A stretch of DNA of 58,488 bases from an uncultured Gemmatimonadota bacterium (GTDB lineage: Bacteria; Blakebacterota; Blakebacteria; Blakebacterales; Blakebacteraceae): assembly GCA_964576115.1 (NCBI GenBank), contig CAZNUA010000022.1, forward strand, positions 1 through 58,488, read 5' to 3'. Both the position numbers and the translations under genes were made by a program. How positions within the stretch are numbered: the stretch's first letter is position 1; the number at the start of each line of letters is the position of its first letter. The notes under the pieces are model-generated. The model made no database searches. It saw only the letters and a list, made by a program, of their open reading frames with translations, and had not been told where the DNA came from. Shown here one piece after another: positions 1-58,488 of the stretch.

Positions 1-579
1 GAGCCGCCGGCGCATCCGTTCCACATGCGAGCCCGACCAGTAGATGCGTCCGCACGCGAAGCAGCGGCGGAAGGAGGTTCGGGTCTCCAGGACCGGTTCG
101 GGGAGTTCGCCGCGCACGCTCTGGGCCGTGACCGTTTCGAGCGGTTCGTTGCAGAGCGTGCAGCGCGTGAAGAGCCGTTTGCTCCAGGGCAGGGCGAACC
201 GTTCGACAACCTGCCGCAACTGCTCCATGGGATCGTCGGTCTCGAGCAGCATGCAGGTATCGATCCACCACTGCCGCGGCAGGGCTCGATCGCGGGTCAG
301 AAGAATACGTTTCTCGTCGATCGATATCCGGACCAGATCGGCATCGGCGATTCCGTCGATGTAGGCGGTGTCGCACCCGATGATGCGCAGCCAGCGAGCC
401 AGACGACCGAGCATGACGTCGGCCGCAAAGCGTACCTCCTGCGGGGGTGGCGTCCGCCCCCCGGACAGGATCTTCATCTCCCGTCCCACCCGGGTTCCGC
501 AGGCGCACTCGATCGTGCGGCCGTAGGCAAAAAGGGTAATGTCGTATTCACGTCCGCAGCGGGGGCAGAAGACCGACAT
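1..579 (-). CDS. Mut7-C RNase (PIN + Zn-ribbon) domain protein with an extra N-terminal Zn ribbon; runs off the window edge
   Basis: Absent from the ORF track because there is no stop in the window. Manual translation from ATG at 579 gives MSVFCPRCGREYDITLFAYGRTIECACG...FAADVMLGRLARWLRIIGCDT...ILLTRDR...FTRCTLCN...FRRCFACGRIYWSGSH. DxMLGRLARWLR, LLTRD, RCxxCN and CxxCGRIYWxGSH are Mut7-C hallmarks. Confidence 0.85.
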   Translation of the reverse strand, partial: MSVFCPRCGREYDITLFAYGRTIECACGTRVGREMKILSGGRTPPPQEVRFAADVMLGRLARWLRIIGCDTAYIDGIADADLVRISIDEKRILLTRDRALPRQWWIDTCMLLETDDPMEQLRQVVERFALPWSKRLFTRCTLCNEPLETVTAQSVRGELPEPVLETRTSFRRCFACGRIYWSGSHVERMRRRL

Positions 580-826
580 TTCTCCCGTACCGGTCAGAGC
601 CAGTCCGACATCTGATCAGGGTAGGCGGTCGGGGATCCGGAAGCCAAGATGGAACCGAACTCGGATCCGCCAGGCTCCCGGGCGGAAAGGTAAACGTTCG
701 CGTCTGATCGGACGTCTCTCACGTGAAGAAAAGGAGACCTCCGGACCTATAAACCAACAGAGGTTCAGAGGTCTGTTCGAAGCCCGCAACACCCCGGGGG
801 AGCAACCGGTCCGAGAAGACAGCGTG

Positions 827-2518
827 ATGAGGTTCGTGAAGTGGCAAGCCGCCGGTTTCGCCCGGCATCGGCGGTCCGTTGAAAGCGGACCTCCTCGTCC
901 AGTGCCTCCACATCCTGCTCGCCGCACCGTTTTCTTCTCCCGCTCCCGTATCGGGTCCCTCCTGCTGGTCTCGACCCTGTGGGCCGGTCTGCCCGCAGCC
1001 GGTCCCTCGTCCCGGGCTCAGATTGCGATCGACACGCCTGAAGACAGTACGCCGGTCATCGCTGTAGGTGTCGGCACCGGTATCGTAGCCTACCGGTTCG
1101 ATCGGCTGCGCGACGACTACGCCGTCGTCTGGGAAAGCGCTCCGACGGGACGGTTCGATTTTCAGAACGCCGATACCCACTGGCAACCTTCCTTCGGCGA
1201 TCCCGACGGTGACGGCGAGATCGAACTGGTGAGCGTCGATCAATGGATGCTGCATGTCTGGGGCGATCGGGGCGCCGGCTCGGTACACGCTGAGATCTCC
1301 GCCGTGCCCTTCACCCATACCGCCACCGCTGTAGCCGACGCCGACGGCGACGGCCGCGACGAAATCCTGGTCGGGTGGAAAGACCGCCTCATGATCTGGA
1401 CCTACGACGGCGCTTCTCTGACTCAAGCCAGTGAGATAAGCGTCTCGTCCGCTCCACAGGCCATGATCTGGAACATCAACGTGGCTGATATCGACGCCGA
1501 TCCCCGTCCGGAAATCGTTGTCGGCGGCACCCTGAGCAACGGAACCGATATCGTCCTGGGCGTACTCGAGTACGCCGCCGGCCGGCTCACCCTCGAGACG
1601 ACGATCCCGGTTCACTGGTACGCCGACGTGACCCGCCTGTACGACTTCGACGCCGACGGCCGCCCCGAGATCTTCACTTCGGGGAACAATCAGCGGATTC
1701 TCGGACTGCGTTTTGATGACCGGCTGGGCAGTTTCACACCTTTCTGGCAGAGCGAGAACCTGGACGGTTTCATCCAGGGCCTGGCGCTGGGCGATCTGGA
1801 TGCCGATGGCCGAACCGAAATCGTGGCGGGCACGTACGTCTACCCGAAACGTCACAACAGCCCGCCGCGGCTCAGCATCTTCAGCGATCCCGGCACCGGT
1901 GTGCCCGAACTGGTCTACCAGACCGAGTCGCCGCAGGTCGGTTATCCCGGTCTGCTGATCCGTGACCTCGACGGTGATGCCCGGGCCGAACTTCTGGTCA
2001 ACGGCACGCGCGTCTACGAGATCGGACGCGGTCCGGGCGGGGCCTGGCTCTGCAGCCACACCCACCGGCTGGGGACGGTGGCCGAACGCCCCGGCGAAGT
2101 ACAGCCGAACGCCGCCGTTACAGCCCGGTTTTCCCCCACCGGCCAGCCGGGAGCGCAGCCGGTGATCCTGGTCCAGCTGCTACTGGTCACGAGCGGCGGC
2201 AGCGGCACGACCCTCGGCATCGGGCAGAACGTCAGCCTGGCTCTCAAAGCCGAGAACGTCGGCTGGGAGGCCCACGGACTGACCTTCCACCTGCGCTGCG
2301 ACGATCCCCGGGTCACTCTGCTCACCGATACCTGGGAGTTCGGGTTCCTGAACGCCTATGCCGATGTGGACAACCTCGGTGATCCCTTCGAACTTCGGAT
2401 ACGTCCCGACGCCGCTCCGGGAGTGATCACCCTGCACGTCGATATCACCACCGACAACGGTTTGCGTCTTACCCGCACCTTCACCGACTTCCGGATCGAC
2501 ACCTTCAGGCATCCCTGA
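827..2518 (+). CDS. Secreted FG-GAP/VCBS-repeat beta-propeller protein with C-terminal Ig-like domain
   Basis: Repeated DxDGDGxxE(I/L) motifs (DPDGDGEIEL, DADGDGRDEI, DIDADPRPEI, DFDADGRPEI, DLDADGRTEI, DLDGDARAEL) and a hydrophobic signal-like segment. The start is uncertain (827 or later); the track start at 539 overlaps the divergent gene. Confidence 0.75.
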   Translation: MRFVKWQAAGFARHRRSVESGPPRPVPPHPARRTVFFSRSRIGSLLLVSTLWAGLPAAGPSSRAQIAIDTPEDSTPVIAVGVGTGIVAYRFDRLRDDYAVVWESAPTGRFDFQNADTHWQPSFGDPDGDGEIELVSVDQWMLHVWGDRGAGSVHAEISAVPFTHTATAVADADGDGRDEILVGWKDRLMIWTYDGASLTQASEISVSSAPQAMIWNINVADIDADPRPEIVVGGTLSNGTDIVLGVLEYAAGRLTLETTIPVHWYADVTRLYDFDADGRPEIFTSGNNQRILGLRFDDRLGSFTPFWQSENLDGFIQGLALGDLDADGRTEIVAGTYVYPKRHNSPPRLSIFSDPGTGVPELVYQTESPQVGYPGLLIRDLDGDARAELLVNGTRVYEIGRGPGGAWLCSHTHRLGTVAERPGEVQPNAAVTARFSPTGQPGAQPVILVQLLLVTSGGSGTTLGIGQNVSLALKAENVGWEAHGLTFHLRCDDPRVTLLTDTWEFGFLNAYADVDNLGDPFELRIRPDAAPGVITLHVDITTDNGLRLTRTFTDFRIDTFRHP

Positions 2519-2581
2519 CCGCGGCCCGGCTGGCCCGTCCCGTCTTGATCCGGGCCGGGTAGCGCAGTAAGGTCGCTTGAG

Positions 2582-3007
2582 ATGGTCGGCCCCGTGCGCA
2601 CCCATTCGCCCGAGATACGCAACACGGTCCAGAGGCGACCGGGTGCGCTGGCAGAGGATCTCACCGCCGCTGCCGAAGCGACCGGCGAACTTGCCTGCGG
2701 GCGGGGGTCGCCCGCCCTGGTCAACGATCTTTCCCTGACACGATTGATGGTTCCGACCCTTGAGAGTGTACTCGGAAAAGGGAATGTACTCGAACGGCCG
2801 CCGTCGATGGGGGATGAAGACTTCGCCATCTTCGCCGGCGAAGGACCGGGCTTCTTCTTCTGGCTCGGCGTTGTGAAAGAGGGTACAGTTACCGGACCGC
2901 ACCACTCGCCGTCCTTCCGGGCCGATGACACTGCGATCCCGGTCGGGATACGGGCGAGGTGCAATCTGACTGTGGACTATCTCCGTCTGCATCCGGATCC
3001 GCGCTAA
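2582..3007 (+). pseudogene. C-terminal remnant of an M20D amidohydrolase
   Basis: MGDEDFAIF..PGFFFWLG...PHHSPSF..DDTAIPVG matches the M20D C-terminus. The N-terminal metal-binding motifs are absent and there is an in-frame stop at 2546-2548 upstream. Confidence 0.65.
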
Positions 3008-3018
3008 GGAGGCCGAGA

Positions 3019-3447
3019 ATGCGATTCCCACTCTCACCGAAAGGCCGGTGGCGCCCTCTGGTCACGGCCCTGATCATCTTCGGTACCGCCGGGGCCATCG
3101 GTTGCGCCGCCGCGGCGCCGAACCTGAACCAGCCGCGCATCCGGAACAAACTCGACCTGCGCCTGCAGAACGCTCTGGGCGGCAGTACGGTCGGCGAAAC
3201 TCTCGGGGAATACATCCGGGTGCTGGTCAAACTCGAGAGCGACGGTACCGATGACGATCTCGCCCAGCTCAAGACGATCGGCGCTACCTCTCCCTTCACC
3301 GGCGCCATCACCACCATGACTCTCGAACCGGCCCGGGTCATCGACCTGGCGGTCCTGGACAGGGTCGTCTCCATCGAGCTCGAGTCACCGAACGCCCCCA
3401 AACCCAATCTGCCCCCACCCCCGCCTGCAGCAGGAGACATGTTGTGA
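3019..3447 (+). CDS. Small exported (probable lipo)protein resembling a subtilase prodomain
   Basis: AAGGAGG RBS before ATG 3019; hydrophobic leader ending AIGC; visible similarity to the prodomain of the downstream S8 protease; stop overlaps the S8 start. Confidence 0.7.
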   Translation: MRFPLSPKGRWRPLVTALIIFGTAGAIGCAAAAPNLNQPRIRNKLDLRLQNALGGSTVGETLGEYIRVLVKLESDGTDDDLAQLKTIGATSPFTGAITTMTLEPARVIDLAVLDRVVSIELESPNAPKPNLPPPPPAAGDML

Positions 3448-6374
3448 TGCGTCGCTTGCGTACCATGCCGTCGGCGGCTCTCGGATCGGTGTTCCTGGCC
3501 CTGCTTCTGGTCGCCGCCGCCCCGCAGGAACGTCCCGAACTGAACCGGCTCGATCCTTCCCTGAGTATGGCGCTGATGAAAATGCAGCCTCTCGAACAGA
3601 TCGGCCGTCCGGGAGAGATACCCCTCCTGGCCCGGAGCCTGGGTGTCTCTGAAGGTCCGCCTGGAGCCTCTGAACCATGGGTCGATGTGCTCATCCGCGG
3701 ACCGGGGGCGGAATCGGCGATCCGAATGGCCGGCGGGCTTCCGGGGAGTCGTCTGGGCGGCGTGACGACCGCCCGGCTGCCTCTGAGCCAGGTCGCCGGG
3801 GTGGCCGCCGCCGCCGGCATCCACTATGTGGAAGCGGCGGTCCGCTGCTACCCCACCCTGGAGGCAAGCGTGCCGGAGACGGGGGCCAATATGGTCCACG
3901 ACACCTACGGCGAAAAGGGTGCCGGGGTGCTCGTCGCCGTCTACGATACGGGGATCGACTTCACGCATCCCGATTTCATCAAGGCCGACGGGATGACCCG
4001 AATTGCGTTCCTCTGGGATCAGAGCGACAACAGCGGCACGGCCCCGACGGGGTACGCCTACGGATCGGAATGGACCGCGGCCCAGATCAACGACGAGATC
4101 GACGGTTCGCCGGTCGGGCTTGTTACCCAGCAGGACATCAACGGGCACGGAACCCACGTGGCCGGGATTGCCGCCGGGAACGGACGGGCGACCGGAAACG
4201 GAGTTGACGCCGGCACCTACACCGGCATGGCGCCCGAGGCCGATCTGCTCATCATCAAAGGCGGAGACAACAGTTTCTCTTCAGCCGACGTTCAGGACGG
4301 CGTGGCCTGGGCCGTTGCGAAAGCAGCCGCCCTCGGTCAGCCGGTGGTGATCAACCTGAGCCTCGGCGGTCACGGCTACGCCCACGACGGCACCTCTCTG
4401 TACGAGCAGGCTCTCAACAGCGCTTCGGGAGCGGGGAGCATTATCGTCGCTGCGGCCGGGAACGAAGCCGACGACCTGATCCACGGCCGGGCGACCGTCA
4501 ATGAGGTCCAGGCCGTTCCGAAAGACTCGATCGGGATCGAAATCAGCAGCTACACCCCGTCGAGCGGAACCGGGAACGACTACGTCAAGCTCGATATCTG
4601 GTACTCAGGCACGGCCGGTGTCAGGATGGTTGTACGCTCCCCCAACGGCCACGCCTACGGCCCTATCGATCCGGGCAATCTCTCCTTTACGAGCGATCAC
4701 GCCGACGGCCACATCTCAGCCGCCTCCTCGAGCGCCCCGAACGCCAACAACGGCGACAAGGAAGCGATCATCGCCATTGACGACCAGACGGCCGGTCAGG
4801 AACCGGTCGCGGGCACCTGGTGGGTCGTCTTCGAGCTGTTGAGCGGCGAGGAAGTGACCATCGACACCTGGATCTACGACAATACTCTCAACGGGACGAT
4901 TTCGGGAGGTACGGCCGATTACAGCATCGCCGTCCCGGCCTGTGCCGAAGAAGTCATCGCGGTGGGCTCTTACGTAAGCACGTGGGGCTGGACGGCCCTC
5001 AACGGCCTGGGATACTCCTACCTCGGTTCCTCGCGGTTGGGAGATTACAGCACTTTCTCGAGCTGGGGTCCCACCCGTGACGGCCGCACCAAGCCCGACA
5101 TCATGGCCCCCGGGCAGGGCATCTTCGCCGCCCTCTCGACTCAGATGTCGACCGCACCCGACAGCTCCCATATCGCCCCCGACGGCGTTCACCGCGTCAA
5201 CCAGGGTACCTCCCAGGCCGCCCCGCACGTGGCCGGGGCGGTGGCCCTGATGCTGGGCACGTCGGCCAGCCTGACCCCGACTCAGGTGCTCACCGCCCTG
5301 CAGAACGGAGCCGAGAGCGACAGCTACACCGGTACGGTTCCGAACAACACCTGGGGAGTGGGCAAACTCGACGCCCGCGAGTCATACGAACTGGCGACCG
5401 GAACCACGGATGCCACGCCCCCCGACGTCACCATCGGTTTGCTGCGCAATACCGTTCTGACCGAATACCTCGATCTCTACGTCTGGCCCCGTGAAACTCT
5501 CCCGGACATTCCGAGCCTCTGGGTATCGAGCACGAGCGGGGATGACACCCTGACCACCGAACTGATTTCCACCGAAGACGGTCCGCTCTACGTGGCTGAC
5601 TACCTGATCCCGGCGGCGGGGAACTACACCCTGAACGCCCTGGTCTTCGATGCCGCCGGCAACGACTCCATCCACACCCGGAACTTCTCGGCTGCCGGCG
5701 CAGGTCTGGGCGGAGGGATGCTGGTCAGCGCCGACGGGATCATGACCGCCACCTTCACATCGGGCGCCCTGGCGTCGGGCGGGTACGTGATCGCCACACC
5801 ATTCAGAACCCGTCCGGGGGAGACGATGGCGGCCGGAGTCGAAGAGGGACTCTCGCCGGCCTACCGGTTGATCCCCGAGGGAGCCTCGCTCGACCGTAAA
5901 GCCCGGCTCTCCTTCGCGTACGATCCCGCCCGCCTTGGCAGCGCGTCTCCGGAGGACCTGCGGATCTGCCGCTGGACCGGCGAAGCGTGGACAGCGGTCG
6001 AGAGCTGGACGGACACCGAGCGACGTCGGGTCGAGGCCTCGATCACCGAACTGGGCATCTATCAGCTCAGGATCGATGAAACGGTCGGGTTCGATCTGAG
6101 CTTCGGGCTCGAACAGAACTATCCCAACCCCTTCAACGGATCAACCCGGATACGCTACACCCTGGCCCGTTCCGCCGATGTGTCGATCACGATCCTCAAC
6201 GTGCGGGGGCAGCGGGTACGCACTCTGGTGGATCGTCACCAGAGCGCCGGCCGTCACATCGTGTCCTGGGACGGTCGCGGTGAGGGGGGTCGGGATCTGG
6301 CATCAGGGATCTACCTCGTCGTCATGAGAACCGACCGACAGGTCTTCACCCGTAAGGTGCTGTTGCTGCAGTAA
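3444..6374 (+). CDS. Secreted S8 (Csp-like) serine protease with inserted domain and C-terminal FlgD-Ig/T9SS-type sorting domain
   Basis: Catalytic motifs YDTGID, HGTHVAG and GTSQAAPHVAG; oxyanion AAGN; C-terminus LEQNYPNPFN...WDG....LASGIY...RKVLLLQ. Confidence 0.92.
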   Translation: MMRRLRTMPSAALGSVFLALLLVAAAPQERPELNRLDPSLSMALMKMQPLEQIGRPGEIPLLARSLGVSEGPPGASEPWVDVLIRGPGAESAIRMAGGLPGSRLGGVTTARLPLSQVAGVAAAAGIHYVEAAVRCYPTLEASVPETGANMVHDTYGEKGAGVLVAVYDTGIDFTHPDFIKADGMTRIAFLWDQSDNSGTAPTGYAYGSEWTAAQINDEIDGSPVGLVTQQDINGHGTHVAGIAAGNGRATGNGVDAGTYTGMAPEADLLIIKGGDNSFSSADVQDGVAWAVAKAAALGQPVVINLSLGGHGYAHDGTSLYEQALNSASGAGSIIVAAAGNEADDLIHGRATVNEVQAVPKDSIGIEISSYTPSSGTGNDYVKLDIWYSGTAGVRMVVRSPNGHAYGPIDPGNLSFTSDHADGHISAASSSAPNANNGDKEAIIAIDDQTAGQEPVAGTWWVVFELLSGEEVTIDTWIYDNTLNGTISGGTADYSIAVPACAEEVIAVGSYVSTWGWTALNGLGYSYLGSSRLGDYSTFSSWGPTRDGRTKPDIMAPGQGIFAALSTQMSTAPDSSHIAPDGVHRVNQGTSQAAPHVAGAVALMLGTSASLTPTQVLTALQNGAESDSYTGTVPNNTWGVGKLDARESYELATGTTDATPPDVTIGLLRNTVLTEYLDLYVWPRETLPDIPSLWVSSTSGDDTLTTELISTEDGPLYVADYLIPAAGNYTLNALVFDAAGNDSIHTRNFSAAGAGLGGGMLVSADGIMTATFTSGALASGGYVIATPFRTRPGETMAAGVEEGLSPAYRLIPEGASLDRKARLSFAYDPARLGSASPEDLRICRWTGEAWTAVESWTDTERRRVEASITELGIYQLRIDETVGFDLSFGLEQNYPNPFNGSTRIRYTLARSADVSITILNVRGQRVRTLVDRHQSAGRHIVSWDGRGEGGRDLASGIYLVVMRTDRQVFTRKVLLLQ

Positions 6375-6396
6375 CGCCCTCAGGAGGAGTCGAACG

Positions 6397-7074
6397 ATGA
6401 AGCGAGAGATGACACTGCCGGGCAAAGAAAGCTGGATCGTTCCTCTGATCCTCGCCGTGGCGGTCGCGGCCGGCGCCTGCAACACCGCTCCACCCGAGGA
6501 CGGCGGCGGCGGTTCCGGCCCTGACGTATCGGCCACCATCGCGCTGGGCTGGACAGCCTGGGAGGCGGCCGATTACAGCACCGCCTTCGATCACTTTGAA
6601 GACGCTTTCAGCCAGAACGCCACCAGCGCCGAGGCCCGCAACGGCCTCGGCTGGGCGGAGCTTTTCCGCGGGCACATGAGTCAGGCGATCTACCATTTCG
6701 ACTACGCCATGTACCTGCAACTGCCCGTCTTCGACGCTCACCTGGGGATGGCGATCGCCCTGCGCGACTCGGCCCACTACTCCAACGCCATTCTCACCGC
6801 CCAGCAGATCCTCGAGGCGATCCCCCGCTACGAGTTCTCGCACCGCACCTCGATCAACTGGAAGGATCTGCGCCTGCTCATCGCCGCCTGTGCCATCAGG
6901 CGCGGCGAGGATTATTTCGATCTGGCCCAGGCGAACGTGGATAGTCTCGATCCGGGCAACGGGCTCGATCCAGATACTCCGGCGACCTGGGTCGTGGGCT
7001 CTACGACCTACGACTCGTACCCCGAGGCCCTGATCAAGAAAATCGAAGCCCTCGAAGCCGTCATAGATCCGTAG
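6397..7074 (+). CDS. TPR-containing lipoprotein
   Basis: Lipobox AGAC; TPR-like helices (LGWTAWEAADYSTA, AEARNGLGWAEL, DAHLGMA); AGGAGG RBS. Confidence 0.75.
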   Translation: MKREMTLPGKESWIVPLILAVAVAAGACNTAPPEDGGGGSGPDVSATIALGWTAWEAADYSTAFDHFEDAFSQNATSAEARNGLGWAELFRGHMSQAIYHFDYAMYLQLPVFDAHLGMAIALRDSAHYSNAILTAQQILEAIPRYEFSHRTSINWKDLRLLIAACAIRRGEDYFDLAQANVDSLDPGNGLDPDTPATWVVGSTTYDSYPEALIKKIEALEAVIDP

Positions 7075-7100
7075 CAGCGGGCATTGTGCACCGATGAAAA

Positions 7101-7126
7101 AAAGGGCCGGTTCAAACCGGCCCTTT
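7101..7126. terminator. Bidirectional intrinsic terminator between convergent genes
   Basis: AAAGGGCCGGT-TCAA-ACCGGCCCTTT perfect inverted repeat with an A-run on the left and a T-rich tail on the right. Confidence 0.8.
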
Positions 7127-7138
7127 CTGTTGGTGGGG

Positions 7139-8065
7139 CTACTGTCCGCGCATGGTCTCGAGCAGGAAAGCGATGTCCTCCGCCGTCATCCGTCGGGCCG
7201 CGGCCTTCATCACCTCGCCGAACCAGGCGATCTCCCAGTCGGCGACGGGGAAACCGACGTTGCGCTCCTCCTCGTTGAAGCAGTCTGCCACGACTGAACC
7301 GTCAGGATCGAGCACATAGAAAACAGGGATCCCGCCGTAGTCTCCGGCGTACCGCTGCTTGACTTCCATCCCCCCGACGGTCCGTGCCTGATCGATCTCG
7401 AGCACGATCAGGTCCTTGTCGATCACCGGGGCGACATCCTCACGTGCAAGCCAGGCTTCCAGCCGGCCGCACCAGCCTCACGTCGGCGCCCCGAAGGTCA
7501 GGAAGAGACGTTTATCCTCCCGCCCGGCCCGGTCGAGAGCGTTGGCCAGCAGCGCCTCGGCCTCCGGGTAGGGGGCCTGATGGGTTTCGAGGAAATCCAG
7601 AACCAGGGCTGGATCGTGGTGATCCCCCTCTTCGAGCGAGCCGGTATCCTGGTTGGCCAGCACACTTCCGTCAGCGGCAAGTACGGTCAGGTAAGGCACT
7701 CCGCTGCCCTGGATGTCGGCCCCGTAGCGTTCCACCAGGTCGAGGTGCTTGTCCCAGCGGCCGATGTCCACGGTTACAACCTCGTACTCGTAGAGAATTT
7801 TGCGGGCGATCGTACGATCGGTCCGGAACAGGTCGTGCAGTTTGATACACCAGCCGCACCAGTTCCCACCCCACTGGATAAGCACCCGTTTGTTCTTGCG
7901 GGCCGCAACAGCGAGCGCGGCGGCGATATCGGCTCCGGCATCGGCCGCCTCATCGTAGACCGGCAGCCGCTCGGGCGATGAGTCCTGCTGGGCCGTCAGA
8001 CCGGTCGGGCAGGCCAGAACCAGGGTGACGAGGGTCAGAATGGATACACGGACAGAGTGGTACAC
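7139..8065 (-). CDS. Exported tandem-thioredoxin protein, probable selenoprotein (CGWC domain + UGWC domain)
   Basis: Track ORFs 7478..8149 and 7139..7426 are in the same frame and separated only by TGA 7478-7480. Read-through gives FLTFGAPT-U-GWCGRLEAWL, aligning with domain 1 LIQWGGNW-C-GWCIKL. GTG start at 8065 after GGGAG; signal peptide; cis-Pro-like motifs GVP and GIP. Confidence 0.85.
7444..7472 (-). promoter_or_regulatory. Candidate bacterial SECIS element
   Basis: After the UGA: GUGC-GGCC-GGCU-[GGA]-AGCC-U-GGCU-U-GCAC hairpin. The apical loop starts with G 18 nt after the UGA. Confidence 0.65.
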
Positions 8066-8084
8066 GGCGGTCTCCCTTCCCGGT

Positions 8085-9257
8085 TCAGATCTTGATGAAG
8101 ATGCGACGCCGATAAAGTAGAGCCGCCACGGCCAGCCACAACAGTACATTTGCCATCGCGAAGGCGAGCGAACCGTTCATCTCCCCCGCCCAGGGGACGA
8201 AGAGGTGTCGGTAGAGCCAGCTGTAGAGCGAGAGGGGATCGCCGGCTGCAGCCCCGACCTGGATCCGGATCGCCAGCTTGACCACGAGACCCGACCCGAC
8301 GAAGAGAGCCAGCGGGTTGAGGCCGAAGAGGATGGCCGGCCGGGCCCAGCGGGTCAGCCCCCTGACCTCGATCAGCCAGTAGCAGATCGCCAGCAGTTCG
8401 AGCGCGGCGCCGGCCGTGTAGAGCACATACGAGCTGGTCCAGAGGGCTTTGTTGATGGGGAACACCAGACCCCAGACCGCCCCGGCAGCGATCCCCCCCC
8501 ACCCCAGGACGAACATCCGGTTCACGATTTCTTCCCGCGGTCGCCCCGAGGTCAGCAGGTGACCGGTCAGCACACCCGCCAGCACGGTCGCCACGGCGGG
8601 GATGGTACTGAGCAATCCCTCGGGATCGTAGAGAGCACGCCAGGTGTGACCCGCAAAAAGGGTGCGGTCGAGCCAGGCCGCCAGGTTTCCCTCCAGGCTC
8701 AGGTCCGCGGCTCCGTACCCGGGCACCGGAACCAGGGTCATCATCGCCCAGTAGACCAGCAGGAGACCCGCCGCGATCGCACCCTGAGTCCGCCGGCCGG
8801 TGTACAGGACGATCAGGGCGGCGGCGCCGTAGGCCAGGGCGATCCGCTGCAGGACCCCGAAATAACGCAAGGTGCCGAAATCGAAACGGGGAAAGGCGTT
8901 CAGGAACAGGCCGAGGGCGAAGATCAGCAGAGTGCGGCGCAGCACCTTGCGCTGCAGTTCGCGGCGACCGGCGCCCCGTTCGCGGTGCCGGGTGAACGAG
9001 AGGACGATCGCCACCCCGACGATGAACAGAAAGAAGGGGAAGACGAGGTCGGTGAGAGTGCAGCCGTGCCACTCGGCGTGCCGCAGGGGGGGATAGACGT
9101 ACGACCAGCTGCCCGGATTGTTGACCAGGATCATCCCCGCGATGGTCAAGCCCCGGAAGGCGTCGAGAGAGGCGAGCCGACCGGGGATGGGGGATAGAAC
9201 CGTGGAGCCGGGACCGGCCGGAGCAACTCCGGCCGGTCCAGACCCCGGATGATTCAC
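8085..9257 (-). CDS. Heparan-alpha-glucosaminide N-acetyltransferase-like (HGSNAT/DUF5009, NagX-like) membrane protein
   Basis: [59 protein letters not shown] and [12 protein letters not shown] motifs. Confidence 0.9.
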
Positions 9258-10240
9258 GCTCCCGGTTCCCTGTCGATGGTGTCGTATTTCGGGGGTTCGG
9301 GCGGCTTCGATTCCTTCAGGGCCTTGCCCGAGGCGGCGGGCAGATCCTGCAGGATCTCGGCGATACCGCCCAGCCCTCCGAGCAGGGCCGAGGCTTCGAA
9401 GGGCAGGAAGATCTTGGTGGCCTGGCCGTCGGCCATGGCCGTGAGGGCTTCCAGGTACTTGATCGTGATCAGGTCCTGGGTCGGATTGCCGTCGTGGATC
9501 GCCTCGTACACCTTGAGCACCGCCTCTGCCTCACCGTTGGCCACGGTGGTCAACTGGTAGCGGTCGGCGTCGGCGACCTTCTCTATCGCCATGGCCCGTC
9601 CCTCGGCTTCAAGGATGGCGGCCTGCTTCTGTCCCTCGGCCACCTTGATGGCGGCTTCCCGCTCCCCGTCGGCCTCGAGCACCACCGCCCGCCGGGTCCG
9701 CTCGGCCTTCATCTGGCGGTGCATGGCTTCCATCACGTCGGCGGGGGGCTCGATCCGCTGAATCTCGACCCGCACGACCCGCACTCCCCAGCGGTCGGTG
9801 GCATCATCGAGGATCTGACGCAGTTTGGTGTTGATCATCTCCCGGCTGGTCAGCGACTCATCCAGATCCAGATCTCCCACAATGTTACGCAGGTTTGTCT
9901 GGGCCAGCTTGGTGGCCGCGGCGTAGAAGTTGGCCACGTTGTAGAGCAGTTTGACCGGGTCGGTGGCCTCGTAGTAGACGATGGCATCCATCGTCACGGC
10001 CACGTTGTCCTCGGTGATCACCTCCTGGGGCGGCACGTCCACCACCTGCTCGCGCATGTCCACTTTGCGGATCTTCTCGATGAAGGGGATGATCAGCACC
10101 AGCCCCGAGTCCATGGTGCGCTGGTACTTGCCGAGCCGCTCCACGACACCTTTCTGGTAGGGGTAGACGATCTTGATCGAGTTCGCCACGAAGACGAACA
10201 GCACGATCGCCAGAACAATCATCACGTATACCGATTCCAT
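9254..10240 (-). CDS. SPFH/Band-7 (QmcA/stomatin-like) protein
   Basis: N-terminal TM helix; [42 protein letters not shown] motifs. Confidence 0.92.
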
Positions 10241-10304
10241 CCGTTTCCTCCTGTGCGGTTCCGGCCCGCGAGCACCGGCGCCCGCTGCCTGATGTCAGGG
10301 ATCC

Positions 10305-10793
10305 CTACTCGACGGCGTCGTCCTTGTCTTCGACTCTTTCCGGCGCATCTTCCCCCGCTTCGAGGGGACGCACGACCAACCGGGTTCCATCGACCTTTTC
10401 CACGACGGCCCAGGTGTCCTTCTCGATCACCGTTCTGTCCGAAGAATCGGCCCGCCACTCTTCGCGATCGACGCGCACCATGCCGGTCGCCGCAGCGGGA
10501 TCGATGGTCTCGATGACATACCCTTTCAGGCCGGTATAGCGCTCGGCCCCGACGCCGAAAGTGGTCGGACCGCGATGAACCGAGCGGGCGAACCTGCGGC
10601 TCCCCGCCCAGGCGATGGCGCTCACGACGAAGAAGACGATCCACTGCCAGAGGATGCTGCCGTTGAAGAGAGCCACGATGAACGCCGCCAGGGCACCGAT
10701 ACCGAATACGATCAGGAAGAACCCGACCGTGAGCATCTCGCCGATGAGCAGTATGGCGGCCAGGATCAGCCAGGCCCAGGTCATGATGTCCAT
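10305..10793 (-). CDS. nfeD: NfeD-family (short, YbbJ-like) membrane protein
   Basis: Three TM helices followed by an OB-fold (GMVRVDREEWRA...VEKVDGTRLVV); canonical position upstream of an SPFH gene. Confidence 0.88.
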   Translation of the reverse strand: MDIMTWAWLILAAILLIGEMLTVGFFLIVFGIGALAAFIVALFNGSILWQWIVFFVVSAIAWAGSRRFARSVHRGPTTFGVGAERYTGLKGYVIETIDPAAATGMVRVDREEWRADSSDRTVIEKDTWAVVEKVDGTRLVVRPLEAGEDAPERVEDKDDAVE

Positions 10794-10904
10794 GGTAGTG
10801 CCCTTTCTTGCAGGTCCTCGGAGCTGAATACCCGACCGGGTTCGTGCTCCTGCCTGCTGTCACGGATCCAACGGGTATACGCAGCAGGCCCGCCGGATTT
10901 CACG

Positions 10905-12056
10905 TCATTGCAGGTTCGCCAGGTAGATCAGGGTACGTTCGGGCCACACCCGGATCCGCTCATGGCTGGTATTGTAGCCGAAGACCGGCTGTTCCATCAG
11001 GTAGTATGTGCCCTCATGCCAGGTCAGCGCCCGGACCGGGTAGTTGGCCGCAATCCGCCGCACGATCCGACCCGAGTCGGGATCGATCCAGGCGATCGCC
11101 TCGCGTCCGGCCACAACCAGGTACTCGCCGTCGAAGGTCAGCCCCCCGTAGCCGGTCTCCTCGGGCTCGAGCTCGCGCACGATCCGGCCCGTCACGGGAT
11201 CGACGGCGCTGATTTTCCGGCTGTGCAGTACCCAGAGCAGCCCCCCGGCCCAGGTGATGGCATGGGCACCGTAGTAGCGGTTGACCTTCATCTCCTCGGT
11301 CACGATCTCGCGTACCACTCGCCCCGAAGCCGGATCGATCACGAAGGTCGGCAGGCCCGCCGTCCAGCCGTACTGCATGGCATAGAGCCGGCGCCCGTCG
11401 GTGGCCAGACCCCGTACCGAGGAGGTCCCCACCGTCTCGGCCAGATCCAGGCTGTCCCGGACAGCCCAGCTCTCCCGATCGATCCGGTAGAGGGTGCCGG
11501 TCTGAGCCACCCAGAGATCGGGGCCGAGCACAACCAGGGCCGAGGGCACTTTCTCCGACGGCGCCGGCCGGGTTCGGATCGTCCCCGAATCCACGATCCG
11601 GTCGGGACGGGGATCAGGGACATCCCAGGCTTCTCCCTGCCGATACAGATCATAGCGGCGCCGGATTTCCTCGAGCCGCTCCAGGAACGGCCCGGGACGC
11701 TCATACCCGCTCCAGCGGTACACTTTCTCACGCTCGTCGCCGATGGCGATCAGGCTGGGCCAGGCGCTGACATTGAAGTAGCGGGCGACATCGGGGATGG
11801 AGTCCCGATCGACAGTGACCCAGTGGAACCGGCGCGAAGTCGCCGCGACCGCGGCGTCACTGAAGGTGGAATCCTCCAGCACGGTGCACCAGCTTCACCC
11901 GTGGTAGGTGAAGTAGAGCAGGACCGGCCGGCTGTCACGTTGCGAGCGGCTCATCGCCGCCTCGACACTCTCCTCCCAGACGATCTCGCGGGCACTGCAG
12001 GCCAGAGCGGTCAGTGCGATCGCTCCCAGAGCCAGTGTGCGTGAGGTTTTGCACAT
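10905..12056 (-). CDS. Lipoprotein with thioredoxin-like domain (U-S-W-C) fused to a beta-propeller; probable selenoprotein
   Basis: Track ORFs 11895..12260 and 10905..11882 are in frame across TGA 11895-11897: RPVLLYFTYHG-U-SWCTVLEDSTFSDAAV...FHWVTVDRD...FNVSAWPS. ATG at 12056; lipobox LAC; propeller repeats GLATDGRRLY, AITWAGGLLW, GLTFDGEYLV, ALTWHEGTYY. Confidence 0.82.
11855..11883 (-). promoter_or_regulatory. Candidate SECIS hairpin for the second UGA
   Basis: After the UGA: CGU-GCUGGAGG-[AUUCCA]-CCUUCAGU-G-ACG, or the alternative short stem UGGA-[GGAU]-UCCA with loop G at +21. Less canonical than the first candidate. Confidence 0.4.
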
Positions 12057-12187
12057 ATCCCCTGCATCCTTCCTGCTGCGCACTCCCTGGTCCGCCGCCC
12101 GAACTTTCCGGGTGGCGACCTCCGGTTCCGATAGTAGGCGATCAGCCGGCACCCTGTATATTTGGAAAGAATCAGGGAGATGCCGCC

Positions 12188-13153
12188 ATGACGTTTCAGT
12201 CGCCCCCCGATACCGACCCAGATCTCGATGCCATCCGGCAGGCTTACGGCCGTATCGCACCCCACCTGCATCGCACTCCGGTGCTCACCTCGGCCGCTCT
12301 CGAGGCACTGACCGGAGCCACCCTCATATTCAAAGGCGAGAACTTCCAGAAAGTCGGGGCTTTCAAGGCCCGTGGTGCCACCAACGCCGTCCTGGCGTTG
12401 AACGATGACGAGGCTGGAGCCGGAGTTATCACGCACTCCTCGGGTAACCACGCCGCCGCTCTGGCCTTCGCAGCCCGCCTGCGGGGAATACCGGCCCATA
12501 TCATCATGCCCTCGACCGCTCCGGCCGTGAAGAAGGCGGCCGTGGCAACCTACGGCGGCCTCATCACCGAGTGCGAACCCACACTGGCGGCCCGGGAGGA
12601 AACCGCAGCCCGCGTCGGAGCCGAAACCGGAGCGACCCTCATTCACCCCTACGACAACCCCGCCATCATTGCCGGTCAGGCCACTGCAGCGCTCGAATTG
12701 ATCGAGGACGCCGGTCCGCTCGATCTGATCCTGGTACCCGTCGGAGGGGGCGGGCTGGTGAGCGGTACGGCCCTGGCGGCCGCCGGCCTGGCCCCCGACA
12801 CCCGGGTCGTGGCGTGCGAACCGGCCAACGCCGACGATGCCCGGCGTTCCTTTCAAAGCGGCATCCTGCAGCCGGTGGGAGCGGCCGATACCATCGCCGA
12901 CGGCCTGCGCACCCAGCTCTGCGAGCGGACTTTCCGCATCATCAGAGCCCATGTGCACGACATCGTCACCGTCACCGAAACCGAAATCGTCAGGGCCATG
13001 CGTCTGGTCTGGGAACGGATGAAGATCATCATCGAACCGTCCTCAGCGGTTCCCGTCGCAGCGGCTCTGAATGCAGCGGTCGAGGTTGCGGGACAGCGGG
13101 TCGGCATCATTCTGAGCGGAGGGAATGTGGACCTCGGCGCACTGCCGTTCTGA
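12188..13153 (+). CDS. PLP-dependent serine/threonine dehydratase / serine racemase (fold II)
   Basis: FKGENFQKVGAFKARGA (PLP lysine), HSSGNHA, PVGGGGL, EPSSA and ILSGGNVD motifs; no ACT domain. Confidence 0.92.
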   Translation: MTFQSPPDTDPDLDAIRQAYGRIAPHLHRTPVLTSAALEALTGATLIFKGENFQKVGAFKARGATNAVLALNDDEAGAGVITHSSGNHAAALAFAARLRGIPAHIIMPSTAPAVKKAAVATYGGLITECEPTLAAREETAARVGAETGATLIHPYDNPAIIAGQATAALELIEDAGPLDLILVPVGGGGLVSGTALAAAGLAPDTRVVACEPANADDARRSFQSGILQPVGAADTIADGLRTQLCERTFRIIRAHVHDIVTVTETEIVRAMRLVWERMKIIIEPSSAVPVAAALNAAVEVAGQRVGIILSGGNVDLGALPF

Positions 13154-13214
13154 GGTGCCGGATCAGACACCAGGGTACTCGTCTTGCCACGATCGGCTGA
13201 AGGGGAGGGAGAGG

Positions 13215-14078
13215 ATGACCGAAGAGAGCCAGATCCACGAGTACAATCCAGATGACATCGAGCTGCGTCCACTGCGTTCGGCCGAGGAGTTCGATCAGTG
13301 CGTCGCGCTGCAGAAGGAAACCTGGGGCGAGAGCTTCACCGAAATCGTGCCCCCCTCGCTGCTCATGGTGAGTCAGAAAGTCGGAGGGGTGGCGGTGGGG
13401 GCTTTCGACCCCGCCGGCCGCCTGCTTGGCTTCGTCTTCGGCATGACGGGTGTCGAGGAGGGGCAGGTAGTTCACTGGTCGGACATGCTCGCCGTGCGCC
13501 GTGAGTACCGGGGAGCAGGTCTCGGACGCCATCTCAAACTCACCCAGCGCGAGCGCCTGCTTGAGCTCGGGGTCGAGACCGTGAAGTGGAGTTACGATCC
13601 CCTTGAAGCGTCCAACGCTCATCTCAACATCAACCGGCTCGGAGCCCGACCGACCGAATACATCGTGAATATGTACGGCGAGGATACCGGGAGCGTCCGT
13701 CATGCCGGCATCGGCACCGACCGCTTTATCATCGAGTGGAATCTGAGCGGGGAGCGAGTCGAGACCGCCCTTGCGGGCCGGCTCTCGATCGATCCCGCCC
13801 TGGCCGCCGGAGTGCCGGTCGTGAACACGAATGCAAACGCGGGCACCCCCCTCGAGGGCGCCTTCGCTCTGACCGACCTGCCCTCGGTCCGGATCGAGAT
13901 CCCGGCCGACATCCAGGAGCTGAAGGTCACCGATCCGGACGCCGCACGTGCCTGGCGCGCCGCCACGCGGCACGCCTTTCTGCATTATCTCGATCGGACC
14001 TATACCACCCGGGGGTTCATCGCCGATCGGGTATCCGGCCGCTGTTTCTATTTCCTGAGCCGGATCACGACCAGCTGA
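13215..14078 (+). CDS. GNAT N-acyltransferase of the D-amino-acid N-succinyltransferase-like type
   Basis: HWSDMLAV..EYRGAGLG..LK..QRE, WSYDPL..NAHLN..RLGA, GTDRF..EW motifs; GGAGAGG RBS. Confidence 0.8.
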   Translation: MTEESQIHEYNPDDIELRPLRSAEEFDQCVALQKETWGESFTEIVPPSLLMVSQKVGGVAVGAFDPAGRLLGFVFGMTGVEEGQVVHWSDMLAVRREYRGAGLGRHLKLTQRERLLELGVETVKWSYDPLEASNAHLNINRLGARPTEYIVNMYGEDTGSVRHAGIGTDRFIIEWNLSGERVETALAGRLSIDPALAAGVPVVNTNANAGTPLEGAFALTDLPSVRIEIPADIQELKVTDPDAARAWRAATRHAFLHYLDRTYTTRGFIADRVSGRCFYFLSRITTS

Positions 14079-14090
14079 AAGGAGACCGTC

Positions 14091-15152
14091 ATGGTTCCCC
14101 GTTCCCTGTATTCCGTCCGAGGGTTCATCGCGAACCGTCTCGCCGCCCGGGTCGGGATCGCGCTGCTCAGTACATCCTTCCTCCTGCCACCGACTCTGAT
14201 CTTCGCCCAGGCCGATCCGGGTCTGGCACACCTGAAGGCCGAGATCGAACGGCTGGCCGAGATCGCCGGCGGCGTAACGGGAGTGGGCATCATCCACCTA
14301 GAAACGGGGCGCCAGCTCTACCTTCATCCCGACGACCCCTTCCCGATGGCAAGCACCTACAAGGTTCCCATCGCCGTCCAGCTCTTCACCCTGATCGATA
14401 CGGGACAGAAAAACCTGGGTGACATGATCGAGATCCGGGCGGTCGATCTGCACCCGGGCAGCGGTACCCTGACCGAACTCTTCGATGATCCCGGGGTGAT
14501 TCTCTCGCTGCACAATCTCATCGAGCTGATGCTTCTGATCAGCGACAACTCGGCCACCGATATCTGCCTGCGCGAAGCCGGAGGCGGCAAGGCCGTCACC
14601 GACCGCATGCGTGCGCTCGGCCTGGAAGGAATCACCGTGAACCGCCCCACCGTCGAACTGATCGGTGACTGGATCGGCATCCACGACCTGCCCCCCGGTG
14701 GGGAGATCACGATCGAGGACTTCAACCACCTCTCCCGGCAGGTGGACGCAACCGAGCGCAGACGGGCGGGCGAGGCTTTCGATACCGACCCGCAGGATAC
14801 TGCCACCCCGCGCGACGCAGCCGCACTACTAACCCGGCTCTGGCGGGGCGAGCTGCTCTCGGCCGAGAGCACCGAACAGCTGCTCGACATCATGCGCCGC
14901 TGCATGACCGGACAGGCCCGCCTGCAGGGAATGCTTCCTCCGGGTACAGTCGTGCTGCACAAGACCGGTACCATCGGACGCACGACCAACGACATCGGTC
15001 TTGTCGAGCTGCCCGGTGAAGCAGGGCATGTGGTCGTGGCGGCCTTTGTGAAGGAATCCCCGCGTGAGGTCGAGGCCCGCGAGCATGCCATCGCCCAGAT
15101 CGCGCGGGCAGTGTACGATTATTTCCTTTTCAATCCTGACACGGAGTATTGA
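14091..15152 (+). CDS. Class A beta-lactamase-like serine hydrolase (exported)
   Basis: FPMASTYK (SxxK), ISDNSATD (SDN), HKTG and DTATP motifs; signal peptide; the omega-loop Glu appears replaced. Confidence 0.85.
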   Translation: MVPRSLYSVRGFIANRLAARVGIALLSTSFLLPPTLIFAQADPGLAHLKAEIERLAEIAGGVTGVGIIHLETGRQLYLHPDDPFPMASTYKVPIAVQLFTLIDTGQKNLGDMIEIRAVDLHPGSGTLTELFDDPGVILSLHNLIELMLLISDNSATDICLREAGGGKAVTDRMRALGLEGITVNRPTVELIGDWIGIHDLPPGGEITIEDFNHLSRQVDATERRRAGEAFDTDPQDTATPRDAAALLTRLWRGELLSAESTEQLLDIMRRCMTGQARLQGMLPPGTVVLHKTGTIGRTTNDIGLVELPGEAGHVVVAAFVKESPREVEAREHAIAQIARAVYDYFLFNPDTEY

Positions 15153-15293
15153 GGGCGGATTGTTGCTCTCCCGACGCTCCCGGTCCGGGGCGTAAACACG
15201 TTCCGGTTTCCCTGCGTCGTTGGAGTGTCGGAGTCGCCGGTACGGGGCGCCGGCTTATTGTGAAGGAGACACCGCGGGCTCCACCGGGAGTCC

Positions 15294-18200
15294 ATGATGA
15301 GCCACCGGTCCGATCGCTACCGCCGGTCGCAGTTCACCACCGCCATATTCCTGCCCGGAGCAGGCCCGGCGGCGATCCGTTCCCTGATTCTCGCAATCAG
15401 TATTGTCTGCAGTCTCATCCCGACCCTCGCCCTGGAGGCTCAGGGTGACAGCTCCACGATCCGTGGCCTGGTCGTCGACGCCGAAACCGGATCCCCCCTG
15501 CATGGCGTCAATATCCTCCTGCTCACAGCCGAAGGCGATACCACCACCCTGGGGGCGATGACCGGCAGCGACGGCCGCTACCGGATTCTCTCGGTTCCCC
15601 CCGGCACCTGGATCCTGCAGGCTGGCATGATGGGGTATGAGACCCTGCGGGTACGCGAGTTCGCGGTTGGGGCCGACCGCCTGTGTGTCCAGGATTTTCA
15701 CCTGCCACCGGTCGTGCTCGAAGCGGGGCAGATCATTACCGTGACCGCTCCCCTCGATGTACTCAGGCGCGACGTGACCGGTTCGCGCGAATCCCTGACC
15801 GCGACCCAGATGATGGACCTGCCCGCTCAGTCAACGACCGACATCCTGGCCCTGCAGACCTCCTTTTACATCGAGCAGGGCTTCGAACACAACATTCCCG
15901 GTTACCGCGACCGCGGCCTGCAGCAGTTGCACGTGCGGGGGGGGCGCAACGCCGAGGTGGCCTTCATGATCGACGGCCTGCAGGTCACCAACCTCGTCTT
16001 CGGCGGCCAGGCGATGAAGACCAATCCCACCGCCCTGGAAGAAATGGTGATCATGGCCAGCGGGGTGAGCGCCGAGTACGGCAACGCCCTGAGCGGGGTG
16101 GTCAACTTCGTGACCCGTTCGGGAGGACCGCGGTACGAGGGCAACCTCGAACTGCTCTCGAGCGAGTTCGGTTCAGCCCCCGATGACGCCCGCGACCTGA
16201 CCACGAGCCGCGGTTTTCTGGGCGGACCTGTACCGCGCCTGCCCGGTCTGACCTTTTTTCTCTCCGGCTCGGCCACCACCGCCCGCGATTTCCTGGTCCA
16301 TCGAGACGACATCGTCTTCGATTTCGAGGTCGATCCCCGCGATCCCGCAACCCGACGGAACGACATCGAGTACGACCACATGCCCGAGGACTGGCTGGAA
16401 TTCGACCCCGATGAGCACGATCCCTACTATCAGCGCGAGACCGCGACCGGTCACGGCTGGCGGATCTATCCCCAGGACAGTTTCTCGGGCTGGTACGGCT
16501 ATGGTTACAACACCGAGTGGGATGTCCTGGCCAACCTCTCCCAGCGAATCGGGCGCAGCATGCGCCTCAAGCTCAGCCTGCTGCGCAACCGGCGCGTCGG
16601 GGTGCCCTATACCAGCGACTGGCGCTTTGCGATGTTCTGGGGCCTGCCCGCCGAGGTGCAGCAGCTCAATGTCTTCGGTGTCGACCGCTGGGACGCGACC
16701 CGGCTCGATCCCTGGACCGGGGATCCGATCTACGAGGGGGACGGCGATGAGCTCATCTGGGGCACCGGCCTGACCGATTTTCACAACGAAAAAAACGTGC
16801 TCGAAAAAGACCATGCCCGGATCGCGGCGGTCTGGACCCACCAGCCTCACCCGAGCACCTTTTACACCCTCCGCTTCTCCTACCTGGATTACGACCGCAC
16901 CATGCGGGTCAAACGCTGGGTCAACGATGACGGCTACGTGCCCCGCCTCGATCATCTCAATGACGAGTATCCGACCTGGATCCCCGGGGACGAGCTGCAC
17001 CAGGTCACCCTGCAGCCGCTGCCCTACAGCACCGGTACGCTGCATGAGCGCACCTACGGTTACTTCCCCGTCGGCGGGGCGGGGTACTCCACCGACGGTT
17101 CGGATCGCTACTTCTCCAACCAGTACGACACCACCCGGCACCTGCGCCTGGACATCACCAGTCAGCTCTCCGGCCATCACCTCATCAAGGGGGGAGTGGA
17201 GTACAAGCGCCTGACCCTCGATAATTACGCCATCCAGCTCCTCTACCTCACCCCGCCCTACATCACCCAGTACCGGCACACCCCGACCGAGTTCTCGCTC
17301 TATCTGCAGGACAAGATCGAGTACCGGTACGTGGTCTTCAATGTCGGCCTGCGCTTGGATAGCGGGAACTCGGGCGACCTGCCCTTCTGGCTCCACCCGA
17401 TGAATCCGATGGATACCGAACGCAATCTCGTCATCGATCCCAGCGATCCCGAAACCGCTCCCTGCAAACGGACCGGCCGGCGCCGGGCTCTTTCACCCCG
17501 CCTGGGACTGGCCATTCCCCTGTCGACAGCGGCCGTCTTCTTCGCGAACTACGGGCATTTCTATCAGTACCCGATCTACCGCAACTGTTACCTGCAGGGA
17601 ACTCTCGAGGATTCGGTACCGCTGATCGGCAATCCCGACCTGCAGATGGAATTTGCGGCCAAGTACGAGTTCGGCTGCCGGGCCCACCTGAGCGAGCTGG
17701 TCATCCTGCAGGCCGTGGCCTGGAGCAAGGATCAGAGCAATCTGGTGGGGACGATACGGGTACCCGCTTTCCACCACGGCGTTTCCAATCCCCATGATTA
17801 CACCGTCTTCATGAACAAGGACTATGCCGTCTGCCGGGGGATCGATCTCTCGCTCAGCCGCCGCTTCAGCGGTCTCTGGAGCGGCCGGCTGGCCTATTCG
17901 TGGATCACCTCGGAGATGAACGCCGAGGATCCCTGGGCGGGCTACCGGGGCGGGCACGAACTCGAAACGGGACCGAAGCGGCGCCGCCCCACCGGCTGGG
18001 ACCGGCCCCATACCCTCAGCGGCCTGCTCAGTCTGATCCTGCCCGAGGGTTTCGGACCTCAGATCGCGGGCCTGCGCCCCTTCGAACGGGCCGGCGCCAG
18101 CCTGGTCTACCGCGGTTCTTCAGGGCGGCCCTACACGCCAACGACCCGGTACGAGAGCCTCGAAACCCGTTCCGCCCGCATGCCCTGGAAATCGCAGTGG

Positions 18201-18425
18201 GATCTGCGGGCCTGGCGTGACGTGCGCCTGCTTGGGCTGGAGTGCGGCCTGCTGGTGAACATTCGTAACCTCTTCGACACCCGGATCGTGCAGAGTGTCT
18301 ACTCGGCCACCGGGAGTCCGATCGATCCGGGGCCGGGCGCCACGGCCTATTCGGAGAACTACGACCGCTCCCACTACTTCGGCTCGCCGCGCCTGATCGA
18401 CATCGGATTCAGGGTAAGATTCTGA
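15294..18425 (+). CDS. TonB-dependent receptor with N-terminal CarboxypepD_reg-like domain
   Basis: IRGLVVDAETGSPLHGVNI domain; plug motifs VRGGR...FMIDG and SAEYGNALSGVVN; SPRLG; NLFD; C-terminal Phe (GFRVRF). Confidence 0.9.
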   Translation: MMSHRSDRYRRSQFTTAIFLPGAGPAAIRSLILAISIVCSLIPTLALEAQGDSSTIRGLVVDAETGSPLHGVNILLLTAEGDTTTLGAMTGSDGRYRILSVPPGTWILQAGMMGYETLRVREFAVGADRLCVQDFHLPPVVLEAGQIITVTAPLDVLRRDVTGSRESLTATQMMDLPAQSTTDILALQTSFYIEQGFEHNIPGYRDRGLQQLHVRGGRNAEVAFMIDGLQVTNLVFGGQAMKTNPTALEEMVIMASGVSAEYGNALSGVVNFVTRSGGPRYEGNLELLSSEFGSAPDDARDLTTSRGFLGGPVPRLPGLTFFLSGSATTARDFLVHRDDIVFDFEVDPRDPATRRNDIEYDHMPEDWLEFDPDEHDPYYQRETATGHGWRIYPQDSFSGWYGYGYNTEWDVLANLSQRIGRSMRLKLSLLRNRRVGVPYTSDWRFAMFWGLPAEVQQLNVFGVDRWDATRLDPWTGDPIYEGDGDELIWGTGLTDFHNEKNVLEKDHARIAAVWTHQPHPSTFYTLRFSYLDYDRTMRVKRWVNDDGYVPRLDHLNDEYPTWIPGDELHQVTLQPLPYSTGTLHERTYGYFPVGGAGYSTDGSDRYFSNQYDTTRHLRLDITSQLSGHHLIKGGVEYKRLTLDNYAIQLLYLTPPYITQYRHTPTEFSLYLQDKIEYRYVVFNVGLRLDSGNSGDLPFWLHPMNPMDTERNLVIDPSDPETAPCKRTGRRRALSPRLGLAIPLSTAAVFFANYGHFYQYPIYRNCYLQGTLEDSVPLIGNPDLQMEFAAKYEFGCRAHLSELVILQAVAWSKDQSNLVGTIRVPAFHHGVSNPHDYTVFMNKDYAVCRGIDLSLSRRFSGLWSGRLAYSWITSEMNAEDPWAGYRGGHELETGPKRRRPTGWDRPHTLSGLLSLILPEGFGPQIAGLRPFERAGASLVYRGSSGRPYTPTTRYESLETRSARMPWKSQWDLRAWRDVRLLGLECGLLVNIRNLFDTRIVQSVYSATGSPIDPGPGATAYSENYDRSHYFGSPRLIDIGFRVRF

Positions 18426-18591
18426 ACCTTCCAACCATTCATCCCGTACCGTCATCGAAGAGTATTGTTCCGCAGGCTCGGCACGTATCGCGTGTCATTG
18501 CGGAATTTTATACGCGGAATCATGCGCTGAGCTGAGACACTTTACCGCCGAGTGGCTCTCCCGCCCGGCCCGGCTGAAAAGAGCTGGTGTC

Positions 18592-19932
18592 ATGTCACGT
18601 GACAGGTGTCGGTACCGAAAGTATCGTAGCGTCTCTATCCATCACGGGCTCCTGTATCTGATTGCCCTCCTCCTCGTTCTGCCCCTGCCCGGCTGCTCGC
18701 GCCGGGCCGGCGATCCCACCGGATCTCTGGTCGAACGACGCACCACCGACGGCACGATCACCACCGTACGGGCGATCTCGGGCTCGGTCTGGGGCGGGCG
18801 GGCTCACCTGGCGGAGGAGGTACGTATCGGAGCCGATGAGGGACCGGAAGGCGATATTCTGAGCAATGTCCGGGCGATCACCTGTGACCGCCATTCCATC
18901 TATGTCCTTGACGGCGGCAACCGGTGTCTGCGGGTCTACGATATGGACGGCCGCCATGTCAGGAATATCGGCCGTCAGGGTCACGGCCCGGGGGAGATGG
19001 ACAATCCCGTGAGCCTGGCCATTCATCCGCACAACGGCACCTTGTTTGTACGGGACGGACGACTCAGACGTATGAATATCTACACCCCCGGCGGCGAGGT
19101 CATCGATCACTGGCAGCTGCCGACCACCTGGCAGTGCAGCCGGCCCTCCTGGTTCGATACCGACGCTGTGCTCTTCACTCCCGAGATCGTCCGGCCTCCG
19201 CAGACTGACATGGATTTCCATCAGGGGGTGTGTTTCGGGTACATCTCGATCGGTCCGGAAGGAGCGCTCGGAGATACCCTGGCACGCCCGGAGACCGATT
19301 TCAGACATGCTCTGGTCGTCTGTCACTATGAAGACGGCGGCTCCAGTGCTCAGGGTGTTCCCTTCACGCCTCGAGTCGTCTGGTCGTGCCGGAATGACCG
19401 ATCGATGGTGTGGGGTATCCCGGAGGACTATCGGTTCGAGATCCGCTCCCCTGACGGTCGTACGGTCATCTGCGAGCGCCCTGAAGTACGCGTTCCGGTC
19501 CTGCCGGAAGAAGCGGAGTGGCACCGGCGCAAGGTAACGGCCAGTATGCGGAGGAACCAACCCGGGTGGGCCTGGAACGGTCCCGAGATCCCCCGCTACA
19601 AGCCGGCGTACTCCGATCTCATCCCCGATCGCAGCGACCGCATCTGGGTCGTGCGGCAGGGACCGGGCGTGTATCACCCTGAGGGTGTCGCGAATCCGTT
19701 GACAAGTGACGGGTACTGGCAGAACCCCCTCTATACCGATTCGACTCTGATCGATGTTTTCGATGGGCAGGGGCACTTTCTCGGTGAAGTCGAGGCATCG
19801 ACGGAGATCAGATTCTGGGGGAACAGCACCTGGATTGAAGACGATACCGTTATCGCCTGTGCCGAAGCCCCGTCGGGGGCGATCGAAGTCGTGCGCTACC
19901 GGCTGGTGCTGCCCGACGGGACTGCGCCGTAG
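18592..19932 (+). CDS. Six-bladed beta-propeller (NHL-like) lipoprotein
   Basis: Lipobox LPGC; IGRQGHGPGEM motif; DRSDRIWV and DVFDGQGHFLG blades. Confidence 0.8.
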   Translation: MSRDRCRYRKYRSVSIHHGLLYLIALLLVLPLPGCSRRAGDPTGSLVERRTTDGTITTVRAISGSVWGGRAHLAEEVRIGADEGPEGDILSNVRAITCDRHSIYVLDGGNRCLRVYDMDGRHVRNIGRQGHGPGEMDNPVSLAIHPHNGTLFVRDGRLRRMNIYTPGGEVIDHWQLPTTWQCSRPSWFDTDAVLFTPEIVRPPQTDMDFHQGVCFGYISIGPEGALGDTLARPETDFRHALVVCHYEDGGSSAQGVPFTPRVVWSCRNDRSMVWGIPEDYRFEIRSPDGRTVICERPEVRVPVLPEEAEWHRRKVTASMRRNQPGWAWNGPEIPRYKPAYSDLIPDRSDRIWVVRQGPGVYHPEGVANPLTSDGYWQNPLYTDSTLIDVFDGQGHFLGEVEASTEIRFWGNSTWIEDDTVIACAEAPSGAIEVVRYRLVLPDGTAP

Positions 19933-20098
19933 CAAAAAGAGATCGGCCGCTTCTTACCCTCGACCGTGTCGGCCCTGCGACCGGCCCGGTCCCCGGCAAC
20001 ACTTTCCTGACAGCCGCCGACAGTATTTGTCAGTCCGATCGCACTCAGGTACAATCCCCTGCCATGCGGCCCCAGAGTCCCTTTCCTGCGAGGAGATC

Positions 20099-23056
20099 AT
20101 GAGAATTCGGACAGCATCCCTCATCGGATCCTGCGTCCTCCTGCTCACCGCCCCCGCCGCGGTCCAGGCGCAGTACCAGGAACAGGTCACCAACCAGCTC
20201 GACGCAGCCAACGGCATCATGAACGAGTCCGGCTTCACGCTCGTCCGCTCCTACCTGACCGGTTCACTCAACGACGACACCTCGGAGCGGGTCGCGCTCG
20301 ACCTGCAGGCGGGGATCGGGTACCAGATCTGGGGGTTCTGCGACAACGACTGCAGCGACCTCGACCTGACCCTCTACGATCCCGGCGGCAATGTCGTCGC
20401 GACCGACGTCGAACTCGATGACACCCCCCTGCTGATCATCACCGCTTCGATGAGCGGCAGCTACTCGCTCGAGGTGAAGATGATCGACTGCAGCGTCTCC
20501 CCCTGTTTCTACGGGGTCGGGCTGTGGTCGAGCGGGGGTGGGGGCGGGGGCGGCGGGACCGGAGGGACGGGAACGACGCAGACATTCTCCGGCCGGCTCG
20601 AGAAGGGCGATGATACTCTCGAGACGGGCGAGTACTTCGACGCTCATTCGATCGAGGTCCAGAGCGGTCAGCACGTAATCGTGGACATGCGCTCGAGCGA
20701 TTTCGACACCTATGTCGGGCTGGGCCCGCCGAGCGATGAGACCATCGAGAACGACGATTACGAGGGCGACACCCACCGTTCCCGGGTCGAAGTCGACGCC
20801 ACCGAGAGCGGCACCTGGATCATCATCGCCACCTCCTACGAGGCCGGGGAAACCGGCGCCTACACCGTGACGGTGACGATCTCGGGCGGCAGTGCGGGCA
20901 AGCCGGGAGCCGAACAGGCGGGCGGGCAGACCTACACCGGACGCCTCGAGAGCGGAGACACGACCCTGACCAGCGGGGAGTACTATGACTCCTTCACCTT
21001 CACCGCCAGCGCCGGGCAGCATCTGATCGTCCAGATGCAGTCGGGCGACTTCGACACCTACCTCGGGGTGCGCTCCCCGACCGGCGAGAAATACGACAAC
21101 GACGATCACGAGGGGAGTACCAGCCGGAGCCAGGTCGAGATCGACCTGGCCGAATCGGGCACCTGGACCATCCTGGCGACCTCGTATTCAGAGGGGATGA
21201 CCGGCGCCTACACCGTGACCTACTCGCTCTCGGGCGCGGGCGGGGGCGGCTCGGAGGGCGACCGTTTCGAGGCAGGCACCCTGGCCGGCGGCGATCAGAC
21301 CCTCTCGTCGGGCGAGTACGTCGATAAGTACACCTACAGCGGCCGGCAGGGGGAAACGGTCACCTTCGACCTGCGTTCGACCGCCTTCGACCCCTATCTC
21401 ATCGTGCGCTCCCCCAGCGGCGACCAGAACGACAACGACGATTTCGAGGGCAGCCGCACCCGCTCCCTGCTCTCGCTCACTCTCGAAGAGAGCGGTGAGT
21501 GGGATGTCTGGGTGACCTCGTACGAACCGGGTGAAACCGGGGCCTACGATCTGCGCATCACCCGGGCGGGAGCCGGCGGTGGAAGCGGTGGGACCGGCTT
21601 CGGCGACCGGACCGAGCGGGGCAGTCTCGCCGCCGGCGACCAGACCCTGGAGACGGGGGAGTACGCCGACATTATCTCCTTCGAGGGCGCGCCCGGCCGG
21701 CACGTGCAGGTCGACCTGACCTCGTCGGCCTTCGACACCTACCTGATCGTGGCCGGTCCCGGTGAGGACCGGGGCGAGAACGACGACCACGAGGGGAGCA
21801 CCAGCCAGAGCCGGGTCGAACTCGACATGACCGAGACCGGCACCTACCGGGCGGTGGTGACCTCGTACGCGGCGGGCGAGACGGGGGACTACGAACTCAG
21901 CATCACCTACGGCGGGAGGGGTGACGACGAGCGCTACGATGTCTCGCGCATCTCGATGGGGGGCAGCGCCTCGGGCAGCCTCTCCTCGGGCGATGCGACC
22001 CTCGATTCGGGGGAGTACCGCGACCTGATCGCCTTCGACGGCCAGGCCGGCCAGAGTGTGGCGGTCGACATGACCTCATCGGACTTCGACACCTACCTGG
22101 CCCTGCTCACCCCCGATGATGAGACCCTGCAGAACGACGATTACGAGGGGAGCACCAGCCGCTCCCGGATCGAACTGACCCTGCCGAGTTCGGGGCGCTA
22201 CGTCATCATCGCGACTTCGTACGCCGCCGGCGAGACCGGCACCTACCAGGTCTCGCTCTCCTCCTCGGCCGGGCCGGCACCCGGCCCCGCTCCGGGACCC
22301 TCGGGGGGAGGCAATGTCTACGGCATCTTCATGGGGATCAGCGACTACCCCGGCTCGGGCTCCGACCTGCCCTACTGCGCCGAGGACGCCTCCAATCTGG
22401 CGGCGGCGATGACCCGGGGGGTGGGGATGAGCACGGCCAACTCGATCCTGCTGACCGATTCCCAGGCCACCACCGGCAACTTCCGCAATGCGCTCGACAC
22501 CATGGCCGGCCGGGTCGGCCCCGACGACGTCCTGGTCATCTTCTACTCCGGCCACGGTTCCCGGGTGGACCGTAGCGGGGGGTACGAACAGGCCGACCCC
22601 GACGGCAAGGACGAGACCCTCTACCTCTACGACGGGCATCTGTTCGACAACGAGATGAGCGAACTGCTCGATACGGTCAACGCCGGCACCACCCTGCTCG
22701 TGCTCGACGCCTGCTTCAGCGGCGGGTTCGCCAAGGACGTCATCTCCCGCCCCGGGCGGATGGGGCTCTTCAGCTCCGAAGAGGATGTCACCTCGATGGT
22801 GGCCGGCAAGTTCACCGCCGGGGGCTACCTGGCCTACTTCATCGCCGAAGCGGTGGGAGAGAAACTGGCCGACGAGGACCAGAACGGCGAGATCACCGCT
22901 CTGGAACTGAGCCAGTACATCTACGAGCGCTACCGCACCGACGTCAAGTCGGGGGGTGCCGAGGACTACGTGAGCCTGAGCGCCCGGCAGCTCGGCTACC
23001 AGCACCTGGTGGTGGACCGGGGCAGTATCGGCCCCTTCCAGGTGATTTTCCGCTAG
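20099..23056 (+). CDS. Secreted protein with tandem PPC (pre-peptidase C-terminal) repeats and a C-terminal caspase-like (C14) domain
   Basis: AGGAG RBS and signal peptide ending AVQA; N-terminal CDNDCSDLDL domain; five repeats GxL..GD.TL..GEY.D...S.DFD.YL...NDD.EG...SR...TSY..GETG.Y; dyad FYSGHG / LDACFSGG. Confidence 0.85.
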   Translation: MRIRTASLIGSCVLLLTAPAAVQAQYQEQVTNQLDAANGIMNESGFTLVRSYLTGSLNDDTSERVALDLQAGIGYQIWGFCDNDCSDLDLTLYDPGGNVVATDVELDDTPLLIITASMSGSYSLEVKMIDCSVSPCFYGVGLWSSGGGGGGGGTGGTGTTQTFSGRLEKGDDTLETGEYFDAHSIEVQSGQHVIVDMRSSDFDTYVGLGPPSDETIENDDYEGDTHRSRVEVDATESGTWIIIATSYEAGETGAYTVTVTISGGSAGKPGAEQAGGQTYTGRLESGDTTLTSGEYYDSFTFTASAGQHLIVQMQSGDFDTYLGVRSPTGEKYDNDDHEGSTSRSQVEIDLAESGTWTILATSYSEGMTGAYTVTYSLSGAGGGGSEGDRFEAGTLAGGDQTLSSGEYVDKYTYSGRQGETVTFDLRSTAFDPYLIVRSPSGDQNDNDDFEGSRTRSLLSLTLEESGEWDVWVTSYEPGETGAYDLRITRAGAGGGSGGTGFGDRTERGSLAAGDQTLETGEYADIISFEGAPGRHVQVDLTSSAFDTYLIVAGPGEDRGENDDHEGSTSQSRVELDMTETGTYRAVVTSYAAGETGDYELSITYGGRGDDERYDVSRISMGGSASGSLSSGDATLDSGEYRDLIAFDGQAGQSVAVDMTSSDFDTYLALLTPDDETLQNDDYEGSTSRSRIELTLPSSGRYVIIATSYAAGETGTYQVSLSSSAGPAPGPAPGPSGGGNVYGIFMGISDYPGSGSDLPYCAEDASNLAAAMTRGVGMSTANSILLTDSQATTGNFRNALDTMAGRVGPDDVLVIFYSGHGSRVDRSGGYEQADPDGKDETLYLYDGHLFDNEMSELLDTVNAGTTLLVLDACFSGGFAKDVISRPGRMGLFSSEEDVTSMVAGKFTAGGYLAYFIAEAVGEKLADEDQNGEITALELSQYIYERYRTDVKSGGAEDYVSLSARQLGYQHLVVDRGSIGPFQVIFR

Positions 23057-23080
23057 ATCCCGGAAGCCCCTGAAATAACA

Positions 23081-23124
23081 GGCCGGCGGCCGATCCGCAG
23101 TGGATCGGTCGCCGGCCGTATTTT
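23081..23124 (+). terminator. Long hairpin, probable intrinsic terminator
   Basis: GGCCGGCGGCCGATCC-GCAGT-GGATCGGTCGCCGGCC (16-bp stem, one G-U pair) followed by GTATTTT, just after the caspase-like gene. Confidence 0.55.
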
Positions 23125-23209
23125 GGGCGAACATCCGGCTCAGGATACCGTTATCTTCCGCAGAGACCGGAGGTTCACGAATCGATCGCCGGAACGAAAG
23201 GACTCGACC

Positions 23210-24406
23210 GTGCCGCTCCCGACCGTCCGTCGCTCCCTGCTTCCGCTGGTGTTTCTCATCACCGTCACGCTTCTGCCCCCGTTCGCTACTCCAGCCCGGG
23301 CCCAGGTCGGCCGGAGCGATCTCGAATCGGGGGTCGCCGATGCCCTCGAGCGGATCACGGTCCGCTCGCTCAGGGGGCACCTTTTCTTCCTGGCTTCCGA
23401 CGAGCTGCAGGGACGCGACACGCCCTCGCCGGGACTCGATATCGCCGCCCGGTACCTGGCCACCCAGTTCGAACGGATCGGTCTGGAGCCGGCCGGGGAC
23501 GACGGCTATTTCCAGACATCGCCGGGTTGGGTGACCGATGTCAGGGATCGTACCTACCCCCCACGCGGGGGTGGCGAGCCGCGGGTCGTCCCTTTCCGGC
23601 CGCCGGTCCCGGTCGAACAGGCTCAGAATCCGGTCGGCGAGCCCTACTCCCTGCGCAACGTGGCCGGTATCCTGCGCGGCTCCGACCCGGCGCGGCACGA
23701 CAGCTGGATCCTGGTGACCGCCCACTACGATCACGTCGGAATCCGTTCGGGAGCGTATCCCGACAGTATCTGCAACGGCGCCAACGATAACGGCTCGAGC
23801 ACGGTGGCCCTGATCGAACTGGCCCACGCCCTGATGCCGCTGCGCTCGTCACTGGATCGCAGCATCCTCTTCCTGGCCGTTTTCGGCGAAGAGAAAGGCA
23901 TGCTCGGCTCCACCTGGTACGTGAACCATCCCCTGGTGCCGCTCGAGCACACGGTGGGGGTGCTGAACCTGGAACAGATCGGCCGGACAGACGGCGACGG
24001 CGGCCTTCACGAGATGAGCGCCTCTTTCACCGGGCACGATTACTCGACTCTGCCGCAGTTCTTCGTACGGGCCGGCGAGGAACTGGGTGTCGAGGTCTAC
24101 AAGCACGAGCAGAACTCCGACCGGTACTTCACGGCCAGCGACAACGGTCCCTTCGCCCGGGCAGGAATCCCCGCCCATACCGCCTGCACCCTGTTCAGTT
24201 ACGAGGGGTACCATCAGCCGGGAGACAATCCCGACCTGATCGACTACGAGAACATGGCCCGGGTGGTGAGGATGCTGGCTCTGGGCCTCATCGGACTTGC
24301 CACGGCCGACGAGGTGCCCCGCTGGAACGAGTCGCTCGAGCGGACCGCCCCCTTCATCGAAGCCTGGCGGACCCTGACCGGAGGCACACCTCCCCCCCGG
24401 CCCTGA
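23210..24406 (+). CDS. M28 family metallopeptidase (exported)
   Basis: LASDELQGR, AHYDHVG, GANDNGS, GEEKGMLGS, NLEQIGR, SDN and YHQPGD motifs; GTG start after AAAGGA. Confidence 0.9.
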   Translation: MPLPTVRRSLLPLVFLITVTLLPPFATPARAQVGRSDLESGVADALERITVRSLRGHLFFLASDELQGRDTPSPGLDIAARYLATQFERIGLEPAGDDGYFQTSPGWVTDVRDRTYPPRGGGEPRVVPFRPPVPVEQAQNPVGEPYSLRNVAGILRGSDPARHDSWILVTAHYDHVGIRSGAYPDSICNGANDNGSSTVALIELAHALMPLRSSLDRSILFLAVFGEEKGMLGSTWYVNHPLVPLEHTVGVLNLEQIGRTDGDGGLHEMSASFTGHDYSTLPQFFVRAGEELGVEVYKHEQNSDRYFTASDNGPFARAGIPAHTACTLFSYEGYHQPGDNPDLIDYENMARVVRMLALGLIGLATADEVPRWNESLERTAPFIEAWRTLTGGTPPPRP

Positions 24407-24413
24407 GGAATTC

Positions 24414-24454
24414 TGTCCCCCTGCCGTGACAGATACTGTCCTGTCCCGGGGACA
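24414..24454. promoter_or_regulatory. Tandem TGTC-N10-GACA dyads, candidate enhancer (bEBP) sites
   Basis: TGTC-CCCCTGCCGT-GACA (24414-24431) and TGTC-CTGTCCCGGG-GACA (24437-24454), 140-180 bp upstream of a sigma54 consensus. Confidence 0.45.
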
Positions 24455-24595
24455 CAGGCATTCCGCAACCGGCCGTCCCGCTCCCCCGGCCGCCCTCCGA
24501 TAAGGCCTGGCCGCACCCTCTCCCGGTGTATTTTCCCGCGTCCGGGCGGGATCGGACCAGTTCGGGCGGTTCGGTCCCCTTTCTCTACCACCTGC

Positions 24596-24611
24596 TGGCA
24601 CATCTCTTGCT
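24596..24611 (+). promoter_or_regulatory. Sigma54 (-24/-12) promoter
   Basis: TGGCAC-ATCTC-TTGCT, an exact match to TGGCAC-N5-TTGCW, in a 300-bp intergenic region upstream of 24705. Confidence 0.75.
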
Positions 24612-24704
24612 TTACTGTCGAACTGCAGCAGGTGGGGACAATCGGCGCCGTCAGGCGTCGGCGTGTGAACGCAACACCACTCGTAGGACCCCTGGGACTG
24701 CCCG

Positions 24705-25261
24705 ATGAACGCTCACAGGAACACATCGGATGAAAACCGGGATGCGGCCTACCTCGGCGGGATCGTCATCCTCTTCGCCCTGATCATCGTCCTGATGTTC
24801 CTGACCGGTTGCGCGGCACCGTACACGACCCGTTCGCTCATGAGTGAGGCACCCTTCATCGTCGACTTCGATGAAGGCACTCATTGGACCTTCCTGCGCA
24901 CCGAAAGCGGGGTGGAGCAGAGCCTCCGGTCCCCCCCTCTCGACACCCTCGATATCTGGGTCGAGGAGGTCCTGGCTCCGCCCCGCAACCCGATCATGAT
25001 GGAACCCCTGCTCAACCGCCCCGAGCTGGCTCCCCCGACACCACCGGGAGCGGGATTCTACCTGCCGGCGGCGGTCCCGGCCGATACGCTCGATCTGCTC
25101 GAGCCCCTGTTCGTCCAGACCACCGGCCCGGCAGCGAGCCCGATTTCTCCACCTACCGCGAATACTGGTCTCCCGGAGTGGGGCTGGTCGCCTGGTACGA
25201 TTTCCGCCCCGAGGGCGACGGCTACTGGGTACTGAGCGCCTGGGGTCGGGAAACGCCCTAG
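24705..25261 (+). pseudogene. Lipoprotein of unknown function, apparently frameshifted near 25110-25130
   Basis: The frame from 24705 has lipobox LTGC and VPADTLD. A plausible C-terminus (YREYWSPGVGLVAWYDF...YWVLSAW, stop at 25261) lies in the -1 frame. Confidence 0.55.
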
Positions 25262-25375
25262 TACCCTGTCAGGCAGGATACGTTTTCCTTCCCTCGCTTC
25301 TTTACCGAGAACATTGACACCGCGGCCGGAGCGGCGTACTTCTTCCAGACGCACCTCCAGAGCGGCGGTGAGCGC

Positions 25376-26320
25376 GTGACCGAGACGGCTGCAGGAACAG
25401 AAGCGAACGAAACCCGCCCGGGGGAAGCATCCGTTTCGCCGGGTCTTTTCGTCACGACCAGCGGCGGGGTACTCTTCTGCCGTTCCGGAACCGGCGCGAT
25501 CGATTCGATTGTGGAGAGCGGCAGTCGCCGCTGGACCGGCTTCTTCGGTATCGCCCGCCACCCGCGGACCGGAACGATCTTCGCCGCCTGCCGGGCGCGC
25601 CTGGGTACCCGCCGGGTCCGCAAGCATTCGACCGATGTGATCCTGTACGCGATCGATCCCCTGACGCATGAGGCCGAACCCGTCGCCGAGATCCCCGACG
25701 TGCACGACGTTCATCAGATCGAGGTCGGCGACGAACATGTCTTTCTGACCGACACCGGCCTGAACCGGATTCACCTCTGGGATCTCGAGGCGGGGAAAAC
25801 CGTGCGGATCGTCGAGGTGGGCGGGGAACGGGACGATATCAACCACCTCAACGCCCTGCTCCTCACCCCGGACGACCTGCTGGTCGGGATGAACAACCGC
25901 GGCCGGGAACCGGCCGCCGTCATGCGGCTGCCGCTGTCAGCCCTCAGCGGCGATACAGAGTTCGGGGATGTGATCATCCGGGCCGGGGAGATCGGGCGTG
26001 TCACCCCTCTGCCCGGCTTCGAGCACACGCACGATCTGGAACCATGGCGGGGCGAGATCCTGGCCTGCGCTTCGCACCACGGAACGGTTCTGCGGACCGC
26101 TCCACCCGGCGTCCTTTTCTCACCCGGCGGCTGGGTGCGCGGACTGACTGCCGACGGCGAGGATCTCTGGGTGGGAATCAGCGCTCCGGCCGAGCGAGCC
26201 GACCGTCACAGCCGCTCGCTCGATGGACAGGTACGCCGCTACCGGGGAGGAGTATGGACCGAGCAGCAGCGGATCGCCCTGCCCGGTGTCGGACAGGTGC
26301 ACGATCTGCTGCGGCAGTGA
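25376..26320 (+). CDS. Beta-propeller protein (DUF4915-like)
   Basis: DVHDVHQI, HLNAL, HTHDL, GWVRGL....LWVGIS and QVHDL blade motifs. Confidence 0.65.
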   Translation: MTETAAGTEANETRPGEASVSPGLFVTTSGGVLFCRSGTGAIDSIVESGSRRWTGFFGIARHPRTGTIFAACRARLGTRRVRKHSTDVILYAIDPLTHEAEPVAEIPDVHDVHQIEVGDEHVFLTDTGLNRIHLWDLEAGKTVRIVEVGGERDDINHLNALLLTPDDLLVGMNNRGREPAAVMRLPLSALSGDTEFGDVIIRAGEIGRVTPLPGFEHTHDLEPWRGEILACASHHGTVLRTAPPGVLFSPGGWVRGLTADGEDLWVGISAPAERADRHSRSLDGQVRRYRGGVWTEQQRIALPGVGQVHDLLRQ

Positions 26321-26347
26321 GCCCCTGACAACCGGTCCGTGCTGCAA

Positions 26348-27454
26348 TCACGTCCGGCGGTTGTGCCACTGCCGGAGCAGTTCGACCTCCCGTTCGGCCC
26401 TCAAACCCCTTTGCAGACGGGTCTGCTCCGACTCGGGCCGGGTGTGGTGCCACGCCAGGGTCTCCCGGGCGGTGACGGCGAGAGGCCGGTAGGTGATACC
26501 GGTCTCAGCGATGCGGCTCAGATCGAAGCGGTTGAAACCCCTGGTGGTATCGGTCACGGGCATCCAGAGCGGCATGTCGGTATAGGCCCGCACCCCCCGC
26601 TCGAGCAGGAAGTCGGTCTCGACCCAGGTAAAACCGGCCGAAGACCCGATTCCGGCCTGAATACCGTCGAGCAGACCCCGGAAATCGAGCGGTTCGGCGG
26701 GACCCAGACCCATGTAGACGCCCCGCACGCCCTGCTCGAGCAGGCGGATGTACCACTCGGAGAGGTCACGGGCATCGATGAACATGACCGGAGTCGCCGG
26801 ATCTCCCGGGGCCAGAACCTCTCCGCCGCGTTCCAGACGTACCGGCCAGTATGTGAACCGGTCGCTGCGGTCCCGGGGCCCCACAATCAGCCCGGGTCTG
26901 ACGATGAGGTGGTTGTCGGGAAAATATGCCAGGACCTCTTTTTCGGCCGTGGCCTTCTGCAGCCCGTAGTGCATGTCCCCCTCGTCCGCCTCGGTCCATT
27001 CCCCCTCGAATTCGTAGACCGGCGCATCGAGGGCCGTCATCCCGATCCGGCTCAGATCGGAGATGGTCGAACGGGTCGAAGTGAAGAGATAGACCCCGAC
27101 CGAATCCCGCAGCAGAGCCGCCGAACGATGCACCCAGCTCGGATAGGTGGCCGAATTGTCGATCACGGCGTCCCACTCCCGGCCTTCGAGGGCACTGAGA
27201 TCATCCCGCCGATCCCCGACGAGTTTCTCCACCTCGGGAAAGAGCTGCGGATTGGTATGGCCCCGGTTGAAGAGGGTGATCTCGTGCCCCCGGGCCAGGG
27301 CGTATTCGACCTGGGGCGGGCCGATGAAGCTGGTGCCCCCCAGGATGAGGATCTTCAGCGGGCGCGGCGAAGCGGTACAGCCCGTCACTGTGAAAGCCAG
27401 TGAAGCGGCGGCACAGGAGGAAGTCTGCAGGAAGTCACGGCGGGTGGGAGACAT
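26348..27454 (-). CDS. NAD-dependent epimerase/dehydratase (atypical SDR) with Tat signal
   Basis: TRRDFL twin-arginine leader; ILILGGTSFIG Rossmann motif; YGLQK; RPGLIVGP; DRFTYWP; IDARDL. Confidence 0.88.
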   Translation of the reverse strand: MSPTRRDFLQTSSCAAASLAFTVTGCTASPRPLKILILGGTSFIGPPQVEYALARGHEITLFNRGHTNPQLFPEVEKLVGDRRDDLSALEGREWDAVIDNSATYPSWVHRSAALLRDSVGVYLFTSTRSTISDLSRIGMTALDAPVYEFEGEWTEADEGDMHYGLQKATAEKEVLAYFPDNHLIVRPGLIVGPRDRSDRFTYWPVRLERGGEVLAPGDPATPVMFIDARDLSEWYIRLLEQGVRGVYMGLGPAEPLDFRGLLDGIQAGIGSSAGFTWVETDFLLERGVRAYTDMPLWMPVTDTTRGFNRFDLSRIAETGITYRPLAVTARETLAWHHTRPESEQTRLQRGLRAEREVELLRQWHNRRT

Positions 27455-27461
27455 GGGCTTT

Positions 27462-28028
27462 CTACCTCGTATGCAGGGGGATGATCTCGGAATCGGTCAC
27501 TGCAATCAGGGTGCGCTGGGAATCGCGGGCCTCGGCAACGAGCAGGAAGACCTCGGGCTCGGGCCGCAGCCAGGACAGAAAAATCCACTCCTGCCGGAGA
27601 GGATCGGAGGGCAGGGGCACATACTCGGCCAGGTGCGTGCGCAGATCGGCGAAGGTGGTGATTTCATCGGCGGCGGGATAGCCGAGCCGATCCTCTTGTA
27701 CCCGCTGCATGACGAGAGCGCTGCGGACGTTGCGCAGAGAACCCATGGCGGCCGCCAGCCGGGCCCCGTCACGGGCCGCCTCGATATCGCTGCGGGCCGG
27801 TCGGGGCGCCGGATCGAGCTCCAGCGTAGCGTACTCCGAACCCGGTTCGAGCCGCAGCCCCATCACGCCGAGCACGGCCGTGGCCCGCCGCACCGCAAAG
27901 GAGTACTCACGCACCTCTTGACGTACATCCTGCATCTGGATGAAAAGGGCGCCCGAGACGACCAGGCTCACGATCGCCACCCCGAAAGCCAGCGCCAGGG
28001 AGGTGGTGGAGGGATGGTCCTCGCTCAT
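27462..28028 (-). CDS. Hypothetical single-pass membrane protein
   Basis: One N-terminal TM helix; AGGAG-like RBS; packed tightly between co-oriented genes. Confidence 0.6.
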   Translation of the reverse strand: MSEDHPSTTSLALAFGVAIVSLVVSGALFIQMQDVRQEVREYSFAVRRATAVLGVMGLRLEPGSEYATLELDPAPRPARSDIEAARDGARLAAAMGSLRNVRSALVMQRVQEDRLGYPAADEITTFADLRTHLAEYVPLPSDPLRQEWIFLSWLRPEPEVFLLVAEARDSQRTLIAVTDSEIIPLHTR

Positions 28029-28053
28029 GAGAATGACTCCAATCCGGGGTTCG

Positions 28054-29181
28054 TCAGCGATTGCGGGTCAGGTCGATCGTCAAACCCAGGTTCAGCCCCG
28101 ATACAATCACATGCTCTGCATTCACGATCCGCATCATGACCCCCAGTGAGAGGCCCCGGGCCAGCCACCAATCCTTCCCCACCGCCAGGTAGTACCCGAC
28201 GGCCGGTTCGCCTTCGGTGTCCTTGTTGTTGAGGGGATTGAGGGGATCTGAACCCGCGAAGGTGAAGCTGGAAAAGACCAGGGCGGTCGCGACCCACCAC
28301 TGCCGGGGTGGGAAGTAGAAACCGAGGCCGGTTCCGACATAGCTTGTCTTGAGCTCGTCATCCTCGGTGGTCTGCTGGCTGACGCTGTTCACCTCGGCAT
28401 CGGGATCGGCTGCTCGATCGTTGCCGATGTTGAAGAAGAGCATCAGATCCCCGACCACGATTTTGCCAAAGAGAATGTCCCAGCCGAAACCGGCGCCGGT
28501 GAAGGTGGCTGGTTCCAGCCGGCTGTCGGCGGTGCCGGTCAGGCTGGCCGGACCGGGGCTCAGGCGCATGAGCCAGCCCGTATGCCGGGCTTCGCTACGC
28601 CAGTCGGTCGCAACCGGTCCTGCCCCGCCCGGCTGAGCGGCTGTCTCGCGACCCGGATCCCGGACCGGAGCGGGTTCTGGTTCGGGGACCGCTTCGCCGG
28701 CCACCTTGCGGGCCAGTTCATCGGCGACCTGGGCGGTGGCCTCGGTCATGACCTGCTCGATTCCGTTCACGTCGGTGTAGGCCACGTGCTCGATGCGGGC
28801 GCTCTCGACATCCACGATCCGCACCTGCAGACTGTACAGGGTACCGACTTTCGACACGCTCCCCGCCACCATCTTGCGCACCCCCAGGATTCGGCCGACC
28901 TGCACCACGCACTCGTCTGTGTCACAGGCCCCTGAGAACTGAAAGCCCTGTTCGGTGAGGATCGACTGCATCCGGTTGCGCTCGACCACATCGAAGATGG
29001 CCTGCTCGGACAGCTTGACCCGCAGGCGCTCCGTGATCGCCCGGGCTTCGCCCTCGCCCACATCGATGACATCCAGATCGATGACGGCTATGAGCATCGG
29101 CTGCGGCTGGGCTCGGACAGGGGCCGGAAGGGTAAGCCCGGCCAGCAGCAGGAGCGTCAGGAAATTAGTCTGCCGTCGCAC
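28054..29181 (-). CDS. Exported CsgG/HfaB-like domain fused to a small outer-membrane beta-barrel
   Basis: FDVVERNRMQSILTEQ.FQ.SGACD..CVVQVGRILG....GSVSKVG...L.VRIVDVE domain; Pro-rich linker; amphipathic beta-strands at the C-terminus; GGAGG RBS. Confidence 0.7.
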   Translation of the reverse strand: MRRQTNFLTLLLLAGLTLPAPVRAQPQPMLIAVIDLDVIDVGEGEARAITERLRVKLSEQAIFDVVERNRMQSILTEQGFQFSGACDTDECVVQVGRILGVRKMVAGSVSKVGTLYSLQVRIVDVESARIEHVAYTDVNGIEQVMTEATAQVADELARKVAGEAVPEPEPAPVRDPGRETAAQPGGAGPVATDWRSEARHTGWLMRLSPGPASLTGTADSRLEPATFTGAGFGWDILFGKIVVGDLMLFFNIGNDRAADPDAEVNSVSQQTTEDDELKTSYVGTGLGFYFPPRQWWVATALVFSSFTFAGSDPLNPLNNKDTEGEPAVGYYLAVGKDWWLARGLSLGVMMRIVNAEHVIVSGLNLGLTIDLTRNR

Positions 29182-29297
29182 GGAATCCTCCAGTACCGAT
29201 TATCACACGCGTTGATCGTCACATCCATATTCCTCCGCGATCGACGCACCGGCCGGTGAACGATTGAGCCGGACAGTAGCACCGGGCCGCCGGGCGG

Positions 29298-31628
29298 TCA
29301 ACGCACCCCCCCGGGTGCGATCCGTACCAGACCGGCATCGATATACTGCCCCCCGCCGGTCTGCCGGCAGTGAATGGCGATCACGTTCCCGCGGCGCTTG
29401 AGCGCGGCCAGAGCCCCGGTCCGGATCGGTTCGTCCACATAGGTGGTGGTATATCCGCCGAGTTCAGCCGCTGGCACGCCGTTGAGATATACCTCGGCGT
29501 CCTCGTCGTGATGGATGAAGAGCCAGAGATCGGAGTAGGAACCGCGCGGCAGATCGCGCGGCAGGTCGAAGGTACGCCGGATCCAGATGTCAGCGGACTC
29601 CCAGAGGGTGCGGTTGACCGCCCCCGGAGTGTCCTCGCGCCCGAAACCGGCTTCGCCCTCGGCCCAGCCGGTATCATCGAACTCGGGCTCGAACCAGTCG
29701 TCGGCGGGAGTCTCGAACGCATAACGCCAGAGAACGGCCTCATCCCGGGCGGTGGGAACGACGGGCAGAACCACCGGCGGAGGTTCGAAGAGCCGGGCCG
29801 CGGCGGCCCGCGCTCGCGCCTCGTCCATCTTGACCAGCTCGCGGTCATACGTCATCAGCCCGTTGACCTCGATCTCGACATCGGAGGTCTGGGTGTAAAC
29901 CGCGGCCGAGAGGCCGGGTTCGCCGATCAGGCGGTGCAGGCGGCGCAGGAGCAGTTCGTAGGCCGCAGTCAGCTCGTCGGCATCCTCGTAGTTGCGGTAG
30001 CCCCAGTTCCGCTCGCTCTGCCACAGGTGACCCTCGACCGGATAACCCAGGCCCCCGAATTCGCCCAGGACGATGGCCCGCTCGGACTCGGCCGGCGGAG
30101 CCGCCGGACCGGGATAGCGGTGAATGTCGTGGACATGCCCTACCCCCCGATCGGTCCAGCCGCTGGCACTGTTCACCAGCCGGGAGGGATCGAGGGTTTC
30201 GACCCAGGCCGTTATCCGTTCGGTGTCGTACTGTCCCCAGCCCTCGTTGATCGGTACCCACATGATGATCGAGGGGTGATTGCGGTAGGCGTCGACCATC
30301 CGGCCCAGTTCGAGCTCGAACTGCCTCTGCGCCTGGGTGGCGGCGACCGGGTTCTCCTCGTTCCGGCTCAGGCCGTTGGAGCCGCTCGGCATGTCCTGCC
30401 ACACCAGCAGGCCGAGCCGGTCGCACCAGGTGTACCACCGGTCGGGCTCGATTTTGACGTGCTTGCGGGCCAGGTTGAAACCCAGTCTTTTCGTTACTTC
30501 GATATCGTAGCGCAGGGCCTCGTCGGTCGGGGCGGTATAGAGCCCGTCGGGCCAGAACCCCTGGTCGAGGGGACCGACCTGGAAGAGAAACTCGTTATTG
30601 AGCAGCAGTCGGGTGATACCGTTCTCATCCGGTCCCAGCGATATCTTGCGCATCCCGAAGTAGGTGTCGACTTCGTCGATGACCCGCCCCTGTTCGAGCA
30701 GAGTCACCTGCATGACATAGAGAAACGGGTCGTCCGGCGACCAGAGCCGCAGATCGGACAGGGGCAGCGCCAATTCCTTTCCCGGTTGCCCGGTGATACG
30801 GCCGGCAACGCGATCCCCGGCCAGGGCCACTGCCGAAACCGTGTGCCCGTCATCCGCACCGGCCACGGCCGCTTCCAGCCGCAGAACGCCGGCATCGATA
30901 TCGGGGGTTTGCACGAGATGATCGATGTAGGTCGCCGGGACCGGCTCGAGCCAGACCGAACGCCAGATCCCCGTCGTGGGGGTGTACCAGATTCCGCGGG
31001 GCTCGTCGACCTGCTTGCCCCGCGGCTGATAGCCGCTGCTGCTCGGATCCCAGACCGCCACCACGATCTCCTGCCCGGCTCCGGAATTCAGCGCCGAGGT
31101 GATATCGAAGGTAAAGGGCGTATAGCCGCCACGGTGTTCGCCCACCCGCTGACCGTTGACCCAGACGATCGCTTCCCAGTCCACCGCCCCGAAATGGAGC
31201 AGGACGCGCTCGGACCGCCAGCCGGCCGGAATCGTGCAGCTGCGCCGGTACCAGAGTCGCTCCCCGGCTCCCACCCGGCGCCAGACCCCTGAGAGCACGC
31301 TCTCGATTCCAAAGGGGACCAGGATCTCGCCCTGCCAGGTCTGCGGTCGGGGATCGTTCCGTGGGGCAACGGCATATTCCCAGAGCCCGTTGAGGCACGC
31401 CCATTGCTCTCGCACCATCTGCGGCCGGGGGTACTCCCGATGCACGGTTTCCGGAGTTACATCGGCGGCCCACCGGGTCATGAGGGGGCCATCGATCGGC
31501 TGCCACTGGGCCCTGACGCGACCGGCGGTACCAAGCACGAGCAGGGCAGCCGGAAACAGAGCGAAGAGATGCCGAGACCGGGCAGTCCGCGAGGACGCTC
31601 CTGATATGACCGGGGAATGGCGCTCCAT
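29298..31628 (-). CDS. GH2 glycoside hydrolase (beta-galactosidase/galactofuranosidase-like) with C-terminal galactose-binding-like domain
   Basis: EYPRPQ..R..W..LNG.W, LHFGAVDW, QPRGKQ, GPLDQGFWPDG, RKHVK.EP, NHPSI..W...NEGWGQ (acid/base) and GEFGG (nucleophile); signal peptide. Confidence 0.9.
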   Translation of the reverse strand: MERHSPVISGASSRTARSRHLFALFPAALLVLGTAGRVRAQWQPIDGPLMTRWAADVTPETVHREYPRPQMVREQWACLNGLWEYAVAPRNDPRPQTWQGEILVPFGIESVLSGVWRRVGAGERLWYRRSCTIPAGWRSERVLLHFGAVDWEAIVWVNGQRVGEHRGGYTPFTFDITSALNSGAGQEIVVAVWDPSSSGYQPRGKQVDEPRGIWYTPTTGIWRSVWLEPVPATYIDHLVQTPDIDAGVLRLEAAVAGADDGHTVSAVALAGDRVAGRITGQPGKELALPLSDLRLWSPDDPFLYVMQVTLLEQGRVIDEVDTYFGMRKISLGPDENGITRLLLNNEFLFQVGPLDQGFWPDGLYTAPTDEALRYDIEVTKRLGFNLARKHVKIEPDRWYTWCDRLGLLVWQDMPSGSNGLSRNEENPVAATQAQRQFELELGRMVDAYRNHPSIIMWVPINEGWGQYDTERITAWVETLDPSRLVNSASGWTDRGVGHVHDIHRYPGPAAPPAESERAIVLGEFGGLGYPVEGHLWQSERNWGYRNYEDADELTAAYELLLRRLHRLIGEPGLSAAVYTQTSDVEIEVNGLMTYDRELVKMDEARARAAAARLFEPPPVVLPVVPTARDEAVLWRYAFETPADDWFEPEFDDTGWAEGEAGFGREDTPGAVNRTLWESADIWIRRTFDLPRDLPRGSYSDLWLFIHHDEDAEVYLNGVPAAELGGYTTTYVDEPIRTGALAALKRRGNVIAIHCRQTGGGQYIDAGLVRIAPGGVR

Positions 31629-31760
31629 CGTTCTTCTCCCGATTGGGGTGCATCCCGATTGTGGTCAGCCCGGGCGGGAAGGCCAAGCAGTAAAATGCAC
31701 CCGGCGGTCATCGCTATCGCGACAACCGCCGGGCATCGGTGGGGGGAGGAAAACCCACCG

Positions 31761-31790
31761 TTATATACATATTGTACTAATTATACAAAT
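31761..31790 (-). promoter_or_regulatory. AT-rich promoter/operator of the GH2 gene
   Basis: Minus strand ATTTGTATAATTAGTACAATATGTATATAA contains TATAAT and TACAAT boxes and the dyad TTGTA-N7-TACAA (31772-31788). Confidence 0.5.
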
Positions 31791-31821
31791 AGATGCCTTT
31801 TCGGAACCGAACCGCTTGCGA

Positions 31822-34266
31822 TCATTCCAGGCGCAGGACCGAAGCCGGGTCGGTTCGCGCCGCCCGCACGGCGGGTACCGTACCGGCGATCAGAGCGATG
31901 AGACCGAGCACGATCACAGCACCGATCATGGTCGTCGTATCGGTTACACCTACCCCATAGATGAAACTGGCCAGCAGGCGGTTCAGTCCCAAGGCCGCCG
32001 CCAGTCCAACCAGCAGACCGGTACCCACCAGCAGAGCCCCCTGCCGCAGAACCAGAGTGATGATCCGGTTGCTGTCGGCGCCCAGCGCCACCCGGATACC
32101 GAGTTCGTTCTGCCGTGAGGCCACCGAATAACTCAGCACGCCGTAGAGCCCGACTGCGGACAGTACCAGCGCTGCGGAGGCAAAGATGAGCAGGATCAGC
32201 ATGAACGACCGGCGGGCGGTCAGTGAGGTGGAGAGAACGTCCTCGATCATCCGGATATCGTTGAGCGGCTGGCGCGGGTCGATCTCGAGCACGGCCTCGC
32301 GCAGGCCGCGGATGAATCCTTCGTCCGGCCGGGCGTGATCGACGACCAGGGTCATATAGGCCATCGGCGCCTGCAGGTAGCTGCGGTAGATCTCCGACCG
32401 GGGCGCTTCATCGAGCCCGTCGAAGAGAGTATTGCCGACGATCCCGACGATCGTCGACCAGGCGAAATCGGGCGTATCGGGGTCGTCCCAGGTGACCCGC
32501 TTGCCGATCGGATCCTCATCGGGCCAGAATTCGGCCGCCGCGGCCTCGTTGATGACGACCGCGTGGGGTGCGCCGCCGTCATCCTCGGCGGTGAGCAGCC
32601 GTCCCCGGATCAAGGGGATTTCCATAACCTCGAAATACCCGGGAGTGGCGATCTGATAACCGGTCGCCGGTCCTTCGCCCGGTTCGTAGGTGCGGCCTTC
32701 GATATCGAATCCGATGTTGCCGGTAATGGCCGGGTCGATCGGCAGACTCAGGATTCCCGCCGCCCGGCGTACTCCCGGCAGGGCCTCGATGTTCTCGATA
32801 ATCCGTTCGTAGTGCAGGGCGGGATCGTCGAGTTCGCCCATGGTGGTTGAGGGAATCCAGAGGTTGGCGGCCAGCACGCCCTCGGTCCGGAAACCGGGGT
32901 CAACCGCCCGGAGGTTCATGAAGGTCCGCAGCATCAGGCCGGCACCGACGAGCAGGAGCAGCGAGAGCGCGACTTCAGCCACGATCAGAGTGTTGCGGAG
33001 TCGACTGCGGCTGCGCCCACCGCTCAGATGTCCCCCCCCCTCGCGGATGGCGGCGTGCAGATCGCCCCGCAGGACCTGACTGGAGGGGACGAGGCCGAAG
33101 ACGATGCCGGTGAGCATCGAGACGGTAATGGTGAAAATGATGACCCGTCCGTTTATGGCGACCGCCGCTGCCCGGGGGAGTTCTTCGGGAGAGAGCGCCA
33201 GGAGAGCGTCGGTTCCCCAGAGAGCGAGAATGATCCCGAGACCTCCCCCCATCAGCGCCAGGACCACGCTCTCGGAGATCAGCTGCAGCGTCAGCCGCTG
33301 TCCTCCGGCCCCCAGGGCGCTGCGCACGCCCAGTTCCTGGGCCCGTCCGGTGGCTCTGACGATCAGCAGGTTGGCCACATTGGCACAGGCGATCAGCAGC
33401 ACGAAACCGACCGCAGCCAGAAAGACGATCAGGGTTCCCCGAACATCTCCTACCACCGTTTCCTTCATCGGTTCGAGAAGGATTCCCTCGTCCTGATTCG
33501 TGTCAGGATACTCTTCGGCCAGGTTGGCGGCGATGGCACTCATCTCGGCCTGCGCCTGTTCGAGAGTCACGTCCTCTTTGATCCGGCCGAAAACGTTGAA
33601 ATATTCGGCCCCACGCATCGCCTCGGGATCTGGTCCGATGTTGACGGGCGGATCGGGTACCCGCCAGCGGGCCGCTTTCCAGATCTCGACCCCGGGAGCG
33701 AAATCGAAGTCGGCCGGGAGAACCCCGACGATGAGCCACGGCTCGTCGCTGAGCGAGAGGGTCCGTCCGACGACAGCTGGATCGGAACCGAACGAAGATC
33801 GCCAGAGAGCATCGGATATCAGGGCCACCCGCTCACCGCCGGGAAGATCGATGCCGGGATCGAAAACCCGTCCTAGCTGAGCCCGGATTCCGAGCAGTTT
33901 GAAGAAAGTCGCCGTGACGCTGACTCCGTCGGCCTGCCGGGGGATTCCGTCTTCGAGCAGGATCCCGTCACTGCCGCACCAACCCGCCAGCCCCTCCAAA
34001 GTCGTGTTCATCTCCGCCCAGTCGATGAAGTCTGCGGGAGCGACGTTGTCCTGTTCGAATCCGGGGGAGACCCCGAAAAGCCTGATCAGGCGCTCCGAGT
34101 CCGGGTAATCGAGCGGTTCCAGAATGATCGTATTGACGATGCTGAAGATCGAGGCGGTGGCGCCGATCCCCAGCGCCAGAGTGAAGACCGCCACCACGGT
34201 GAAGCGCGGCTGGCGCAGCATGGTGCGCAGGCCGTAGCGCAGATCGAACAGCAGGTTTCCCATCAT
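31822..34266 (-). CDS. MacB/FtsX-type duplicated ABC permease (ADOP-like)
   Basis: DLRYGLR...P.FT.VAV.TLALGIGA, LLIACANVANL, E.G.R.ALGA twice, two periplasmic domains, terminal DP...LR.E. Confidence 0.92.
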   Translation of the reverse strand: MMGNLLFDLRYGLRTMLRQPRFTVVAVFTLALGIGATASIFSIVNTIILEPLDYPDSERLIRLFGVSPGFEQDNVAPADFIDWAEMNTTLEGLAGWCGSDGILLEDGIPRQADGVSVTATFFKLLGIRAQLGRVFDPGIDLPGGERVALISDALWRSSFGSDPAVVGRTLSLSDEPWLIVGVLPADFDFAPGVEIWKAARWRVPDPPVNIGPDPEAMRGAEYFNVFGRIKEDVTLEQAQAEMSAIAANLAEEYPDTNQDEGILLEPMKETVVGDVRGTLIVFLAAVGFVLLIACANVANLLIVRATGRAQELGVRSALGAGGQRLTLQLISESVVLALMGGGLGIILALWGTDALLALSPEELPRAAAVAINGRVIIFTITVSMLTGIVFGLVPSSQVLRGDLHAAIREGGGHLSGGRSRSRLRNTLIVAEVALSLLLLVGAGLMLRTFMNLRAVDPGFRTEGVLAANLWIPSTTMGELDDPALHYERIIENIEALPGVRRAAGILSLPIDPAITGNIGFDIEGRTYEPGEGPATGYQIATPGYFEVMEIPLIRGRLLTAEDDGGAPHAVVINEAAAAEFWPDEDPIGKRVTWDDPDTPDFAWSTIVGIVGNTLFDGLDEAPRSEIYRSYLQAPMAYMTLVVDHARPDEGFIRGLREAVLEIDPRQPLNDIRMIEDVLSTSLTARRSFMLILLIFASAALVLSAVGLYGVLSYSVASRQNELGIRVALGADSNRIITLVLRQGALLVGTGLLVGLAAALGLNRLLASFIYGVGVTDTTTMIGAVIVLGLIALIAGTVPAVRAARTDPASVLRLE

Positions 34267-34310
34267 GCGTCTCCCGAGCGGGGATGATGACAGATCTCGG
34301 AGGAAATTTC

Positions 34311-34326
34311 CGCAAGAAATGTGCCA
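34311..34326 (-). promoter_or_regulatory. Sigma54 (-24/-12) promoter
   Basis: Minus strand TGGCAC-ATTTC-TTGCG, 45 bp upstream of the permease ATG. Confidence 0.7.
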
Positions 34327-34518
34327 ACAGCAGCCGGCCGAAAGAACATCCGAAGCTGTCCGCAATCACACCGAAGACTACTTTCGATCCGGACCTGCCG
34401 GTGTCCGCCTGCGGGAAGGTCGTGTGCCGGAAACGGACAGAGGTATGAGACTGCCCTCAGGAGGAAAGATCCGGCCCTATCTGGCAGTAAACGGAGTCTG
34501 GTCCGTCCTCTGCCAGCC

Positions 34519-37197
34519 TTACTCCTGCCGCAGGGTCTCCACCGGATCGATCCGGGTCGTCCGCCAGGCCGGCGCCCATACGGCCACGATCGCAACCAGG
34601 GCCAGAAAGACCGGCGCCGCGATAAAGGTGACGGGGTCGATCGCCGCCACGCCGAAGAGCTGGCTGCGATAGACGATCCCGAGCGCCCCGGCCAGGGGCA
34701 ATCCGATCCCGATCCCGATGGCCACCTTGAGCAATCCCTGTCCGATCACCATCCCGAGCAGATTCGGGCTGCGGGCCCCGAGGGCCATCCGGATGCCGAT
34801 CTCATGCCGGCGCTGGGTAGTCGCAAAGGCCATCACCCCGTAGATGCCGACTGCGGCCAGCAGGAGCGCGGCGCCGGCAAAAAGGCCGAGCAGGAGGGTG
34901 ATGAAACCGCTCTCTTCGGTGGAGGCTCGCCGGTAGTCCTCCATGGTTCTGACCTGCGAGATCGGCTGTTCGGGATCCAGCTTCAGAACCTGGTCCCGGA
35001 TCGGTTCGACCAGGGCGAGAGGATCGCCGGCCGTTTTGGCTACCAGGTAGTAACCCAGGTCGTTGTCGAGAGCGTGCGGGATGTAGATCTGCCAGCGGGA
35101 CTGCTCGGCCACACCATTGAGTTTGACATGGTCGACCACCCCGACGACCTCGAGCCAGTCGGGATCGGGGTCATCAAAGGAACCAAAGGCGAGCCGCTTG
35201 CCCAGCGGGCTCTCTCCCGGCCAGTAATGTTCGGCGACCTGCTCGTCCACGATCACTGTCAGCCGGTTGCCGGTGCCGTCGTCTTCACGGGTGAATTCGC
35301 GCCCGGCGAGCAGGGCAATCCCCATGGTGCGGAAATAGTCGGCACTGACCGCACTCATCTCGGCGAAGATCCCGCCCTCGTTCTCCGGCGGCGGGTGGCC
35401 TTCGACGTGAAAGCTGTTCTGCCAGTTGTCGCGCCCCAGCGGCAGGACGTAGGTCGTAGCGGCCGAGACCACCCCGGGCAGGGCCCGGACGCGATCGAGC
35501 AGATCGTAGTAGAAGGCAAGACGCCGGGCCTCATCAGGGTATTTCGCCCCCGGCAGATCGATTTCCATGCTCAGGACGTTGTCCGCTTCGAGCCCGGTTT
35601 CGGCCCCGGTCATCTGCGCGAAACTCCTGAGCATGAGTCCGGCCCCGGTCAACAGGACCAGCGCCAGGGTCATCTCGATTACGACCAGACCGCCCTGCAG
35701 GCGCTGCCGGCCCCGCCCGGCCGAAGAGCGGGTACCTTCCTTGAGGAACTCCTGCAGGGCGGGCCGTCTGGCCTTCAGAGCCGGAGCCAGCCCGAAGAGC
35801 AGACCGGTCAGCAGAGCGATCAGGAGGGTGCCGGCAATGACTGTGAAATCCACGCTGATCGTGAAGATGCGGGGGATCTCCCCGGCCAGAGTTGTCGCCA
35901 GAATGCGGGTAGTCCCGAAAGCCAGGGCTATCCCGAGCGCACCTCCCGTGAGCCAGAGCAGAAGGCTTTCAGACAGCATGAGCCGGATCAGCTGCCCGCC
36001 CCCTGCTCCGAGCGTGGAACGGACTGCAAGCTCGTGCTGGCGGGTCGTGGCTCGTACGACGAGGATATTGGCTACATTGGCGCAGGCAATCAGCAGCAAC
36101 AACCCGACCGCCAGCAGCAGAATCAGAAGAGGCGTCCGGGAATCCTCCGTCATCATGGTGTGGAGCATCTCGCTGTTGATCCGAACTCCGGTATTGGTGT
36201 CGGGGTATTCCTGTTCGATCTCGATCGCCACCCGTTCCAGATCCGCCCGGGCTTCTTCCAGGTCAACCCCCGGCCGCAGGCGCCCGAGGGCCGCGATCCC
36301 CGGGTGATTGCCCCGGTTGGTGATCCAGTTCTCGGCAAAGAGCGCGATCGGCACATAGATATCCACCTGACTGCTTCCCGGGGGAAACAGAAAATCCTGC
36401 CCGACGACGCCGACAATCGTGTAGGGTTGATCATCGAGTGTGAGCACCCGTCCCAGGATCTCCGGATCACCGCCGAACCGCTCGTTCCAGCACCCCAGGG
36501 AGAGGATCGTCACCCGTTCGGCACCGATCTGGTCATCCTCGGGAGTGAAGGCCCGGCCCATAAACGGTTCGATCCCGATCAGATCGAAGGAGGAAGCCGT
36601 GATCCGGGCCATGCGCAGTTCAACCGGGTGGCCTTCACCGCTCAGGTTCAATCCCCCGTAGTTGTAGCAGGCCATCTCTTCGAAGACCGTGTTCCGCTCC
36701 CGCCAGTCGAGATAGTTCGGATACGAGACCGAGGCATCGGGAAAATTGCGCAGGCGCTCCCAGAGATACACCATCCGGTCACTGTCCTGATAGGGCAGCG
36801 GCGCGAGCAGTACCCCGTTCACCAGACTCAGGATGGTCGCAGTGGCGCCGATGCCCAGGGCCAGGGTCAGCACGGCTATGACGGAAACCAGCGGACTCTT
36901 CCGGAACATACGCAGGCCGAATTTCAGATCACCGGTGATACCATCCATGGCGAGTCTCCTCTGCTCCCGACGCACCGCCGGTTCGGTGACGGTCCGGCAA
37001 TCCGCTTCGATTTGGGTCAGGTTCCCGAAAACCTCCCGAGCCCGGCGCCGGGCCTGCCCGGGCTCGATCCCCTCCGCTATGAACTCCCGGGCCCGCATCT
37101 CGAGGTAGAACTCGATCTCGTCGCGGATATCGCGTTCGGAGTCGAAGCGGAAACGGGTGATCCGGAACAGACGTCTGAAGGGTTTCGGCACAGACAT
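34519..37197 (-). CDS. ADOP-family duplicated permease with permease-prefix domain
   Basis: Prefix DIRDEIEFYLE...G..P.QARRRA...FG, followed by the same duplicated MacB architecture. Confidence 0.92.
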   Translation of the reverse strand: MSVPKPFRRLFRITRFRFDSERDIRDEIEFYLEMRAREFIAEGIEPGQARRRAREVFGNLTQIEADCRTVTEPAVRREQRRLAMDGITGDLKFGLRMFRKSPLVSVIAVLTLALGIGATATILSLVNGVLLAPLPYQDSDRMVYLWERLRNFPDASVSYPNYLDWRERNTVFEEMACYNYGGLNLSGEGHPVELRMARITASSFDLIGIEPFMGRAFTPEDDQIGAERVTILSLGCWNERFGGDPEILGRVLTLDDQPYTIVGVVGQDFLFPPGSSQVDIYVPIALFAENWITNRGNHPGIAALGRLRPGVDLEEARADLERVAIEIEQEYPDTNTGVRINSEMLHTMMTEDSRTPLLILLLAVGLLLLIACANVANILVVRATTRQHELAVRSTLGAGGGQLIRLMLSESLLLWLTGGALGIALAFGTTRILATTLAGEIPRIFTISVDFTVIAGTLLIALLTGLLFGLAPALKARRPALQEFLKEGTRSSAGRGRQRLQGGLVVIEMTLALVLLTGAGLMLRSFAQMTGAETGLEADNVLSMEIDLPGAKYPDEARRLAFYYDLLDRVRALPGVVSAATTYVLPLGRDNWQNSFHVEGHPPPENEGGIFAEMSAVSADYFRTMGIALLAGREFTREDDGTGNRLTVIVDEQVAEHYWPGESPLGKRLAFGSFDDPDPDWLEVVGVVDHVKLNGVAEQSRWQIYIPHALDNDLGYYLVAKTAGDPLALVEPIRDQVLKLDPEQPISQVRTMEDYRRASTEESGFITLLLGLFAGAALLLAAVGIYGVMAFATTQRRHEIGIRMALGARSPNLLGMVIGQGLLKVAIGIGIGLPLAGALGIVYRSQLFGVAAIDPVTFIAAPVFLALVAIVAVWAPAWRTTRIDPVETLRQE

Positions 37198-37285
37198 GGG
37201 ATTCGGGTTCCTGATTCTCTCCTGCGACCGTTTCGTCAGCAACGACACCGGCCTCGTCGGCAATCGTGCCAGCTGTACGGCTAAC

Positions 37286-37338
37286 ACCTCAGTGGTTTAG
37301 GTATATAACTATACGCGGCGTACCGGTACAGGGTTTCA
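37286..37338 (-). promoter_or_regulatory. Candidate ECF-type promoter plus dyad operator
   Basis: Minus strand TGAAAC-N17-CGTATA, then the dyads GTATA-N4-TATAC and ACCTAAAC-CAC-TGAGGT. Confidence 0.4.
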
Positions 37339-37438
37339 ATCCTGTGGCGGCGGCAGTCGTCAATCACCTGCAACCGCAGGTGAACCGTGCCCTGCAGACA
37401 TGTACTTCTCGAGGGGTGGGGTGGGTGTACGGCGCCCT

Positions 37439-38788
37439 TTACTCCGTGCCCGGTACCGGTACCACCACCGGCAGGTCCACCGGTCCGAGAGCGATCCGGT
37501 CGGGACCGAGCCTGAGATCGGAATTCATCATCTCATCCCAGATGACCTCCCGCCCGGTGTAGGCCGAGATCCTCCCCATGATGGCGCACAGGGTCGAGAT
37601 GGCGGTGTTTTCGGCCTCGTTGAAGGGCGTTCCGGTTCTGATGGCAGTGACCAGGTCGATGTGTTCCTGATCGTAGGGGTCGACCGCCACCCGGCCGGTG
37701 GATTCACCTTCTTCGTTGAGCGGGTAGGGGTACTCCCAGACGAGTCTGCCCTCGAGGTCCCAGATCTTGTTTTGGCAGTTCGTGTAGCCCGTCGTGCCCA
37801 TCACGAACTCCGAGACGTTGCGGGCACAACCGTCGATCTGCCGGCACATGCTGTGCTCGTGCATATTGTCGGCATGGATGAAATCGACGCTGAAGAAGTC
37901 GTACTGATCGCCGGTGACCCGGCGGTGGCGGCCGCCGAAGCCGACCGCCTGGATGGGGTGCGAACCGGCGAACCAGTTGATCACGTCGAGATTGTGCACG
38001 TGCTGCTCGACGATGTGATCGCCCGAGAGCCAGCACCAGTTGACCCAGTCGCGGATCATCCATTCCATGTCCGACCAGCCGCGCTCGCGGGTCTTGTACC
38101 AGAGCTGACCCTGGTTCCAGTAACAGTTGGCTCCCGTGATCTCGCCGATCAGACCGGCCGCGACCTGACGGAAGGTCGCGACGTAATCGCGCTGGTGACG
38201 CCGCTGGGTGCCGGTCACGACGCATAGTCCCCGTGAGTCGGCCCGGCGGGCGGTGGCCATGATCGAGCGGGCCCCGACCGGATCGACCGCGACCGGCTTT
38301 TCCATGAAGACGTGCTTGCCGGCGTTCACGGCAGCTTCGAAATGGACCGGCCGGAAATACGGCGGGGTGGCGATCAGCACCACGTCCACGCCCGAGTCGA
38401 TCAGCCGTTCATAGGCATCGAAACCGAGAAAGCAGTTCTCGTCGGGAACTTCGACTCCGCGGTGCTCGCGGATCGAGGCTCGACAGCTCTCGAGCCGGTC
38501 CTCGAAAACATCTGCCAGGGCTATCAGCTCCAGGTTCGGACCGGCGCCGAGAAACTGCCGTGCCGCACCGGTGCCCCGACCGCCGCAGCCGATCAGGCCG
38601 GCTTTGAGAACCGGGCCGTCGGGGGCGGTGTCGAGCAGGGCGGGATAGGGGTAGTCGGCATGCTGGGACAGAGGACCGCCCGAACCGCTGCAGCCCGCCA
38701 GGGCGGCTGCGGCTGCGCCGGCGGCGCCGATCGCCGCCGCCGTGCCGATGAACTCGCGCCGGCTCGGCGCACCTGATGTCTCACTCAT
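37439..38788 (-). CDS. Tat-exported Gfo/Idh/MocA oxidoreductase
   Basis: SRREF Tat leader (possible lipobox LAGC); GLIGCGGRG, ATPP, EKP, GTQRRH and DHIVEQHVHNLD motifs. Confidence 0.92.
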   Translation of the reverse strand: MSETSGAPSRREFIGTAAAIGAAGAAAAALAGCSGSGGPLSQHADYPYPALLDTAPDGPVLKAGLIGCGGRGTGAARQFLGAGPNLELIALADVFEDRLESCRASIREHRGVEVPDENCFLGFDAYERLIDSGVDVVLIATPPYFRPVHFEAAVNAGKHVFMEKPVAVDPVGARSIMATARRADSRGLCVVTGTQRRHQRDYVATFRQVAAGLIGEITGANCYWNQGQLWYKTRERGWSDMEWMIRDWVNWCWLSGDHIVEQHVHNLDVINWFAGSHPIQAVGFGGRHRRVTGDQYDFFSVDFIHADNMHEHSMCRQIDGCARNVSEFVMGTTGYTNCQNKIWDLEGRLVWEYPYPLNEEGESTGRVAVDPYDQEHIDLVTAIRTGTPFNEAENTAISTLCAIMGRISAYTGREVIWDEMMNSDLRLGPDRIALGPVDLPVVVPVPGTE

Positions 38789-40274
38789 TGTCCGGCTCCT
38801 TCTCCGCGGGGGGAGACCCGAGTGTATCAGAGAACGGGGAGGAACAAACAACCCGGAAACCGACATGGTCGCAGTCGGAATACCACCAGCGACTCTTCGG
38901 CATCTGCGGATCGGAACGCAGCCATTCGTCGGAACGCGTGCGATTGCGGGCAGCGCAACGCACCCCGGCTGCCGAACTGCGGTACGAGCCCCCCCGTACC
39001 ACATATTCTTCGCTCCCTTCAGCCCAGCGATCGGCGCAGAATTCCGCGACGTTACCGAGCATGTGCACCAGCCCGAAGGGGTTGGGTTCGACCGCTGATG
39101 GAGGCTCGGTGCGCTGCCGGGAGGTGCGAGCGAAGACGACGTAGCGTCCGGCCCGATCGAGAGTCTTCGAACCGAAGATCCGGGCCGTCAGGCCGCGGCG
39201 AGTCAGTCGGCGGGGATCGGCCGCGAAGAAGTAGGGTGTCTCGGTGCCTCCCCGGGCGGCGTACTCCCACTCGGCCTCGGTCGGCAGGCGGTAGGCACGG
39301 CCGGTCACTTCACTGAGCCAGCGGCAGTAGCTCTGAGCGGCATGGTGGGTCATGGTGATCGCCGGCCGCGTCCCCCGTCCCCAACCCTGGTCGGGATTAC
39401 CATAGGGGGCTGTGGCTCCGGTGACAGCATCAACGCCTCCGGGGAGCGCGGGTCCCAGAGCGCGGGTGTCGGTCCGGCCCTCGACCGAGGTGGCCCGGTA
39501 CCAGGCCTCGAACTCGTTCCACGACACCTCGGCCCGCCCCATCCAGAAGGGCTCGACCTGCACCTCGCGCGGCGCTCCCTCATCGGCCGAGCGCAGGGGT
39601 TCGGTGAGGGGACTGCCCATCTGGAACGTGCCGCCGGGGATGGCTGCCATGTCGAACGTGACTGTCGTGCCGGGTATCCGTTCGGTGAAGTCGGTGAAGC
39701 CCGCCACCACGGCGGGCTCCTCGAAGACCTCGCCGGCGGCTTCCCGGGCCGATCCGACTGTCAGTCCCCGGGTGGCCGTGGAGTCGTGGTGCCCCACCTG
39801 CAGGTGGCAGGTGATGCAGTAGAGTCCTTCGGGATTCCGTTCGTAATACAGATGGGCTTTCTCGCCCTCCTCGGTCAGGGTGGCGGGGTACAGATTGGCG
39901 TGACAGACCAGGCAGGAGGCTTCGAACGTATGGGTGACGGCATACTCGGGCCGGGACTTGGCGAGCCAGTCGATCCGCTCCCGGTCCTTGAAGACAGCTC
40001 CCCAGGCATCGCGCAGGCCCAGGCGGGTCTTCTGCAGGGCGTAGGGCACGCCACCCGGGGGCAGGTGACACTGCACGCAGTGCACCCCTCTACCCCGGCG
40101 GGCCCAGTAATGGGTGGAAAGCTGCCAGGTGGCGGTGGCGTGGGGATGAATGTGACAGGAGGCGCAGAAACGGTCGGTCGAGGTCAGACGGTTGGCCGCC
40201 CCGAAGAGCGGCACCGCCGCCGCGGCCAGGACGACCCCGATGACGAGGACGCGAGTTCTCTTACTGAGACGCAC
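38781..40274 (-). CDS. NapC/NirT-type tetraheme cytochrome c fused to an FGE-sulfatase (SUMF1-like) domain
   Basis: N-terminal TM helix; CASCH, CVQCH, CLVCH, CITCH; then IPGGTFQMGS, YRLPTEAEWEYAARGG, PNPFGL..MLGNVAE, RGGS, GFR. Start probably GTG at 40274. Confidence 0.85.
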   Translation of the reverse strand: MRLSKRTRVLVIGVVLAAAAVPLFGAANRLTSTDRFCASCHIHPHATATWQLSTHYWARRGRGVHCVQCHLPPGGVPYALQKTRLGLRDAWGAVFKDRERIDWLAKSRPEYAVTHTFEASCLVCHANLYPATLTEEGEKAHLYYERNPEGLYCITCHLQVGHHDSTATRGLTVGSAREAAGEVFEEPAVVAGFTDFTERIPGTTVTFDMAAIPGGTFQMGSPLTEPLRSADEGAPREVQVEPFWMGRAEVSWNEFEAWYRATSVEGRTDTRALGPALPGGVDAVTGATAPYGNPDQGWGRGTRPAITMTHHAAQSYCRWLSEVTGRAYRLPTEAEWEYAARGGTETPYFFAADPRRLTRRGLTARIFGSKTLDRAGRYVVFARTSRQRTEPPSAVEPNPFGLVHMLGNVAEFCADRWAEGSEEYVVRGGSYRSSAAGVRCAARNRTRSDEWLRSDPQMPKSRWWYSDCDHVGFRVVCSSPFSDTLGSPPAEKEPDNE

Positions 40275-40281
40275 GATCGGC

Positions 40282-41229
40282 TCAATCCATCGTGAAGGTG
40301 TTCTTGGCAAAGGTCACGTTTCGGCGGGTGTCCTCGATGAACCGGTCACGGCGCCCGCTGGTTTCGAGCACCAGCCACTTGTTATAGCCGATGTCGTCCA
40401 GGGCCCGGGCGCAGGCGGCCATGTCGACCATGCACCCCTCACTGCCGAGCAGGGGGGTGCTTTTATCCTTCAGGTGCACCTCGCAGATCATCTCGTTGCC
40501 GAGCAGACGCAGCTCACCCGGCACGTCGTAGCCGTTGCCCCACGAGTTGCCCACGTCGTAGTACACCTGAACCCACTGCGAACCGACGCGCTCGATGATG
40601 TCGAGGTTCTGGCGGGCGGTGATGGTGTTCTCCAGGCCCAGCACCACTCCGGCGTCGCGGGCTCGCGGTACGAGGTGCTTGAGAGTCTGCACGACCTTCT
40701 CGACCCAGTCCTCTTTCAGCTCGTAGGAACTGAAACCGCCTTCGGGGTGATCGATATACTCGCCGGCCTCATCGCGGCGGCACAGATCGCCGTTGCCGAA
40801 AAAGGCCAGCAGCACGTTGCGGGCGCCCAGGGCCGCGGCCGCTTCGACGGCATCGGCCACCCAGAGAGCGGCATAGGGCTCGGTGGCCAGGGGGTAGGAA
40901 TTGAGCAGGCCGCCGGCGGCGACCGAATGAAAGGTGATGCCGTGCTGCCGGCCGAGCCGGAGGTAACGCCGGCGCAGGGCCGGATCGCGCAGGGGAATGG
41001 TGTCGAGATCGCTCCCCACGCTGACCTGGATACCCTCCAGATGCGCCTCTTCAGCCCGGGGGATCTGCTCGGGATCGCACATCGGCCCCAGGTTCCAGTC
41101 GCACATACCGATCCCGGCCGCACCGGTCAGGAGAACGCCGTGCGAACCGGCCTCGATCCCGCGCGGCAGCCCCAGGGCCGCCAGCCCCGCTCCCGCCGCC
41201 GTCATGAATTTCCTGCGGTTCATCGCCAT
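40282..41229 (-). CDS. Tat-exported sugar-phosphate isomerase/epimerase (xylose-isomerase-like TIM barrel)
   Basis: MNRRKF Tat leader; LGLEN, YYDVGN, EVHLKD and LVLET metal-binding motifs; GAGGGGG RBS. Confidence 0.85.
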   Translation of the reverse strand: MAMNRRKFMTAAGAGLAALGLPRGIEAGSHGVLLTGAAGIGMCDWNLGPMCDPEQIPRAEEAHLEGIQVSVGSDLDTIPLRDPALRRRYLRLGRQHGITFHSVAAGGLLNSYPLATEPYAALWVADAVEAAAALGARNVLLAFFGNGDLCRRDEAGEYIDHPEGGFSSYELKEDWVEKVVQTLKHLVPRARDAGVVLGLENTITARQNLDIIERVGSQWVQVYYDVGNSWGNGYDVPGELRLLGNEMICEVHLKDKSTPLLGSEGCMVDMAACARALDDIGYNKWLVLETSGRRDRFIEDTRRNVTFAKNTFTMD

Positions 41230-41372
41230 CTGATGGTCCCCCCTCTGACAGAGTCGGAGGTGCTCTGGTGAAGGAAAATAGGCCGCGGCTCGAGCCGGAG
41301 CAAGGCGGGTGCCCGTCACCGGTCTGGTTACCGATCGGATATCGGGCGGCACGTATCTGTCCGGGGACGGGC

Positions 41373-42419
41373 TCAGCGAACCCGGCCGATGTCGCGGATG
41401 CCGCCCCGGATGAAATCGGCCATGCCGGTCGAGGCGACGATCTCCCGGTCGCGGGTGATGAGCAGGGCTTCGACACCGGCCAGATCCTCGACCAGGGCCA
41501 GTCCCGCCTCCGGTCCCAGTACGAAGACACTGGTCGAGAGGGCATCGGCATCCACGGCCAGAGCGGTCATGACGGTGGCGCTGATCAGGGCCGTGGCGCT
41601 GCGCCCGGTGCGCGGATCGACGATGTGGTGATGTTCGAAGCCGGGATCGAAGTACCGCTCGTAATCGCCGCTGGTGGTGACCGAGCCGTCGGTGATTTCG
41701 ATCACGGCCAGGTAGTCGCCGGGGTCGCGCGGGTTCTGCAGGGCGATCCGCCACGGCTCGCCGTTATTGTCACCCAGGGCCCGGATATCGCCTCCGGCGT
41801 TGACCAGGGCGTCCCGTATCCCGGCCCGTTTCAGGGTCTCGACGGCCCGGTCGATGATATACCCCTTGGCCAGGCCTCCCAGATCGATCCGGGTGCCTTC
41901 TGACAGGGCGACCCTCTTCCCCGTGATCGAGAGCCGCTCGAATCCCTCCAGCCGCCGGGCACTGTCGATCCGGGCCGCCGTCGGTGGCTGACCCGAACGC
42001 GTAAAGGACCGATCGTAGACCTCGAGAACCGGCTTCACGGTGATATCGAAAGCCCCCCGACTCAGCTCGTAATAGCGACCGGCGGCTCCGAGCACGGCGA
42101 TCAGATCGGGACCGGCCTCGATCGAGCCGGAGCGGTTCAGCCGGCTGACCTGGCTTGAATCGCGATAGACGCTCAGGGCCGCTTCGATTCGTTCAATCTC
42201 GCCGAAAGCGGCTTCGATGGCGCCCCGCGCCCGGCGTCGGGAGTGATGCAGGACAGTGATGGTGACCGAAGTGCCCATGGCCGGCCGCATGACGCGGGTT
42301 GCGGGCCGCGCATCGCGGGCCTCGGTGAGCAGAACCAGGGCCAGGAGGATGAGCGGCGCCGTGATGTAGAGCCAGCGCAGTTCATCGGGAATCCGCAGAC
42401 GTGTCCGTGACGATGGCAT
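41373..42419 (-). CDS. apbE: FAD:protein FMN transferase ApbE
   Basis: AMGT, GAFDITV, IDLGGLAKGY, NAGGDI, TTSGDYERYF, HHIVDPRTG and ADALST motifs. Confidence 0.92.
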   Translation of the reverse strand: MPSSRTRLRIPDELRWLYITAPLILLALVLLTEARDARPATRVMRPAMGTSVTITVLHHSRRRARGAIEAAFGEIERIEAALSVYRDSSQVSRLNRSGSIEAGPDLIAVLGAAGRYYELSRGAFDITVKPVLEVYDRSFTRSGQPPTAARIDSARRLEGFERLSITGKRVALSEGTRIDLGGLAKGYIIDRAVETLKRAGIRDALVNAGGDIRALGDNNGEPWRIALQNPRDPGDYLAVIEITDGSVTTSGDYERYFDPGFEHHHIVDPRTGRSATALISATVMTALAVDADALSTSVFVLGPEAGLALVEDLAGVEALLITRDREIVASTGMADFIRGGIRDIGRVR

Positions 42420-42450
42420 CCGGTCCTGCCTCAGATCGCTTTCATCTCCG

Positions 42451-42705
42451 TTACTTCTCGTGGTTTTCTCCACCTGCTGAAAGCACCCGCATCCCGGCCT
42501 TCTGAGCCGCTTCATCCACGAGAATCTCCGAGGGCGCCAGCTGCAGTTCAGTCGCCACCAAATGCAGCGACCGGGGCAGGATGGAGTCGCGGCGGGCCAG
42601 GGAATAGAACGCATTCCGGCTCACACCGGCCCTGGCCAGCATTTCGGACAGAGTCAGTCCGCGTCGCCGACATTCCTCTTTGATTGTCCACAGATCGAGC
42701 CGCAT
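42451..42705 (-). CDS. Small Cro/C1-type HTH protein
   Basis: RGLTLSEMLARAGVSRNAFYSL helix-turn-helix. Confidence 0.7.
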   Translation of the reverse strand: MRLDLWTIKEECRRRGLTLSEMLARAGVSRNAFYSLARRDSILPRSLHLVATELQLAPSEILVDEAAQKAGMRVLSAGGENHEK

Positions 42706-42711
42706 GATCAG

Positions 42712-42740
42712 ATTGTACTAAAATATGGTACATAACGCAA
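42712..42740 (-). promoter_or_regulatory. Sigma70-type promoter for a probable leaderless HTH mRNA, with overlapping dyad
   Basis: TTGCGT-N17-TACAAT-N6-ATG; dyad TGTAC-N9-GTACA at 42714-42732. Confidence 0.55.
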
Positions 42741-42770
42741 CCACCCCCACCGGAACGATTCGCAGAGACG

Positions 42771-42802
42771 TTGACAGTGAATACTATTATATTATATTAT
42801 AA
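42771..42802 (+). promoter_or_regulatory. vapBC promoter with TATTA x3 direct repeat
   Basis: TTGACA at 42771 followed by TATTATATTATATTATAA; GGAGG RBS before 42825. Confidence 0.6.
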
Positions 42803-42824
42803 CAGCATTTAATGGAGGATAGCC

Positions 42825-43082
42825 ATGCAGGTCTCTCTCTACCTCACCGATGAACTGCTCGCCCGTCTGGACGAGTTGGCCGGCAGTACCGGCCGGAGTC
42901 GGTCAGCGACCGTTCAACACCTGCTCGAACGCACTCTTGCCAGCGGTGGCGACAGGGATCTGCTCACCCTGGCCGGAGCCTGGCGCGATCCCCGGCCGGC
43001 CGAGCAGATCATCAGAGAAGTGACTGAAGGACGGCTGTACAACCGGCGTTCGGAACGCAACGACCCGGGTAGCACCCCGTGA
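42825..43082 (+). CDS. Ribbon-helix-helix (CopG-like) antitoxin, VapB-type
   Basis: MQVSLYLTDELLARLDELA..GRSRS RHH pattern; LAGAW.D C-terminal motif; overlaps the PIN gene (GTGA). Confidence 0.8.
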   Translation: MQVSLYLTDELLARLDELAGSTGRSRSATVQHLLERTLASGGDRDLLTLAGAWRDPRPAEQIIREVTEGRLYNRRSERNDPGSTP

Positions 43083-43477
43083 ACCGGCTCCTGGACACCG
43101 ATATTATCATCCATTTCCTGCGCGGCCACGAACGGGTGGTGCACCGGATGGCCACCCTGCCCCATTCCTCTCTGGCGGTGCCTGCCATCGCCGTCGCCGA
43201 ACTGTATTTCGGGGCTTTCAACTCCATTGACCCCGCTCGGAACTGTGCCGTCGTCGACACCCTGCGCCGACAGGTACAGATCATTCCCTTCGATGACGAG
43301 GCGGCGGTTCTCTTCGGGCGTCTCAAAGCAAGACTGCGGGATGAGGGAGCGCTCATCCCCGATTCCGCTCTCTTCATCGCCGCCACCGCCCTGGTGACCG
43401 GTTCGGTTCTGGTGACGGCCAATACCACGCACTTCGAGCGCATCGAGGAACTGCGCCTGGAGGACTGGACCCGCTGA
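43079..43477 (+). CDS. vapC: VapC PIN-domain toxin
   Basis: LLDTDIII, AVAELYFG, FIAATAL....LVTAN..HFERI..L.LEDW motifs. Confidence 0.9.
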   Translation: MNRLLDTDIIIHFLRGHERVVHRMATLPHSSLAVPAIAVAELYFGAFNSIDPARNCAVVDTLRRQVQIIPFDDEAAVLFGRLKARLRDEGALIPDSALFIAATALVTGSVLVTANTTHFERIEELRLEDWTR

Positions 43478-43514
43478 CCCGTCCCCACCCGGATAGTACC
43501 GGACAGATTCTGAA

Positions 43515-45287
43515 TCAGGTCCGGCGCAGGCGCCAGAGTGTGCCCGATACGAAATAGAGCAGGGTCGGTATCGGCAGCCACTGTTTGAAGGCGGCCAGCC
43601 GCTCGAGATAGTCGCCGGGCCCGGCCTGGCTCACTCCCACGGCCGGCACGAGGCACCCGATCAGGGCGAGAATCGCCACCGCACCCAGGATCCGCGTCAG
43701 GGGGCTGGTGCGTCTCGCAGTCGCCCCGACTGCAGATCCGGTTTCCCTCCCGGTGCTCTCTGTCGGAATCCCGCCGGAACCGGAGTCGGATCCGGGGACG
43801 GGACCGGTCTGATCCGAAGCACCGGGAGATTCACTTCCCGGCTCTCGCACCCACCCTCTTTCCCTCACCCAGATCAGACCGGTGTAAACGAGGGCGGTGG
43901 TCAGGCAGGTCGGCAGGAAGAGAAAGAAGAGGTGGAGGGTATGGGTCAGACCCAGCCCGAGGGCCAGCAGCAGGCCGGCGACCCAGGCAGTCAGGGCCGG
44001 GAGGTTGAGGCGTTCACCCCGCCGCTCGCTGGCGTAGCGCGGCAGGCCGAGCCGGGGGAAGAGGGCGTGCTCGGTCGCCACGATCACCCCGGCGGGAACG
44101 AGGATCAGGCCGTAGATGCCCACGAAATCGAGCAACCGGGTGAAGACGAAGGGAAAGCAGGCGATCGCGGTCGTAAGGGCCCCGGCCGCCAGAGTCACCT
44201 TCCAGCGCGGCCAGCCGGGAGTGACGGCCTGCAGGGCCAGTCCGGCCCGGTAGAGGGTGGGGTTCGATGTCGTCCAGCCGGCGATCACGACCGCCACCGC
44301 TCCAGCCGTACCCAGGGCCTGAAAGGCAACCGCTCCGGAATCGAGCGCGGTCAAGGCGGTGCCCAGCGCGCTGGCGGCGCCCGCCCCCATCACCCCGGCC
44401 CAGATCCAGGCCAGGTAGTGCCCCAGGTACATCCCGAAGGCCGAGTAATAGCCGTAGCCGGTCCGCCGGGCGAAACGGAACAGGGCCATGTCCGAGAGCC
44501 CCAGATGCATGGCCAGGTTACAGATCCAGGCAAAGGCCGCCACGTGCAGGAATCCGATCTGCGATGCACCCCCGCCTGCGGTCTGCCCGGTCCAGACGGC
44601 CCGCCGGCCCAGCTCCCAGAAATCAGCCAGGCTGCGGATCCGCCCCAGCCCGGAGGCCCCGGCCAGTTCGGGGAGCATGACCAGGCAGCCGAGCAGGAAC
44701 ATCAGCAGCATCCAGGGAGCACAGACCTGGGCGAAGGAGGCCAGGCGCCGGAAGCCGGCGATCGCCAGGGTGACCACTACCGCACCGACCGCCAGGACCA
44801 CCAGGACGAAGCCGACACTGGTCGGATACCATTGCACCTGCTCGGGGATCCCGAAGGGGATGCGGACCGCCGAGGCCGAGACGGTGATCATGCAACCGGC
44901 CAGAATGCAGAAGAGCAGCGCGTTCAGGAGGTTGTAGATCAGGGTCAGGTAGGGTCCCCCGATCCGGCGCAGGTACCAGTAGAGGGTCAGGCGGGTTCGG
45001 ACCGCTATCGGAGCGCAGACCAGAGCCCAGCTCAAGACCGCCAGCAGGTTCCCGACCAGCAGGCCCACCACGATGTCGGTAATCCCCGCCCCCCACGTCA
45101 CGAAGAGGGCCCCGATCACGAACTCGGTCGCGGCCACATGCTCCCCGGCGAAGGAGGCAGCGAAGTACCCGCCCCCGCAGAGACGGTCCCTGGAGACCGG
45201 TTCCCGGTCGAACTCGTAGAGGGCGTCGAGCCGCTCGATGGCGCTCGATCCCGTTCCAGCCCCCGATGCAGACATCCCGGCTCCCAT
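43515..45287 (-). CDS. NCS1/purine-cytosine permease-like transporter
   Basis: About 12-14 TM helices; GEHVAATEFVIG, HLGLSD and AGWTTSNPTLYRAGLA motifs. Confidence 0.75.
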   Translation of the reverse strand: MGAGMSASGAGTGSSAIERLDALYEFDREPVSRDRLCGGGYFAASFAGEHVAATEFVIGALFVTWGAGITDIVVGLLVGNLLAVLSWALVCAPIAVRTRLTLYWYLRRIGGPYLTLIYNLLNALLFCILAGCMITVSASAVRIPFGIPEQVQWYPTSVGFVLVVLAVGAVVVTLAIAGFRRLASFAQVCAPWMLLMFLLGCLVMLPELAGASGLGRIRSLADFWELGRRAVWTGQTAGGGASQIGFLHVAAFAWICNLAMHLGLSDMALFRFARRTGYGYYSAFGMYLGHYLAWIWAGVMGAGAASALGTALTALDSGAVAFQALGTAGAVAVVIAGWTTSNPTLYRAGLALQAVTPGWPRWKVTLAAGALTTAIACFPFVFTRLLDFVGIYGLILVPAGVIVATEHALFPRLGLPRYASERRGERLNLPALTAWVAGLLLALGLGLTHTLHLFFLFLPTCLTTALVYTGLIWVRERGWVREPGSESPGASDQTGPVPGSDSGSGGIPTESTGRETGSAVGATARRTSPLTRILGAVAILALIGCLVPAVGVSQAGPGDYLERLAAFKQWLPIPTLLYFVSGTLWRLRRT

Positions 45288-45290
45288 GGC

Positions 45291-48218
45291 TCACGATCCT
45301 TCCGGGTTGGTGGTGAAGGGAACGGTGAAGTGGTAGCGCCCCGAACCGGCGTGAAAGAGCACGGTGTATCTGTCTCCTATCCGGTCTTCCGATCGGACTG
45401 TCGCGTGCCTGATGTCGAACTCCGATATCCCCGGAGCTTCCTGCAGGGGCTTCTCGCCCTCGCGGGCGAGATCGTGATCGCCCCAGATTCGACCCGAGGC
45501 CGGCAGCGAAACATGCGCGATTGTATTGGGCGGAACCGTCAGATCCACCTCGAGGGCATCTCCCTCGATCCGCCAGGCAACCTCGATCGGGCCCCGGATC
45601 GACTCATACCTCCCGCGGGCCCATGTGAGCCCACCGCCGGGACGGGGTTGTACCTCGAACTGCTCATAGCCCGGATACTCCTCGTCGGGAGCAAGCCCCA
45701 CCACGTTCTGCCAGATCCACTCCCCGATCGAGCCGAAGGCGTAGTGGTTGAAAGAGTTCATGCCGGGATCGTGGAAACCCCGTCCGGCCACATAGCCGTC
45801 CCAGCGCTCCCACATGGTGGTCGCCCCCTGATCGATCATGTAGCCCCACGAGGGCGGGGTGCGGAGGGTGAGCAGCTCGTAGGCCCGCTCCAGCGGCAGC
45901 ACTCGCAGGGCCGGCAGGGTGGTATGAAAACCGGTCGAAAGATGACCGTTGAAACGTTCCAGGGCGGGGACGAGCCGGTTCCATATCCCCATCATCTGGT
46001 CCACAATCCGGCGCCCTGTCCCGGTTGAGTCATACAAGAACAGTCTCCGGTCATAGGCCAGGACGTAACCGCCCAGAGTATCGCCCCGCATCGCGCCATC
46101 GGCGTCCACATAGGTCGTCATGAAGGCCCGTTTGATCCGTTCGTAGAGTTCGTCATACCGCGCGGCGTCATCCTCCCGGCCCAGGATCTGAGCCATGCGC
46201 GCCACCAGGCGGGTCGACTCGGCCCAGGTGGCGGTGGCGAAGAGGTCTTTGGGAACTGTACTGCTCCCGGTCGGAAAGCCCTCGAGCCGCACCAGATCGC
46301 CGTTGAGCCAGTCGCCGTAATCGTTGCCGCGGTTACGGGTCCAGAGGTAGTCGGGGTTTTCCGCCGCGATCCAGTCGATCCAGCGCCGGGCGGCCTCGAA
46401 GTTCTCCGTGAGGGCCCGCTCATCGGCGTAGTTGAGATAGAGGCGCCAGGGGATGACGACCCCGGCGTCGCCCCAGGCGGGCACGCCGGCGAAGGCGTCG
46501 GTGTTGCGGGCTGGACCCCGCGGCGCGAAATCGGGAAAACGGCCGTCGGGGAGCTGGCCGTCGCGCAGGTCGCCGCAGAACTTGGTGAAGAAGGCGGCCA
46601 TATCCATCGTATAGGCGGCCGTCTGAGCGAAAATGTTGATATCACCGGTCCAGCCCAGCCGTTCGTCTCGCTGGGGACAGTCGGTCGGCACGCCGTGCAG
46701 GTTGCCGCGCAGTCCCCAGCGGATGTTCTCCATGAGCCGGTTGAGCAGGTCGCTCGAGCAGGAGAACTCGCTCACCTCCGGTGCCCGGGTACAGAAGGGC
46801 AGGCCGACCAGTTTCTCGATCCGCGGCGCTTCGGGCTCGCCGGTCACCTCGACATAGCGGAATCCATGATAGGTGAAGTGAGGTTCGAAGACCTCCCGCC
46901 CCGAGCCGTCGAGAACATACGTCTCGGTCGCCTTCGCCCCCCGCAGGTTGGCGACATAGATGGTCCCGTCTTCGGCGAGCCGCTCGGCATGACGCACGCG
47001 TACCGTCGTGCCGGCCGGGCCCCGCAGGGTCAGCCGGCACCAGCCGACCATGTTCTGCCCCAGATCGTAGACCCGGACTCCGGGAGCGGGTTCGGTGACT
47101 GTGACCGGTTCGAGTTCGGCGAAAACCCCGATCGGTTCCGCGGGCTGCCAGCAGAGACGGGTGGCGTCGCGCGGGACCACCTCGACCGCCTCCCAGGCAC
47201 TGTCATCGAAACCCGGTTCGTCCCAGCCGGGCATGGCCCGGCGGGCATCGATCGTCTCGCCGTCGTAGATCCCCGCGGCCCGGATCGGCCCCTCGAGAGT
47301 GGCCCGCCACTCGCTGTCCGAGGTGATCGTCATCCGCTCTCCGGCGGTCGTATCGAGCTCGAGCTGAAGCAGTAACTGGGGGTACTCGCCGTAGACGTCG
47401 TTCCAGGCTTCCCACCCCAGGCGGCCGGCGTACCACCCCTCGCCCAACAGAACCCCCAGGGCATTCGCACCCCGCTGCACAAGTCCGGTCACGTCGTAGG
47501 TCTGGTACTGAATCCGGCGATCGTACGCGGTCCATTCCGGCGCAAGGATCCGCTCCCCCACCCGCCGGCCGTTCAGACGGACCTCGTAGACCCCCCGAGC
47601 GGTGATATAGAGGGTGGCCCGCTCGACCCGGTCGGCCAGCGCGAATTCGCGGCGCAGCAGCGGTGCGGCCTGGGCCGGCCTGTTCCCTTCCCGTTCGGGG
47701 CCCGCTTCTTCCGGCAGGGGAGGCCGGGGCAGACCGATCCACTCGGCCGACCAGTCGGCCGGTTCGAGCAAACCCATCGACCAGCGGGCCGGCTCGCTCC
47801 ACTCCGACTCAGCTCCCTCCCGGTCCCTGACCCGCACCTTCCACCAGCACACCATCTGGGAGCGCAGGGGTGCACCCGCGTACTGAACCCCGAGCTGCCG
47901 ATCGGACTCGACCCAGCCGCTGTCCCATAGCTCGCCCTCATCGCGATCCAGCGCAGCCTCACTGCCGGCCACCACGACCCGCCAGGCGGTCTGGACCTGT
48001 CCCCGATCGGAGACGTCCCGATCCGTACCGGCCGGTTCGAGGCGCCAGCTCAGCCGGGGTCCGGTCACATCGATGCCCTGCGGATCGATCCGGTACTCGC
48101 ACTCCAGATCGGCAGGGCGGATGGCGGCTTTCGGCCGATGCGCACACCCGGTCAGAACCGTCCCCGAGAAACAGGTGGTCAGGACGATCAACAGGATGGA
48201 AGTCTGAGACCTGATCAT
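45291..48218 (-). CDS. GH78 alpha-L-rhamnosidase (lipoprotein)
   Basis: Lipobox LTGC; PRLSW, DLGQNMVGW, FTYHGFRY, PTDCPQRDERLGWTGD, GATTMWERW and SFNHYAFG motifs. Confidence 0.93.
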   Translation of the reverse strand: MIRSQTSILLIVLTTCFSGTVLTGCAHRPKAAIRPADLECEYRIDPQGIDVTGPRLSWRLEPAGTDRDVSDRGQVQTAWRVVVAGSEAALDRDEGELWDSGWVESDRQLGVQYAGAPLRSQMVCWWKVRVRDREGAESEWSEPARWSMGLLEPADWSAEWIGLPRPPLPEEAGPEREGNRPAQAAPLLRREFALADRVERATLYITARGVYEVRLNGRRVGERILAPEWTAYDRRIQYQTYDVTGLVQRGANALGVLLGEGWYAGRLGWEAWNDVYGEYPQLLLQLELDTTAGERMTITSDSEWRATLEGPIRAAGIYDGETIDARRAMPGWDEPGFDDSAWEAVEVVPRDATRLCWQPAEPIGVFAELEPVTVTEPAPGVRVYDLGQNMVGWCRLTLRGPAGTTVRVRHAERLAEDGTIYVANLRGAKATETYVLDGSGREVFEPHFTYHGFRYVEVTGEPEAPRIEKLVGLPFCTRAPEVSEFSCSSDLLNRLMENIRWGLRGNLHGVPTDCPQRDERLGWTGDINIFAQTAAYTMDMAAFFTKFCGDLRDGQLPDGRFPDFAPRGPARNTDAFAGVPAWGDAGVVIPWRLYLNYADERALTENFEAARRWIDWIAAENPDYLWTRNRGNDYGDWLNGDLVRLEGFPTGSSTVPKDLFATATWAESTRLVARMAQILGREDDAARYDELYERIKRAFMTTYVDADGAMRGDTLGGYVLAYDRRLFLYDSTGTGRRIVDQMMGIWNRLVPALERFNGHLSTGFHTTLPALRVLPLERAYELLTLRTPPSWGYMIDQGATTMWERWDGYVAGRGFHDPGMNSFNHYAFGSIGEWIWQNVVGLAPDEEYPGYEQFEVQPRPGGGLTWARGRYESIRGPIEVAWRIEGDALEVDLTVPPNTIAHVSLPASGRIWGDHDLAREGEKPLQEAPGISEFDIRHATVRSEDRIGDRYTVLFHAGSGRYHFTVPFTTNPEGS

Positions 48219-48272
48219 GCGACTCTCTCCTCGTATCGGGCGGGTTTATTCATCCTTTCACCTCTACGGCGC

Positions 48273-50462
48273 TCACTTCTCGAGCAAGAAGCGGTCGAAG
48301 AAATCGTCCAGGGCGTTGAAGGTGATCAGCCAGCGATCGAAGAGCAGCGAGTCGTGCACGTCGTCGGGGAAGACAATCAGCTCGTGGTAGATGTCGTGGG
48401 CACGCAGGAGCTGCACCAGGCCCACCGTCTGTGAGAAAGCCACATTCCGGTCATCATCGCCGTGGATGAGCAGAACCGGCGAGGTCCAGTTCCCGATCTC
48501 GGAGATCGAACTTGCCTGGTAACTCACGCTCTCCGGATCCAGGCTCGAGCCCCACAGGTGCACCCCGGCGATATCCACCCCGGCCGAGAAGATATCGGAG
48601 TTGCGGGCCAGCCCCTGGGCGGTGAGGATACCACCGTAGGAGAGCCCCCACAGACCGATCCGCTCCGGATCGACATTATCGTGGCTCTGCAGCCAGCGCC
48701 CCGCGGCCTCGACGTCGCGGTACTCACTGTTGCCCCGTCGGCCGCGGTCGGGGGCGTTGCGGAACTCCTCGCCGTAGCCGATTCCGCTGCGGTAGTTGAC
48801 CGAGATGACGATGTAGCCCCTGGCGGCGAGGTACTGATTGATGGCATACGCCATGTGGTAGAAGTGCATGTAGTGGTAGCCCAGCAGCATCTGGCGCTGC
48901 GGTCCGCCGTGGGTGAAGAGCATGGCCGGGCGTTTCTCTCCCGGTTCGAGATCGCGTGGCAGGAAGACCTGATTATGGAACTCCAGGCCGTCATCGGCGG
49001 TCAGAACAACGTTTTCGGGCACGACCTGCTCGTCGAAGGGGAAGGACTCGCTCAGGACGGGGAAGACCGCCTCCGGCTCACCCCCGCGGGCCCGCACGAT
49101 CGCCACCGAGAGCGGGCGCCGCTCGGTAGCGTGCAGGCAGGCCACGGTCTCACCCGAAGCCAGTCCCACCGGATAGGTCTCGATCCGCTCCCCCTCGGTG
49201 AGCTGGCGGTTCCGTCCGCCGTCGGTGCGGGTGCGCCAGATGTGCCGGTGGTCGATGTCGCCGGCATTGGAACTGTAGAAGAGCCACTCTCCGTCGGGGG
49301 AGAAGGCCCACTGCTCGGCGATTCCCTCCCCCGGGGTCAGATCCTCCGGGTCGGCCGCCGGATCGCCGTCGACGGCCACCGAGAAGAGATGCCGCCAGTT
49401 GTCCTTTTCGGCCCGGAAGACCACATTGCCGGCCGCCCAGGTGATACCTGAAACCCGGGTGAAAACGGTGTCGCCGGGAGCGGTGTGCCAGAACTCTCGA
49501 GCCTGCCCCGTGCGCGGATCGCCGACCCAGAAGCTGAGAGTGTACCCCCCGCTGAAGGCGGCCTGGCGCAGGCCGTCGGGCCGCTCTTCGCGCTCCTGAT
49601 CAGGCCGGCCCGGAACCTGCGCCGGACTCCTTCCGGGATAGCCCGCCCCTCCCCCGGCCCCCACGATACGCCCGAAGGAATCGCCGGGACGCCGGATGAA
49701 GGCGATCCGGGCCGAGTCATGCGACCAGGTCGGACTGGAATCGCGATCCACTCCCGGAGCCATATAGATCACGGTTCGGGACTCCAGGTCGTAGATCCCG
49801 ATGTAGGCGTGATCGTCCCGGCTGCTGGTAAACGCCAGCAGGCGCCCGTCGGGCGAGGGCACCGGCCCCCGGTTGGTGCCCCAGGCCAGAAAGAGCGGTT
49901 CGGTCTCGCCGGCCCCGGGCACTGGAGTGCGGGCGGTGAGTTCGTGCGGATCGGTCGGCACCCGGTGGATCTGCCCCTCCCGGACGAAGTACACCCAGCG
50001 GCCGTCGGGACTGAGCACCGGCGCTCCGGTCTCGACCACCTTCCACGGCTCGCCTCCCGAGGTATGCATGGCCCAGACCGCCTGCTCGCCCCCGGCCGGG
50101 TCGCTGGTCGGGTTGGCGACCCAGCCCTGGCGGTTCGGGTCATGCCCGCGCACAAAGATCAGGAGCGAACCGTCGGCCGAGATCTGCAGTCCCGAAAGAT
50201 CGAGCCCGTTGTCGCTCAGCCAGTCGGTCAGCCGCACCGGCTCGAAATCGGGCGCAACGGCCGTCCAGACGTTGCGCCTGCCCCGCTCATACGCGAGCCA
50301 GGCGATCCGGTCGGTATCGGCCGCCGCCACCAGGTCGAAAGGCCAGGCGGGACTGAGGATATCCTCGATCGTAAAATCCTGCGCCCGGACCGGGGAGTAG
50401 ATCTGAGCCGACACCAGGAGCAGAATGAGGCTGAGCAGGAGGGAACGTGATCTGTGCCGCAT
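48273..50462 (-). CDS. S9 prolyl oligopeptidase/dipeptidyl peptidase family protein
   Basis: Signal peptide; PD40-like propeller repeats; HGGP, GLSYGG (Ser), HGDDDRNV (Asp), DDVH (His); start 50462 after GGAGG. Confidence 0.92.
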   Translation of the reverse strand: MRHRSRSLLLSLILLLVSAQIYSPVRAQDFTIEDILSPAWPFDLVAAADTDRIAWLAYERGRRNVWTAVAPDFEPVRLTDWLSDNGLDLSGLQISADGSLLIFVRGHDPNRQGWVANPTSDPAGGEQAVWAMHTSGGEPWKVVETGAPVLSPDGRWVYFVREGQIHRVPTDPHELTARTPVPGAGETEPLFLAWGTNRGPVPSPDGRLLAFTSSRDDHAYIGIYDLESRTVIYMAPGVDRDSSPTWSHDSARIAFIRRPGDSFGRIVGAGGGAGYPGRSPAQVPGRPDQEREERPDGLRQAAFSGGYTLSFWVGDPRTGQAREFWHTAPGDTVFTRVSGITWAAGNVVFRAEKDNWRHLFSVAVDGDPAADPEDLTPGEGIAEQWAFSPDGEWLFYSSNAGDIDHRHIWRTRTDGGRNRQLTEGERIETYPVGLASGETVACLHATERRPLSVAIVRARGGEPEAVFPVLSESFPFDEQVVPENVVLTADDGLEFHNQVFLPRDLEPGEKRPAMLFTHGGPQRQMLLGYHYMHFYHMAYAINQYLAARGYIVISVNYRSGIGYGEEFRNAPDRGRRGNSEYRDVEAAGRWLQSHDNVDPERIGLWGLSYGGILTAQGLARNSDIFSAGVDIAGVHLWGSSLDPESVSYQASSISEIGNWTSPVLLIHGDDDRNVAFSQTVGLVQLLRAHDIYHELIVFPDDVHDSLLFDRWLITFNALDDFFDRFLLEK

Positions 50463-50478
50463 GTCGGTACCTCCGCGT

Positions 50479-51747
50479 TCAGATGATTTTCCACCAGGGA
50501 GCGGCGATGATGCGCTCTGCAAGCCTGATGACTTCATCGCCGTCGTACAGGAGCAGAGCGCCGGGTGTTTCCGGGGCATATTCCTCCAGAAAGACCCGGA
50601 GATGGCGTGCGTCTCCCGATCCGGGACGCATACCCGTCTTGATCTCGACCGGCAGGAGCTGTCCGCCCCATTCGATGACAAAATCGACTTCATTACCGGT
50701 ATCGGTCCGCCAGTACAGGATCTGCGGGCCGGGAATTTCGGACGCGCTCCAGGCGAGCAGATCGTTCAGGATCATATTCTCGAGGTCGGGTCCGCCCGGA
50801 TCGGTCTGTTCGGCCAGCGCCAGTGCCAGACCGCTGTCGTTCCAGTAGATCTTCGGTGTTTTCACGAGTCGTTTGGTCCGGTTGACGGTATAGGGTTGCA
50901 GGCGCACCAGCTGACAGGACGCTTCGATGAGATTCAGATAGCGGTGCACGGTCGGGCGCGGGATACCGGTCTGCCGGGAGAGGTTCGTCTGATGCAGCAT
51001 AGCGCCACGCCGCAGGGCCGCGGCCTGCATCAGACGCCGGAAGTCGAGCAGCTTGTCGATCGCCGAGAGGTCGTTTAGATCCCGTTCCAGATAGGTCCGG
51101 ATATAGCCGTCGAACCAGAGTATTCGTTCGGTATCGTCGGCCAGCATGTAGGCCGGCACGGGGAAACCGCCGCGCCGGCATTCGTCGCGCCAGTCGCTCC
51201 GCGGAGCGCTCTGATCCTGAATGATCCCGGTCCACCGGTCGGCATCCTCGGTGAAGAACGCGCTCCAGATTCCCGCTCGTCCCGAGCCCTGCAACTCACG
51301 CCGTGTCATCGGCCTCAGATCGACATAGGTCGCCCGGCCGGCTAGAGATTCCGAGATCCTCTCCATCAGGAGTAAATTCGCCGAACCGGTCAGAACGAAC
51401 CGCCCGGGGATACGCTGCTGATCCTCATCGACCAGGATCTTGATCGTGCGCAAGAGATCGGGCTCGCGCTGGACTTCATCCAGGATCAGATACGGGCTTG
51501 ATTCGAGCAACAGGCGGGGATCACGGCGAGCCTTCTCCTGAACCCGGAAGTCATCGAAAGAGAGGTAGGTGTGAGCCTTCAGGGCGGGATGGGATCGAAC
51601 GAGGGTGCTCTTCCCGGTCTGGCGGGCGCCCATGACCACGACGACCGGTGAAACCCGCAGGGCCCGCTCGAGTATCACCGAGGCGAGTCGGGGCAGGATT
51701 GGTTTAGAGGCGGTTTCCCGCACGACCGGTTCGAAGGGGTCGTACAT
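50479..51747 (-). CDS. AAA+ ATPase with DUF4143 / PD-(D/E)xK-like C-terminus
   Basis: GARQTGKST (Walker A), LILDEVQ (Walker B), LTGS, ESLAGR, GGFP, TYLERD, EVDFVIE and VEIK motifs. Confidence 0.9.
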   Translation of the reverse strand: MYDPFEPVVRETASKPILPRLASVILERALRVSPVVVVMGARQTGKSTLVRSHPALKAHTYLSFDDFRVQEKARRDPRLLLESSPYLILDEVQREPDLLRTIKILVDEDQQRIPGRFVLTGSANLLLMERISESLAGRATYVDLRPMTRRELQGSGRAGIWSAFFTEDADRWTGIIQDQSAPRSDWRDECRRGGFPVPAYMLADDTERILWFDGYIRTYLERDLNDLSAIDKLLDFRRLMQAAALRRGAMLHQTNLSRQTGIPRPTVHRYLNLIEASCQLVRLQPYTVNRTKRLVKTPKIYWNDSGLALALAEQTDPGGPDLENMILNDLLAWSASEIPGPQILYWRTDTGNEVDFVIEWGGQLLPVEIKTGMRPGSGDARHLRVFLEEYAPETPGALLLYDGDEVIRLAERIIAAPWWKII

Positions 51748-51946
51748 GACCGTTCCCGTGTTCTGGAATCCGAGCGATGATTTCACATTCTGAACGAATA
51801 TCGTCCATGAATCAAACGAATTCCGACGGGTTTTTCGCGTGGGATTCACCTCCCCCGGGTGTCGGTGAAACAGAGAAGCAGAGATGAGTCGGGTCCGGCG
51901 GGTGTATGCTGACAGCACTCTGCGGGACCGACCGGGAGAGGATCGT

Positions 51947-52465
51947 ATGGACGACACGACCGTCATGGACATCTACCGGGAAACGGTCAGACCGCTCTAC
52001 GCCTACGTATCGCAACGCTGCGGCGGCGATCGAGCCCTGGCTGAAGACATCACCCAGGAGACCTGGTTGCGGGCCGTGGCCCACTGGCGTCGCCAGGGCC
52101 TGCCCGACGTGCCGCTGGCCTGGCTGAAAACGGTAGCCAAGAACCTGCTCCTGAACACCTACCGCCGCGCCCGGCCGGTCCCCCTCGACTCTCTGCCTCC
52201 TCATCTCGAACCATCCTTCATCGACAACGGCTTCGAGATCGATTCCCCCGCAACTGCCGCGCTCGTGAACTGGGGTCTGGCCCGGCTGGGCCGCGATCAG
52301 GCCGAACTGATTACCCGGTTCCATCTCGAAGGAGCCTCGACGGCCGAGATCGCGGCCGACAAGGGCCTGAGCGAACGGGCCGTCGAGGGCCGCCTCTACC
52401 GGGCCCGGCAGAAACTGCGTCATCACGTTGAGCGTGCCCTGCGCACAGGAGGTGCGAGATCATGA
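51947..52465 (+). CDS. ECF RNA polymerase sigma factor
   Basis: Region 2 LAEDITQETWLRA...AWL..VAKN; region 4 EIA...LSERAVEGRLYRAR.KL. Confidence 0.9.
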   Translation: MDDTTVMDIYRETVRPLYAYVSQRCGGDRALAEDITQETWLRAVAHWRRQGLPDVPLAWLKTVAKNLLLNTYRRARPVPLDSLPPHLEPSFIDNGFEIDSPATAALVNWGLARLGRDQAELITRFHLEGASTAEIAADKGLSERAVEGRLYRARQKLRHHVERALRTGGARS

Positions 52466-53388
52466 CCGATATCCACGAACCCACCCCCGAATTTCTTTCT
52501 CACCTCGAGTGGCAGGTCCGCTCCGCGCTGTCACGCCGGGACCGTTTCAGTACGCCGGTGCGCCGCACTCCCGTCCAGGTGCTCCGCGTGGCCGCCCTCA
52601 TTCTGGTCTCGGTCTTCTGCGGTGCGGCAGGTGTGATCACGGCCGAGGAGATCCAGGAGTCTCGCCAGAAAGAGATGCTTCTGCAGCAGGCCGGAATCCG
52701 CCTGGAACTGGCCCGGATCCAGTACGGCTTCATGCGTTCCCAGCTCGAGGAAACGCAGCGGCTGTATGTTGAAGGTCTCGTCGCAGCCGAAGAGGTCGAA
52801 GCGGCGCAGATGAGTCTGGCCGATATCGAAACCGACGTTGTGAGCCGCGAACTCGATCTGGAGGAAATCCGCCTGAGCGGAGTCGAACCGCGCGACGAGT
52901 TGACGGCGCCCCTGGTGGGCGGACGCGATTTCGTGACCGAGCGGCTCTCTCTCAGACTGCAGCGGGTTCAGGCTCACACCGAGCTCATGGCGCGCCGGCT
53001 GGCCGCCGAACAGGAACGGATGGGGCTCGGGGTCGAGCGTGAATCCCCGGAACTCGAAGCGGACCGGCAGAGGAATGCAGCCTCACTCGAGGTCGAACTG
53101 ATCGCTTGGCAGCTCGACCTGCGCCGCCGCTTCCTGGCCGGCGAGTTGGAAGCCGAAGAGGTCGAGACGCAGCTGCACCTGCGGGAGCTCGAGACCGAAC
53201 TCACGGGGCAGCGGGAACGCCTGGAGCACCTTCGGCAGCAGCTGGCCCGGATGCAGCGGCTCTACGAGGAAGGCCTGGTCGGCAGCCGGGACGTACGGCA
53301 GGTCGAAACCCAATTGCAGATGCGTGAGATGGAGATGCAGCTCGTGCAGCTTCAGCTCGCGTACCTGTACGGCGGCGAGGGAGACTGA
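52462..53388 (+). CDS. Putative anti-sigma factor: short cytoplasmic N-terminus, one TM helix, long helical-hairpin periplasmic domain
   Basis: ATGA coupling to the sigma gene; TM VLRVAALILVSVFCGAAGV; repeats QRLYVEGLV..EEV, RRFLAGEL..EEV, QRLYEEGLV..RDV. Confidence 0.6.
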   Translation: MTDIHEPTPEFLSHLEWQVRSALSRRDRFSTPVRRTPVQVLRVAALILVSVFCGAAGVITAEEIQESRQKEMLLQQAGIRLELARIQYGFMRSQLEETQRLYVEGLVAAEEVEAAQMSLADIETDVVSRELDLEEIRLSGVEPRDELTAPLVGGRDFVTERLSLRLQRVQAHTELMARRLAAEQERMGLGVERESPELEADRQRNAASLEVELIAWQLDLRRRFLAGELEAEEVETQLHLRELETELTGQRERLEHLRQQLARMQRLYEEGLVGSRDVRQVETQLQMREMEMQLVQLQLAYLYGGEGD

Positions 53389-53443
53389 GCGTCAGGTTCT
53401 TTCCCCCCCCACGGATACCAGCACCTGACACCCCCGTCGCCGG

Positions 53444-53476
53444 ACGCCCGGGCACACCAGCCCGGGCGTTTTTCTT
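53444..53476 (+). terminator. Intrinsic terminator after the ECF operon
   Basis: ACGCCCGGGC-ACACCA-GCCCGGGCGT followed by TTTTCTT. Confidence 0.75.
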
Positions 53477-53565
53477 GCAACCCCGCCGGTGGTTGCATCG
53501 TTATAATCAACAGCTGACATCAACTTCTGATTACGTTGCGCGGACTCCGGGTCAAGGAGCGAACG

Positions 53566-53910
53566 ATGGGCGAGTCGAGCAGCAGCATGTATGGCAGTGT
53601 GGACCTGTTGATCCTGAAAACACTCAGCTTGGGTGATGCAAAGCATGGCCTCGAGATCCGCGACGAGATTCACCATTTCTCGGCGCGGGAACTCAGGATC
53701 GAGGGCAACGCCCTCTACCCCTCCCTGCACCGGCTCGAGGCTAAAGGGCTCATCACGGGTGAGTGGCAGGTATCTGAAAAGAACCGCCGGGCCAAGTTCT
53801 ACACTCTCACTGCGAAAGGTCGGAAGCGGCTCGAAAAGGTCATGGGCGAGTGGCTGAGGCACACCGAAGCGGTGCGGGCGGTACTCGAAGTTGCCGAAGG
53901 TGAAGCCTGA
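53566..53910 (+). CDS. PadR-family regulator (acidobacterial type)
   Basis: G.VDLLILKTL....HG..I, EGNALYPSLHRLE.KG, SEKNRRAKFYTLT..GR motifs; AAGGAG RBS. Confidence 0.9.
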   Translation: MGESSSSMYGSVDLLILKTLSLGDAKHGLEIRDEIHHFSARELRIEGNALYPSLHRLEAKGLITGEWQVSEKNRRAKFYTLTAKGRKRLEKVMGEWLRHTEAVRAVLEVAEGEA

Positions 53911-53943
53911 TTCACGAACGATTTCCTGACGAAGGACTTTCCG

Positions 53944-56601
53944 ATGAACGACAGCTCCAACTGGAAGCGTCTCTTCCGGCTCGATGAGAGTTCGCGACAC
54001 CTCGACCGCTCGATTGAGGATGAACTCACCTTTCACATCGAGGAACGGATCGAACAGCTCGTGGCTGAGGGGATGATCCGCGAGAAGGCTGAAGCTGAAG
54101 CCCGGCGCGAATTCGGCGGGATCGAGACAACCCGGAATCAGCTCGGGAAGATCGGGAACGGCCGACTGCGGCGTCGGGCAGGTGGCGAGAGGGTGCGCGG
54201 ATTCCTGAGCACCATTCGAATGGCCATAAGGAGTTATCTTCAGCGCCCCGGCTTCGCCCTGACCGTCATCATCGTCATCGCCCTGGGAGTCGGTGCCACG
54301 ACCACCATCTTCTCGATCGTCGACGGCGTCATCATCAAGCGGCTTCCGTACGAGAATGCCAATCGGCTCTTCTACGTCACCCATGCCGCCCATCCCGTGC
54401 CCTGCTTCCGTGACTGGCAGGAACGGACCGCTCACATGGGAACCATGGCAGCCATATGGAATACGGTCATGGATTTCACCGGCGGGAATGAACCGGTCAA
54501 ACTGCAGGGTGCCATGACCACTCCCGAGATGTTCCCTCTCTTCGACGCCACGGCCGCGGCCGGCCGTCTTTTCGTCGAAGAGGATTACGTCTATCCCCCC
54601 TCGAGCGTCGTTCTGAGTCACGATACCTGGGTCAGACATTTCGGTGCCGATCCCGACGTTATCGGCGAAACAGTGGAAACCAGTACCCGCTCGGTCACCG
54701 TACTCGGAGTTCTGGCTGAAGATTTCGTATCTCCAAACGGACTGATGGGTAATGAATTCGATTTCTGGGTCCCCCTTGATGTCACCGAACCCGAACTCCA
54801 GCGTGCGAACTGGTACGTCCTGGAGATCGTAGGCCGGCTCAATCCCGGTCTCACGATCGCTGCCGCCCGGCGGGAATTCGCCGGGATCGCAGATCAGCTG
54901 GCCGAAGACAATCCTGATCTCTACCTCTTCGAAGAAGACTTCGTGAGACCCTTCACACCCATCTCACTGCAGTCGGCTCTGGCCGAGGATGTGGAAACAC
55001 CCCTCCTGCTCGCCTTCGGAGCGGTCCTCATGCTGCTCGGGATTGCGTATGCCAATGTCGCCAATCTTTTCCTGGCCCGCGGTGTCGATCGAATGCATGA
55101 GATCGCCCTGCGCTATGCTCTCGGCGCCGGACGACGACACATAATCGAGCAGTTACTCACCGAGAGTGCTGTCCTGGCCCTGATCGGCGGCGTCATCGGG
55201 ATAGGAATCGCCTTGCTGGGGGTGAACGCCATCACCCTCTATGTACCGACCGATCTCCCTCTCTCAGGCCAGATCGCCGTTGACCTCAGAACCATGTTCT
55301 TCGCCATCGGCACCTCCCTGCTGACCGGCATCCTCTTCGGCCTCATCCCCGCCCTTCGAGCCTCATGTACGACCATGAGCACCGTTCTCAAGGATGCCGC
55401 TCAGGGTACTGGCGGAGGACGTCGTCGATCGCTGTTACGCAACATCTTTGTCGTAACCGAGATCTCTCTGGCCATGAGTCTGCTGATCGTAGCCGGTCTT
55501 CTCTTCACAAGCCTCGTGAAGCGGCGGATGGTCGATCCCGGATTCGATACTGAGAACCTTCTCGTCATGCGGCTCGACCTGAATGATGCCGGTTACAGCG
55601 GGGACCAGGGACGGCTTCTGGGCCTGCAGCTGCAGGAGCGGATCAATTCGATCCCGCCGGTTCGCGCAGCGGCCGCAAGTTATTCCGCACCCTTCCAGCA
55701 TTACGGCGGCTCGATCGCCGGATCCTTCTCGAGCAACTGGCAGAACGACCGGGGGGAAGCGATCCAGGAAAGAGCGGTCTGGCTCGATGCCTCGCCCGAG
55801 TTCTTTACCGTATACGGTCTGGCTCACAGGGGCCGCATCTACGAACAGGAAGAGACGAGTGGTGAGGCGATACCGGCCGTGATCTCTGAAGGTTTCGCCC
55901 GGGTTCTGTTCGGTGAAGAGAATCCGGTCGGAAGGACCTTCTCCGATTCGAACGGGACCGTATTGAGAGTTCTCGGGACAGTTTCCGATCTGCAGCACTG
56001 GGGGCTCGATCGTGATCCGATCGCCACTATCTACATGCCATGGGGAACCTGGTCCGGTGGAACCCGGGTTTCACTGAGTATACGCACCGTTTCCGATCCC
56101 GCAGCCATCGTCCCTGCCCTGCGTGAAGTGGTCAGAAGCCTGGATCCGAATCTGCCCATCCGGCAGATCTTCATCATGGAGGACCGGATCTCCGAATCCC
56201 TCGGAGAACCCAGCTTCTACACTTTCCTTCTGACCATCTTCGCCCTCATGGCGCTGGCCCTCGCGGCGGCCGGGATCTATGGTTCAATGCTCTACAGTGT
56301 GGGCCAGAGGCGTCGTGAAATGGGTGTGCGAACCGCGCTCGGCGCCAGTCGCGGCAGCCTGATAGGACTCGTCGTCAGTCAGAGTGCCAGAATCACCCTG
56401 ATCGGCATCGCGATCGGTCTGGGGATCGCCCTGGCCCTCTCGCGCGTTCTCGAGGGCATGGTATTCGACATCACCCCGACGAATGTGCCAACTCTGGCAG
56501 GGGTGTCCCTGATCCTGGGATCGATCGCCCTGATCGCCGCCTGGATACCTGCCCTGCGGGCCTCACGCACCGATCCGGTCGAGACTTTACGGACCGAGTA
56601 G
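53944..56601 (+). CDS. ADOP-family duplicated permease with prefix domain
   Basis: IEDELTFHIEER.....G....AEAEARREFG prefix; ALGVGA, ANVANL, E.ALR.ALGA and DPVETLRTE motifs. Confidence 0.9.
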   Translation: MNDSSNWKRLFRLDESSRHLDRSIEDELTFHIEERIEQLVAEGMIREKAEAEARREFGGIETTRNQLGKIGNGRLRRRAGGERVRGFLSTIRMAIRSYLQRPGFALTVIIVIALGVGATTTIFSIVDGVIIKRLPYENANRLFYVTHAAHPVPCFRDWQERTAHMGTMAAIWNTVMDFTGGNEPVKLQGAMTTPEMFPLFDATAAAGRLFVEEDYVYPPSSVVLSHDTWVRHFGADPDVIGETVETSTRSVTVLGVLAEDFVSPNGLMGNEFDFWVPLDVTEPELQRANWYVLEIVGRLNPGLTIAAARREFAGIADQLAEDNPDLYLFEEDFVRPFTPISLQSALAEDVETPLLLAFGAVLMLLGIAYANVANLFLARGVDRMHEIALRYALGAGRRHIIEQLLTESAVLALIGGVIGIGIALLGVNAITLYVPTDLPLSGQIAVDLRTMFFAIGTSLLTGILFGLIPALRASCTTMSTVLKDAAQGTGGGRRRSLLRNIFVVTEISLAMSLLIVAGLLFTSLVKRRMVDPGFDTENLLVMRLDLNDAGYSGDQGRLLGLQLQERINSIPPVRAAAASYSAPFQHYGGSIAGSFSSNWQNDRGEAIQERAVWLDASPEFFTVYGLAHRGRIYEQEETSGEAIPAVISEGFARVLFGEENPVGRTFSDSNGTVLRVLGTVSDLQHWGLDRDPIATIYMPWGTWSGGTRVSLSIRTVSDPAAIVPALREVVRSLDPNLPIRQIFIMEDRISESLGEPSFYTFLLTIFALMALALAAAGIYGSMLYSVGQRRREMGVRTALGASRGSLIGLVVSQSARITLIGIAIGLGIALALSRVLEGMVFDITPTNVPTLAGVSLILGSIALIAAWIPALRASRTDPVETLRTE

Positions 56602-56661
56602 GAAAGCGCCCGGTCCAGATCGGGGCATCTCCTTCAAGCCCGGGGTGATTCTGTCCGGAAT

Positions 56662-57780
56662 TCAGTTTCCGGCATCGACGATCCGGTACTCGTACACGCA
56701 GGCGTTCCAGTAGGCATCGAGAATCAGGAGCCGGTCTCCGAAGACCCGGAAGCGTGACATGTCCACCGGAACCGGCACATAACAGAGCAGTACCCCGTCC
56801 GGATTGTAGACCTCGAAACGCATCCTCTCCGGAGCATTCTCCATCAGGGCCGAGGCGCTTCCATCATCTTCGGGTTGTGTAACGAACGTCAGCACCCAGA
56901 TGCGCCCCGAGCCGTCTACTCCGATACCGCTCGATACGTGAGTCAGATCCGGTTCGGGGACGGCCATTTCTTCTCCTCTGACATCGGTCATGCCCATGAC
57001 CAGATCGTGCTGGACGGGATAATCCAACGGTCGATCGATCTGCATCTGGAGTTCACCCCCCGGAGAATACCTGTCTATCCGGTTGTAGTGATCGAAACAG
57101 AGATAGATACCATCGATTTCATCCCGAGCGATGGTTCTCATGTTGAGCATGAATTCCATGAAACTCTCTTCATGCTGATATGTGGCCCCGAAGGTCATCT
57201 GCGGATTGCCCTCGGCGTCGAGCAGACGGGCAGCCTTCGGCGGATCTTCCTCCCGGCTGATATCTACGCCGACGATGCGGCCGTCAGAGAGCAGACGGAA
57301 AACATGAAAGAACTGCTTGAGCACAACGGCCGGACGGACTTCACCCGCAGGCGAGAAACTGCCCAGCCGGGTATTGTTCATGTCGGTGAAGTAGAGATTC
57401 CCCGCCCGGTCGCGATCCATGCAGATGGAGCCCCGGAATTCTCCCGGTCCTGAACCTTCCCGGCCGAAATCCGCCACAAAGACGCCGTCGGGACCGTATT
57501 TCCTGATAGCCGGACGCCGGGAGTCCATGATGAAGAGACTGCCGTCGTCACCGGTTACGGCATCGAGCGGAAGCAGGAGAATGTACCGGTCGTCATCGGT
57601 CTCGGTGCTGCCGATCGTTTTAATCAGTTCCAGACCGAGACCGGGATCATCGCCCTGAACCGGGGCGTGATTGTGCACGTACCGAACCCCGTCGATTTCT
57701 TCGACCGTCGCGGTTCTGCTTCGGCCCGAACAGGCCGCGAGTACTGCCAGGACTGCACCCGGGATCACCCACCACTTCAT
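56662..57780 (-). CDS. NHL/six-bladed beta-propeller lipoprotein
   Basis: AGGAG RBS before ATG 57780; lipobox LAAC; FGREGSGPGEF and VDGSGRIWV motifs. Confidence 0.8.
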   Translation of the reverse strand: MKWWVIPGAVLAVLAACSGRSRTATVEEIDGVRYVHNHAPVQGDDPGLGLELIKTIGSTETDDDRYILLLPLDAVTGDDGSLFIMDSRRPAIRKYGPDGVFVADFGREGSGPGEFRGSICMDRDRAGNLYFTDMNNTRLGSFSPAGEVRPAVVLKQFFHVFRLLSDGRIVGVDISREEDPPKAARLLDAEGNPQMTFGATYQHEESFMEFMLNMRTIARDEIDGIYLCFDHYNRIDRYSPGGELQMQIDRPLDYPVQHDLVMGMTDVRGEEMAVPEPDLTHVSSGIGVDGSGRIWVLTFVTQPEDDGSASALMENAPERMRFEVYNPDGVLLCYVPVPVDMSRFRVFGDRLLILDAYWNACVYEYRIVDAGN

Positions 57781-58029
57781 GACTCCTGAGCCTCCAGATG
57801 AGGAGTATCCGATCGTAACGGCCGCTTCGGAATGATCCGGATCCCCGAACTGTTTCCTCGGATCCCGTCCGGGGACGAACACCCGGAAGCGACCCGCCCT
57901 GTGAAAACAACGCCTGACCGGCGGGTAATGTTGCCTGTCATCTACTGCTACCGACTGCTGTCTGCGACAGCTGTTTCCTTCCGCCGCGCCGACGATCGGG
58001 GCGGTTGCCGCACTTCCGGAAAAATCCCG

Positions 58030-58088
58030 TGTAACATTCAGCGGATATTCTCGTTTCACGAATATGACATTGCCTAGACAGACTATGC
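58030..58088 (+). promoter_or_regulatory. Candidate ECF-type promoter and imperfect dyad operator upstream of the PadR gene
   Basis: TGTAAC-N16-CGTT, then GCCTAGAC-AGA-CTATGC. Confidence 0.4.
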
Positions 58089-58109
58089 TATGAACAGGGG
58101 AGATCCTTC

Positions 58110-58460
58110 ATGACACCCGGTGACAGTGGTGCTCTCTACGGCATTCTCGAACTCCTGATCCTGAAAACCCTCAAGGATGGCGGCCCGCTCCACGGGGTCG
58201 GGATCGCCGACCGCATCGTCCGGCACTCGGGAGACTCCCTGCGTATCGAGGAGGGTTCCCTCTATCCCGCCCTGCACCGCCTGCAGGACAAGGGGCTGGT
58301 GGAGTGGGAATGGATGACCTCGGAAAAGGGCAAGCGAGCCAAGTACTACACCCTCTCGACGGCCGGAGAGAAGGCTCTGCAGAAGGCCCTGACAGGATGG
58401 ATCAGCAACACCCAGGCCTTGATGAACGTGCTCGATCTTGGCTGGGAAGAACTGCAATGA
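58110..58460 (+). CDS. PadR-family regulator (acidobacterial type)
   Basis: G.LELLILKTL...PLHG..I, IEEGSLYPALHRL..KG, SEKGKRAKYY.L motifs. Confidence 0.92.
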   Translation: MTPGDSGALYGILELLILKTLKDGGPLHGVGIADRIVRHSGDSLRIEEGSLYPALHRLQDKGLVEWEWMTSEKGKRAKYYTLSTAGEKALQKALTGWISNTQALMNVLDLGWEELQ

Positions 58461-58488
58461 CTCCGCCGAAGGGCTGGAAGCGCTCCTT
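58457..58488 (+). CDS. Start of a probable further ADOP permease (truncated by the window end)
   Basis: ATGA overlap with the PadR stop; MTPPKGWKRS resembles MNDSSNWKRL of the 53944 permease. Only 10 codons are visible. Confidence 0.45.
   Translation, partial: MTPPKGWKRS

Follow-up and report, generated by a model that had tools for sequence, protein, structure and literature searches.

An in-frame UGA that very probably encodes selenocysteine in an exported tandem-thioredoxin gene, and the Cys, Sec and dead-site forms of its family

INTRODUCTION

Does the TGA that divides an open frame in this DNA end a gene, or does it encode selenocysteine (Sec) within the active site of one longer protein? 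A first-pass annotation of the window (the whole stretch of 58,488 nucleotides analysed, to which all coordinates refer) had proposed an exported protein of two thioredoxin domains that gene callers would split, acting as a redox relay between one Cys and one Sec site. The Sec recoding, the export, the two domains and the split are supported by the analysis described here; the relay is not. The gene very probably encodes a single exported bacterial redox enzyme with a Sec-coding internal stop.

RESULTS

Anatomy of the gene

The gene reads along the minus strand from a GTG at 8065 to a TAG at 7139 and contains a sole in-frame TGA at 7480–7478, which is codon 196. Viewed with translation table 11 it becomes two open reading frames (ORFs) in one frame (7478–8149 and 7139–7426), the same pair that had been described in the first-pass annotation with the strand unstated. 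Reading through the TGA generates a product of 308 aa (P0002), comprising a hydrophobic leader followed by two thioredoxin-like domains. The QWGGNW-C-GWC segment of domain 1 aligns with TFGAPT-U-GWC of domain 2, the comparison that the first-pass annotation had used as an internal control; 36% of residues are identical across 98 aa (E = 3e-13). Starting from the 5′ side the features are:

8070–8080, minus strand: purine-rich stretch resembling a ribosome-binding site, GGGAAGGGAGA, seen in the sequence just 5′ of the GTG start
7139–8065, minus strand: whole gene, for the predicted 308-aa tandem Thioredoxin_7 selenoprotein P0002 (PF13899 match and AlphaFold model)
7991–8065, minus strand: signal-peptide-like N-terminus of about 25 aa, predicted for the Sec pathway, with probable cleavage after LTA
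7574–7972, minus strand: thioredoxin domain 1, approximately residues 32–164 (fold match to 3fk8_A)
7858–7847, minus strand: CGWC of domain 1, residues 70–73; V-P follows at residues 123–124
7478–7480, minus strand: in-frame TGA, predicted Sec 196 and first residue of UGWC (homologue column and kin genomes)
7443–7473, minus strand: candidate SECIS hairpin, apical loop (U)GGA(A), with GG at +18/+19 after the TGA
7142–7564, minus strand: thioredoxin domain 2, approximately residues 168–308 (fold matches at model range 168–294), with UGWC at 196–199 and I-P at 246–247; pN is well below pS after the TGA
7093–7128, minus strand: hairpin resembling an intrinsic terminator, with a U run; it sits 3′ of the TAG, not of the TGA

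A start at ATG 8149 was rejected because it overlaps the upstream gene and the homologues start at the GTG position. Two close relatives, P0006 and P0046, also have 195 aa up to the TGA, which supports GTG 8065 over ATG 8149. The hairpin beyond the TAG folds with −25 kcal/mol (z = −4.9, 0 of 200 shuffles), and is not among the terminators listed by a consensus scan.

On the minus strand between this gene and a second candidate selenoprotein gene (see below) lie NfeD-like, SPFH/Band 7 and NagX/HGSNAT-like genes (8085–10793). Together with both candidate genes, which are on the same strand, they possibly form one transcript. The gene neighbourhood is conserved with close kin and not beyond them, and points to no redox partner or substrate. 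Elsewhere in the window the plus strand carries a class A beta-lactamase-family gene (14091–15152, PF13354) and a subtilase with a C-terminal FlgD-Ig/sorting-like domain (3444–6374).

Fold and export

P0002 belongs to PF13899 (Thioredoxin_7), which it matches in two stretches with 78.2 bits (cut-off 27). PF13098 is matched by the whole protein with 31.3 bits (cut-off 27) and by no single stretch over the cut-off, and, as regards the TlpA-like domain (cd02966) of the UxxC ‘thiol-disulfide isomerase-like’ selenoproteins, there is no match to Redoxin or AhpC-TSA at E ≤0.001. The AlphaFold model comprises two thioredoxin folds (pLDDT 93.1, pTM 0.85). Domain 1 superimposes on Xylella 3fk8_A with Z = 20.0 and an rmsd of 1.8 for 128 of 131 residues; further fold matches are the DsbD C-terminal domain (6dnu, Z = 12.1) and DsbH (2ju5, Z = 11.6). 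C70 and C73 are unchanged in all of the best 120 homologues, and a valine precedes the cis-Pro position of domain 1 in 100 of the 116 that are full length.

The leader has a hydrophobicity of 2.82 over an 11-residue window, and 113 of the 116 full-length homologues reach 1.8 or more. A twin-arginine (TAT) motif is found in none of the 116. Judged from the leader, and with the cleavage site as predicted, export to the periplasm through the Sec translocon is highly probable. A lipoprotein signal at VLAC is less likely, since that Cys is absent from the N-termini of close homologues.

Evidence that codon 196 encodes Sec

Among the best 120 homologues Cys occupies column 196 in 116, while the remaining four end exactly there. 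One of these four is the database record of the window itself, in which the gene is stored as a 195-aa protein (P0003) ending in FGAPT; gene callers have therefore split the gene as had been foreseen, and the homologues have either Cys or an end at this column rather than all terminating. At the DNA level the codons are TGA, TGC and TGT. In a search of 61 genomes the gene contains one TGA in five genomes of three genera (G000, that of the window, to G004) and TGC at the same codon in G008 and G009, from the same order as G000; there was no match in G005 and a weak one in G006. The nearest titled records of the gene are labelled Gemmatimonadota.

Purifying selection continues downstream of the TGA. 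Over 15 pairs pN is 0.08–0.27 compared with a pS of 0.38–0.77, as is the case upstream, and among six close genes the protein identity after the TGA is 61–84%.

The search for selA, selB, selC and selD called for in the first-pass annotation located all of them in the genome over their cut-offs, the tRNA-Sec having the anticodon TCA, and selA is present in all nine kin genomes. The SelD of the genome is a Cys form. Its locus (L009, G000:C45 near 1973–2665) contains an N gap within the assembly, and SelD there seems to be fused behind a cysteine-desulfurase-like region in an open frame of 918 aa. RF2 is present over its cut-off, and long frames end most often in TGA (2772 of 4031, a count that includes non-gene frames); there is accordingly no general recoding of TGA.

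In three sequencing runs a single contig spans the full stretch without any differing letter, and no Cys codon is seen in place of the TGA. These runs may be the source of the DNA and thus are not independent confirmation; the case against a sequencing error is made more strongly by the kin genomes, which keep the TGA. On these comparisons UGA196 is almost certainly recoded as Sec. That it is instead a true stop (in a split gene, a pseudogene or an assembly error), or is read as Cys or Trp through a changed code, is very improbable: the databases do hold the 195-aa protein and a GTG-started ORF of 95 aa lies downstream, but the same codon stands at the catalytic column in the five genomes of three genera and in at least 61 distinct loci, GWC or GYC is kept directly after it with purifying selection beyond, a restarted ORF would lack an active site, RF2 is present and the contigs of the runs agree on every letter.

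The candidate SECIS hairpin

The first-pass annotation had noted a hairpin after the TGA, and its loop GGA indeed begins at +18, a spacing of 17 nt from the TGA. The consensus for bacterial SECIS (bSECIS) elements has a loop of 3–9 nt with G in the first two places, a distance of 16–37 nt from the UGA, a stem of at least 4 bp and an MFE of −7.5 or below (PMC13188914, Figure 2). With its GGA loop, spacing of 17, upper stem of 4 bp and −17.2 kcal/mol the hairpin of the gene lies within these limits, as scored by our own implementation of that published model rather than by bSECISearch. All seven TGA genes pass the generic model, but so do 27 of the 55 Cys homologues, 92 of the 300 TGA stops that served as background, and 130 of the 200 synonymous shuffles made from the gene. 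It is too permissive at 64% GC, and the fit was rejected as proof of recoding. The folding of windows of 58–101 nt after the TGA gives z-scores that are not significant (z = 0.61 for 71 nt); the 31-nt hairpin has z = −2.35, with ends that were picked after the fact.

Better support than the generic model comes from the position of the loop GG in other candidate selenoprotein genes of the lineage, two of which have it at the same +18/19 place. The first (C58:13111) forms a perfect 7-bp stem with the loop UGGA at +17–20 in three genomes. In the second (C40:21084) and three orthologues the loop GG at +18/19 is presented on differing stem sequences; a fifth copy (L301) was missed by the hairpin pattern. 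Synonymous differences in codons 4–11 after the TGA number 6 of 37, compared with 54 of 117 and 67 of 128 in the codons beyond, counted over four genes whose pairs are not independent. The GG at +18/19 is missing in two kin genes, which have UG instead, and in the second candidate gene of the window it is folded into a stem.

The wider family was represented by 131 distinct loci, 61 Sec and 70 Cys, the Sec ones coming partly from the metagenome matches listed (see below). Among these, the hairpin register of the gene itself occurs in 16 of the 61 Sec and 1 of the 70 Cys genes, a loop at +23–26 in 35 and none respectively, and any of three registers in 59 and 5; the registers were drawn up with the data already in view, and kin do not count as independent. 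A near-invariant in-frame hairpin with its loop at +23–26, which encodes LEEFL, is found in Sec loci of the L131/L156/L259 type, and its pair 22–27 is changed on both sides in 2 of 35. The family also points to the SECIS forms of poorly studied phyla, in which the peptide seems to have been moulded by the hairpin that its codons form: LEEFL is encoded in 29 of the 61 Sec genes and lies outside the eight commonest peptides of the 70 Cys genes.

Cys, Sec and dead-site forms of the family

A metagenome scan for DNA of the pattern APW/T-TGA-GWC returned at least 120 stretches. Of the 80 matches listed 51 are family members with TGA at the domain 2 site; one has the gene of the window exactly, and one looks like a duplicate. 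Among the 61 distinct Sec loci listed, domain 1 retains a CxxC in 17, lacks it in 35 and is incomplete in five. Four carry a second Sec: two are UGWC plus UGWC proteins, and in two a TlpA-like UGPC takes the place of domain 1. L152 and L205 are the double-Sec UGWC members, and a TlpA-like UGPC fused to a UGWC domain is found in L138, L148, L181, L210 and L276. Single-domain relatives also occur (L115–L130); L123, from Verrucomicrobia, is a single-domain UGWC member.

Three samples with less bias lean the same way. In a large subfamily domain 1 has lost its CxxC (is dead), and the proteins nearest to a query from it are stored in truncated form. A query of this type, scored on its N-terminal part, gave a best 120 that are all short proteins, 119 of them ending in APW. 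Most are named ‘hypothetical protein’ and the stored fragment lacks the usual CxxC; the few that carry a name are Acidobacteria. The same search with domain 1 of the gene gave a best 120 comprising 96 with Cys, 21 ending at the site and three of other build.

Among 301 Planctomycetota genomes the family is present in 34, and 30 of the 36 matches were examined. Cys and TGA loci number 13 and 5 where domain 1 is intact, and 3 (one of them read by eye) and 8 where it is dead; one further locus is a TlpA fusion with TGA. Clustering at 50% identity gave 150 representatives, from which 17 partial rows were dropped and of which 17 are of other build. Those with an intact domain 1 comprise 58 with Cys and 12 ending at the site, compared with 19 and 27 for a dead domain 1. 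Of the 133 representatives that could be classified, 46 thus lack the domain 1 CxxC but keep the domain 2 site. Twelve have an intact domain 1 and something other than CxxC at the domain 2 position; domain 2 is therefore not always the site that is kept. Loss of the domain 1 CxxC goes mostly with Sec-bearing relatives, but as an association with no order of events, because an end at this position only stands in for TGA, the profile derives from Sec genes and related loci do not count independently.

That Sec arose more than once in the family is not shown by the trees, which are quick, have few columns and leave out 4 of 131 rows, those 4 having a short domain 2. The tree needs 9–10 label changes of which strongly supported branches force only one, and in an AU test a single Sec clade is not rejected (P = 0.43).

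In Planctomycetota selA is present in all 15 TGA carriers and in 15 of 16 Cys carriers. Since the background is 221 of 301 genomes and the Cys carriers nearly all have it, co-occurrence with the Sec machinery is weak as a discriminating test. Family carriers have selB in 29 of 31 and tRNA-Sec in 31 of 33. In the small genome G062, which carries a TGA, selA was not found, selB is over its cut-off and tRNA-Sec only just so. Taken by itself, 221 of 301 means that apparent users of Sec are frequent for this phylum.

Other candidate selenoproteins

A codon-usage scan of the genome passed 104 of 32378 TGA sites through a coding filter, six of them with a Cys motif, and yielded other thioredoxin-fold candidates in which the TGA is conserved in kin. 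The second candidate of the window (10905–12056, minus strand, TGA at 11897–11895) combines a Cys-containing leader, a thioredoxin-like domain with YFTYHG-U-SWC and a C-terminal part that resembles a propeller. Its TGA is kept in G001, G002, G003, G006 and G008, and it is near the tandem thioredoxin gene in G001 and G003 also. L281 (G000:C58:12955–14262, plus strand) comprises a Thioredoxin_7 domain (TKTY-U-PHC) and HEAT-like repeats; both the TGA and the perfect 7-bp hairpin are kept in G001 and G002. L283 (G000:C40:20610–21389, plus strand) has a fibronectin-III and an AhpC/TSA domain. This copy has no second Cys (NTDT-U-LPS) whereas its orthologues are U-xx-C, and there is one TGA in all five matching genomes. 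A further candidate with FAYT-U-KEC (L282, G000:C1 near 75472, minus strand) has a TlpA-like context after a carboxypeptidase-regulatory-like domain.

DISCUSSION

Relation to known proteins

Among the closest described selenoprotein families is the PF13098 ‘Thiol:disulfide interchange protein’, a UxxC family with one Sec represented by WP_011366075.1 (PMC13188914, Table 1), with UxxC members in Geobacter and Syntrophus (PMC1794560). It has in common with the gene a thioredoxin fold, the UxxC motif (here UGWC) and one Sec. From the catalogue description the gene is set apart by its best match to PF13899 and its two domains. Table 1 of that 2026 catalogue of 119 prokaryotic selenoprotein families includes several UxxC thioredoxin-fold families, and the tandem Cys plus Sec form of Thioredoxin_7 is not among its entries (PMC13188914). 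Two ‘thiol-disulfide isomerase-like thioredoxin’ Sec candidates were tabulated in 2016 for Planctomycete P1, each split into two IMG genes as the present gene is split, with a Cys homologue of Singulisphaera acidiphila as their closest match (PMC4807772, Table S9). They occupy two rows of that table, are marked ‘SECIS: no’ and come with neither a sequence nor an account of their architecture or family. Singulisphaera acidiphila has a full-length Cys member of our family (L085), and compared by description the Planctomycete P1 candidates may be members too. BSepDB may hold family members under a broader name (PMC13326102). A literature search, with subscription journals mostly outside its reach, found no description of the tandem family.

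No NCBIfam model is over its cut-off for P0002 or the relatives tried. TsoB (NF045694) gives 30.8 bits with P0002 (cut-off 805) and DsbH (NF043050) 27.5 bits (cut-off 190); NF041199 (Trx7/PDZ) has no match with it at E ≤0.01, there is no PDZ match, and a relative scores 19.6 (cut-off 300). The TsoB and Trx7/PDZ models share a thioredoxin-7/DsbD-gamma-like domain with the gene but differ in their motifs (UxxxxU and CxxU, compared with UxxC here) and partner domains, TsoB being a rhodanese/DsbD fusion. Domain by domain the modelled product has the fold of 3fk8, DsbD gamma and Chlamydia DsbH (2ju5), but these are single-domain, Cys-only proteins. Eukaryotic PDI is similar in working principle only, as exported tandem thioredoxin domains of which one may lose its CxxC; PDI itself has non-catalytic thioredoxin domains. 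The domain arrangement is different (Foldseek TM 0.20–0.30, rmsd 8–17).

A proposed function

We slightly favour a periplasmic disulfide reductase or isomerase that receives its electrons from DsbD and catalyses mainly at the Sec site. The hairpin with GG at +18/19 would guide SelB–tRNA(Sec) so that Sec is inserted at UGA196, and the UGWC site of domain 2 would thus stand beside the CGWC of domain 1 in one exported chain. The protein would then work like DsbH, DsbD-gamma or DsbC. DsbD, for which the genome has a gene (G000:C28), would keep the tandem thioredoxin reduced, and this in turn would reduce, reshuffle or repair the cysteines of exported proteins. Sec in the first position of UxxC is a more reactive nucleophile. 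Catalysis would proceed mainly at the Sec site, with the CGWC and UGWC sites acting largely independently. Fold and motif fix neither redox direction nor substrate; the reducing direction, DsbD as the donor and the nature of the substrates are suggested by likeness to DsbD-gamma and DsbH, and we regard them as somewhat better than evenly probable. DsbH is described as a reducing periplasmic oxidoreductase (PMC5193440).

It is rather unlikely that the selenoprotein is not a DsbD-fed reductase. It might then be an oxidase or foldase, or supply reductant to a dedicated partner such as a peroxiredoxin, methionine sulfoxide reductase, cytochrome c maturation or selenium/sulfur compounds. The valine before the cis-Pro of domain 1 (100 of 116) is as found in DsbA-type proteins (PMC5193440), relatives include TlpA-like UxxC fusions and long N-terminal extensions, and 30 of 31 Planctomycetota carrier genomes have selA. 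Yet the helical insertion of DsbA is absent and the closest domains are of the DsbD-gamma/DsbH type; the selA background is already 221 of 301, and no conserved partner gene lies nearby.

The gene could also make two products depending upon selenium, which is compatible with the DsbD-fed reductase but improbable in our estimation. Termination at the UGA would give a working Cys thioredoxin of one domain (the signal peptide, domain 1 in full and 31 extra residues) and read-through the Cys/Sec enzyme. Domain 1 (residues 32–164) is indeed a complete fold upstream of the TGA, single-domain relatives occur and RF2 is present. Against this, 35 of the 61 Sec relatives listed lack the domain 1 CxxC, so the short product of most of them would have no active site, and the leftover piece of domain 2 may cause degradation.

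Slightly less probable still is the obligate relay proposed at the outset, in which electrons pass between CGWC and UGWC of one chain. Both sites are kept in all five family genomes and in the 116 full-length homologues, and the two-domain arrangement is predicted with confidence (pTM 0.85). Many relatives nevertheless keep only the domain 2 site and a few have no domain 2 CxxC: the domain 1 CxxC is lost in a large subfamily, in 11 of the 30 Planctomycetota loci and in the 46 of 133 representatives, all-Cys versions are common, and there are the single-domain relatives. As either site can be missing, an obligate inter-domain relay is unlikely.

Significance of the family

UxxC selenoproteins with a thioredoxin fold are a well-known class, and the recoding is in itself unsurprising. 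The value of the finding is more in the size of the family and its Cys, Sec and dead-site variety than in the single gene. The family is widespread, and its Sec members are very probably cut off at the TGA in databases, where many are stored as fragments ending at APW.

More tentatively, Planctomycetota, Acidobacteriota and Gemmatimonadota-like bacteria may share a large family, so far absent from catalogues, of exported selenoproteins with tandem thioredoxin domains, in which a Sec gained in domain 2 would have made that site so efficient that the domain 1 cysteines could be dispensed with. Cys/Cys, Cys/Sec, Sec/Sec, dead/Cys and dead/Sec combinations would have been sampled on one scaffold, domain 1 would have become a binding domain and the present gene would represent an intermediate state. 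The UGA could in addition be a selenium switch between a one-domain Cys and a two-domain Cys/Sec enzyme. Since its Cys/Cys, Cys/Sec, Sec/Sec and dead/Sec forms are built on a common scaffold, the family offers naturally occurring material for a long-standing problem, the advantage of Sec over Cys, in this case within the cell envelope.

Follow-up and report, generated by a model that had tools for sequence, protein, structure and literature searches.

Two genes at the ends of a five-gene cluster are likely to encode exported oxidoreductases of the thioredoxin fold that are decoded with selenocysteine (Sec), one of them extended by a propeller and the other built as a tandem, and this is the best explanation of the data as a whole, with the linkage to the SPFH scaffold encoded between them being unproven. 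The cluster lies in the window, i.e. the whole 58,488-nt stretch of DNA that was analysed, at positions 7139-12056, and consists, according to the list of ORFs, of gene A (10905-12056), nfeD (10305-10793), an SPFH gene (9254-10240), an HGSNAT-like gene (8085-9257) and gene E (7139-8065), all on the minus strand, assigned by ORF and Pfam matches and with Pfam scores above the gathering score for all five products. From A to E the intergenic gaps are 111, 64, -4 and 19 bp, and an intrinsic terminator with a 13-bp stem and a U-run follows 3' of gene E (7096-7128, minus strand), which folds with -21.7 kcal/mol (z = -4.88; equalled by 0 of 200 shuffles). Coordinates and folding are thereby in agreement with the preliminary description, in which five co-oriented genes with these gaps end at a strong terminator. 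The terminator is bidirectional, and a convergent gene at 6397-7074 uses the same element.

Two predicted exported selenoproteins

The product of gene A is a lipoprotein of 383 aa with a single N-terminal hydrophobic segment in the hydropathy scan and a signal peptide with the lipobox LTALA-C, the Cys of which is by eye present in five of seven orthologues. It has a DsbH/Thioredoxin_7-type thioredoxin domain with the motif U-S-W-C (Thioredox_DsbH PF03190, 47.6 bits; Thioredoxin_7 PF13899, 33.2 bits), followed by a five-bladed glutaminyl-cyclase-like beta-propeller. The AlphaFold2 model of the protein has a pLDDT of 87.3, the best Foldseek matches of the propeller in the PDB are the glutaminyl cyclases 3nok, 3nol, 3mbr and 2iwa (TM-score on target 0.65-0.71), and hhalign aligns the protein with a 210-aa QC-like/Vgb-like family at a probability of 99.6%. 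The Sec codon is a TGA at 11895-11897 (minus strand) in the context HG-U-SWC, which is the first position of a UxxC motif. This TGA is retained in all six fetched orthologous loci, which belong to Gemmatimonadota, Zixibacteria and Planctomycetota, share 40-78% identity, and encode a protein that is conserved on both sides of the codon, with a signal peptide upstream. The database ORFs of 34 of the 35 closest homologues cover only the part behind the motif, and in an aligned subset of the closest homologues the ORF starts 3' of the CxxC site in 19 of 20 cases. Among 52 cluster representatives (E <= 1e-30), 27 begin just past the motif and 15 have the N-terminal domain within one ORF, 13 of them with CxxC; in P0012, Cys replaces Sec at the gene A site.

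Gene E encodes an exported tandem thioredoxin of 308 aa, in which domain 1 has the motif C-G-W-C and domain 2 the motif U-G-W-C, and which matches Thioredoxin_7 (PF13899) with 78.2 bits in two stretches. Its export signal is a signal peptide or a lipobox, again with a single N-terminal hydrophobic segment in the hydropathy scan. The TGA at 7478-7480 (minus strand; APT-U-GWC) is retained in both orthologous loci, L001 and L003. At least two CxxC motifs are present in 116 of the 120 homologues listed for gene E, the second site being FGAPW-CGWC-xRLEAW with Cys at the Sec position, and the remaining four stop exactly ahead of this second site. The earlier claim of an exported selenoprotein at each end of the cluster, with Sec first in the redox motif, is therefore borne out by the TGAs of the orthologues, the Cys homologues, the Pfam matches and the export signals.

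The genes between A and E and the question of a common system

The three middle genes had been described as nfeD, SPFH and HGSNAT-like, and Pfam and NCBIfam searches support this assignment, with NfeD and SPFH as a pair and the third product as a membrane protein of the HGSNAT/NagX type. NfeD (162 aa; PF01957, 45.2 bits) is of the short form with N-terminal membrane segments and a C-terminal OB-fold domain for partner binding. The SPFH protein (328 aa) is of the stomatin type (SPFH/Band 7, PF01145, 146.5 bits; HflK model TIGR01933, 103 bits at a cut-off of 159) and has one N-terminal membrane helix at residues 4-22 that is followed by K/R in the hydropathy scan. The HGSNAT/NagX-like protein (390 aa; PF07786, 43.4 bits; NCBIfam NagX NF046061, 207 bits at a cut-off of 480) is polytopic, a crude scan giving eight hydrophobic segments, and the first 4 bp of its gene are also the last 4 bp of the SPFH gene. 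NfeD/SPFH pairs are ubiquitous, and stomatin/NfeD operons are known from E. coli (qmcA-ybbJ) and from archaeal stomatin/STOPP pairs. The cluster resembles these operons in the adjacent nfeD and SPFH genes, in an NfeD of the short form that has its OB domain at the C-terminus, and in the single N-terminal helix of the SPFH protein; in the part of the literature that was consulted, no NfeD/SPFH pair was found described that has thioredoxin-fold selenoproteins on either side or a NagX-like gene behind it. The positive-inside rule places the soluble domains of SPFH and NfeD probably in the cytoplasm, so that the membrane would separate them from the exported thioredoxins.

The spacing of nfeD, SPFH, the NagX-like gene and gene E (64, -4 and 19 bp) is tight enough for one transcription unit, and the upstream gene A is probably expressed on its own. 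In the gap between A and nfeD, promoter-like hexamers (TGAAAT, 17 nt, TATACC) with a presumed promoter function are found at 10874-10902 (minus strand), and when the window is aligned with L001 and L003 they prove to be conserved in all three genomes that have the block. Because of this conserved site, gene A may be on a separate transcript. A scan with the sigma-70 consensus did not detect the hexamers, and the search for a terminator-like site in this gap was negative.

The block A-nfeD-SPFH-(HGSNAT)-E was found in two of six fetched relatives, L001 and L003, both of which are Gemmatimonadota (tblastn identities in L001/L003: A 78/55%, NfeD 81/66%, SPFH 91/84%, E 72/67%), and judging from these loci it is a lineage-specific arrangement in one group of Gemmatimonadota. 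In L003 the flanks (DUF1761, Mut7-C, Cpn10-like, FKBP) are unrelated to those of the window, which speaks for a unit. The other four loci (L002, L004, L005, L006) have a different gene directly 3' of A, and no homologue of nfeD, SPFH, HGSNAT or E was found in the locus DNA examined; L004, where 10 kb upstream and 1.2 kb downstream of A are covered, is another Gemmatimonadota genome. The synteny in relatives that the preliminary description had proposed as a check thus exists in two of six cases and is replaced by other neighbours of A in four.

A reading that has somewhat less than an even chance is that A and E act independently as selenoprotein oxidoreductases of the periplasm and came to lie beside a housekeeping nfeD-SPFH pair by descent in one lineage, without any functional link. 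This agrees with the other neighbours of A in four of six relatives, with the promoter-like site behind A, with the ubiquity of NfeD/SPFH pairs, with the Cys forms of gene E, which are very common (479 matches at E <= 0.001, some of which the sources assign to Planctomycetes and Aminicenantes), and with the fusions of E-like proteins, which point to hydrolases: four E-like fusions were found, the partners being an amidohydrolase, a GH2 glycosidase, an M61 peptidase and an unassigned region. It is harder to reconcile with the fact that L003 keeps the block despite different flanks on both sides, and with the position of gene E only 19 bp behind the NagX-like gene that itself overlaps SPFH by 4 bp, so that E is very probably co-transcribed with both.

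It is rather unlikely that all five genes form one selenium-dependent envelope module, in which A and E would carry out redox reactions on clients that are organised by an SPFH/NfeD microdomain and the NagX-like acetyltransferase. Co-orientation, tight spacing, the common terminator and the lack of a detected terminator-like site between A and nfeD are in favour of such a module, as are the order and orientation, which both L001 and the more distant L003 have kept (the flanks of L003 contain no homologues of the window's flanks), and the Sec codon of gene E that is kept in both. But gene A occurs without nfeD, SPFH, HGSNAT and E in four of six relatives including the Gemmatimonadota L004, a divergent PLP enzyme is its more widely kept neighbour (four of seven loci, window included), the promoter-like site between A and nfeD is conserved, the soluble domains of SPFH and NfeD are probably cytoplasmic, the block is present in just three genomes of one phylum, and SPFH, NfeD and HGSNAT are absent from the four E-like fusions found, although such an absence is weak evidence. 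Of the selenium-dependent envelope quality-control system that had been suggested at the outset, the block itself recurs in L001 and L003, and the functional coupling of the selenoproteins to the SPFH/NfeD scaffold is unproven.

Decoding of the in-frame UGA codons

Comparison of the sequences indicates that each of the two in-frame TGAs is a true Sec codon. An ordinary TGA stop ends three of the five genes (A, SPFH and HGSNAT-like), and TGA is thus not reassigned genome-wide, so that its decoding depends on the context. In gene A, identity of synonymous codons is 0.81 in the 19 codons 3' of the UGA versus 0.495 over the remainder of the gene, the value of 0.81 being reached by 0 of 296 windows. 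Two hairpins can be formed in this region. Hairpin 1 (11859-11880, minus strand; nt 18-39 counted from the U of the UGA) is a candidate SECIS, and in five of seven orthologues a hairpin at this site satisfies all four bSECIS constraints, which were taken from the legend of Fig. 2 in PMC13188914. Hairpin 2 (11841-11856, minus strand; nt 42-57) is a candidate SelB-binding loop with a 6-bp G+C-rich stem and a GGUC tetraloop; in all seven sequences 100% of its cells are paired and the loop is invariant, one pair of the stem shows a GC to AU double change in two sequences and GU in two, and synonymous-codon identity reaches 0.93 versus the gene mean of 0.495 (reached by 0 of 302 windows). In the window's own gene A, three of four constraints are satisfied with either hairpin, as hairpin 1 has no G in loop positions 1-2 and hairpin 2 is 44 nt away from the UGA, where the bSECIS model has a range of 16-37. 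The covariation of the gene A hairpins is not significant (98 of 500 shuffles reach the observed score), and the percentage of paired positions is reached by 45 of 500 shuffles. The candidate SECIS of gene E (7444-7472, minus strand; nt 9-37) has the apical loop GGA at 17 nt from the UGA and satisfies the four constraints in all three orthologues, with dG values of -15.6 to -17.8 kcal/mol. This hairpin is partly explained by coding, since the RLEAW that follows the motif is conserved in the Cys forms as well, and the suppression of synonymous variation in the three gene E sequences is not significant (0.70 vs 0.53; 18 of 224 windows as high). In G+C-rich DNA the constraints are in any case weak evidence, as 858 of 8715 ordinary codons (9.8%) satisfy the strict version, and Rfam has no family match at either Sec site.

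Neither selA, selB, selC or selD nor any tRNA was found within the 58 kb window, and no tRNA-Sec was found in the six fetched gene A loci, which would fit with a UGA that is decoded in another way, i.e. as Cys by a UGA-reading tRNA and a SelB-like factor, or by near-cognate read-through. Some bacteria have been described in which Sec codons are recoded to Cys. Such a decoding is nevertheless very improbable here, because the conservation of the UGA over three phyla together with the downstream constraint at the RNA level is the signature of a SECIS-dependent process, and because the UGA takes precisely that nucleophilic position in UxxC at which the thioredoxin-fold selenoproteins tabulated in PMC13188914 have Sec. 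The preliminary description had already considered a chance nonsense mutation unlikely in view of two independent TGAs within 4.5 kb. That the TGAs arose by nonsense mutation or by errors in sequencing, and that A and E are pseudogenes or split genes, as the standard gene callers suggest that break both genes at the TGA and as the similarly shortened database entries do, is contradicted by the identical codon and site in six of six independent assemblies for A and two of two for E, by the conserved protein on either side, by the suppressed synonymous variation 3' of the gene A UGA, and by a scan of the window in which just A and E of 22 in-frame TGAs with coding-like sequence on both sides have UxxC, and it has a negligible probability.

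Relation to known families and proposed mechanism

Several UxxC selenoproteins of the thioredoxin fold are listed in the table of PMC13188914: Sec-thioredoxin (PF00085), a thiol:disulfide interchange protein (PF13098), and DsbA-like, DsbG-like and thiol-disulfide isomerase-like (cd02966) proteins. Like A and E, these have Sec first in the redox motif, Cys homologues and a SECIS-like hairpin right after the UGA, and like for A and E, their function is derived from bioinformatics alone (PMC13188914). In contrast to them, A and E have their best Pfam matches with PF03190 and PF13899, A has an extra glutaminyl-cyclase-like propeller and a lipobox, and E combines a Cys site and a Sec site in its tandem. 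The main text of PMC13188914 mentions none of PF03190, PF13899 and 'propeller', and the NCBIfam selenoprotein models all stay under their cut-offs with A and E (best TsoB, 27-31 bits vs 805). The Trx7/PDZ domain-containing selenoprotein NF041199 shares with them a Thioredoxin_7-type domain, but has CxxU and a PDZ partner instead of UxxC (PMC13188914), and it gives no hit with A or E at E <= 0.001. For a role as periplasmic reductase, the best functional analogy is DsbH (NF043050) of Chlamydia, a periplasmic disulfide reductase that shares its Pfam family with A and E (DUF255, PF03190) and like them has an exported thioredoxin fold. A and E differ from the Cys-based single-domain DsbH, and with 25-28 bits they are far under the equivalog cut-off of 190 and thus not DsbH orthologues. 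The C-terminal 240 residues of A have glutaminyl cyclases of the plant/bacterial type with a five-bladed propeller as their top structural match, at a sequence identity of 12-17%; the 210-aa profile relative is labelled glutamine cyclotransferase or Vgb, sequence comparison with the PDB gives weak matches (3nol, E = 3.7e-4), and PF05096 gives no match with the window's protein at E <= 0.01. Known glutaminyl cyclases, unlike A, have no thioredoxin domain.

The sequences show the Sec coding, the domains, the export signals and the order of the genes, and from these the catalytic role, the direction of electron flow and the structure of the transcripts are inferred. In A and in domain 2 of E, Sec takes the place of the first, attacking Cys of CxxC in a DsbH/Thioredoxin_7-type fold, and UGA is probably read as Sec through the RNA hairpins directly 3', in gene E through a canonical bSECIS-like stem-loop and in gene A through two adjacent hairpins, with the invariant GGUC loop on the second. 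No DsbD/CcdA electron donor was found among the 29 large ORFs scanned in the window. The propeller of A may be a substrate-binding module, and the tandem sites of E might act like the two catalytic domains of protein disulfide isomerase. A and E are additional selenoprotein family members, which most likely would function as reductases or isomerases among the periplasmic thiol-disulfide (selenylsulfide) oxidoreductases, with a low-pKa selenolate that would attack the disulfides of substrates.

Selenocysteine codons in two thioredoxin-fold genes

The five genes of the block all lie on the minus strand and comprise gene A (10905-12056), which encodes a 383-aa lipoprotein with a thioredoxin domain and a propeller, nfeD (10305-10793), an SPFH gene (9254-10240), an HGSNAT-like (NagX-like) gene (8085-9257), and gene E (7139-8065), which encodes a 308-aa tandem thioredoxin. 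The gaps between these co-oriented ORFs are 111, 64, -4 and 19 bp, exactly as in the preliminary description, and also the strong terminator that had been noted after E was recovered, as a G+C-rich hairpin of 13 bp plus a U-run (-21.7 kcal/mol, z = -4.88, with none of 200 shuffles as stable). The assignment of the middle genes to an NfeD/SPFH pair and an HGSNAT-like gene is borne out by Pfam domains above their gathering scores, which are NfeD (PF01957) with 45.2 bits, Band_7 (PF01145) with 146.5 bits, and HGSNAT_cat with 43.4 bits versus a cut-off of 22, the latter indicating membership at the level of the family. The NfeD and Band_7 domains are encoded by adjoining co-oriented genes with the 64-bp gap in between, as in SPFH/NfeD pairs.

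The standard code splits A and E by one TGA each, and read-through gives continuous proteins. In A the TGA is found at 11895-11897 (-) in the context HG-U-SWC, and in E at 7478-7480 (-) in the context APT-U-GWC of the second thioredoxin domain. The CxxC-type motifs are thus USWC in A, and CGWC (first domain, as WCGWC) and UGWC (second domain) in E. Together with these motifs, Pfam matches of A to Thioredox_DsbH/DUF255 (PF03190, 47.6 bits) and Thioredoxin_7 (PF13899, 33.2 bits; cut-off 27 for both), and of E to PF13899 (78.2 bits) and PF03190 (44.7 bits), each in two stretches and above the gathering score, identify both as thioredoxin-fold oxidoreductases. An ordinary TGA serves as the stop codon of A and of the SPFH and HGSNAT-like genes, so that this codon is not reassigned in the organism and its decoding depends on the context. 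The whole window contains 22 in-frame TGAs with a coding-like composition on both sides, and a UxxC motif results only at the sites in A and E. One further in-frame TGA, at 53083-53085 (-) within 52534-53391 (-) in the context E-U-GC, was set aside as a probable antisense artefact of the G+C-rich DNA; it lies antisense to the ORF 52462-53388, and the region has no Pfam match on either strand.

In a search of 5.8 billion proteins, 34 of 35 close homologues of A cover only the part after the redox motif, and 19 of 20 aligned homologues begin after the CxxC site, the remaining one (P0012) being a full-length protein with C-S-W-C. When 1.84 billion cluster representatives were searched, 52 matched A with E <= 1e-30, 27 of which begin just after the motif and 10 of which are other fragments, while 15 have the N-terminal domain in one ORF, 13 of them with CxxC and two with a degenerate motif. 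With 27 Sec-like starts versus 13 CxxC forms among the 52 representatives, Sec forms appear to be more frequent than Cys forms in this family. Six orthologous loci were taken from GTDB species genomes (three Gemmatimonadota, one Zixibacteria, two Planctomycetota; 40-78% identity to A); the underlying scan used one peptide pattern from the propeller, and this small sample is therefore biased to relatives that keep that motif. In all six, the frame extends upstream through a TGA exactly at the UxxC position, followed further upstream by the conserved stretch GRPV-x-YFTF and then by an N-terminal signal peptide.

For E, 116 of the 120 homologues among the matches listed are full-length proteins with two CxxC motifs (three in one case), and their second motif, FGAPW-CGWC-xRLEAW, is collinear with FGAPT-UGWC-GRLEAW of the window. 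The other four of these 120 stop exactly at FGAPT or FGAPW; all are among the six closest listed and share 72-99% identity. Both available orthologues of E, in the Gemmatimonadota loci L001 and L003, have the TGA at the second motif.

In both genes, the UGA thus aligns with Cys of homologues (P0012 and the 13 representatives for A, 116 of 120 among those listed for E) and is kept in orthologues with the protein conserved on both sides (6/6 loci for A, 2/2 for E). The preliminary description had regarded a chance origin of the two TGAs as unlikely, and with their conservation at the same sites, together with the homologue comparison, nonsense mutations or sequencing errors are for practical purposes ruled out. 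As A and E also possess signal peptides, the proposal of a putative exported selenoprotein at each end of the block holds. A and E are best explained as exported selenoprotein oxidoreductases of the thioredoxin fold, in which selenocysteine is the probable attacking residue. The scans detected no tRNA in the 58 kb of the window and no tRNA-Sec in the six loci, and the tRNA scan and a Pfam search of 29 large ORFs gave no selC, selA, selB or selD and no DsbD/CcdA in the window.

RNA signals downstream of the UGA codons

According to the bacterial SECIS (bSECIS) model in the legend of Fig. 2 of PMC13188914, a loop of 3-9 nt with a G within its first two nucleotides is expected on a stem of 4-16 bp, with a UGA-loop distance of 16-37 nt and an MFE <= -7.5 kcal/mol. 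The UGA of E is followed by a bulged hairpin (nt 9-37, counted from the U of UGA) with the loop GGA at a spacing of 17 nt, and all three orthologous sequences agree with all four constraints, with dG values of -15.6 to -17.8. The residues encoded by this hairpin are conserved in the Cys forms as well, and the synonymous codon identity is not significantly raised there (0.70 versus 0.53, with 18 of 224 windows as high, from three sequences).

Two adjacent hairpins follow the UGA of A. Hairpin 1 (nt 18-39) agrees with the bSECIS model in five of seven orthologues and deviates from it in the window and in L001, both of which have AUUCCA as the loop. Hairpin 2 (nt 42-57) has a 6-bp stem and an invariant GGUC loop, with 100% of the cells paired in all seven sequences, and at one pair of the stem, GC is replaced by AU in two sequences and by GU in two others; the loop follows the UGA at 44 nt, beyond the bSECIS range. 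The covariation, which can be assessed in seven sequences only, is not significant in comparison to shuffles (98 of 500 reach the score), which is why the suppression of synonymous changes was used as a stronger test. Among ortholog pairs with the same amino acid, the synonymous codon identity reaches 0.81 over the 19 codons that follow the UGA and 0.93 within hairpin 2, versus 0.495 for the remainder of the gene, and not a single one of 296 windows of 19 codons or 302 windows of 6 codons is as high. There is an RNA-level constraint following the UGA of A, and this is shown independently of the bSECIS model. With its invariant GGUC loop at 44 nt, hairpin 2 lends itself as a natural test of the spacing rule for bacterial SECIS elements.

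Other approaches discriminated less. A strict, bulge-free version of the bSECIS test fails for E (0/3) and for A of the window, and it was dropped because 9.8% of the ordinary codons in this DNA, which is rich in G+C, agree with it as well. The fold z-scores of single sequences for the 60 nt after the UGA (+0.34 for E, -1.27 for A) are uninformative in such DNA, and an Rfam search of 6500-13000 at E <= 10 gave no SECIS or other meaningful family, the best match being only the terminator hairpin.

Fold, export and family relationships of A and E

A has a lipoprotein signal (LTALA-C), and by eye the lipobox Cys is found in five of seven orthologues and a hydrophobic N-terminus in all seven. An AlphaFold2 model (pLDDT 87.3, pTM 0.79) predicts a thioredoxin domain, a long helix and a beta-propeller. 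In a Foldseek search of the PDB, this propeller is most similar to glutaminyl cyclases, five-bladed enzymes of bacteria and plants, which make up the four top entries (3nok, 3nol, 3mbr and 2iwa; TM-scores on the target of 0.65-0.71 at 12-17% identity), and a profile comparison relates the propeller with a probability of 99.6% to a 210-aa family that is labelled glutamine cyclotransferase or Vgb by the sources. A sequence search of the PDB with the A profile gave only generic propeller repeats, with the cyclases at E = 3.7e-4 to 0.022, and A of the window has no match to PF05096 at E <= 0.01. The modelled propeller is thus glutaminyl-cyclase-like in its fold, and because of the missing PF05096 match and the weak sequence relation to the PDB cyclases, A is not filed as a cyclase.

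In E, a signal peptide in which LVLA-C may be a lipobox precedes the two thioredoxin domains. The end of this signal peptide is encoded at 7991-8002; if it and that of E in L001 are cut by signal peptidase I, both mature proteins would start with Gln-Gln (…TA/QQ…). The window also encodes a subtilase (Peptidase_S8) with FlgD_ig and Por_Secre_tail C-terminal sorting domains at 3444-6374 (+), which points to a type IX secretion system (T9SS) and, together with the 71-91% protein identity to L001, fits an origin from the Gemmatimonadota/FCB group. The possible Gln-Gln start of E, the cyclase-like propeller of A and the T9SS-sorted protease are reminiscent of the pyroglutamate "Q-rule" of Bacteroidetes. 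In P0334, P0335 and P0336, E-like tandem thioredoxins are joined to an amidohydrolase, a GH2 glycosidase and an M61 peptidase, which hints at a family that accompanies exported hydrolases.

Neither A nor E reaches a curated NCBIfam cut-off. The best scores are those of TsoB, with 27-31 bits versus 805, and of DsbH (NF043050, equivalog), an assignment that was rejected as A has 24.8 and E 27.6 bits versus a cut-off of 190, and no selenoprotein model of NCBIfam matches either protein. The family table of PMC13188914 contains many UxxC thioredoxin-fold selenoproteins, and the main text of this 2026 review has no entry for PF13899, PF03190 or a propeller; supplementary tables may hold further families. 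Nothing on these families is found in passages of PMC12013277, PMC5029168 and PMC13326102, and full-text literature searches gave no description of the families or of the gene block. A and E are thioredoxin-fold selenoproteins of a well-known kind, and the A family itself was not found in the family table of PMC13188914 or among the NCBI selenoprotein models.

Gene neighbourhood and the question of a functional module

The linkage of the five genes was examined by tblastn of the window proteins against the six loci and by Pfam searches with the neighbouring genes. L001 has the whole block (identities of 78% for A, 81% for NfeD, 91% for SPFH, 71% for the HGSNAT-like protein and 72% for E) and also the flanks of the window, with the PLP enzyme and a 317-aa ORF on one side and a 225-aa ORF and the S8 peptidase on the other, so that it is simply a close relative. 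More telling is L003 (53% G+C), which has A (55%), NfeD (66%), SPFH (84%) and E (67%) arranged and oriented as in the window, with a run of exactly 100 N at 3409-3508 replacing the HGSNAT-like gene except for its last 35 codons. As its flanks (DUF1761, Mut7-C RNase, a Cpn10-like protein, FKBP) are unrelated to those of the window, the block has been kept across a rearranged neighbourhood. In the locus DNA of the other four, tblastn and Pfam detected no homologue of nfeD, SPFH, the HGSNAT-like gene or E. A lies between a divergent PLP enzyme and a PF00144 beta-lactamase-family gene in L002 (Zixibacteria) and in L004 (Gemmatimonadota), and the two planctomycetal loci L005 and L006 have other neighbours. 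L002 and L005 are short contigs, yet a different gene directly follows A in both. The proposed five-gene linkage thus recurs in two of six relatives, once with unrelated flanks, and is absent from four.

A PLP-dependent dehydratase gene is divergent from A in four of seven loci (window 12188-13153 (+), L001 2804-4117, L002 1-613, L004 8678-9625), so that its association with A is more widely conserved than that of nfeD with A; the best NCBIfam match of the enzyme is the beta-hydroxyaspartate dehydratase BhcB (446 bits versus a cut-off of 550). The PF00144 serine hydrolase is encoded directly downstream of A at 2090-3310 in L002 and at 11104-12313 in L004, where the genes overlap by 4 bp, and in the window a class-A-like beta-lactamase (PF13354; 14091-15152) is found three genes away from A on the other side. 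More distant genes of the window encode a 1100-aa protein with PPC pre-peptidase domains and a caspase-family (Peptidase_C14) domain (19754-23056 (+)), and, in one ORF at 38781-40310 (-), an apparently unusual fusion that joins a NapC/NirT tetrahaem cytochrome domain (PF03264) at the N-terminus to an FGE-sulfatase domain (PF03781).

By NCBIfam, the SPFH protein is stomatin/HflK-like; it is not assigned as HflK/HflC, with 103.2 bits versus 159.4 (TIGR01933) and 58.8 versus 134.4 (TIGR01932), and likewise the HGSNAT-like protein does not qualify as NagX (NF046061), with 207 bits over the full length versus 480. A crude hydropathy and charge analysis found K/R-rich sequences directly after the single N-terminal helix of SPFH and after the membrane segments of NfeD, and by the positive-inside rule the soluble domains of both likely face the cytoplasm. 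No terminator-like site was found in the gaps between the block genes. The A-nfeD gap contains the promoter-like hexamers TGAAAT and TATACC (10874-10902 (-)), 17 nt apart and 18 nt apart in L003. Both these hexamers and the ribosome-binding region of nfeD are conserved in the window, L001 and L003, despite a G+C content of L003 that is lower by 12%. A search for fused forms of E-like proteins found four, with an amidohydrolase, a GH2 glycosidase, an M61 peptidase and one unassigned region, and none with SPFH, NfeD or HGSNAT. The conserved promoter-like hexamers, the likely cytoplasmic SPFH and NfeD domains, and the occurrence of E fusions only with other partners weaken the idea of a tight module.

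Of the selenium-dependent envelope quality-control system that had been proposed for the block, the Sec genes and the recurrence of the block in L003 stand, whereas the absence of the block from four of six loci, the promoter-like site in the gap and the lack of corresponding fusions speak against it. The tight unit nfeD-SPFH-NagX-like-E is probably an operon, and A is an upstream neighbour that is kept with this unit in one lineage of Gemmatimonadota. That the selenoproteins are functionally linked to the SPFH scaffold is a hypothesis that we consider unlikely. Even less probable is the full scheme of a real functional module of that lineage, in which two lipid-anchored periplasmic selenoproteins, one with a cyclase-like propeller for substrate binding and the other a tandem of the PDI type, would act on clients in the envelope, in which a stomatin/NfeD microdomain together with a NagX-like transmembrane acetyltransferase would organise the turnover or modification of these clients across the membrane, and in which A would be decoded with a two-hairpin SECIS that has its invariant GGUC loop outside the model spacing. 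If true, the SPFH link would give SPFH/NfeD pairs a defined biochemical partner.

Proteins of the A and E type are systematically mis-annotated, with one end of the entry at the Sec codon in 34 of the 35 closest entries for A and in four of the closest listed for E, and because of this truncation, current catalogues miss the true proteins together with their signal peptides and active sites. A defines a widespread family of thioredoxins with a glutaminyl-cyclase-like propeller in Gemmatimonadota, Zixibacteria and Planctomycetota, and it extends the range of exported, lipid-anchored selenoproteins to phyla that have received little coverage in selenoproteome surveys.

Follow-up and report, generated by a model that had tools for sequence, protein, structure and literature searches.

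The stretch of DNA analysed here (the window, 58,488 nucleotides) contains a gene of 383 codons plus a stop on the minus strand at 12056..10905, in which codon 54 is an in-frame TGA (11895..11897); homologues align with it across residues 1–383. All further features of the gene lie on the same strand, which an earlier, sequence-only reading of this DNA had left unstated. The sequence reads MCK...ALAC20-S...RPVLLYFTYHG-TGA-SWCTVLE..., with the TGA where that reading had placed it. Translation with table 11 gives 53 residues, the TGA and then 329 residues. With the TGA read as U, the product is a single 383-residue protein with the motif U54-S-W-C57, in which codon 54 encodes the predicted selenocysteine at position 1 and Cys57 (11886..11888) is the putative resolving cysteine. 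The frame stays open for 329 codons past codon 54, through the cis-Pro motif A-W-P and into a propeller, as had been proposed, and closes at a second TGA (10907-10905).

A purine-rich, ribosome-binding-site-like stretch precedes the ATG (12057..12074) and may act in initiation. It is followed by a predicted signal peptide (11997..12056), whose residues 1–19 form, as judged by eye, a hydrophobic leader ending in a lipobox-like A-L-A-C20; residues 2–19 are helical in the structure model. The putative lipoprotein leader described earlier is present in this protein, but its Cys20 is kept only among relatives from this genome's own family, most other members having a leader without a lipobox Cys. 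The downstream open reading frame, which starts at GTG 11882, lacks a signal peptide of its own, as claimed, and no purine-rich site precedes it. Internal restart at this codon (GTG59) was rejected for want of a ribosome site. In public runs, two assembled contigs cover the gene (depths 35 and 30), and neither differs from it at the TGA; the two may, however, represent the source of this DNA and so are not independent. No RNA data set is listed among the public runs that contain the gene.

Residues of about 24–139 (11640..11987) form a thioredoxin-fold domain that is Trx7/DsbH-like. Pfam thioredoxin-like matches above cut-off cover residues 24–126 (PF03190, E 2.4e-12; PF13899, E 5.6e-8; PF13098, E 4.7e-6, the last only just above its cut-off) and continue across the TGA, and structure matches to this domain include 2lst (Z 15.2) and 3f9u (Z 15.0). 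The domain combines the thioredoxin fold, a (C/U)xxC motif at the start of a helix and a cis-Pro loop. Pro100 (11757..11759), whose cis geometry is predicted from the family, is kept in 34 of 35 and 17 of 17 rows of two alignments. A conserved linker, W144-D145-x-P-x-P-R150-P (11583..11639), in which W144, D145 and R150 are invariant over 35 rows, leads to a five-bladed β-propeller with a glutaminyl-cyclase-like fold at residues of about 159–381 (10914..11582). The full-length structure prediction that the sequence-only reading had suggested, an AlphaFold2 model from 17 sequences (pLDDT 92, pTM 0.81), contains both parts: the strand count gives the thioredoxin domain at 24–139, the linker and then 20 strands, equivalent to five blades, the fifth of which contains an inserted hairpin. 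The two scores suggest a fixed arrangement of the domains. At the profile level, Pfam gave a weak PQQ_2 propeller signal over residues 158–333, and neither Pfam nor NCBIfam has a model that matches the protein over its full length. The best structure matches to the propeller are the glutaminyl cyclases 3mbr (Z 23.2, rmsd 2.2 Å over 201 residues) and 3nok (Z 22.8), together with YjiK (Z 21.1). The three most conserved, family-specific propeller segments (residues 229–236, 253–263 and 355–375) correspond to b–c and d–a loops; in propellers, loops of these two kinds share one face.

Genes for NfeD, SPFH and HGSNAT-like proteins and for a tandem thioredoxin selenoprotein lie downstream on the same strand, and a PLP enzyme and a GNAT-like gene lie upstream. 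This order is kept only in the gene's own lineage (5–8 of 39 loci) and no neighbour is common across phyla, so the context gives no substrate. The first domain of the tandem thioredoxin (8065-7139, minus strand) carries C-G-W-C and the second U-G-W-C, with the TGA at 7480-7478; the TGA occurs in five genomes, and two full-length matches have no stop. The SECIS candidate of this gene, with its GGA loop 17 nt away, is weak, and similar folding is seen in a Cys homologue.

The codon-54 column and the selenocysteine machinery

Homologous DNA was found at 47 loci, which gave 43 distinct 72-mers after four duplicates were dropped. At the codon-54 column, 40 of these 43 stretches have TGA and three have TGC or TGT, while TAA, TAG and TGG occur in none; one further TGA paralogue was found beyond this set. 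In an earlier set of 45 loci (identities 36–78%), the 41 that cover the column comprised 39 with TGA and two with TGC, the other four being left out. At the ends of these genes, in contrast, all three stop codons (TGA, TAG and TAA) are in use. All five full-length relatives in nine other genomes of the phylum have one in-frame TGA, in the same column, which argues that the codon is not there by chance. Cys57 is present at every TGA locus of the 45-locus set except one (L083), where a second TGA takes its place.

Among other full-length proteins, 13 of 16 have Cys at column 54 and three have lost the motif. The homologue alignment proposed in the sequence-only reading has therefore yielded Cys/Sec pairs, including full-length CxxC homologues, and agrees with its assignment of the TGA to the N-terminal Cys. 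That reading had regarded separate genes, or a non-Cys residue at this column, as evidence against a selenoprotein. Non-Cys residues do occur, in the three proteins and in a further homologue without the motif (L159), but none of these is a split gene. L159, P0074, P0083, P0115, P0124 and P0184 all keep both domains without a Cys motif; among such homologues, two have long N-terminal extensions, one of which contains a DnaJ domain. Judging by their sequences, this minority appears to reflect redox-dead variants rather than split genes. Retention of both domains in homologues that have no CxxC means that the scaffold does not serve redox chemistry alone.

Genome scans contributed 10 loci and metagenome scans 33, under record titles naming Gemmatimonadota, Ca. 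Zixiibacteriota, Planctomycetota and Terriglobia. A scan of 400 Planctomycetota and 300 Acidobacteriota genomes added only a few members, which indicates that the family is sparse. In protein databases, members are with few exceptions entered in truncated form, under the name 'hypothetical protein' or 'glutamine cyclotransferase'. A word-indexed search returned 35 family matches, the query's own reading frame included, of which one covers the motif and the others start after it; the piece upstream of the TGA was found as a separate 53-residue entry (P0203). A tandem duplicate in a Terriglobia genome (L048, L158 and L160) has the TGA and the distal hairpin described below in both copies.

The genome itself (3.96 Mb, 64% GC, 94% complete) encodes SelA, SelB and SelD above NCBIfam cut-offs and a tRNA-Sec, so that the machinery on which the sequence-only reading depended is present. 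SelB is above cut-off in all nine other TGA-form genomes tested and also in G063, the one Cys-form genome tested. The SelD protein (L009, on C45) has Cys rather than Sec and is fused behind a cysteine-desulfurase/Sec-lyase-like domain. The DsbD transmembrane domain is present, and DsbB was not found in this 94% complete genome. TGA closes 645 of 967 long coding-like reading frames, and global reassignment of UGA was rejected because TGA is the main stop. A crude scan of the genome picked up additional genes that combine a Cys-type motif with an in-frame TGA. Four of them, predicted selenoprotein genes, have a GGUC-loop hairpin 17–27 nt downstream; from their motifs we take these four to be two HdrA-like proteins, a peroxiredoxin and a UxxS redoxin.

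Selenocysteine read-through is supported by the Cys/Sec pairs, the complete machinery, the fold and the conserved SECIS-like hairpin. On this sequence evidence, the internal stop almost certainly encodes the active-site selenocysteine of an exported thioredoxin–propeller protein that gene callers have cut short. The sequence-only proposal of a Sec-thioredoxin and a propeller in one protein is borne out, and we likewise infer the substrate-binding role that it gave to the propeller.

A distal and a proximal hairpin downstream of the TGA

The best SECIS candidate is a distal hairpin, P2 (11841..11856), with a 6-bp stem and a GGUC loop starting 44 nt after the UGA. It occupies positions +39..+54 and has a folding energy of -10.8 kcal/mol. 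Folding of the 50 nt after the UGA, as proposed in the sequence-only reading, takes in most of this element, whose end lies beyond that range. Its ranking of this SECIS below the one at 7478 is reversed, P2 comparing with no G-loop hairpin that reaches -4 kcal/mol there.

Across 35 TGA sequences, 95.2% of the 210 cells of P2 are paired, a value reached by none of 500 shuffles, and controls slid along the alignment gave 20–80%. RNAalifold keeps P2 as the sole helix. Two-sided changes occur at two of its six pairs in the 35-row alignment and come from L083 and L084; an equal score was reached by 13 of 500 shuffles, and the aligned rows are related to one another. Two further two-sided changes, with different amino acids, are seen in L096. 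One pair is G-U in 22 of the 35 rows, which points to an element acting as RNA, and the alternative of a DNA palindrome or operator is unlikely in view of these sense-strand G-U pairs. The absence of A-C at pair 46-53 is, alone, not significant. The five fourfold-degenerate third positions within P2 (codons 68–72) are 90–100% conserved, compared with a gene mean of 59% and 68% in the best other window; this comparison covers 167 columns in 31 sequences, with eight near-duplicate, broken or paralogous TGA loci left out.

We also applied a simple hairpin rule (stem of at least 4 bp, GGU in the loop, -3 kcal/mol or better). By this rule, 36 of 40 TGA sequences have the distal hairpin only, three have a proximal hairpin only, at 19–24 nt, and one combines a strong proximal with a weak distal hairpin; neither type is found in the TGY sequences, which provide only three Cys-form DNA controls. 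As background, the rule fires after 2–3% of the 3745 Cys codons of the genome, and at exactly 44 nt in eight cases. A looser pattern, UxxC followed by a distal GGUC hairpin, occurred in 281 of 401 genomes, mostly by chance, and was discarded as uninformative. On a quick, poorly resolved tree, from which two short rows and five near-duplicates were excluded, proximal-type sequences sit in three places. Two of the four are sister sequences and group among distal-type sequences with a strong hairpin in either position; a third, L076, may be a broken gene, with a TAG in frame further downstream. The swap between distal and proximal positions therefore rests on two or three events.

The proximal hairpin, P1 (11859..11880, 8 bp), varies in register and loop among homologues and is read here as a spacer fold. 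In the window it has an 8-bp stem and a G-first 8-nt loop at 21 nt, with -6.8 kcal/mol as an isolated helix. Proximal hairpins were initially favoured as the conserved SECIS from five close relatives; this was dropped when 35 TGA sequences gave 50% pairing in either register and no conserved loop. Any G-loop hairpin within 16–37 nt is found in 22 of 40 TGA sequences at -3 kcal/mol or better and in eight at -7.5. Both hairpins reach -3 kcal/mol in 20 of 40, and five TGA sequences have no G-loop proximal hairpin, yet P2 is present in them. Relative to synonymous shuffles, the spacer folds with a mean z of -1.45 (42 sequences), compared with +0.2 for the three TGY sequences.

P2 agrees with canonical bacterial SECIS elements in its 4-nt loop, 6-bp stem, G-G-U loop start and location in the coding region. 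It lies within the bSECIS ranges for loop (3–9 nt), stem (4–16 bp), G in the first two loop positions and energy (-7.5 kcal/mol or lower), but its loop, at 44 nt, is outside the 16–37 nt from UGA to apical loop. P1 is within that distance range, but at -6.8 kcal/mol as an isolated helix and without conservation. The published bSECIS model gives 16–37 nt and notes exceptions (PMC13188914), and another report places the loop at about 20 nt (PMC4605307). In that report, a SelB–ribosome model spans about 57 Å and has a flexible hinge (PMC4605307); a folded P1 would bring P2 within the reach of SelB. Rfam, at the gathering threshold, gave no match in the window. Going by the conservation pattern, the SECIS is probably P2, beyond the standard bacterial distance, and P1 may contribute, or may even be the binding site in some members.

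One member, L083, has the motif U-H-W-U, with TGA at both motif positions (408-419) in this single sequence. Its distal hairpin lies 44 nt from the first TGA and 35 nt from the second, and may serve both.

Relation to known protein families

Listed Sec-thioredoxin families likewise have Sec in place of the N-terminal Cys, Cys homologues and the SelB pathway. What sets the present protein apart is the fused five-bladed propeller, which is listed for none of the 119 selenoprotein families in Table 1 of a 2026 review; that table contains no thioredoxin–propeller family. Our search of the open-access literature found no description of such a family or of a bacterial SECIS at 44 nt. The architecture, which the sequence-only reading did not recognise among selenoproteins, is thus absent from that list, but the pairing of thioredoxin and propeller is known from NHLRC2 and SOQ1. 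The Trx7/PDZ selenoprotein has the motif CxxU, whereas here the motif is UxxC with a SECIS candidate at 44 nt, and its model (NF041199, cut-off 300 bits) gave no match. Matches to TsoB (NF045694, 27.5 of 805 bits) and DsbH (NF043050, 24.8 of 190 bits) fell under the curated cut-offs.

The best Pfam match, PF03190 (Thioredox_DsbH, 47.6 bits), is that of YyaL/SSP411-type proteins (3ira, 7tkv), which share a C-H-W-C type motif and the helix that follows it. Those proteins, however, are about 670 residues long, their second domain is not a propeller, and those compared have Cys codons. Their second domain is a helical glycosidase-like toroid.

NHLRC2 and SOQ1 likewise have a thioredoxin-like domain followed by a β-propeller. 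They differ in having six NHL blades and a CC(I/V)NC (CCINC) motif, whereas the present protein has five cyclase-like blades and U-x-W-C. SOQ1 further has a C-terminal domain with Msr activity, which is absent here, and its structure ranks 45th among the structure matches (Z 13.4). Membership in this group was rejected on blade number, motif and the lack of an NHL Pfam match for this protein. In an ESM Atlas search with a Cys homologue, the nearest clusters were redoxin+NHL proteins (0.80–0.81), which we treat as leads only. For NHLRC2, one study describes a conserved cleft between thioredoxin and propeller that holds the Cys motif (PMC6107167), and for SOQ1, a preprint describes a thioredoxin domain feeding the separate C-terminal Msr domain (bioRxiv 10.1101/2024.11.01.621559).

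Glutaminyl cyclases (3mbr, 3nok, 3nol, 2iwa; PF05096) share the five-bladed propeller. The cyclase segments TQGL, FGEG and NELE, which are the catalytic and metal-binding motifs of these enzymes, align with PSAL, VRGL and YGGL here, at 17% identity, in a profile alignment that is weak (probability 88%) and unsure in register. No acid occupies the position of the FGEG glutamate in either register, residues 215–217 being R-G-L. Alignment with a real cyclase from another genome puts W231, which is invariant in the family, at the Trp of the LTW motif. Assignment to the cyclases was rejected, as the acidic motifs are absent and this protein has no PF05096 match.

These comparisons describe a real, uncatalogued selenoprotein family that spans several phyla, works like UxxC thioredoxin selenoproteins and is built like NHLRC2 and SOQ1. 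BSepDB, NCBI records or supplements may hold members under a generic thioredoxin or 'thiol:disulfide interchange protein' name.

Proposed mechanism and alternative explanations

In the most far-reaching reading, to which we give a probability of about 0.65, bacterial selenocysteine insertion would have a second working geometry. A GGUC hairpin 44 nt from the UGA would act across a looped-out spacer hairpin, the signal having shifted within a range of about +19 to +44 nt where constraints on the protein left room, and the product would be an undescribed envelope redox enzyme made of a Sec-thioredoxin and a repurposed glutaminyl-cyclase propeller. In the mechanism that we favour, the ribosome would read UGA54 as selenocysteine via SelB and Sec-tRNA, a step that the comparative evidence leaves in very little doubt. 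SelB would bind the GGUC-loop hairpin 44 nt downstream while the spacer, at 11–38 nt, folds into its own variable hairpin and pulls the loop towards the mRNA entry channel; binding across a folded spacer seems likely to us. The leader suggests that the product would then be exported and, in this lineage, lipid-anchored at Cys20. Read-through, P2 as the SECIS and export with a lipid anchor are together nearly as likely as the SelB step on its own. In the envelope, Sec54 would attack an oxidised substrate, such as a disulfide or oxidised Cys in an envelope protein, a peptide or a small thiol, after which Cys57 would resolve the bond and the DsbD of the genome would re-reduce the enzyme. The propeller, held rigid by the conserved linker, would capture the substrate with the three conserved loops on its one face. 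This cycle, drawn by analogy with DsbD-fed thioredoxins and with NHLRC2 and SOQ1, is one towards which we lean only slightly.

A selenoprotein whose SECIS is P1, with P2 as an auxiliary hairpin that raises read-through by pausing the ribosome or stabilising the mRNA, is unlikely but deserves the most weight among the alternatives. P1 folds in most TGA sequences, as the shift in mean z relative to TGY reflects; its G-first loop in the window is at 21 nt, in keeping with the published 16–37 nt (PMC13188914) and with the other published figure of about 20 nt (PMC4605307), and half of the TGA sequences have both hairpins. Against this, P1 is only 50% paired and its loop is not conserved, and P2 is retained in the five sequences that lack a G-loop proximal hairpin. 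In addition, a proximal GGU loop appears only where P2 is lost or weak, and the loop of P2 is the same GGUC as in the four canonical SECIS candidates of the genome.

Two further alternatives concern the protein and the codon. The propeller might itself be catalytic, glutaminyl-cyclase-like or lactonase-like, in which case the Sec-thioredoxin would serve it as a redox switch or for maintenance. Its best fold matches are bacterial glutaminyl cyclases (Z 22.8–23.2, compared with 16 for most unrelated matches and 21.1 for YjiK), W231 matches the cyclase Trp, the conserved E355, Q356, H365 and R342 could be catalytic, and redox-dead homologues retain the propeller. We nevertheless consider this improbable: the cyclase motifs are not kept at 17% identity, with no acid at the FGEG glutamate, and retention of Sec in about 40 lineages would suit a catalytic better than a regulatory selenol. 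Least credible, and very improbable, is that the TGA is a true stop, leaving a split gene or pseudogene with a 34-residue lipopeptide and a cytoplasmic propeller, or that another code reads UGA as Trp or Gly. Databases do list the two pieces separately, and some loci look broken: L051 and L082 end prematurely, the alignment of L069 stops at residue 85, and L076 has its TAG. The break, however, falls inside a thioredoxin active site and is TGA, never TAA or TAG, in 40 stretches, which their record titles assign to at least three phyla. The column aligns with Cys rather than Trp or Gly, UGA is not globally reassigned, the downstream frame has neither leader nor ribosome site, and a Sec-specific hairpin tracks the TGA.

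The distal SECIS candidate with its natural position swaps is the more surprising part of the finding and lends itself to direct testing. The BSepDB report gives a canonical SECIS for 87.4% of 57,630 entries and calls the rest uncharacterised (PMC13326102), and the deep-Sep report states that bSECISearch missed 13% (PMC12013277). If the far-reaching reading is true, distal elements could explain some of the catalogued bacterial selenoprotein genes (12.6%) that lack a canonical SECIS. The family offers a concrete non-canonical candidate with natural controls: distal, proximal, both and Cys-only. If SelB works from 44 nt, SECIS search windows should widen, and recombinant selenoproteins could place the hairpin 13–18 codons away, sparing the residues next to Sec.

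Several homologues carry added domains. In the set L064, P0101, P0085, P0091, P0073, P0065 and P0096, these comprise GDSL plus α/β-hydrolase, S9 peptidase-like and FGE-sulfatase domains, and some tails have no Pfam match, two of which presumably resemble ExbD/TolR. Further in-frame TGA candidates in the genome lie on C40 at 21084 (+), C58 at 13111 (+), C1 at 75472 (-), C13 at 4949 (+), C66 at 13532 (-) and C23 at 36460 and 41877 (+). We take these to be, in that order, a fibronectin-like protein with a UxxS redoxin, an exported UxxC thioredoxin with repeats, a large UxxC redoxin with no clear hairpin, a DsrE-like UxxC protein, a peroxiredoxin and two HdrA-like CxxU proteins. An FG-GAP-like repeat lipoprotein on C36 (25837-26946, minus strand; TGA at 26529) contains H-P-S-TGA-C with a GUU-loop hairpin at 20 nt and is a possible further selenoprotein. 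Upstream of one family member, at L089:174, an exported thioredoxin-like reading frame has an in-frame TGA after Cys (H-D-C-TGA-P), and is possibly a CU selenoprotein.

Follow-up and report, generated by a model that had tools for sequence, protein, structure and literature searches.

A Tat-exported Gfo/Idh/MocA oxidoreductase clustered with a tetrahaem cytochrome-FGE-fold fusion and an ApbE: a putative flavin- and haem-linked route from an exported dehydrogenase to respiration

The periplasmic glycoside-oxidising systems LacABC and ThuAB use a flavin cofactor of their own and not a bound NAD(P). Both couple glycoside oxidation to cytochrome c and respiration, and Liu et al. 2021 (PMC8121099) contrast these two mutually unrelated systems with BT2158 of B. 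thetaiotaomicron, an enzyme of the Gfo/Idh/MocA oxidoreductase (GFO) type. BT2158 and the Zymomonas glucose-fructose oxidoreductase (GFOR), Rossmann-type sugar dehydrogenases with a twin-arginine leader and tightly bound NAD(P), presumably re-oxidise their cofactor with a second sugar, for which the Discussion of PMC8121099 has 'another as yet unidentified sugar'. Genes for flavin transferases of the ApbE family are found beside those of their presumed clients, extracytosolic proteins of electron transfer, namely the FMN_bind domains of NqrC, RnfG, NosR and PplA as well as DUF2271 and DUF3570 proteins (Meheust et al. 2021, PMC8238504; reviewed in PMC12052999). The seven-residue target motif of ApbE, D-x-x-[S/T]-G-A-[S/T], is defined in the section 'Flavinylation motif' of PMC12052999.

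The locus described here lies in a stretch of 58,488 nucleotides from an uncultured Gemmatimonadota bacterium, which was analysed as a whole and will be referred to as the window. Four genes on the minus strand encode an ApbE (Pfam PF02424; 41373-42419), a Tat-exported xylose-isomerase-like TIM barrel (PF01261; 40282-41229), a membrane-anchored fusion of a NapC/NirT tetrahaem cytochrome and an FGE-fold domain (PF03264 and PF03781; 38781-40310) and a Tat-exported GFO (PF01408; 37439-38788). Gene content, export signals, haem motifs and a DAVTGAT motif can be read directly from the cluster. The common orientation of the genes and the twin-arginine leaders on two of them, both reported in the initial annotation, were confirmed, the leaders being MAMNRRKFMT with the twin-arginine NRRKFM on the TIM barrel and SRREFIG on the GFO. 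The stop codon of the fusion overlaps the start of the GFO gene by 8 nt, and the TTG start of the fusion overlaps the end of the TIM-barrel gene. The cluster resembles GFOR and BT2158 in the twin-arginine leader on a Rossmann-type sugar dehydrogenase and in the exported sugar-processing enzymes accompanying it, but it differs from them in encoding a haem-containing and putatively flavin-bearing partner in place of a second sugar. Sequence similarity of the GFO to GFOR is weak (6.6e-4). The proposed coupling of periplasmic sugar oxidation to respiration resembles what is described for LacABC and ThuAB.

The GFO matched PF01408 with 58.6 bits (1.3e-15), and the glycine-rich loop of its Rossmann domain (G67, G69, G72 and G74) is invariant in alignment A2. 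Among solved structures, it comes closest to the C-glycoside 3-oxidase DgpA1 (6.6e-12) and to inositol dehydrogenases. The leader is followed by LAGC, a possible lipobox, and we regard the GFO as the putative catalytic dehydrogenase and possibly a lipoprotein. The TIM barrel matched PF01261 with 88.2 bits (cut-off 31.1; 9.4e-25), and no solved relatives of it were found at E<=0.01. The 3-keto-glycoside chemistry proposed initially proved to be a guess at the level of the family. With 30 bits against the NCBIfam model NF058561 (BT_2158; cut-off 750), an assignment of the GFO as a BT2158-type glycoside 3-dehydrogenase was rejected, and a homologous Tat-exported TIM barrel was present within 4 kb in 27 of the 112 motif-bearing loci described below.

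Depending on whether translation begins at the TTG or at a GTG at position 40274, the fusion comprises 509 or 497 amino acids. It carries an N-terminal transmembrane helix, and residues 20-175 matched the NapC/NirT profile PF03264 with 83 bits (cut-off 24.1; 2.8e-23). The four CxxCH motifs for attachment of haem c (39804-40166, minus strand; residues 49-53, 78-82, 133-137 and 165-169) are invariant in 38 sequences, as are all their eight Cys and four His in alignment A1. None of the NCBIfam equivalogs reached its cut-off for the fusion, NrfH scoring 60.9 bits (cut-off 134) and NapC/NirT 36.5 bits (cut-off 310). Among the matches listed, 120 homologues of the fusion with identities of 51-100% contained both domains without exception; 7,086 of 8,000 scored candidates, not necessarily all fusions, matched at E<=0.001. 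The membrane helix followed by four CxxCH is shared with NapC, NrfH, CymA, TorC and cytochrome cM552, from all of which the window protein is distinguished by the FGE-fold domain at its C terminus and by its partner, an NAD(P)-type dehydrogenase instead of a molybdo- or multihaem reductase. For NapC/NirT proteins the usual reaction is quinol oxidation, the opposite of the direction proposed here, but cytochrome cM552 of Nitrosomonas is a member that reduces quinone.

The C-terminal domain (residues 220-458) matched PF03781 with 125 bits (3.7e-36), and Foldseek confirmed the FGE fold with a probability of 1.00 to PvdO and to many FGE structures (E 1e-15 to several of the latter). PvdO ranked on top, with a TM score of 0.73 on the target, and was also the closest solved relative by sequence (7.4e-19). 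True FGEs contain a catalytic copper-binding Cys pair, which we take to be placed just after the RGGS motif. The window protein reads RGGSYRSSAAGVRC at this position, with no Cys within nine residues after RGGS, and no invariant Cys column was present in the FGE-fold domain in alignment A3; HMMER alignments to FGE structures end at residue 431, ahead of the RGGS region. With the fold present and the Cys pair after RGGS missing, an assignment as a true formylglycine-generating enzyme was rejected. Unlike FGE, SUMF1, PvdO and PorK-GldK, the domain has a conserved C-terminal stretch, D-P-Q-x-P-K-S-x-W-W, and an extra conserved loop. This loop holds DAVTGAT (39411-39431, minus strand; residues 294-300), whose resemblance to the flavinylation motif had been noticed initially and which indeed agrees with it at all defined positions. 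Throughout the genome, D..[ST]GA[ST] was matched only 5 times in ~2,946 likely coding frames (1.28 million residues), DAVTGAT being one of the five. Since DAVTGAT follows the c-type haem motifs in the protein, it is expected to face the periplasm, and Thr300 is the predicted FMN-bearing residue. In the predicted structure, which is otherwise confident (mean pLDDT 88.7), the loop is a coil with a pLDDT of 57-59, so that the model cannot show a flavin pocket.

The ApbE of the cluster matched PF02424 over profile positions 1-266 of 266 (282 bits, 6.4e-84). Its closest solved structure is 5mgy, a FAD:protein FMN transferase (5e-46), and 12 more solved ApbEs matched. Ahead of the ApbE domain, an N-terminal hydrophobic segment, WLYITAPLILLALVLL, was judged by eye to be a putative membrane anchor. 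Going by homology, this protein is the cluster's own putative flavin-attaching enzyme, predicted to act outside the cytoplasm. The genome contains one further ApbE gene, an orphan, as well as an rnfCDGEAB operon, and its only FMN_bind domain is that of RnfG on another contig. As the orphan ApbE has Rnf to serve, the cluster ApbE is an extra copy. None of the four cluster proteins matched PF04205 (FMN_bind), PF10029 (DUF2271) or PF12094 (DUF3570) in Pfam.

Conserved clustering, for which a neighbourhood check had been suggested, was evident within the window's family. The order ApbE, TIM barrel, NapC-FGE fusion and GFO is kept in six out of six genomes from three genera (in one of them the contig stops short of apbE), at ApbE identities down to ~50%. 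Three genomes representing two further families of this order did not contain the fusion. To a wider extent, 159 FGE-fold loci from genomes and metagenomes of five or more phyla were compared. In 112 of them the loop reads D-A-[IV]-x-x-[PA]-[ST]-x-P-Y, and the other 47 represent generic FGE. Within the motif-bearing group, the direct neighbour of the FGE-fold gene is a Tat-exported GFO at 74 of the 112 loci, often with overlapping genes, and an ApbE lies within 3 kb at 32, whereas GFO, ApbE and TIM barrel were each found in 0/47 generic loci. The FGE-fold gene is conserved in the company of GFO, ApbE and c-type cytochrome modules, and the near-obligate pairing with a Tat-exported GFO suggests a two-subunit enzyme. 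These counts overstate their statistical weight because related genomes are non-independent samples.

Conservation of the motif itself, as expected by the initial annotation, was only partly found. The loop and its final Ser/Thr are retained in all 74 FGE-fold proteins adjoining a GFO, but the canonical G-A is not, as 94 of the 112 loci have Pro at position 6. Most family members thus read x-P-[ST], in contrast to the G-A-[ST] recognised by known ApbEs. Beyond the family of the window, an ApbE adjoins 32 loci, each with this Pro, and no locus of the Ala type (0/18). Likewise outside the family, 24 of 25 NapC-FGE fusions (11 genomes, 14 metagenomes) had no ApbE in the locus sequence, including all 9 fusions with canonical [ST]GA[ST], and ApbE adjacency is therefore not general for the architecture seen in the window. 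A Pfam scan of four cytochrome-fused forms revealed one or two PSCyt1 domains in each, and in total 14 loci lack a NapC module but show one or two CxxCH. At least two separate routes, NapC tetrahaem and PSCyt1, have thus brought the FGE-fold domain together with c-type haem modules. Haem-free forms of the protein carry Sec signal peptides. The repeated joining to haem modules together with these exported haem-free forms argues for a redox role, in which the step from hydride to haem needs a flavin.

To which protein the ApbEs belong was approached with genomes searched for four known client families (FMN_bind, NqrB/RnfD, DUF2271 and DUF3570). Of the four ApbEs in a Pedobacter genome, two adjoin DUF2271 or are fused to it, and the remaining two adjoin DUF3570 and FGE-GFO, respectively. 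A Sphingobacterium genome encodes two, one ~2.4 kb from DUF2271 and the other at FGE-GFO. Throughout the genomes with several ApbEs, one copy accompanies the FGE-GFO pair and every other copy a known client. The only ApbE of a Phycisphaerales genome adjoins FGE-GFO, and none of the four client families was found in that genome. FMN_bind domains were found in 0/5 genomes of this tally, which includes the three named. One Thr of the GFO, T332, is nearly invariant and a possible modification site; D..[ST]G[AP][ST] was found in none of 38 sequences of the GFO partner, and two well-flanked loci comprise an FGE-fold gene, YceI and ApbE without GFO. Taken together, the missing motif in GFO and the GFO-free loci indicate that ApbE tracks the FGE-fold gene and not the GFO. 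Furthermore, a single clade (98/98) drawn from four phyla unites 16 of the 23 ApbEs associated with FGE, to the exclusion of other ApbEs; this clade and the pairing of Pro-type loops with ApbE would fit a dedicated ApbE for a non-canonical site. Where no ApbE adjoins the FGE-fold gene, the genome encoded one elsewhere in 36 out of 36 cases. Among 151 Planctomycetota genomes, ApbE was present in 35/35 with the subfamily compared to 87/116 without it, and within ~0.5 kb in at least 24 of the 35. ApbE was thus found in all of these genomes with the subfamily, as is necessary if the domain is to be an ApbE client.

Based on these findings, we suggest that the four genes would provide a periplasmic membrane-anchored dehydrogenase:quinone oxidoreductase and its maturation enzyme. 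The GFO would fold around NAD(P) in the cytoplasm, be exported by the Tat pathway and, judging from its family, oxidise a hydroxyl of a sugar, polyol or glycoside. In the periplasm, ApbE would attach FMN to Thr300 of the DAVTGAT loop, the FGE-fold domain of the fusion presumably being devoid of FGE chemistry; the loop flavin would accept hydride from GFO-bound NAD(P)H and pass single electrons to the four NapC/NirT haems, and these would reduce the membrane quinone, a direction that should be thermodynamically favoured. The keto product might then be handled by the Tat-exported TIM barrel through isomerase, lyase or hydratase activity. Flavin attachment, subunit contact, direction of electron flow and substrate are those parts of the scheme that we infer. 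A flavinylated partner and a tetrahaem cytochrome re-oxidising the dehydrogenase, with DAVTGAT as ApbE site, had already been put forward in the initial annotation, and this was consistent with every comparative test run, except that a strict G-A cannot be upheld. On sequence grounds, the four genes probably build an exported sugar-type dehydrogenase coupled via a covalent flavin and four haems to the respiratory chain; a description of such a coupling was not found in the accessible parts of the literature searched.

Like known ApbE clients, the FGE-fold domain of the window has the seven-residue motif and would shuttle electrons between a module in the membrane and an enzyme in the periplasm, but its fold is that of FGE/SUMF1 and most of its relatives have Pro, not Ala, before the target residue. 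We consider it rather likely that it is an undescribed ApbE client whose FMN would link the NAD(P)H of the dehydrogenase to haems and quinone. The terms FGE, sulfatase and Gfo were absent from the accessible main texts of PMC8238504, PMC11334425 and PMC12052999 and from the supplement text of PMC8238504 (5,406 characters). We would give an even chance to the FGE/SUMF1 fold being a class of ApbE clients that is both new and very widespread, whose covalent FMN on a loop Thr or Ser would convert hydride from the NAD(P)H bound in Tat-exported Gfo/Idh/MocA dehydrogenases to single electrons, to be passed to c-type haems and the quinone pool. If true, this would answer how exported NAD(P) enzymes of the Gfo/Idh/MocA type are re-oxidised, and a dedicated ApbE clade recognising the non-canonical D-A-[IV]-[ST]-R-P-[ST] would widen the recognition code of flavin transferases.

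It is unlikely, instead, that the loop motif is structural and flavin-free and the domain a docking or glycan-binding module, with ApbE nearby for another reason, either serving a different client (Rnf here) or functioning in FAD pyrophosphate cleavage or in flavin trafficking. In keeping with such a loop, the family does not conserve the canonical G-A, Bacteroidota fusions have no ApbE beside them, the window's genome contains Rnf, a classical client, and C-type lectins are relatives of the FGE fold. Left unexplained, however, would be ApbE at FGE-GFO in genomes without the four searched client families, the dedicated ApbE clade across four phyla, the GFO-free loci with ApbE and FGE-fold gene, the repeated haem-module fusion and the Ser/Thr at the seventh motif position in 74/74 GFO-adjacent members.

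Decidedly improbable is a reverse flow, in which a quinol-driven periplasmic reductase would take electrons from menaquinol, as with NapC, NrfH, TorC and CymA, with NapC and the flavin relaying them to either the GFO or the FGE-fold domain, where a reductive active site would act on an extracytoplasmic carbonyl or other acceptor. The best cytochrome matches, the NapC/NirT, NrfH and TorC models, represent quinol dehydrogenases, and the Gfo/Idh/MocA matches include ketoreductases (sugar 3-ketoreductase and 1,5-anhydro-D-fructose reductase). Going by standard potentials, however, electrons would have to move strongly uphill to reach bound NAD(P)+ from quinol, the haem-free and PSCyt1-fused forms have no quinol site, and quinone reduction by cytochrome cM552 provides a precedent for the direction we favour. 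Least probable of all is a catalytic, PvdO-like FGE-fold domain, a periplasmic small-molecule dehydrogenase delivering electrons to the fused haems with GFO and TIM barrel as separate enzymes of the same pathway and not as electron donor, since, although PvdO is the closest solved relative and bears the NCBIfam name 'dihydropyoverdine dehydrogenase', the domain reaches 90 bits with the PvdO model (cut-off 500), the loop motif is missing from PvdO in the alignment and pairing with a Tat-exported GFO is near-obligate.

The 'permease' of the initial annotation is a 591-residue polytopic membrane protein without a match in Pfam or NCBIfam, and the GH78 is real (45291-48218; five rhamnosidase domains). 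The link of these two genes to the cluster did not hold, as neither was found when loci of 18-19 kb from two other genera were inspected. Contiguity with the cluster is also interrupted in the window, where a putative HTH regulator, judged by eye (84-residue ORF; 42451-42705, minus strand), and a VapB/PIN toxin-antitoxin pair (42825-43477, plus strand) lie in between.

As the window is GC-rich (about 0.60-0.68), real genes were told apart from shadow frames by third-position GC in combination with domain scans. This bore out the four minus-strand genes of the initial annotation at 37439-42419. The apbE gene (41373-42419) matches PF02424 over its full length with 282 bits and carries a hydrophobic anchor at the N terminus, and the TIM barrel (40282-41229; PF01261, 88 bits) has the twin-arginine leader NRRKFM. 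The third gene (38781-40310) encodes a 509-residue fusion of a NapC/NirT module (PF03264), with one TM helix and CxxCH at residues 49, 78, 133 and 165, to a domain of the FGE-sulfatase fold (PF03781). The fourth (37439-38788) encodes a Gfo/Idh/MocA oxidoreductase (GFO) with the leader SRREFIG followed by LAGC. The TIM barrel, fusion and GFO genes overlap or almost touch and are therefore very likely co-translated. A promoter and terminator scan of the minus strand between 37000 and 43200 yielded nothing exceeding shuffled expectation, and none of the four proteins reached an NCBIfam equivalog cut-off. The candidate ApbE site DAVTGAT was likewise confirmed in the fusion (39411-39431, minus strand; residues 294-300), with Thr300 as the predicted FMN-bearing residue. 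It represents one of only 5 matches to D..[ST]GA[ST] in about 2,946 likely coding frames of the 3.96-Mb genome.

Conservation of the neighbourhood, which had been proposed as a check, was found within the family. In a genome collection holding only 10 species genomes of the phylum, the fusion is present in all six other genomes of the family (three genera) and absent from all three genomes of two further families within this taxonomic order. Six family loci share one gene order, ApbE-TIM-NapC/FGE-GFO, one contig ending before apbE. Since the six family genomes are kin, this demonstrates stability of the gene order and not independent recurrence.

A search with the fusion yielded 7,086 of 8,000 scored candidates at E<=0.001, the named ones belonging to Gemmatimonadota and Bacteroidota. 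The best 120 listed homologues (51-100% identical) all contain both domains; D..[ST]GA[ST] is present in 72 of them, and the other 48 carry a near variant in the same column, mostly D-A-I-S-G-P-T. Neighbourhoods were then scored with profiles made from the window's own proteins in 159 phylogenetically related loci, 79 from genomes and 80 from metagenomes; an early clustering was dominated by antisense shadow ORFs, its TIM-barrel component alone being usable. The loop motif D-A-[IV]-x-x-[PA]-[ST]-x-P-Y was detected in 112 loci, the remaining 47 being generic FGE loci. A Tat-type GFO gene is directly adjacent in 74/112 motif-bearing loci, ApbE lies within 3 kb in 32/112 and a Tat-TIM barrel within 4 kb in 27/112, all three being lower bounds because many contigs are short; each of these neighbours was found in 0/47 generic loci. 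All 74 GFO-adjacent FGE-fold proteins contain the loop, with Asp as first residue in 71. The assumed canonical form, D-x-x-[S/T]-G-A-[S/T], did not hold for the family, as 94 of the 112 sites are non-canonical. Pedobacter sp. Hv1 and Sphingobacterium sp. N143 (L036 and L025) show the Pro-type form D-A-V-T-R-P-T, and these two genera as well as Eudoraea adriatica DSM 19308 (L028) are culturable carriers. Position 7 is occupied by Thr in 88 loci and by Ser in the other 24, a choice built into the search pattern. Three architectures of the FGE-fold partner were observed: fused to the NapC tetrahaem module (24 or 25 loci outside the window's family), with one or two CxxCH motifs without this module (about 15 loci, PSCyt1 cytochrome domains being present in all four proteins scanned with Pfam), and standalone with a Sec signal peptide. 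Two Planctomycetota loci (L030, 7812-10414; L033, 1394-3651) encode two tandem FGE-fold paralogues, each with the loop motif.

Several analyses could have counted against the link to ApbE. All 36 genomes with a motif-bearing gene and no adjacent ApbE encode ApbE elsewhere. Among 151 Planctomycetota genomes, for which a completeness of at least 90% was asked, ApbE is present in 35/35 genomes with a clear member of the motif-bearing subfamily (E<=1e-85) compared to 87/116 of the others. By the listed coordinates it lies within about 0.5 kb, usually divergently, in at least 24 of the 35, a lower bound since 71 ApbE matches fell beyond the listing. A tree built from 30 ApbEs unites 16 of the 23 that are FGE-associated in one clade (98/98), which spans four phyla and excludes the seven other ApbEs; those of the window's family form a clade of their own closer to the classical ones, and the FGE-association label needs three changes. 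Outside the window's family, position 6 of the motif is Pro in 32/32 ApbE-adjacent loci, an adjacent ApbE was found in 0/18 loci with Ala at this position, and 24 of 25 NapC fusions have no nearby ApbE. In our reading, the Pro-type site needs a dedicated ApbE; for canonical sites a housekeeping ApbE can suffice, as in the Bacteroidales, which possess Nqr and Rnf, and the window's family has a canonical site that nonetheless kept its own ApbE.

The GFO protein as the ApbE client was rejected for now, as D..[ST]G[AP][ST] was found in 0/38 GFO partners. GFO partners are exported by Tat in the folded state; the FGE-fold proteins, as Sec or membrane-anchored substrates, would acquire their fold in ApbE's own compartment. 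Two well-flanked Flavobacteriaceae loci (L015, 7959-10637; L052, 7875-10484) encode, in that order, an FGE-fold protein with D-A-I-T-R-P-S, a secreted YceI-like protein and ApbE, and lack a Gfo/Idh/MocA gene within 8 kb of the set; ApbE therefore follows the FGE-fold gene. As YceI proteins bind polyisoprenoids or quinones, this variant may represent another outlet for the same carrier.

The ApbEs in question might also serve known clients, and four known client families were searched in five genomes with ApbE at the FGE-GFO pair. An FMN_bind domain was found in none of the five, and a weak NqrB/RnfD-like match in at most one. Of the four ApbEs of a Pedobacter genome, one adjoins DUF2271, one is fused to DUF2271, one adjoins DUF3570 and one lies beside FGE-GFO; the two of a Sphingobacterium genome lie near DUF2271 (about 2.4 kb off) and beside FGE-GFO. 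The single ApbE of a Phycisphaerales genome is at the FGE-GFO locus, and none of the four families was found in that genome. In the window's genome, a second, orphan ApbE and an rnfCDGEAB operon would, judged from gene content, account for housekeeping flavinylation. Its RnfG (L081, 2191-2895, on contig C19) has L-T-G-A-T with the upstream consensus Asp missing, and RnfD gave no match to [ST]G[AS][ST]. Second ApbEs were also seen in other settings. In a Planctomycetaceae genome (L105, 5379-9226; G010), the next genes after ApbE encode a protein of 337 residues that matches DoxX weakly and a Gfo/Idh/MocA-like one of 517 residues, and no strict flavinylation motif was found in these frames. In a Bryobacteraceae genome (L106, 5563-8832; G013), it adjoins a DUF362 protein and a 311-residue protein without family match; FMN_bind, DUF2271 and DUF3570 are absent from this genome, and the locus may therefore hold another new ApbE client.

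True FGE chemistry appears unlikely for the FGE-fold domain. The nine residues that follow RGGS, which we take to be the place of the catalytic Cys pair of true FGEs, contain no Cys, and the domain has no invariant Cys column. Foldseek placed PvdO first and many FGEs next, in agreement with the sequence search. AlphaFold2 modelled the fusion as a whole poorly (38 sequences, mean pLDDT 48.6), and the domain was modelled alone instead (70 sequences, mean pLDDT 88.7); here the loop motif falls within a long coil (pLDDT 57-59), whose confidence is too low to reveal a flavin pocket. A co-fold of GFO residues 46-449 with the domain, NAD and FMN gave a score of 0.00 and a mark of 0.32 and counts neither way.

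We propose that electrons from oxidation by GFO would pass to FMN on Thr300, then to the four haems and finally to quinone. Bound NAD(P)H is a hydride donor and cannot directly feed one-electron haems, a flavin being the usual adaptor, and to our knowledge the periplasm has no free flavoprotein assembly route besides ApbE; the proposed route would thus make chemical sense. The direction of electron flow, the substrate and the role of the TIM barrel are what we infer. The best solved relatives of GFO are a C-glycoside 3-oxidase and inositol dehydrogenases, the match being confined to the Rossmann half. The initial interpretation, re-oxidation of the exported dehydrogenase through a flavinylated partner and the tetrahaem cytochrome, is thus supported in part, by the adjacency of motif-bearing genes to ApbE and GFO; the GH78/permease context and a family-wide canonical motif were not sustained. 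Genomic evidence partly supports the cluster as a putative extracytoplasmic electron-transfer system that depends on ApbE and combines a new client fold with a new partner enzyme.

Dehydrogenases of the exported Gfo/Idh/MocA type abound in Bacteroidota, Planctomycetota, Verrucomicrobiota and Acidobacteriota. A flavinylated FGE-fold partner wired to haems would provide a respiratory route for re-oxidising their NAD(P), extend the known ApbE clients by a fourth fold and explain thousands of genes annotated as 'SUMF1/EgtB/PvdO family nonheme iron enzyme' or 'sulfatase modifying factor'; a natural non-canonical flavin tag might be a further gain. In their Discussion, Liu et al. 2021 (PMC8121099) postulated an unidentified second sugar that re-oxidises the trapped NAD(P) of BT2158. 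Our literature search returned no paper linking FGE-fold proteins to ApbE or GFO, although slash-written Gfo/Idh/MocA text may escape matching. FGE, sulfatase and Gfo are absent from the main texts of Meheust et al. 2021, a 2024 mSystems paper and a 2025 JBC review, and from the small supplements of the first, an eLife paper, whose full tables may mention them. With a canonical motif in the fusion, its own ApbE adjoining and a single candidate threonine, the window offers a convenient test case.

GH78 and the permease, initially regarded as context of the module, were rejected as parts of it: a toxin-antitoxin pair intervenes, and neither GH78 nor the membrane protein was found in the 18-19 kb loci of two other genera of the family, where the cluster adjoins the same S9 peptidase; the contig of the same-genus relative ends before that point. 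An 84-residue ORF and then a plus-strand VapB-like/PIN pair, together spanning 42451-43477, separate apbE from the 591-residue membrane protein and from GH78. The ORF, on the minus strand 31 nt upstream of apbE, resembles an HTH regulator as judged by eye alone, and the pair has a sigma-70-like promoter match (11/12) at 42771-42800. The same-genus relative (L089) retains the ORF and the pair, neither of which was found in the two other genera. Next to the downstream end of the cluster, and co-oriented with it, two tandem permeases of 850-925 residues (31822-37296), each with duplicated MacB_PCD and FtsX domains, are followed by a GH2 at 29298-31628. A subtilase at 3255-6374 carries a C-terminal Por_Secre_tail, a T9SS sorting domain, which points to type IX secretion in this small phylum.
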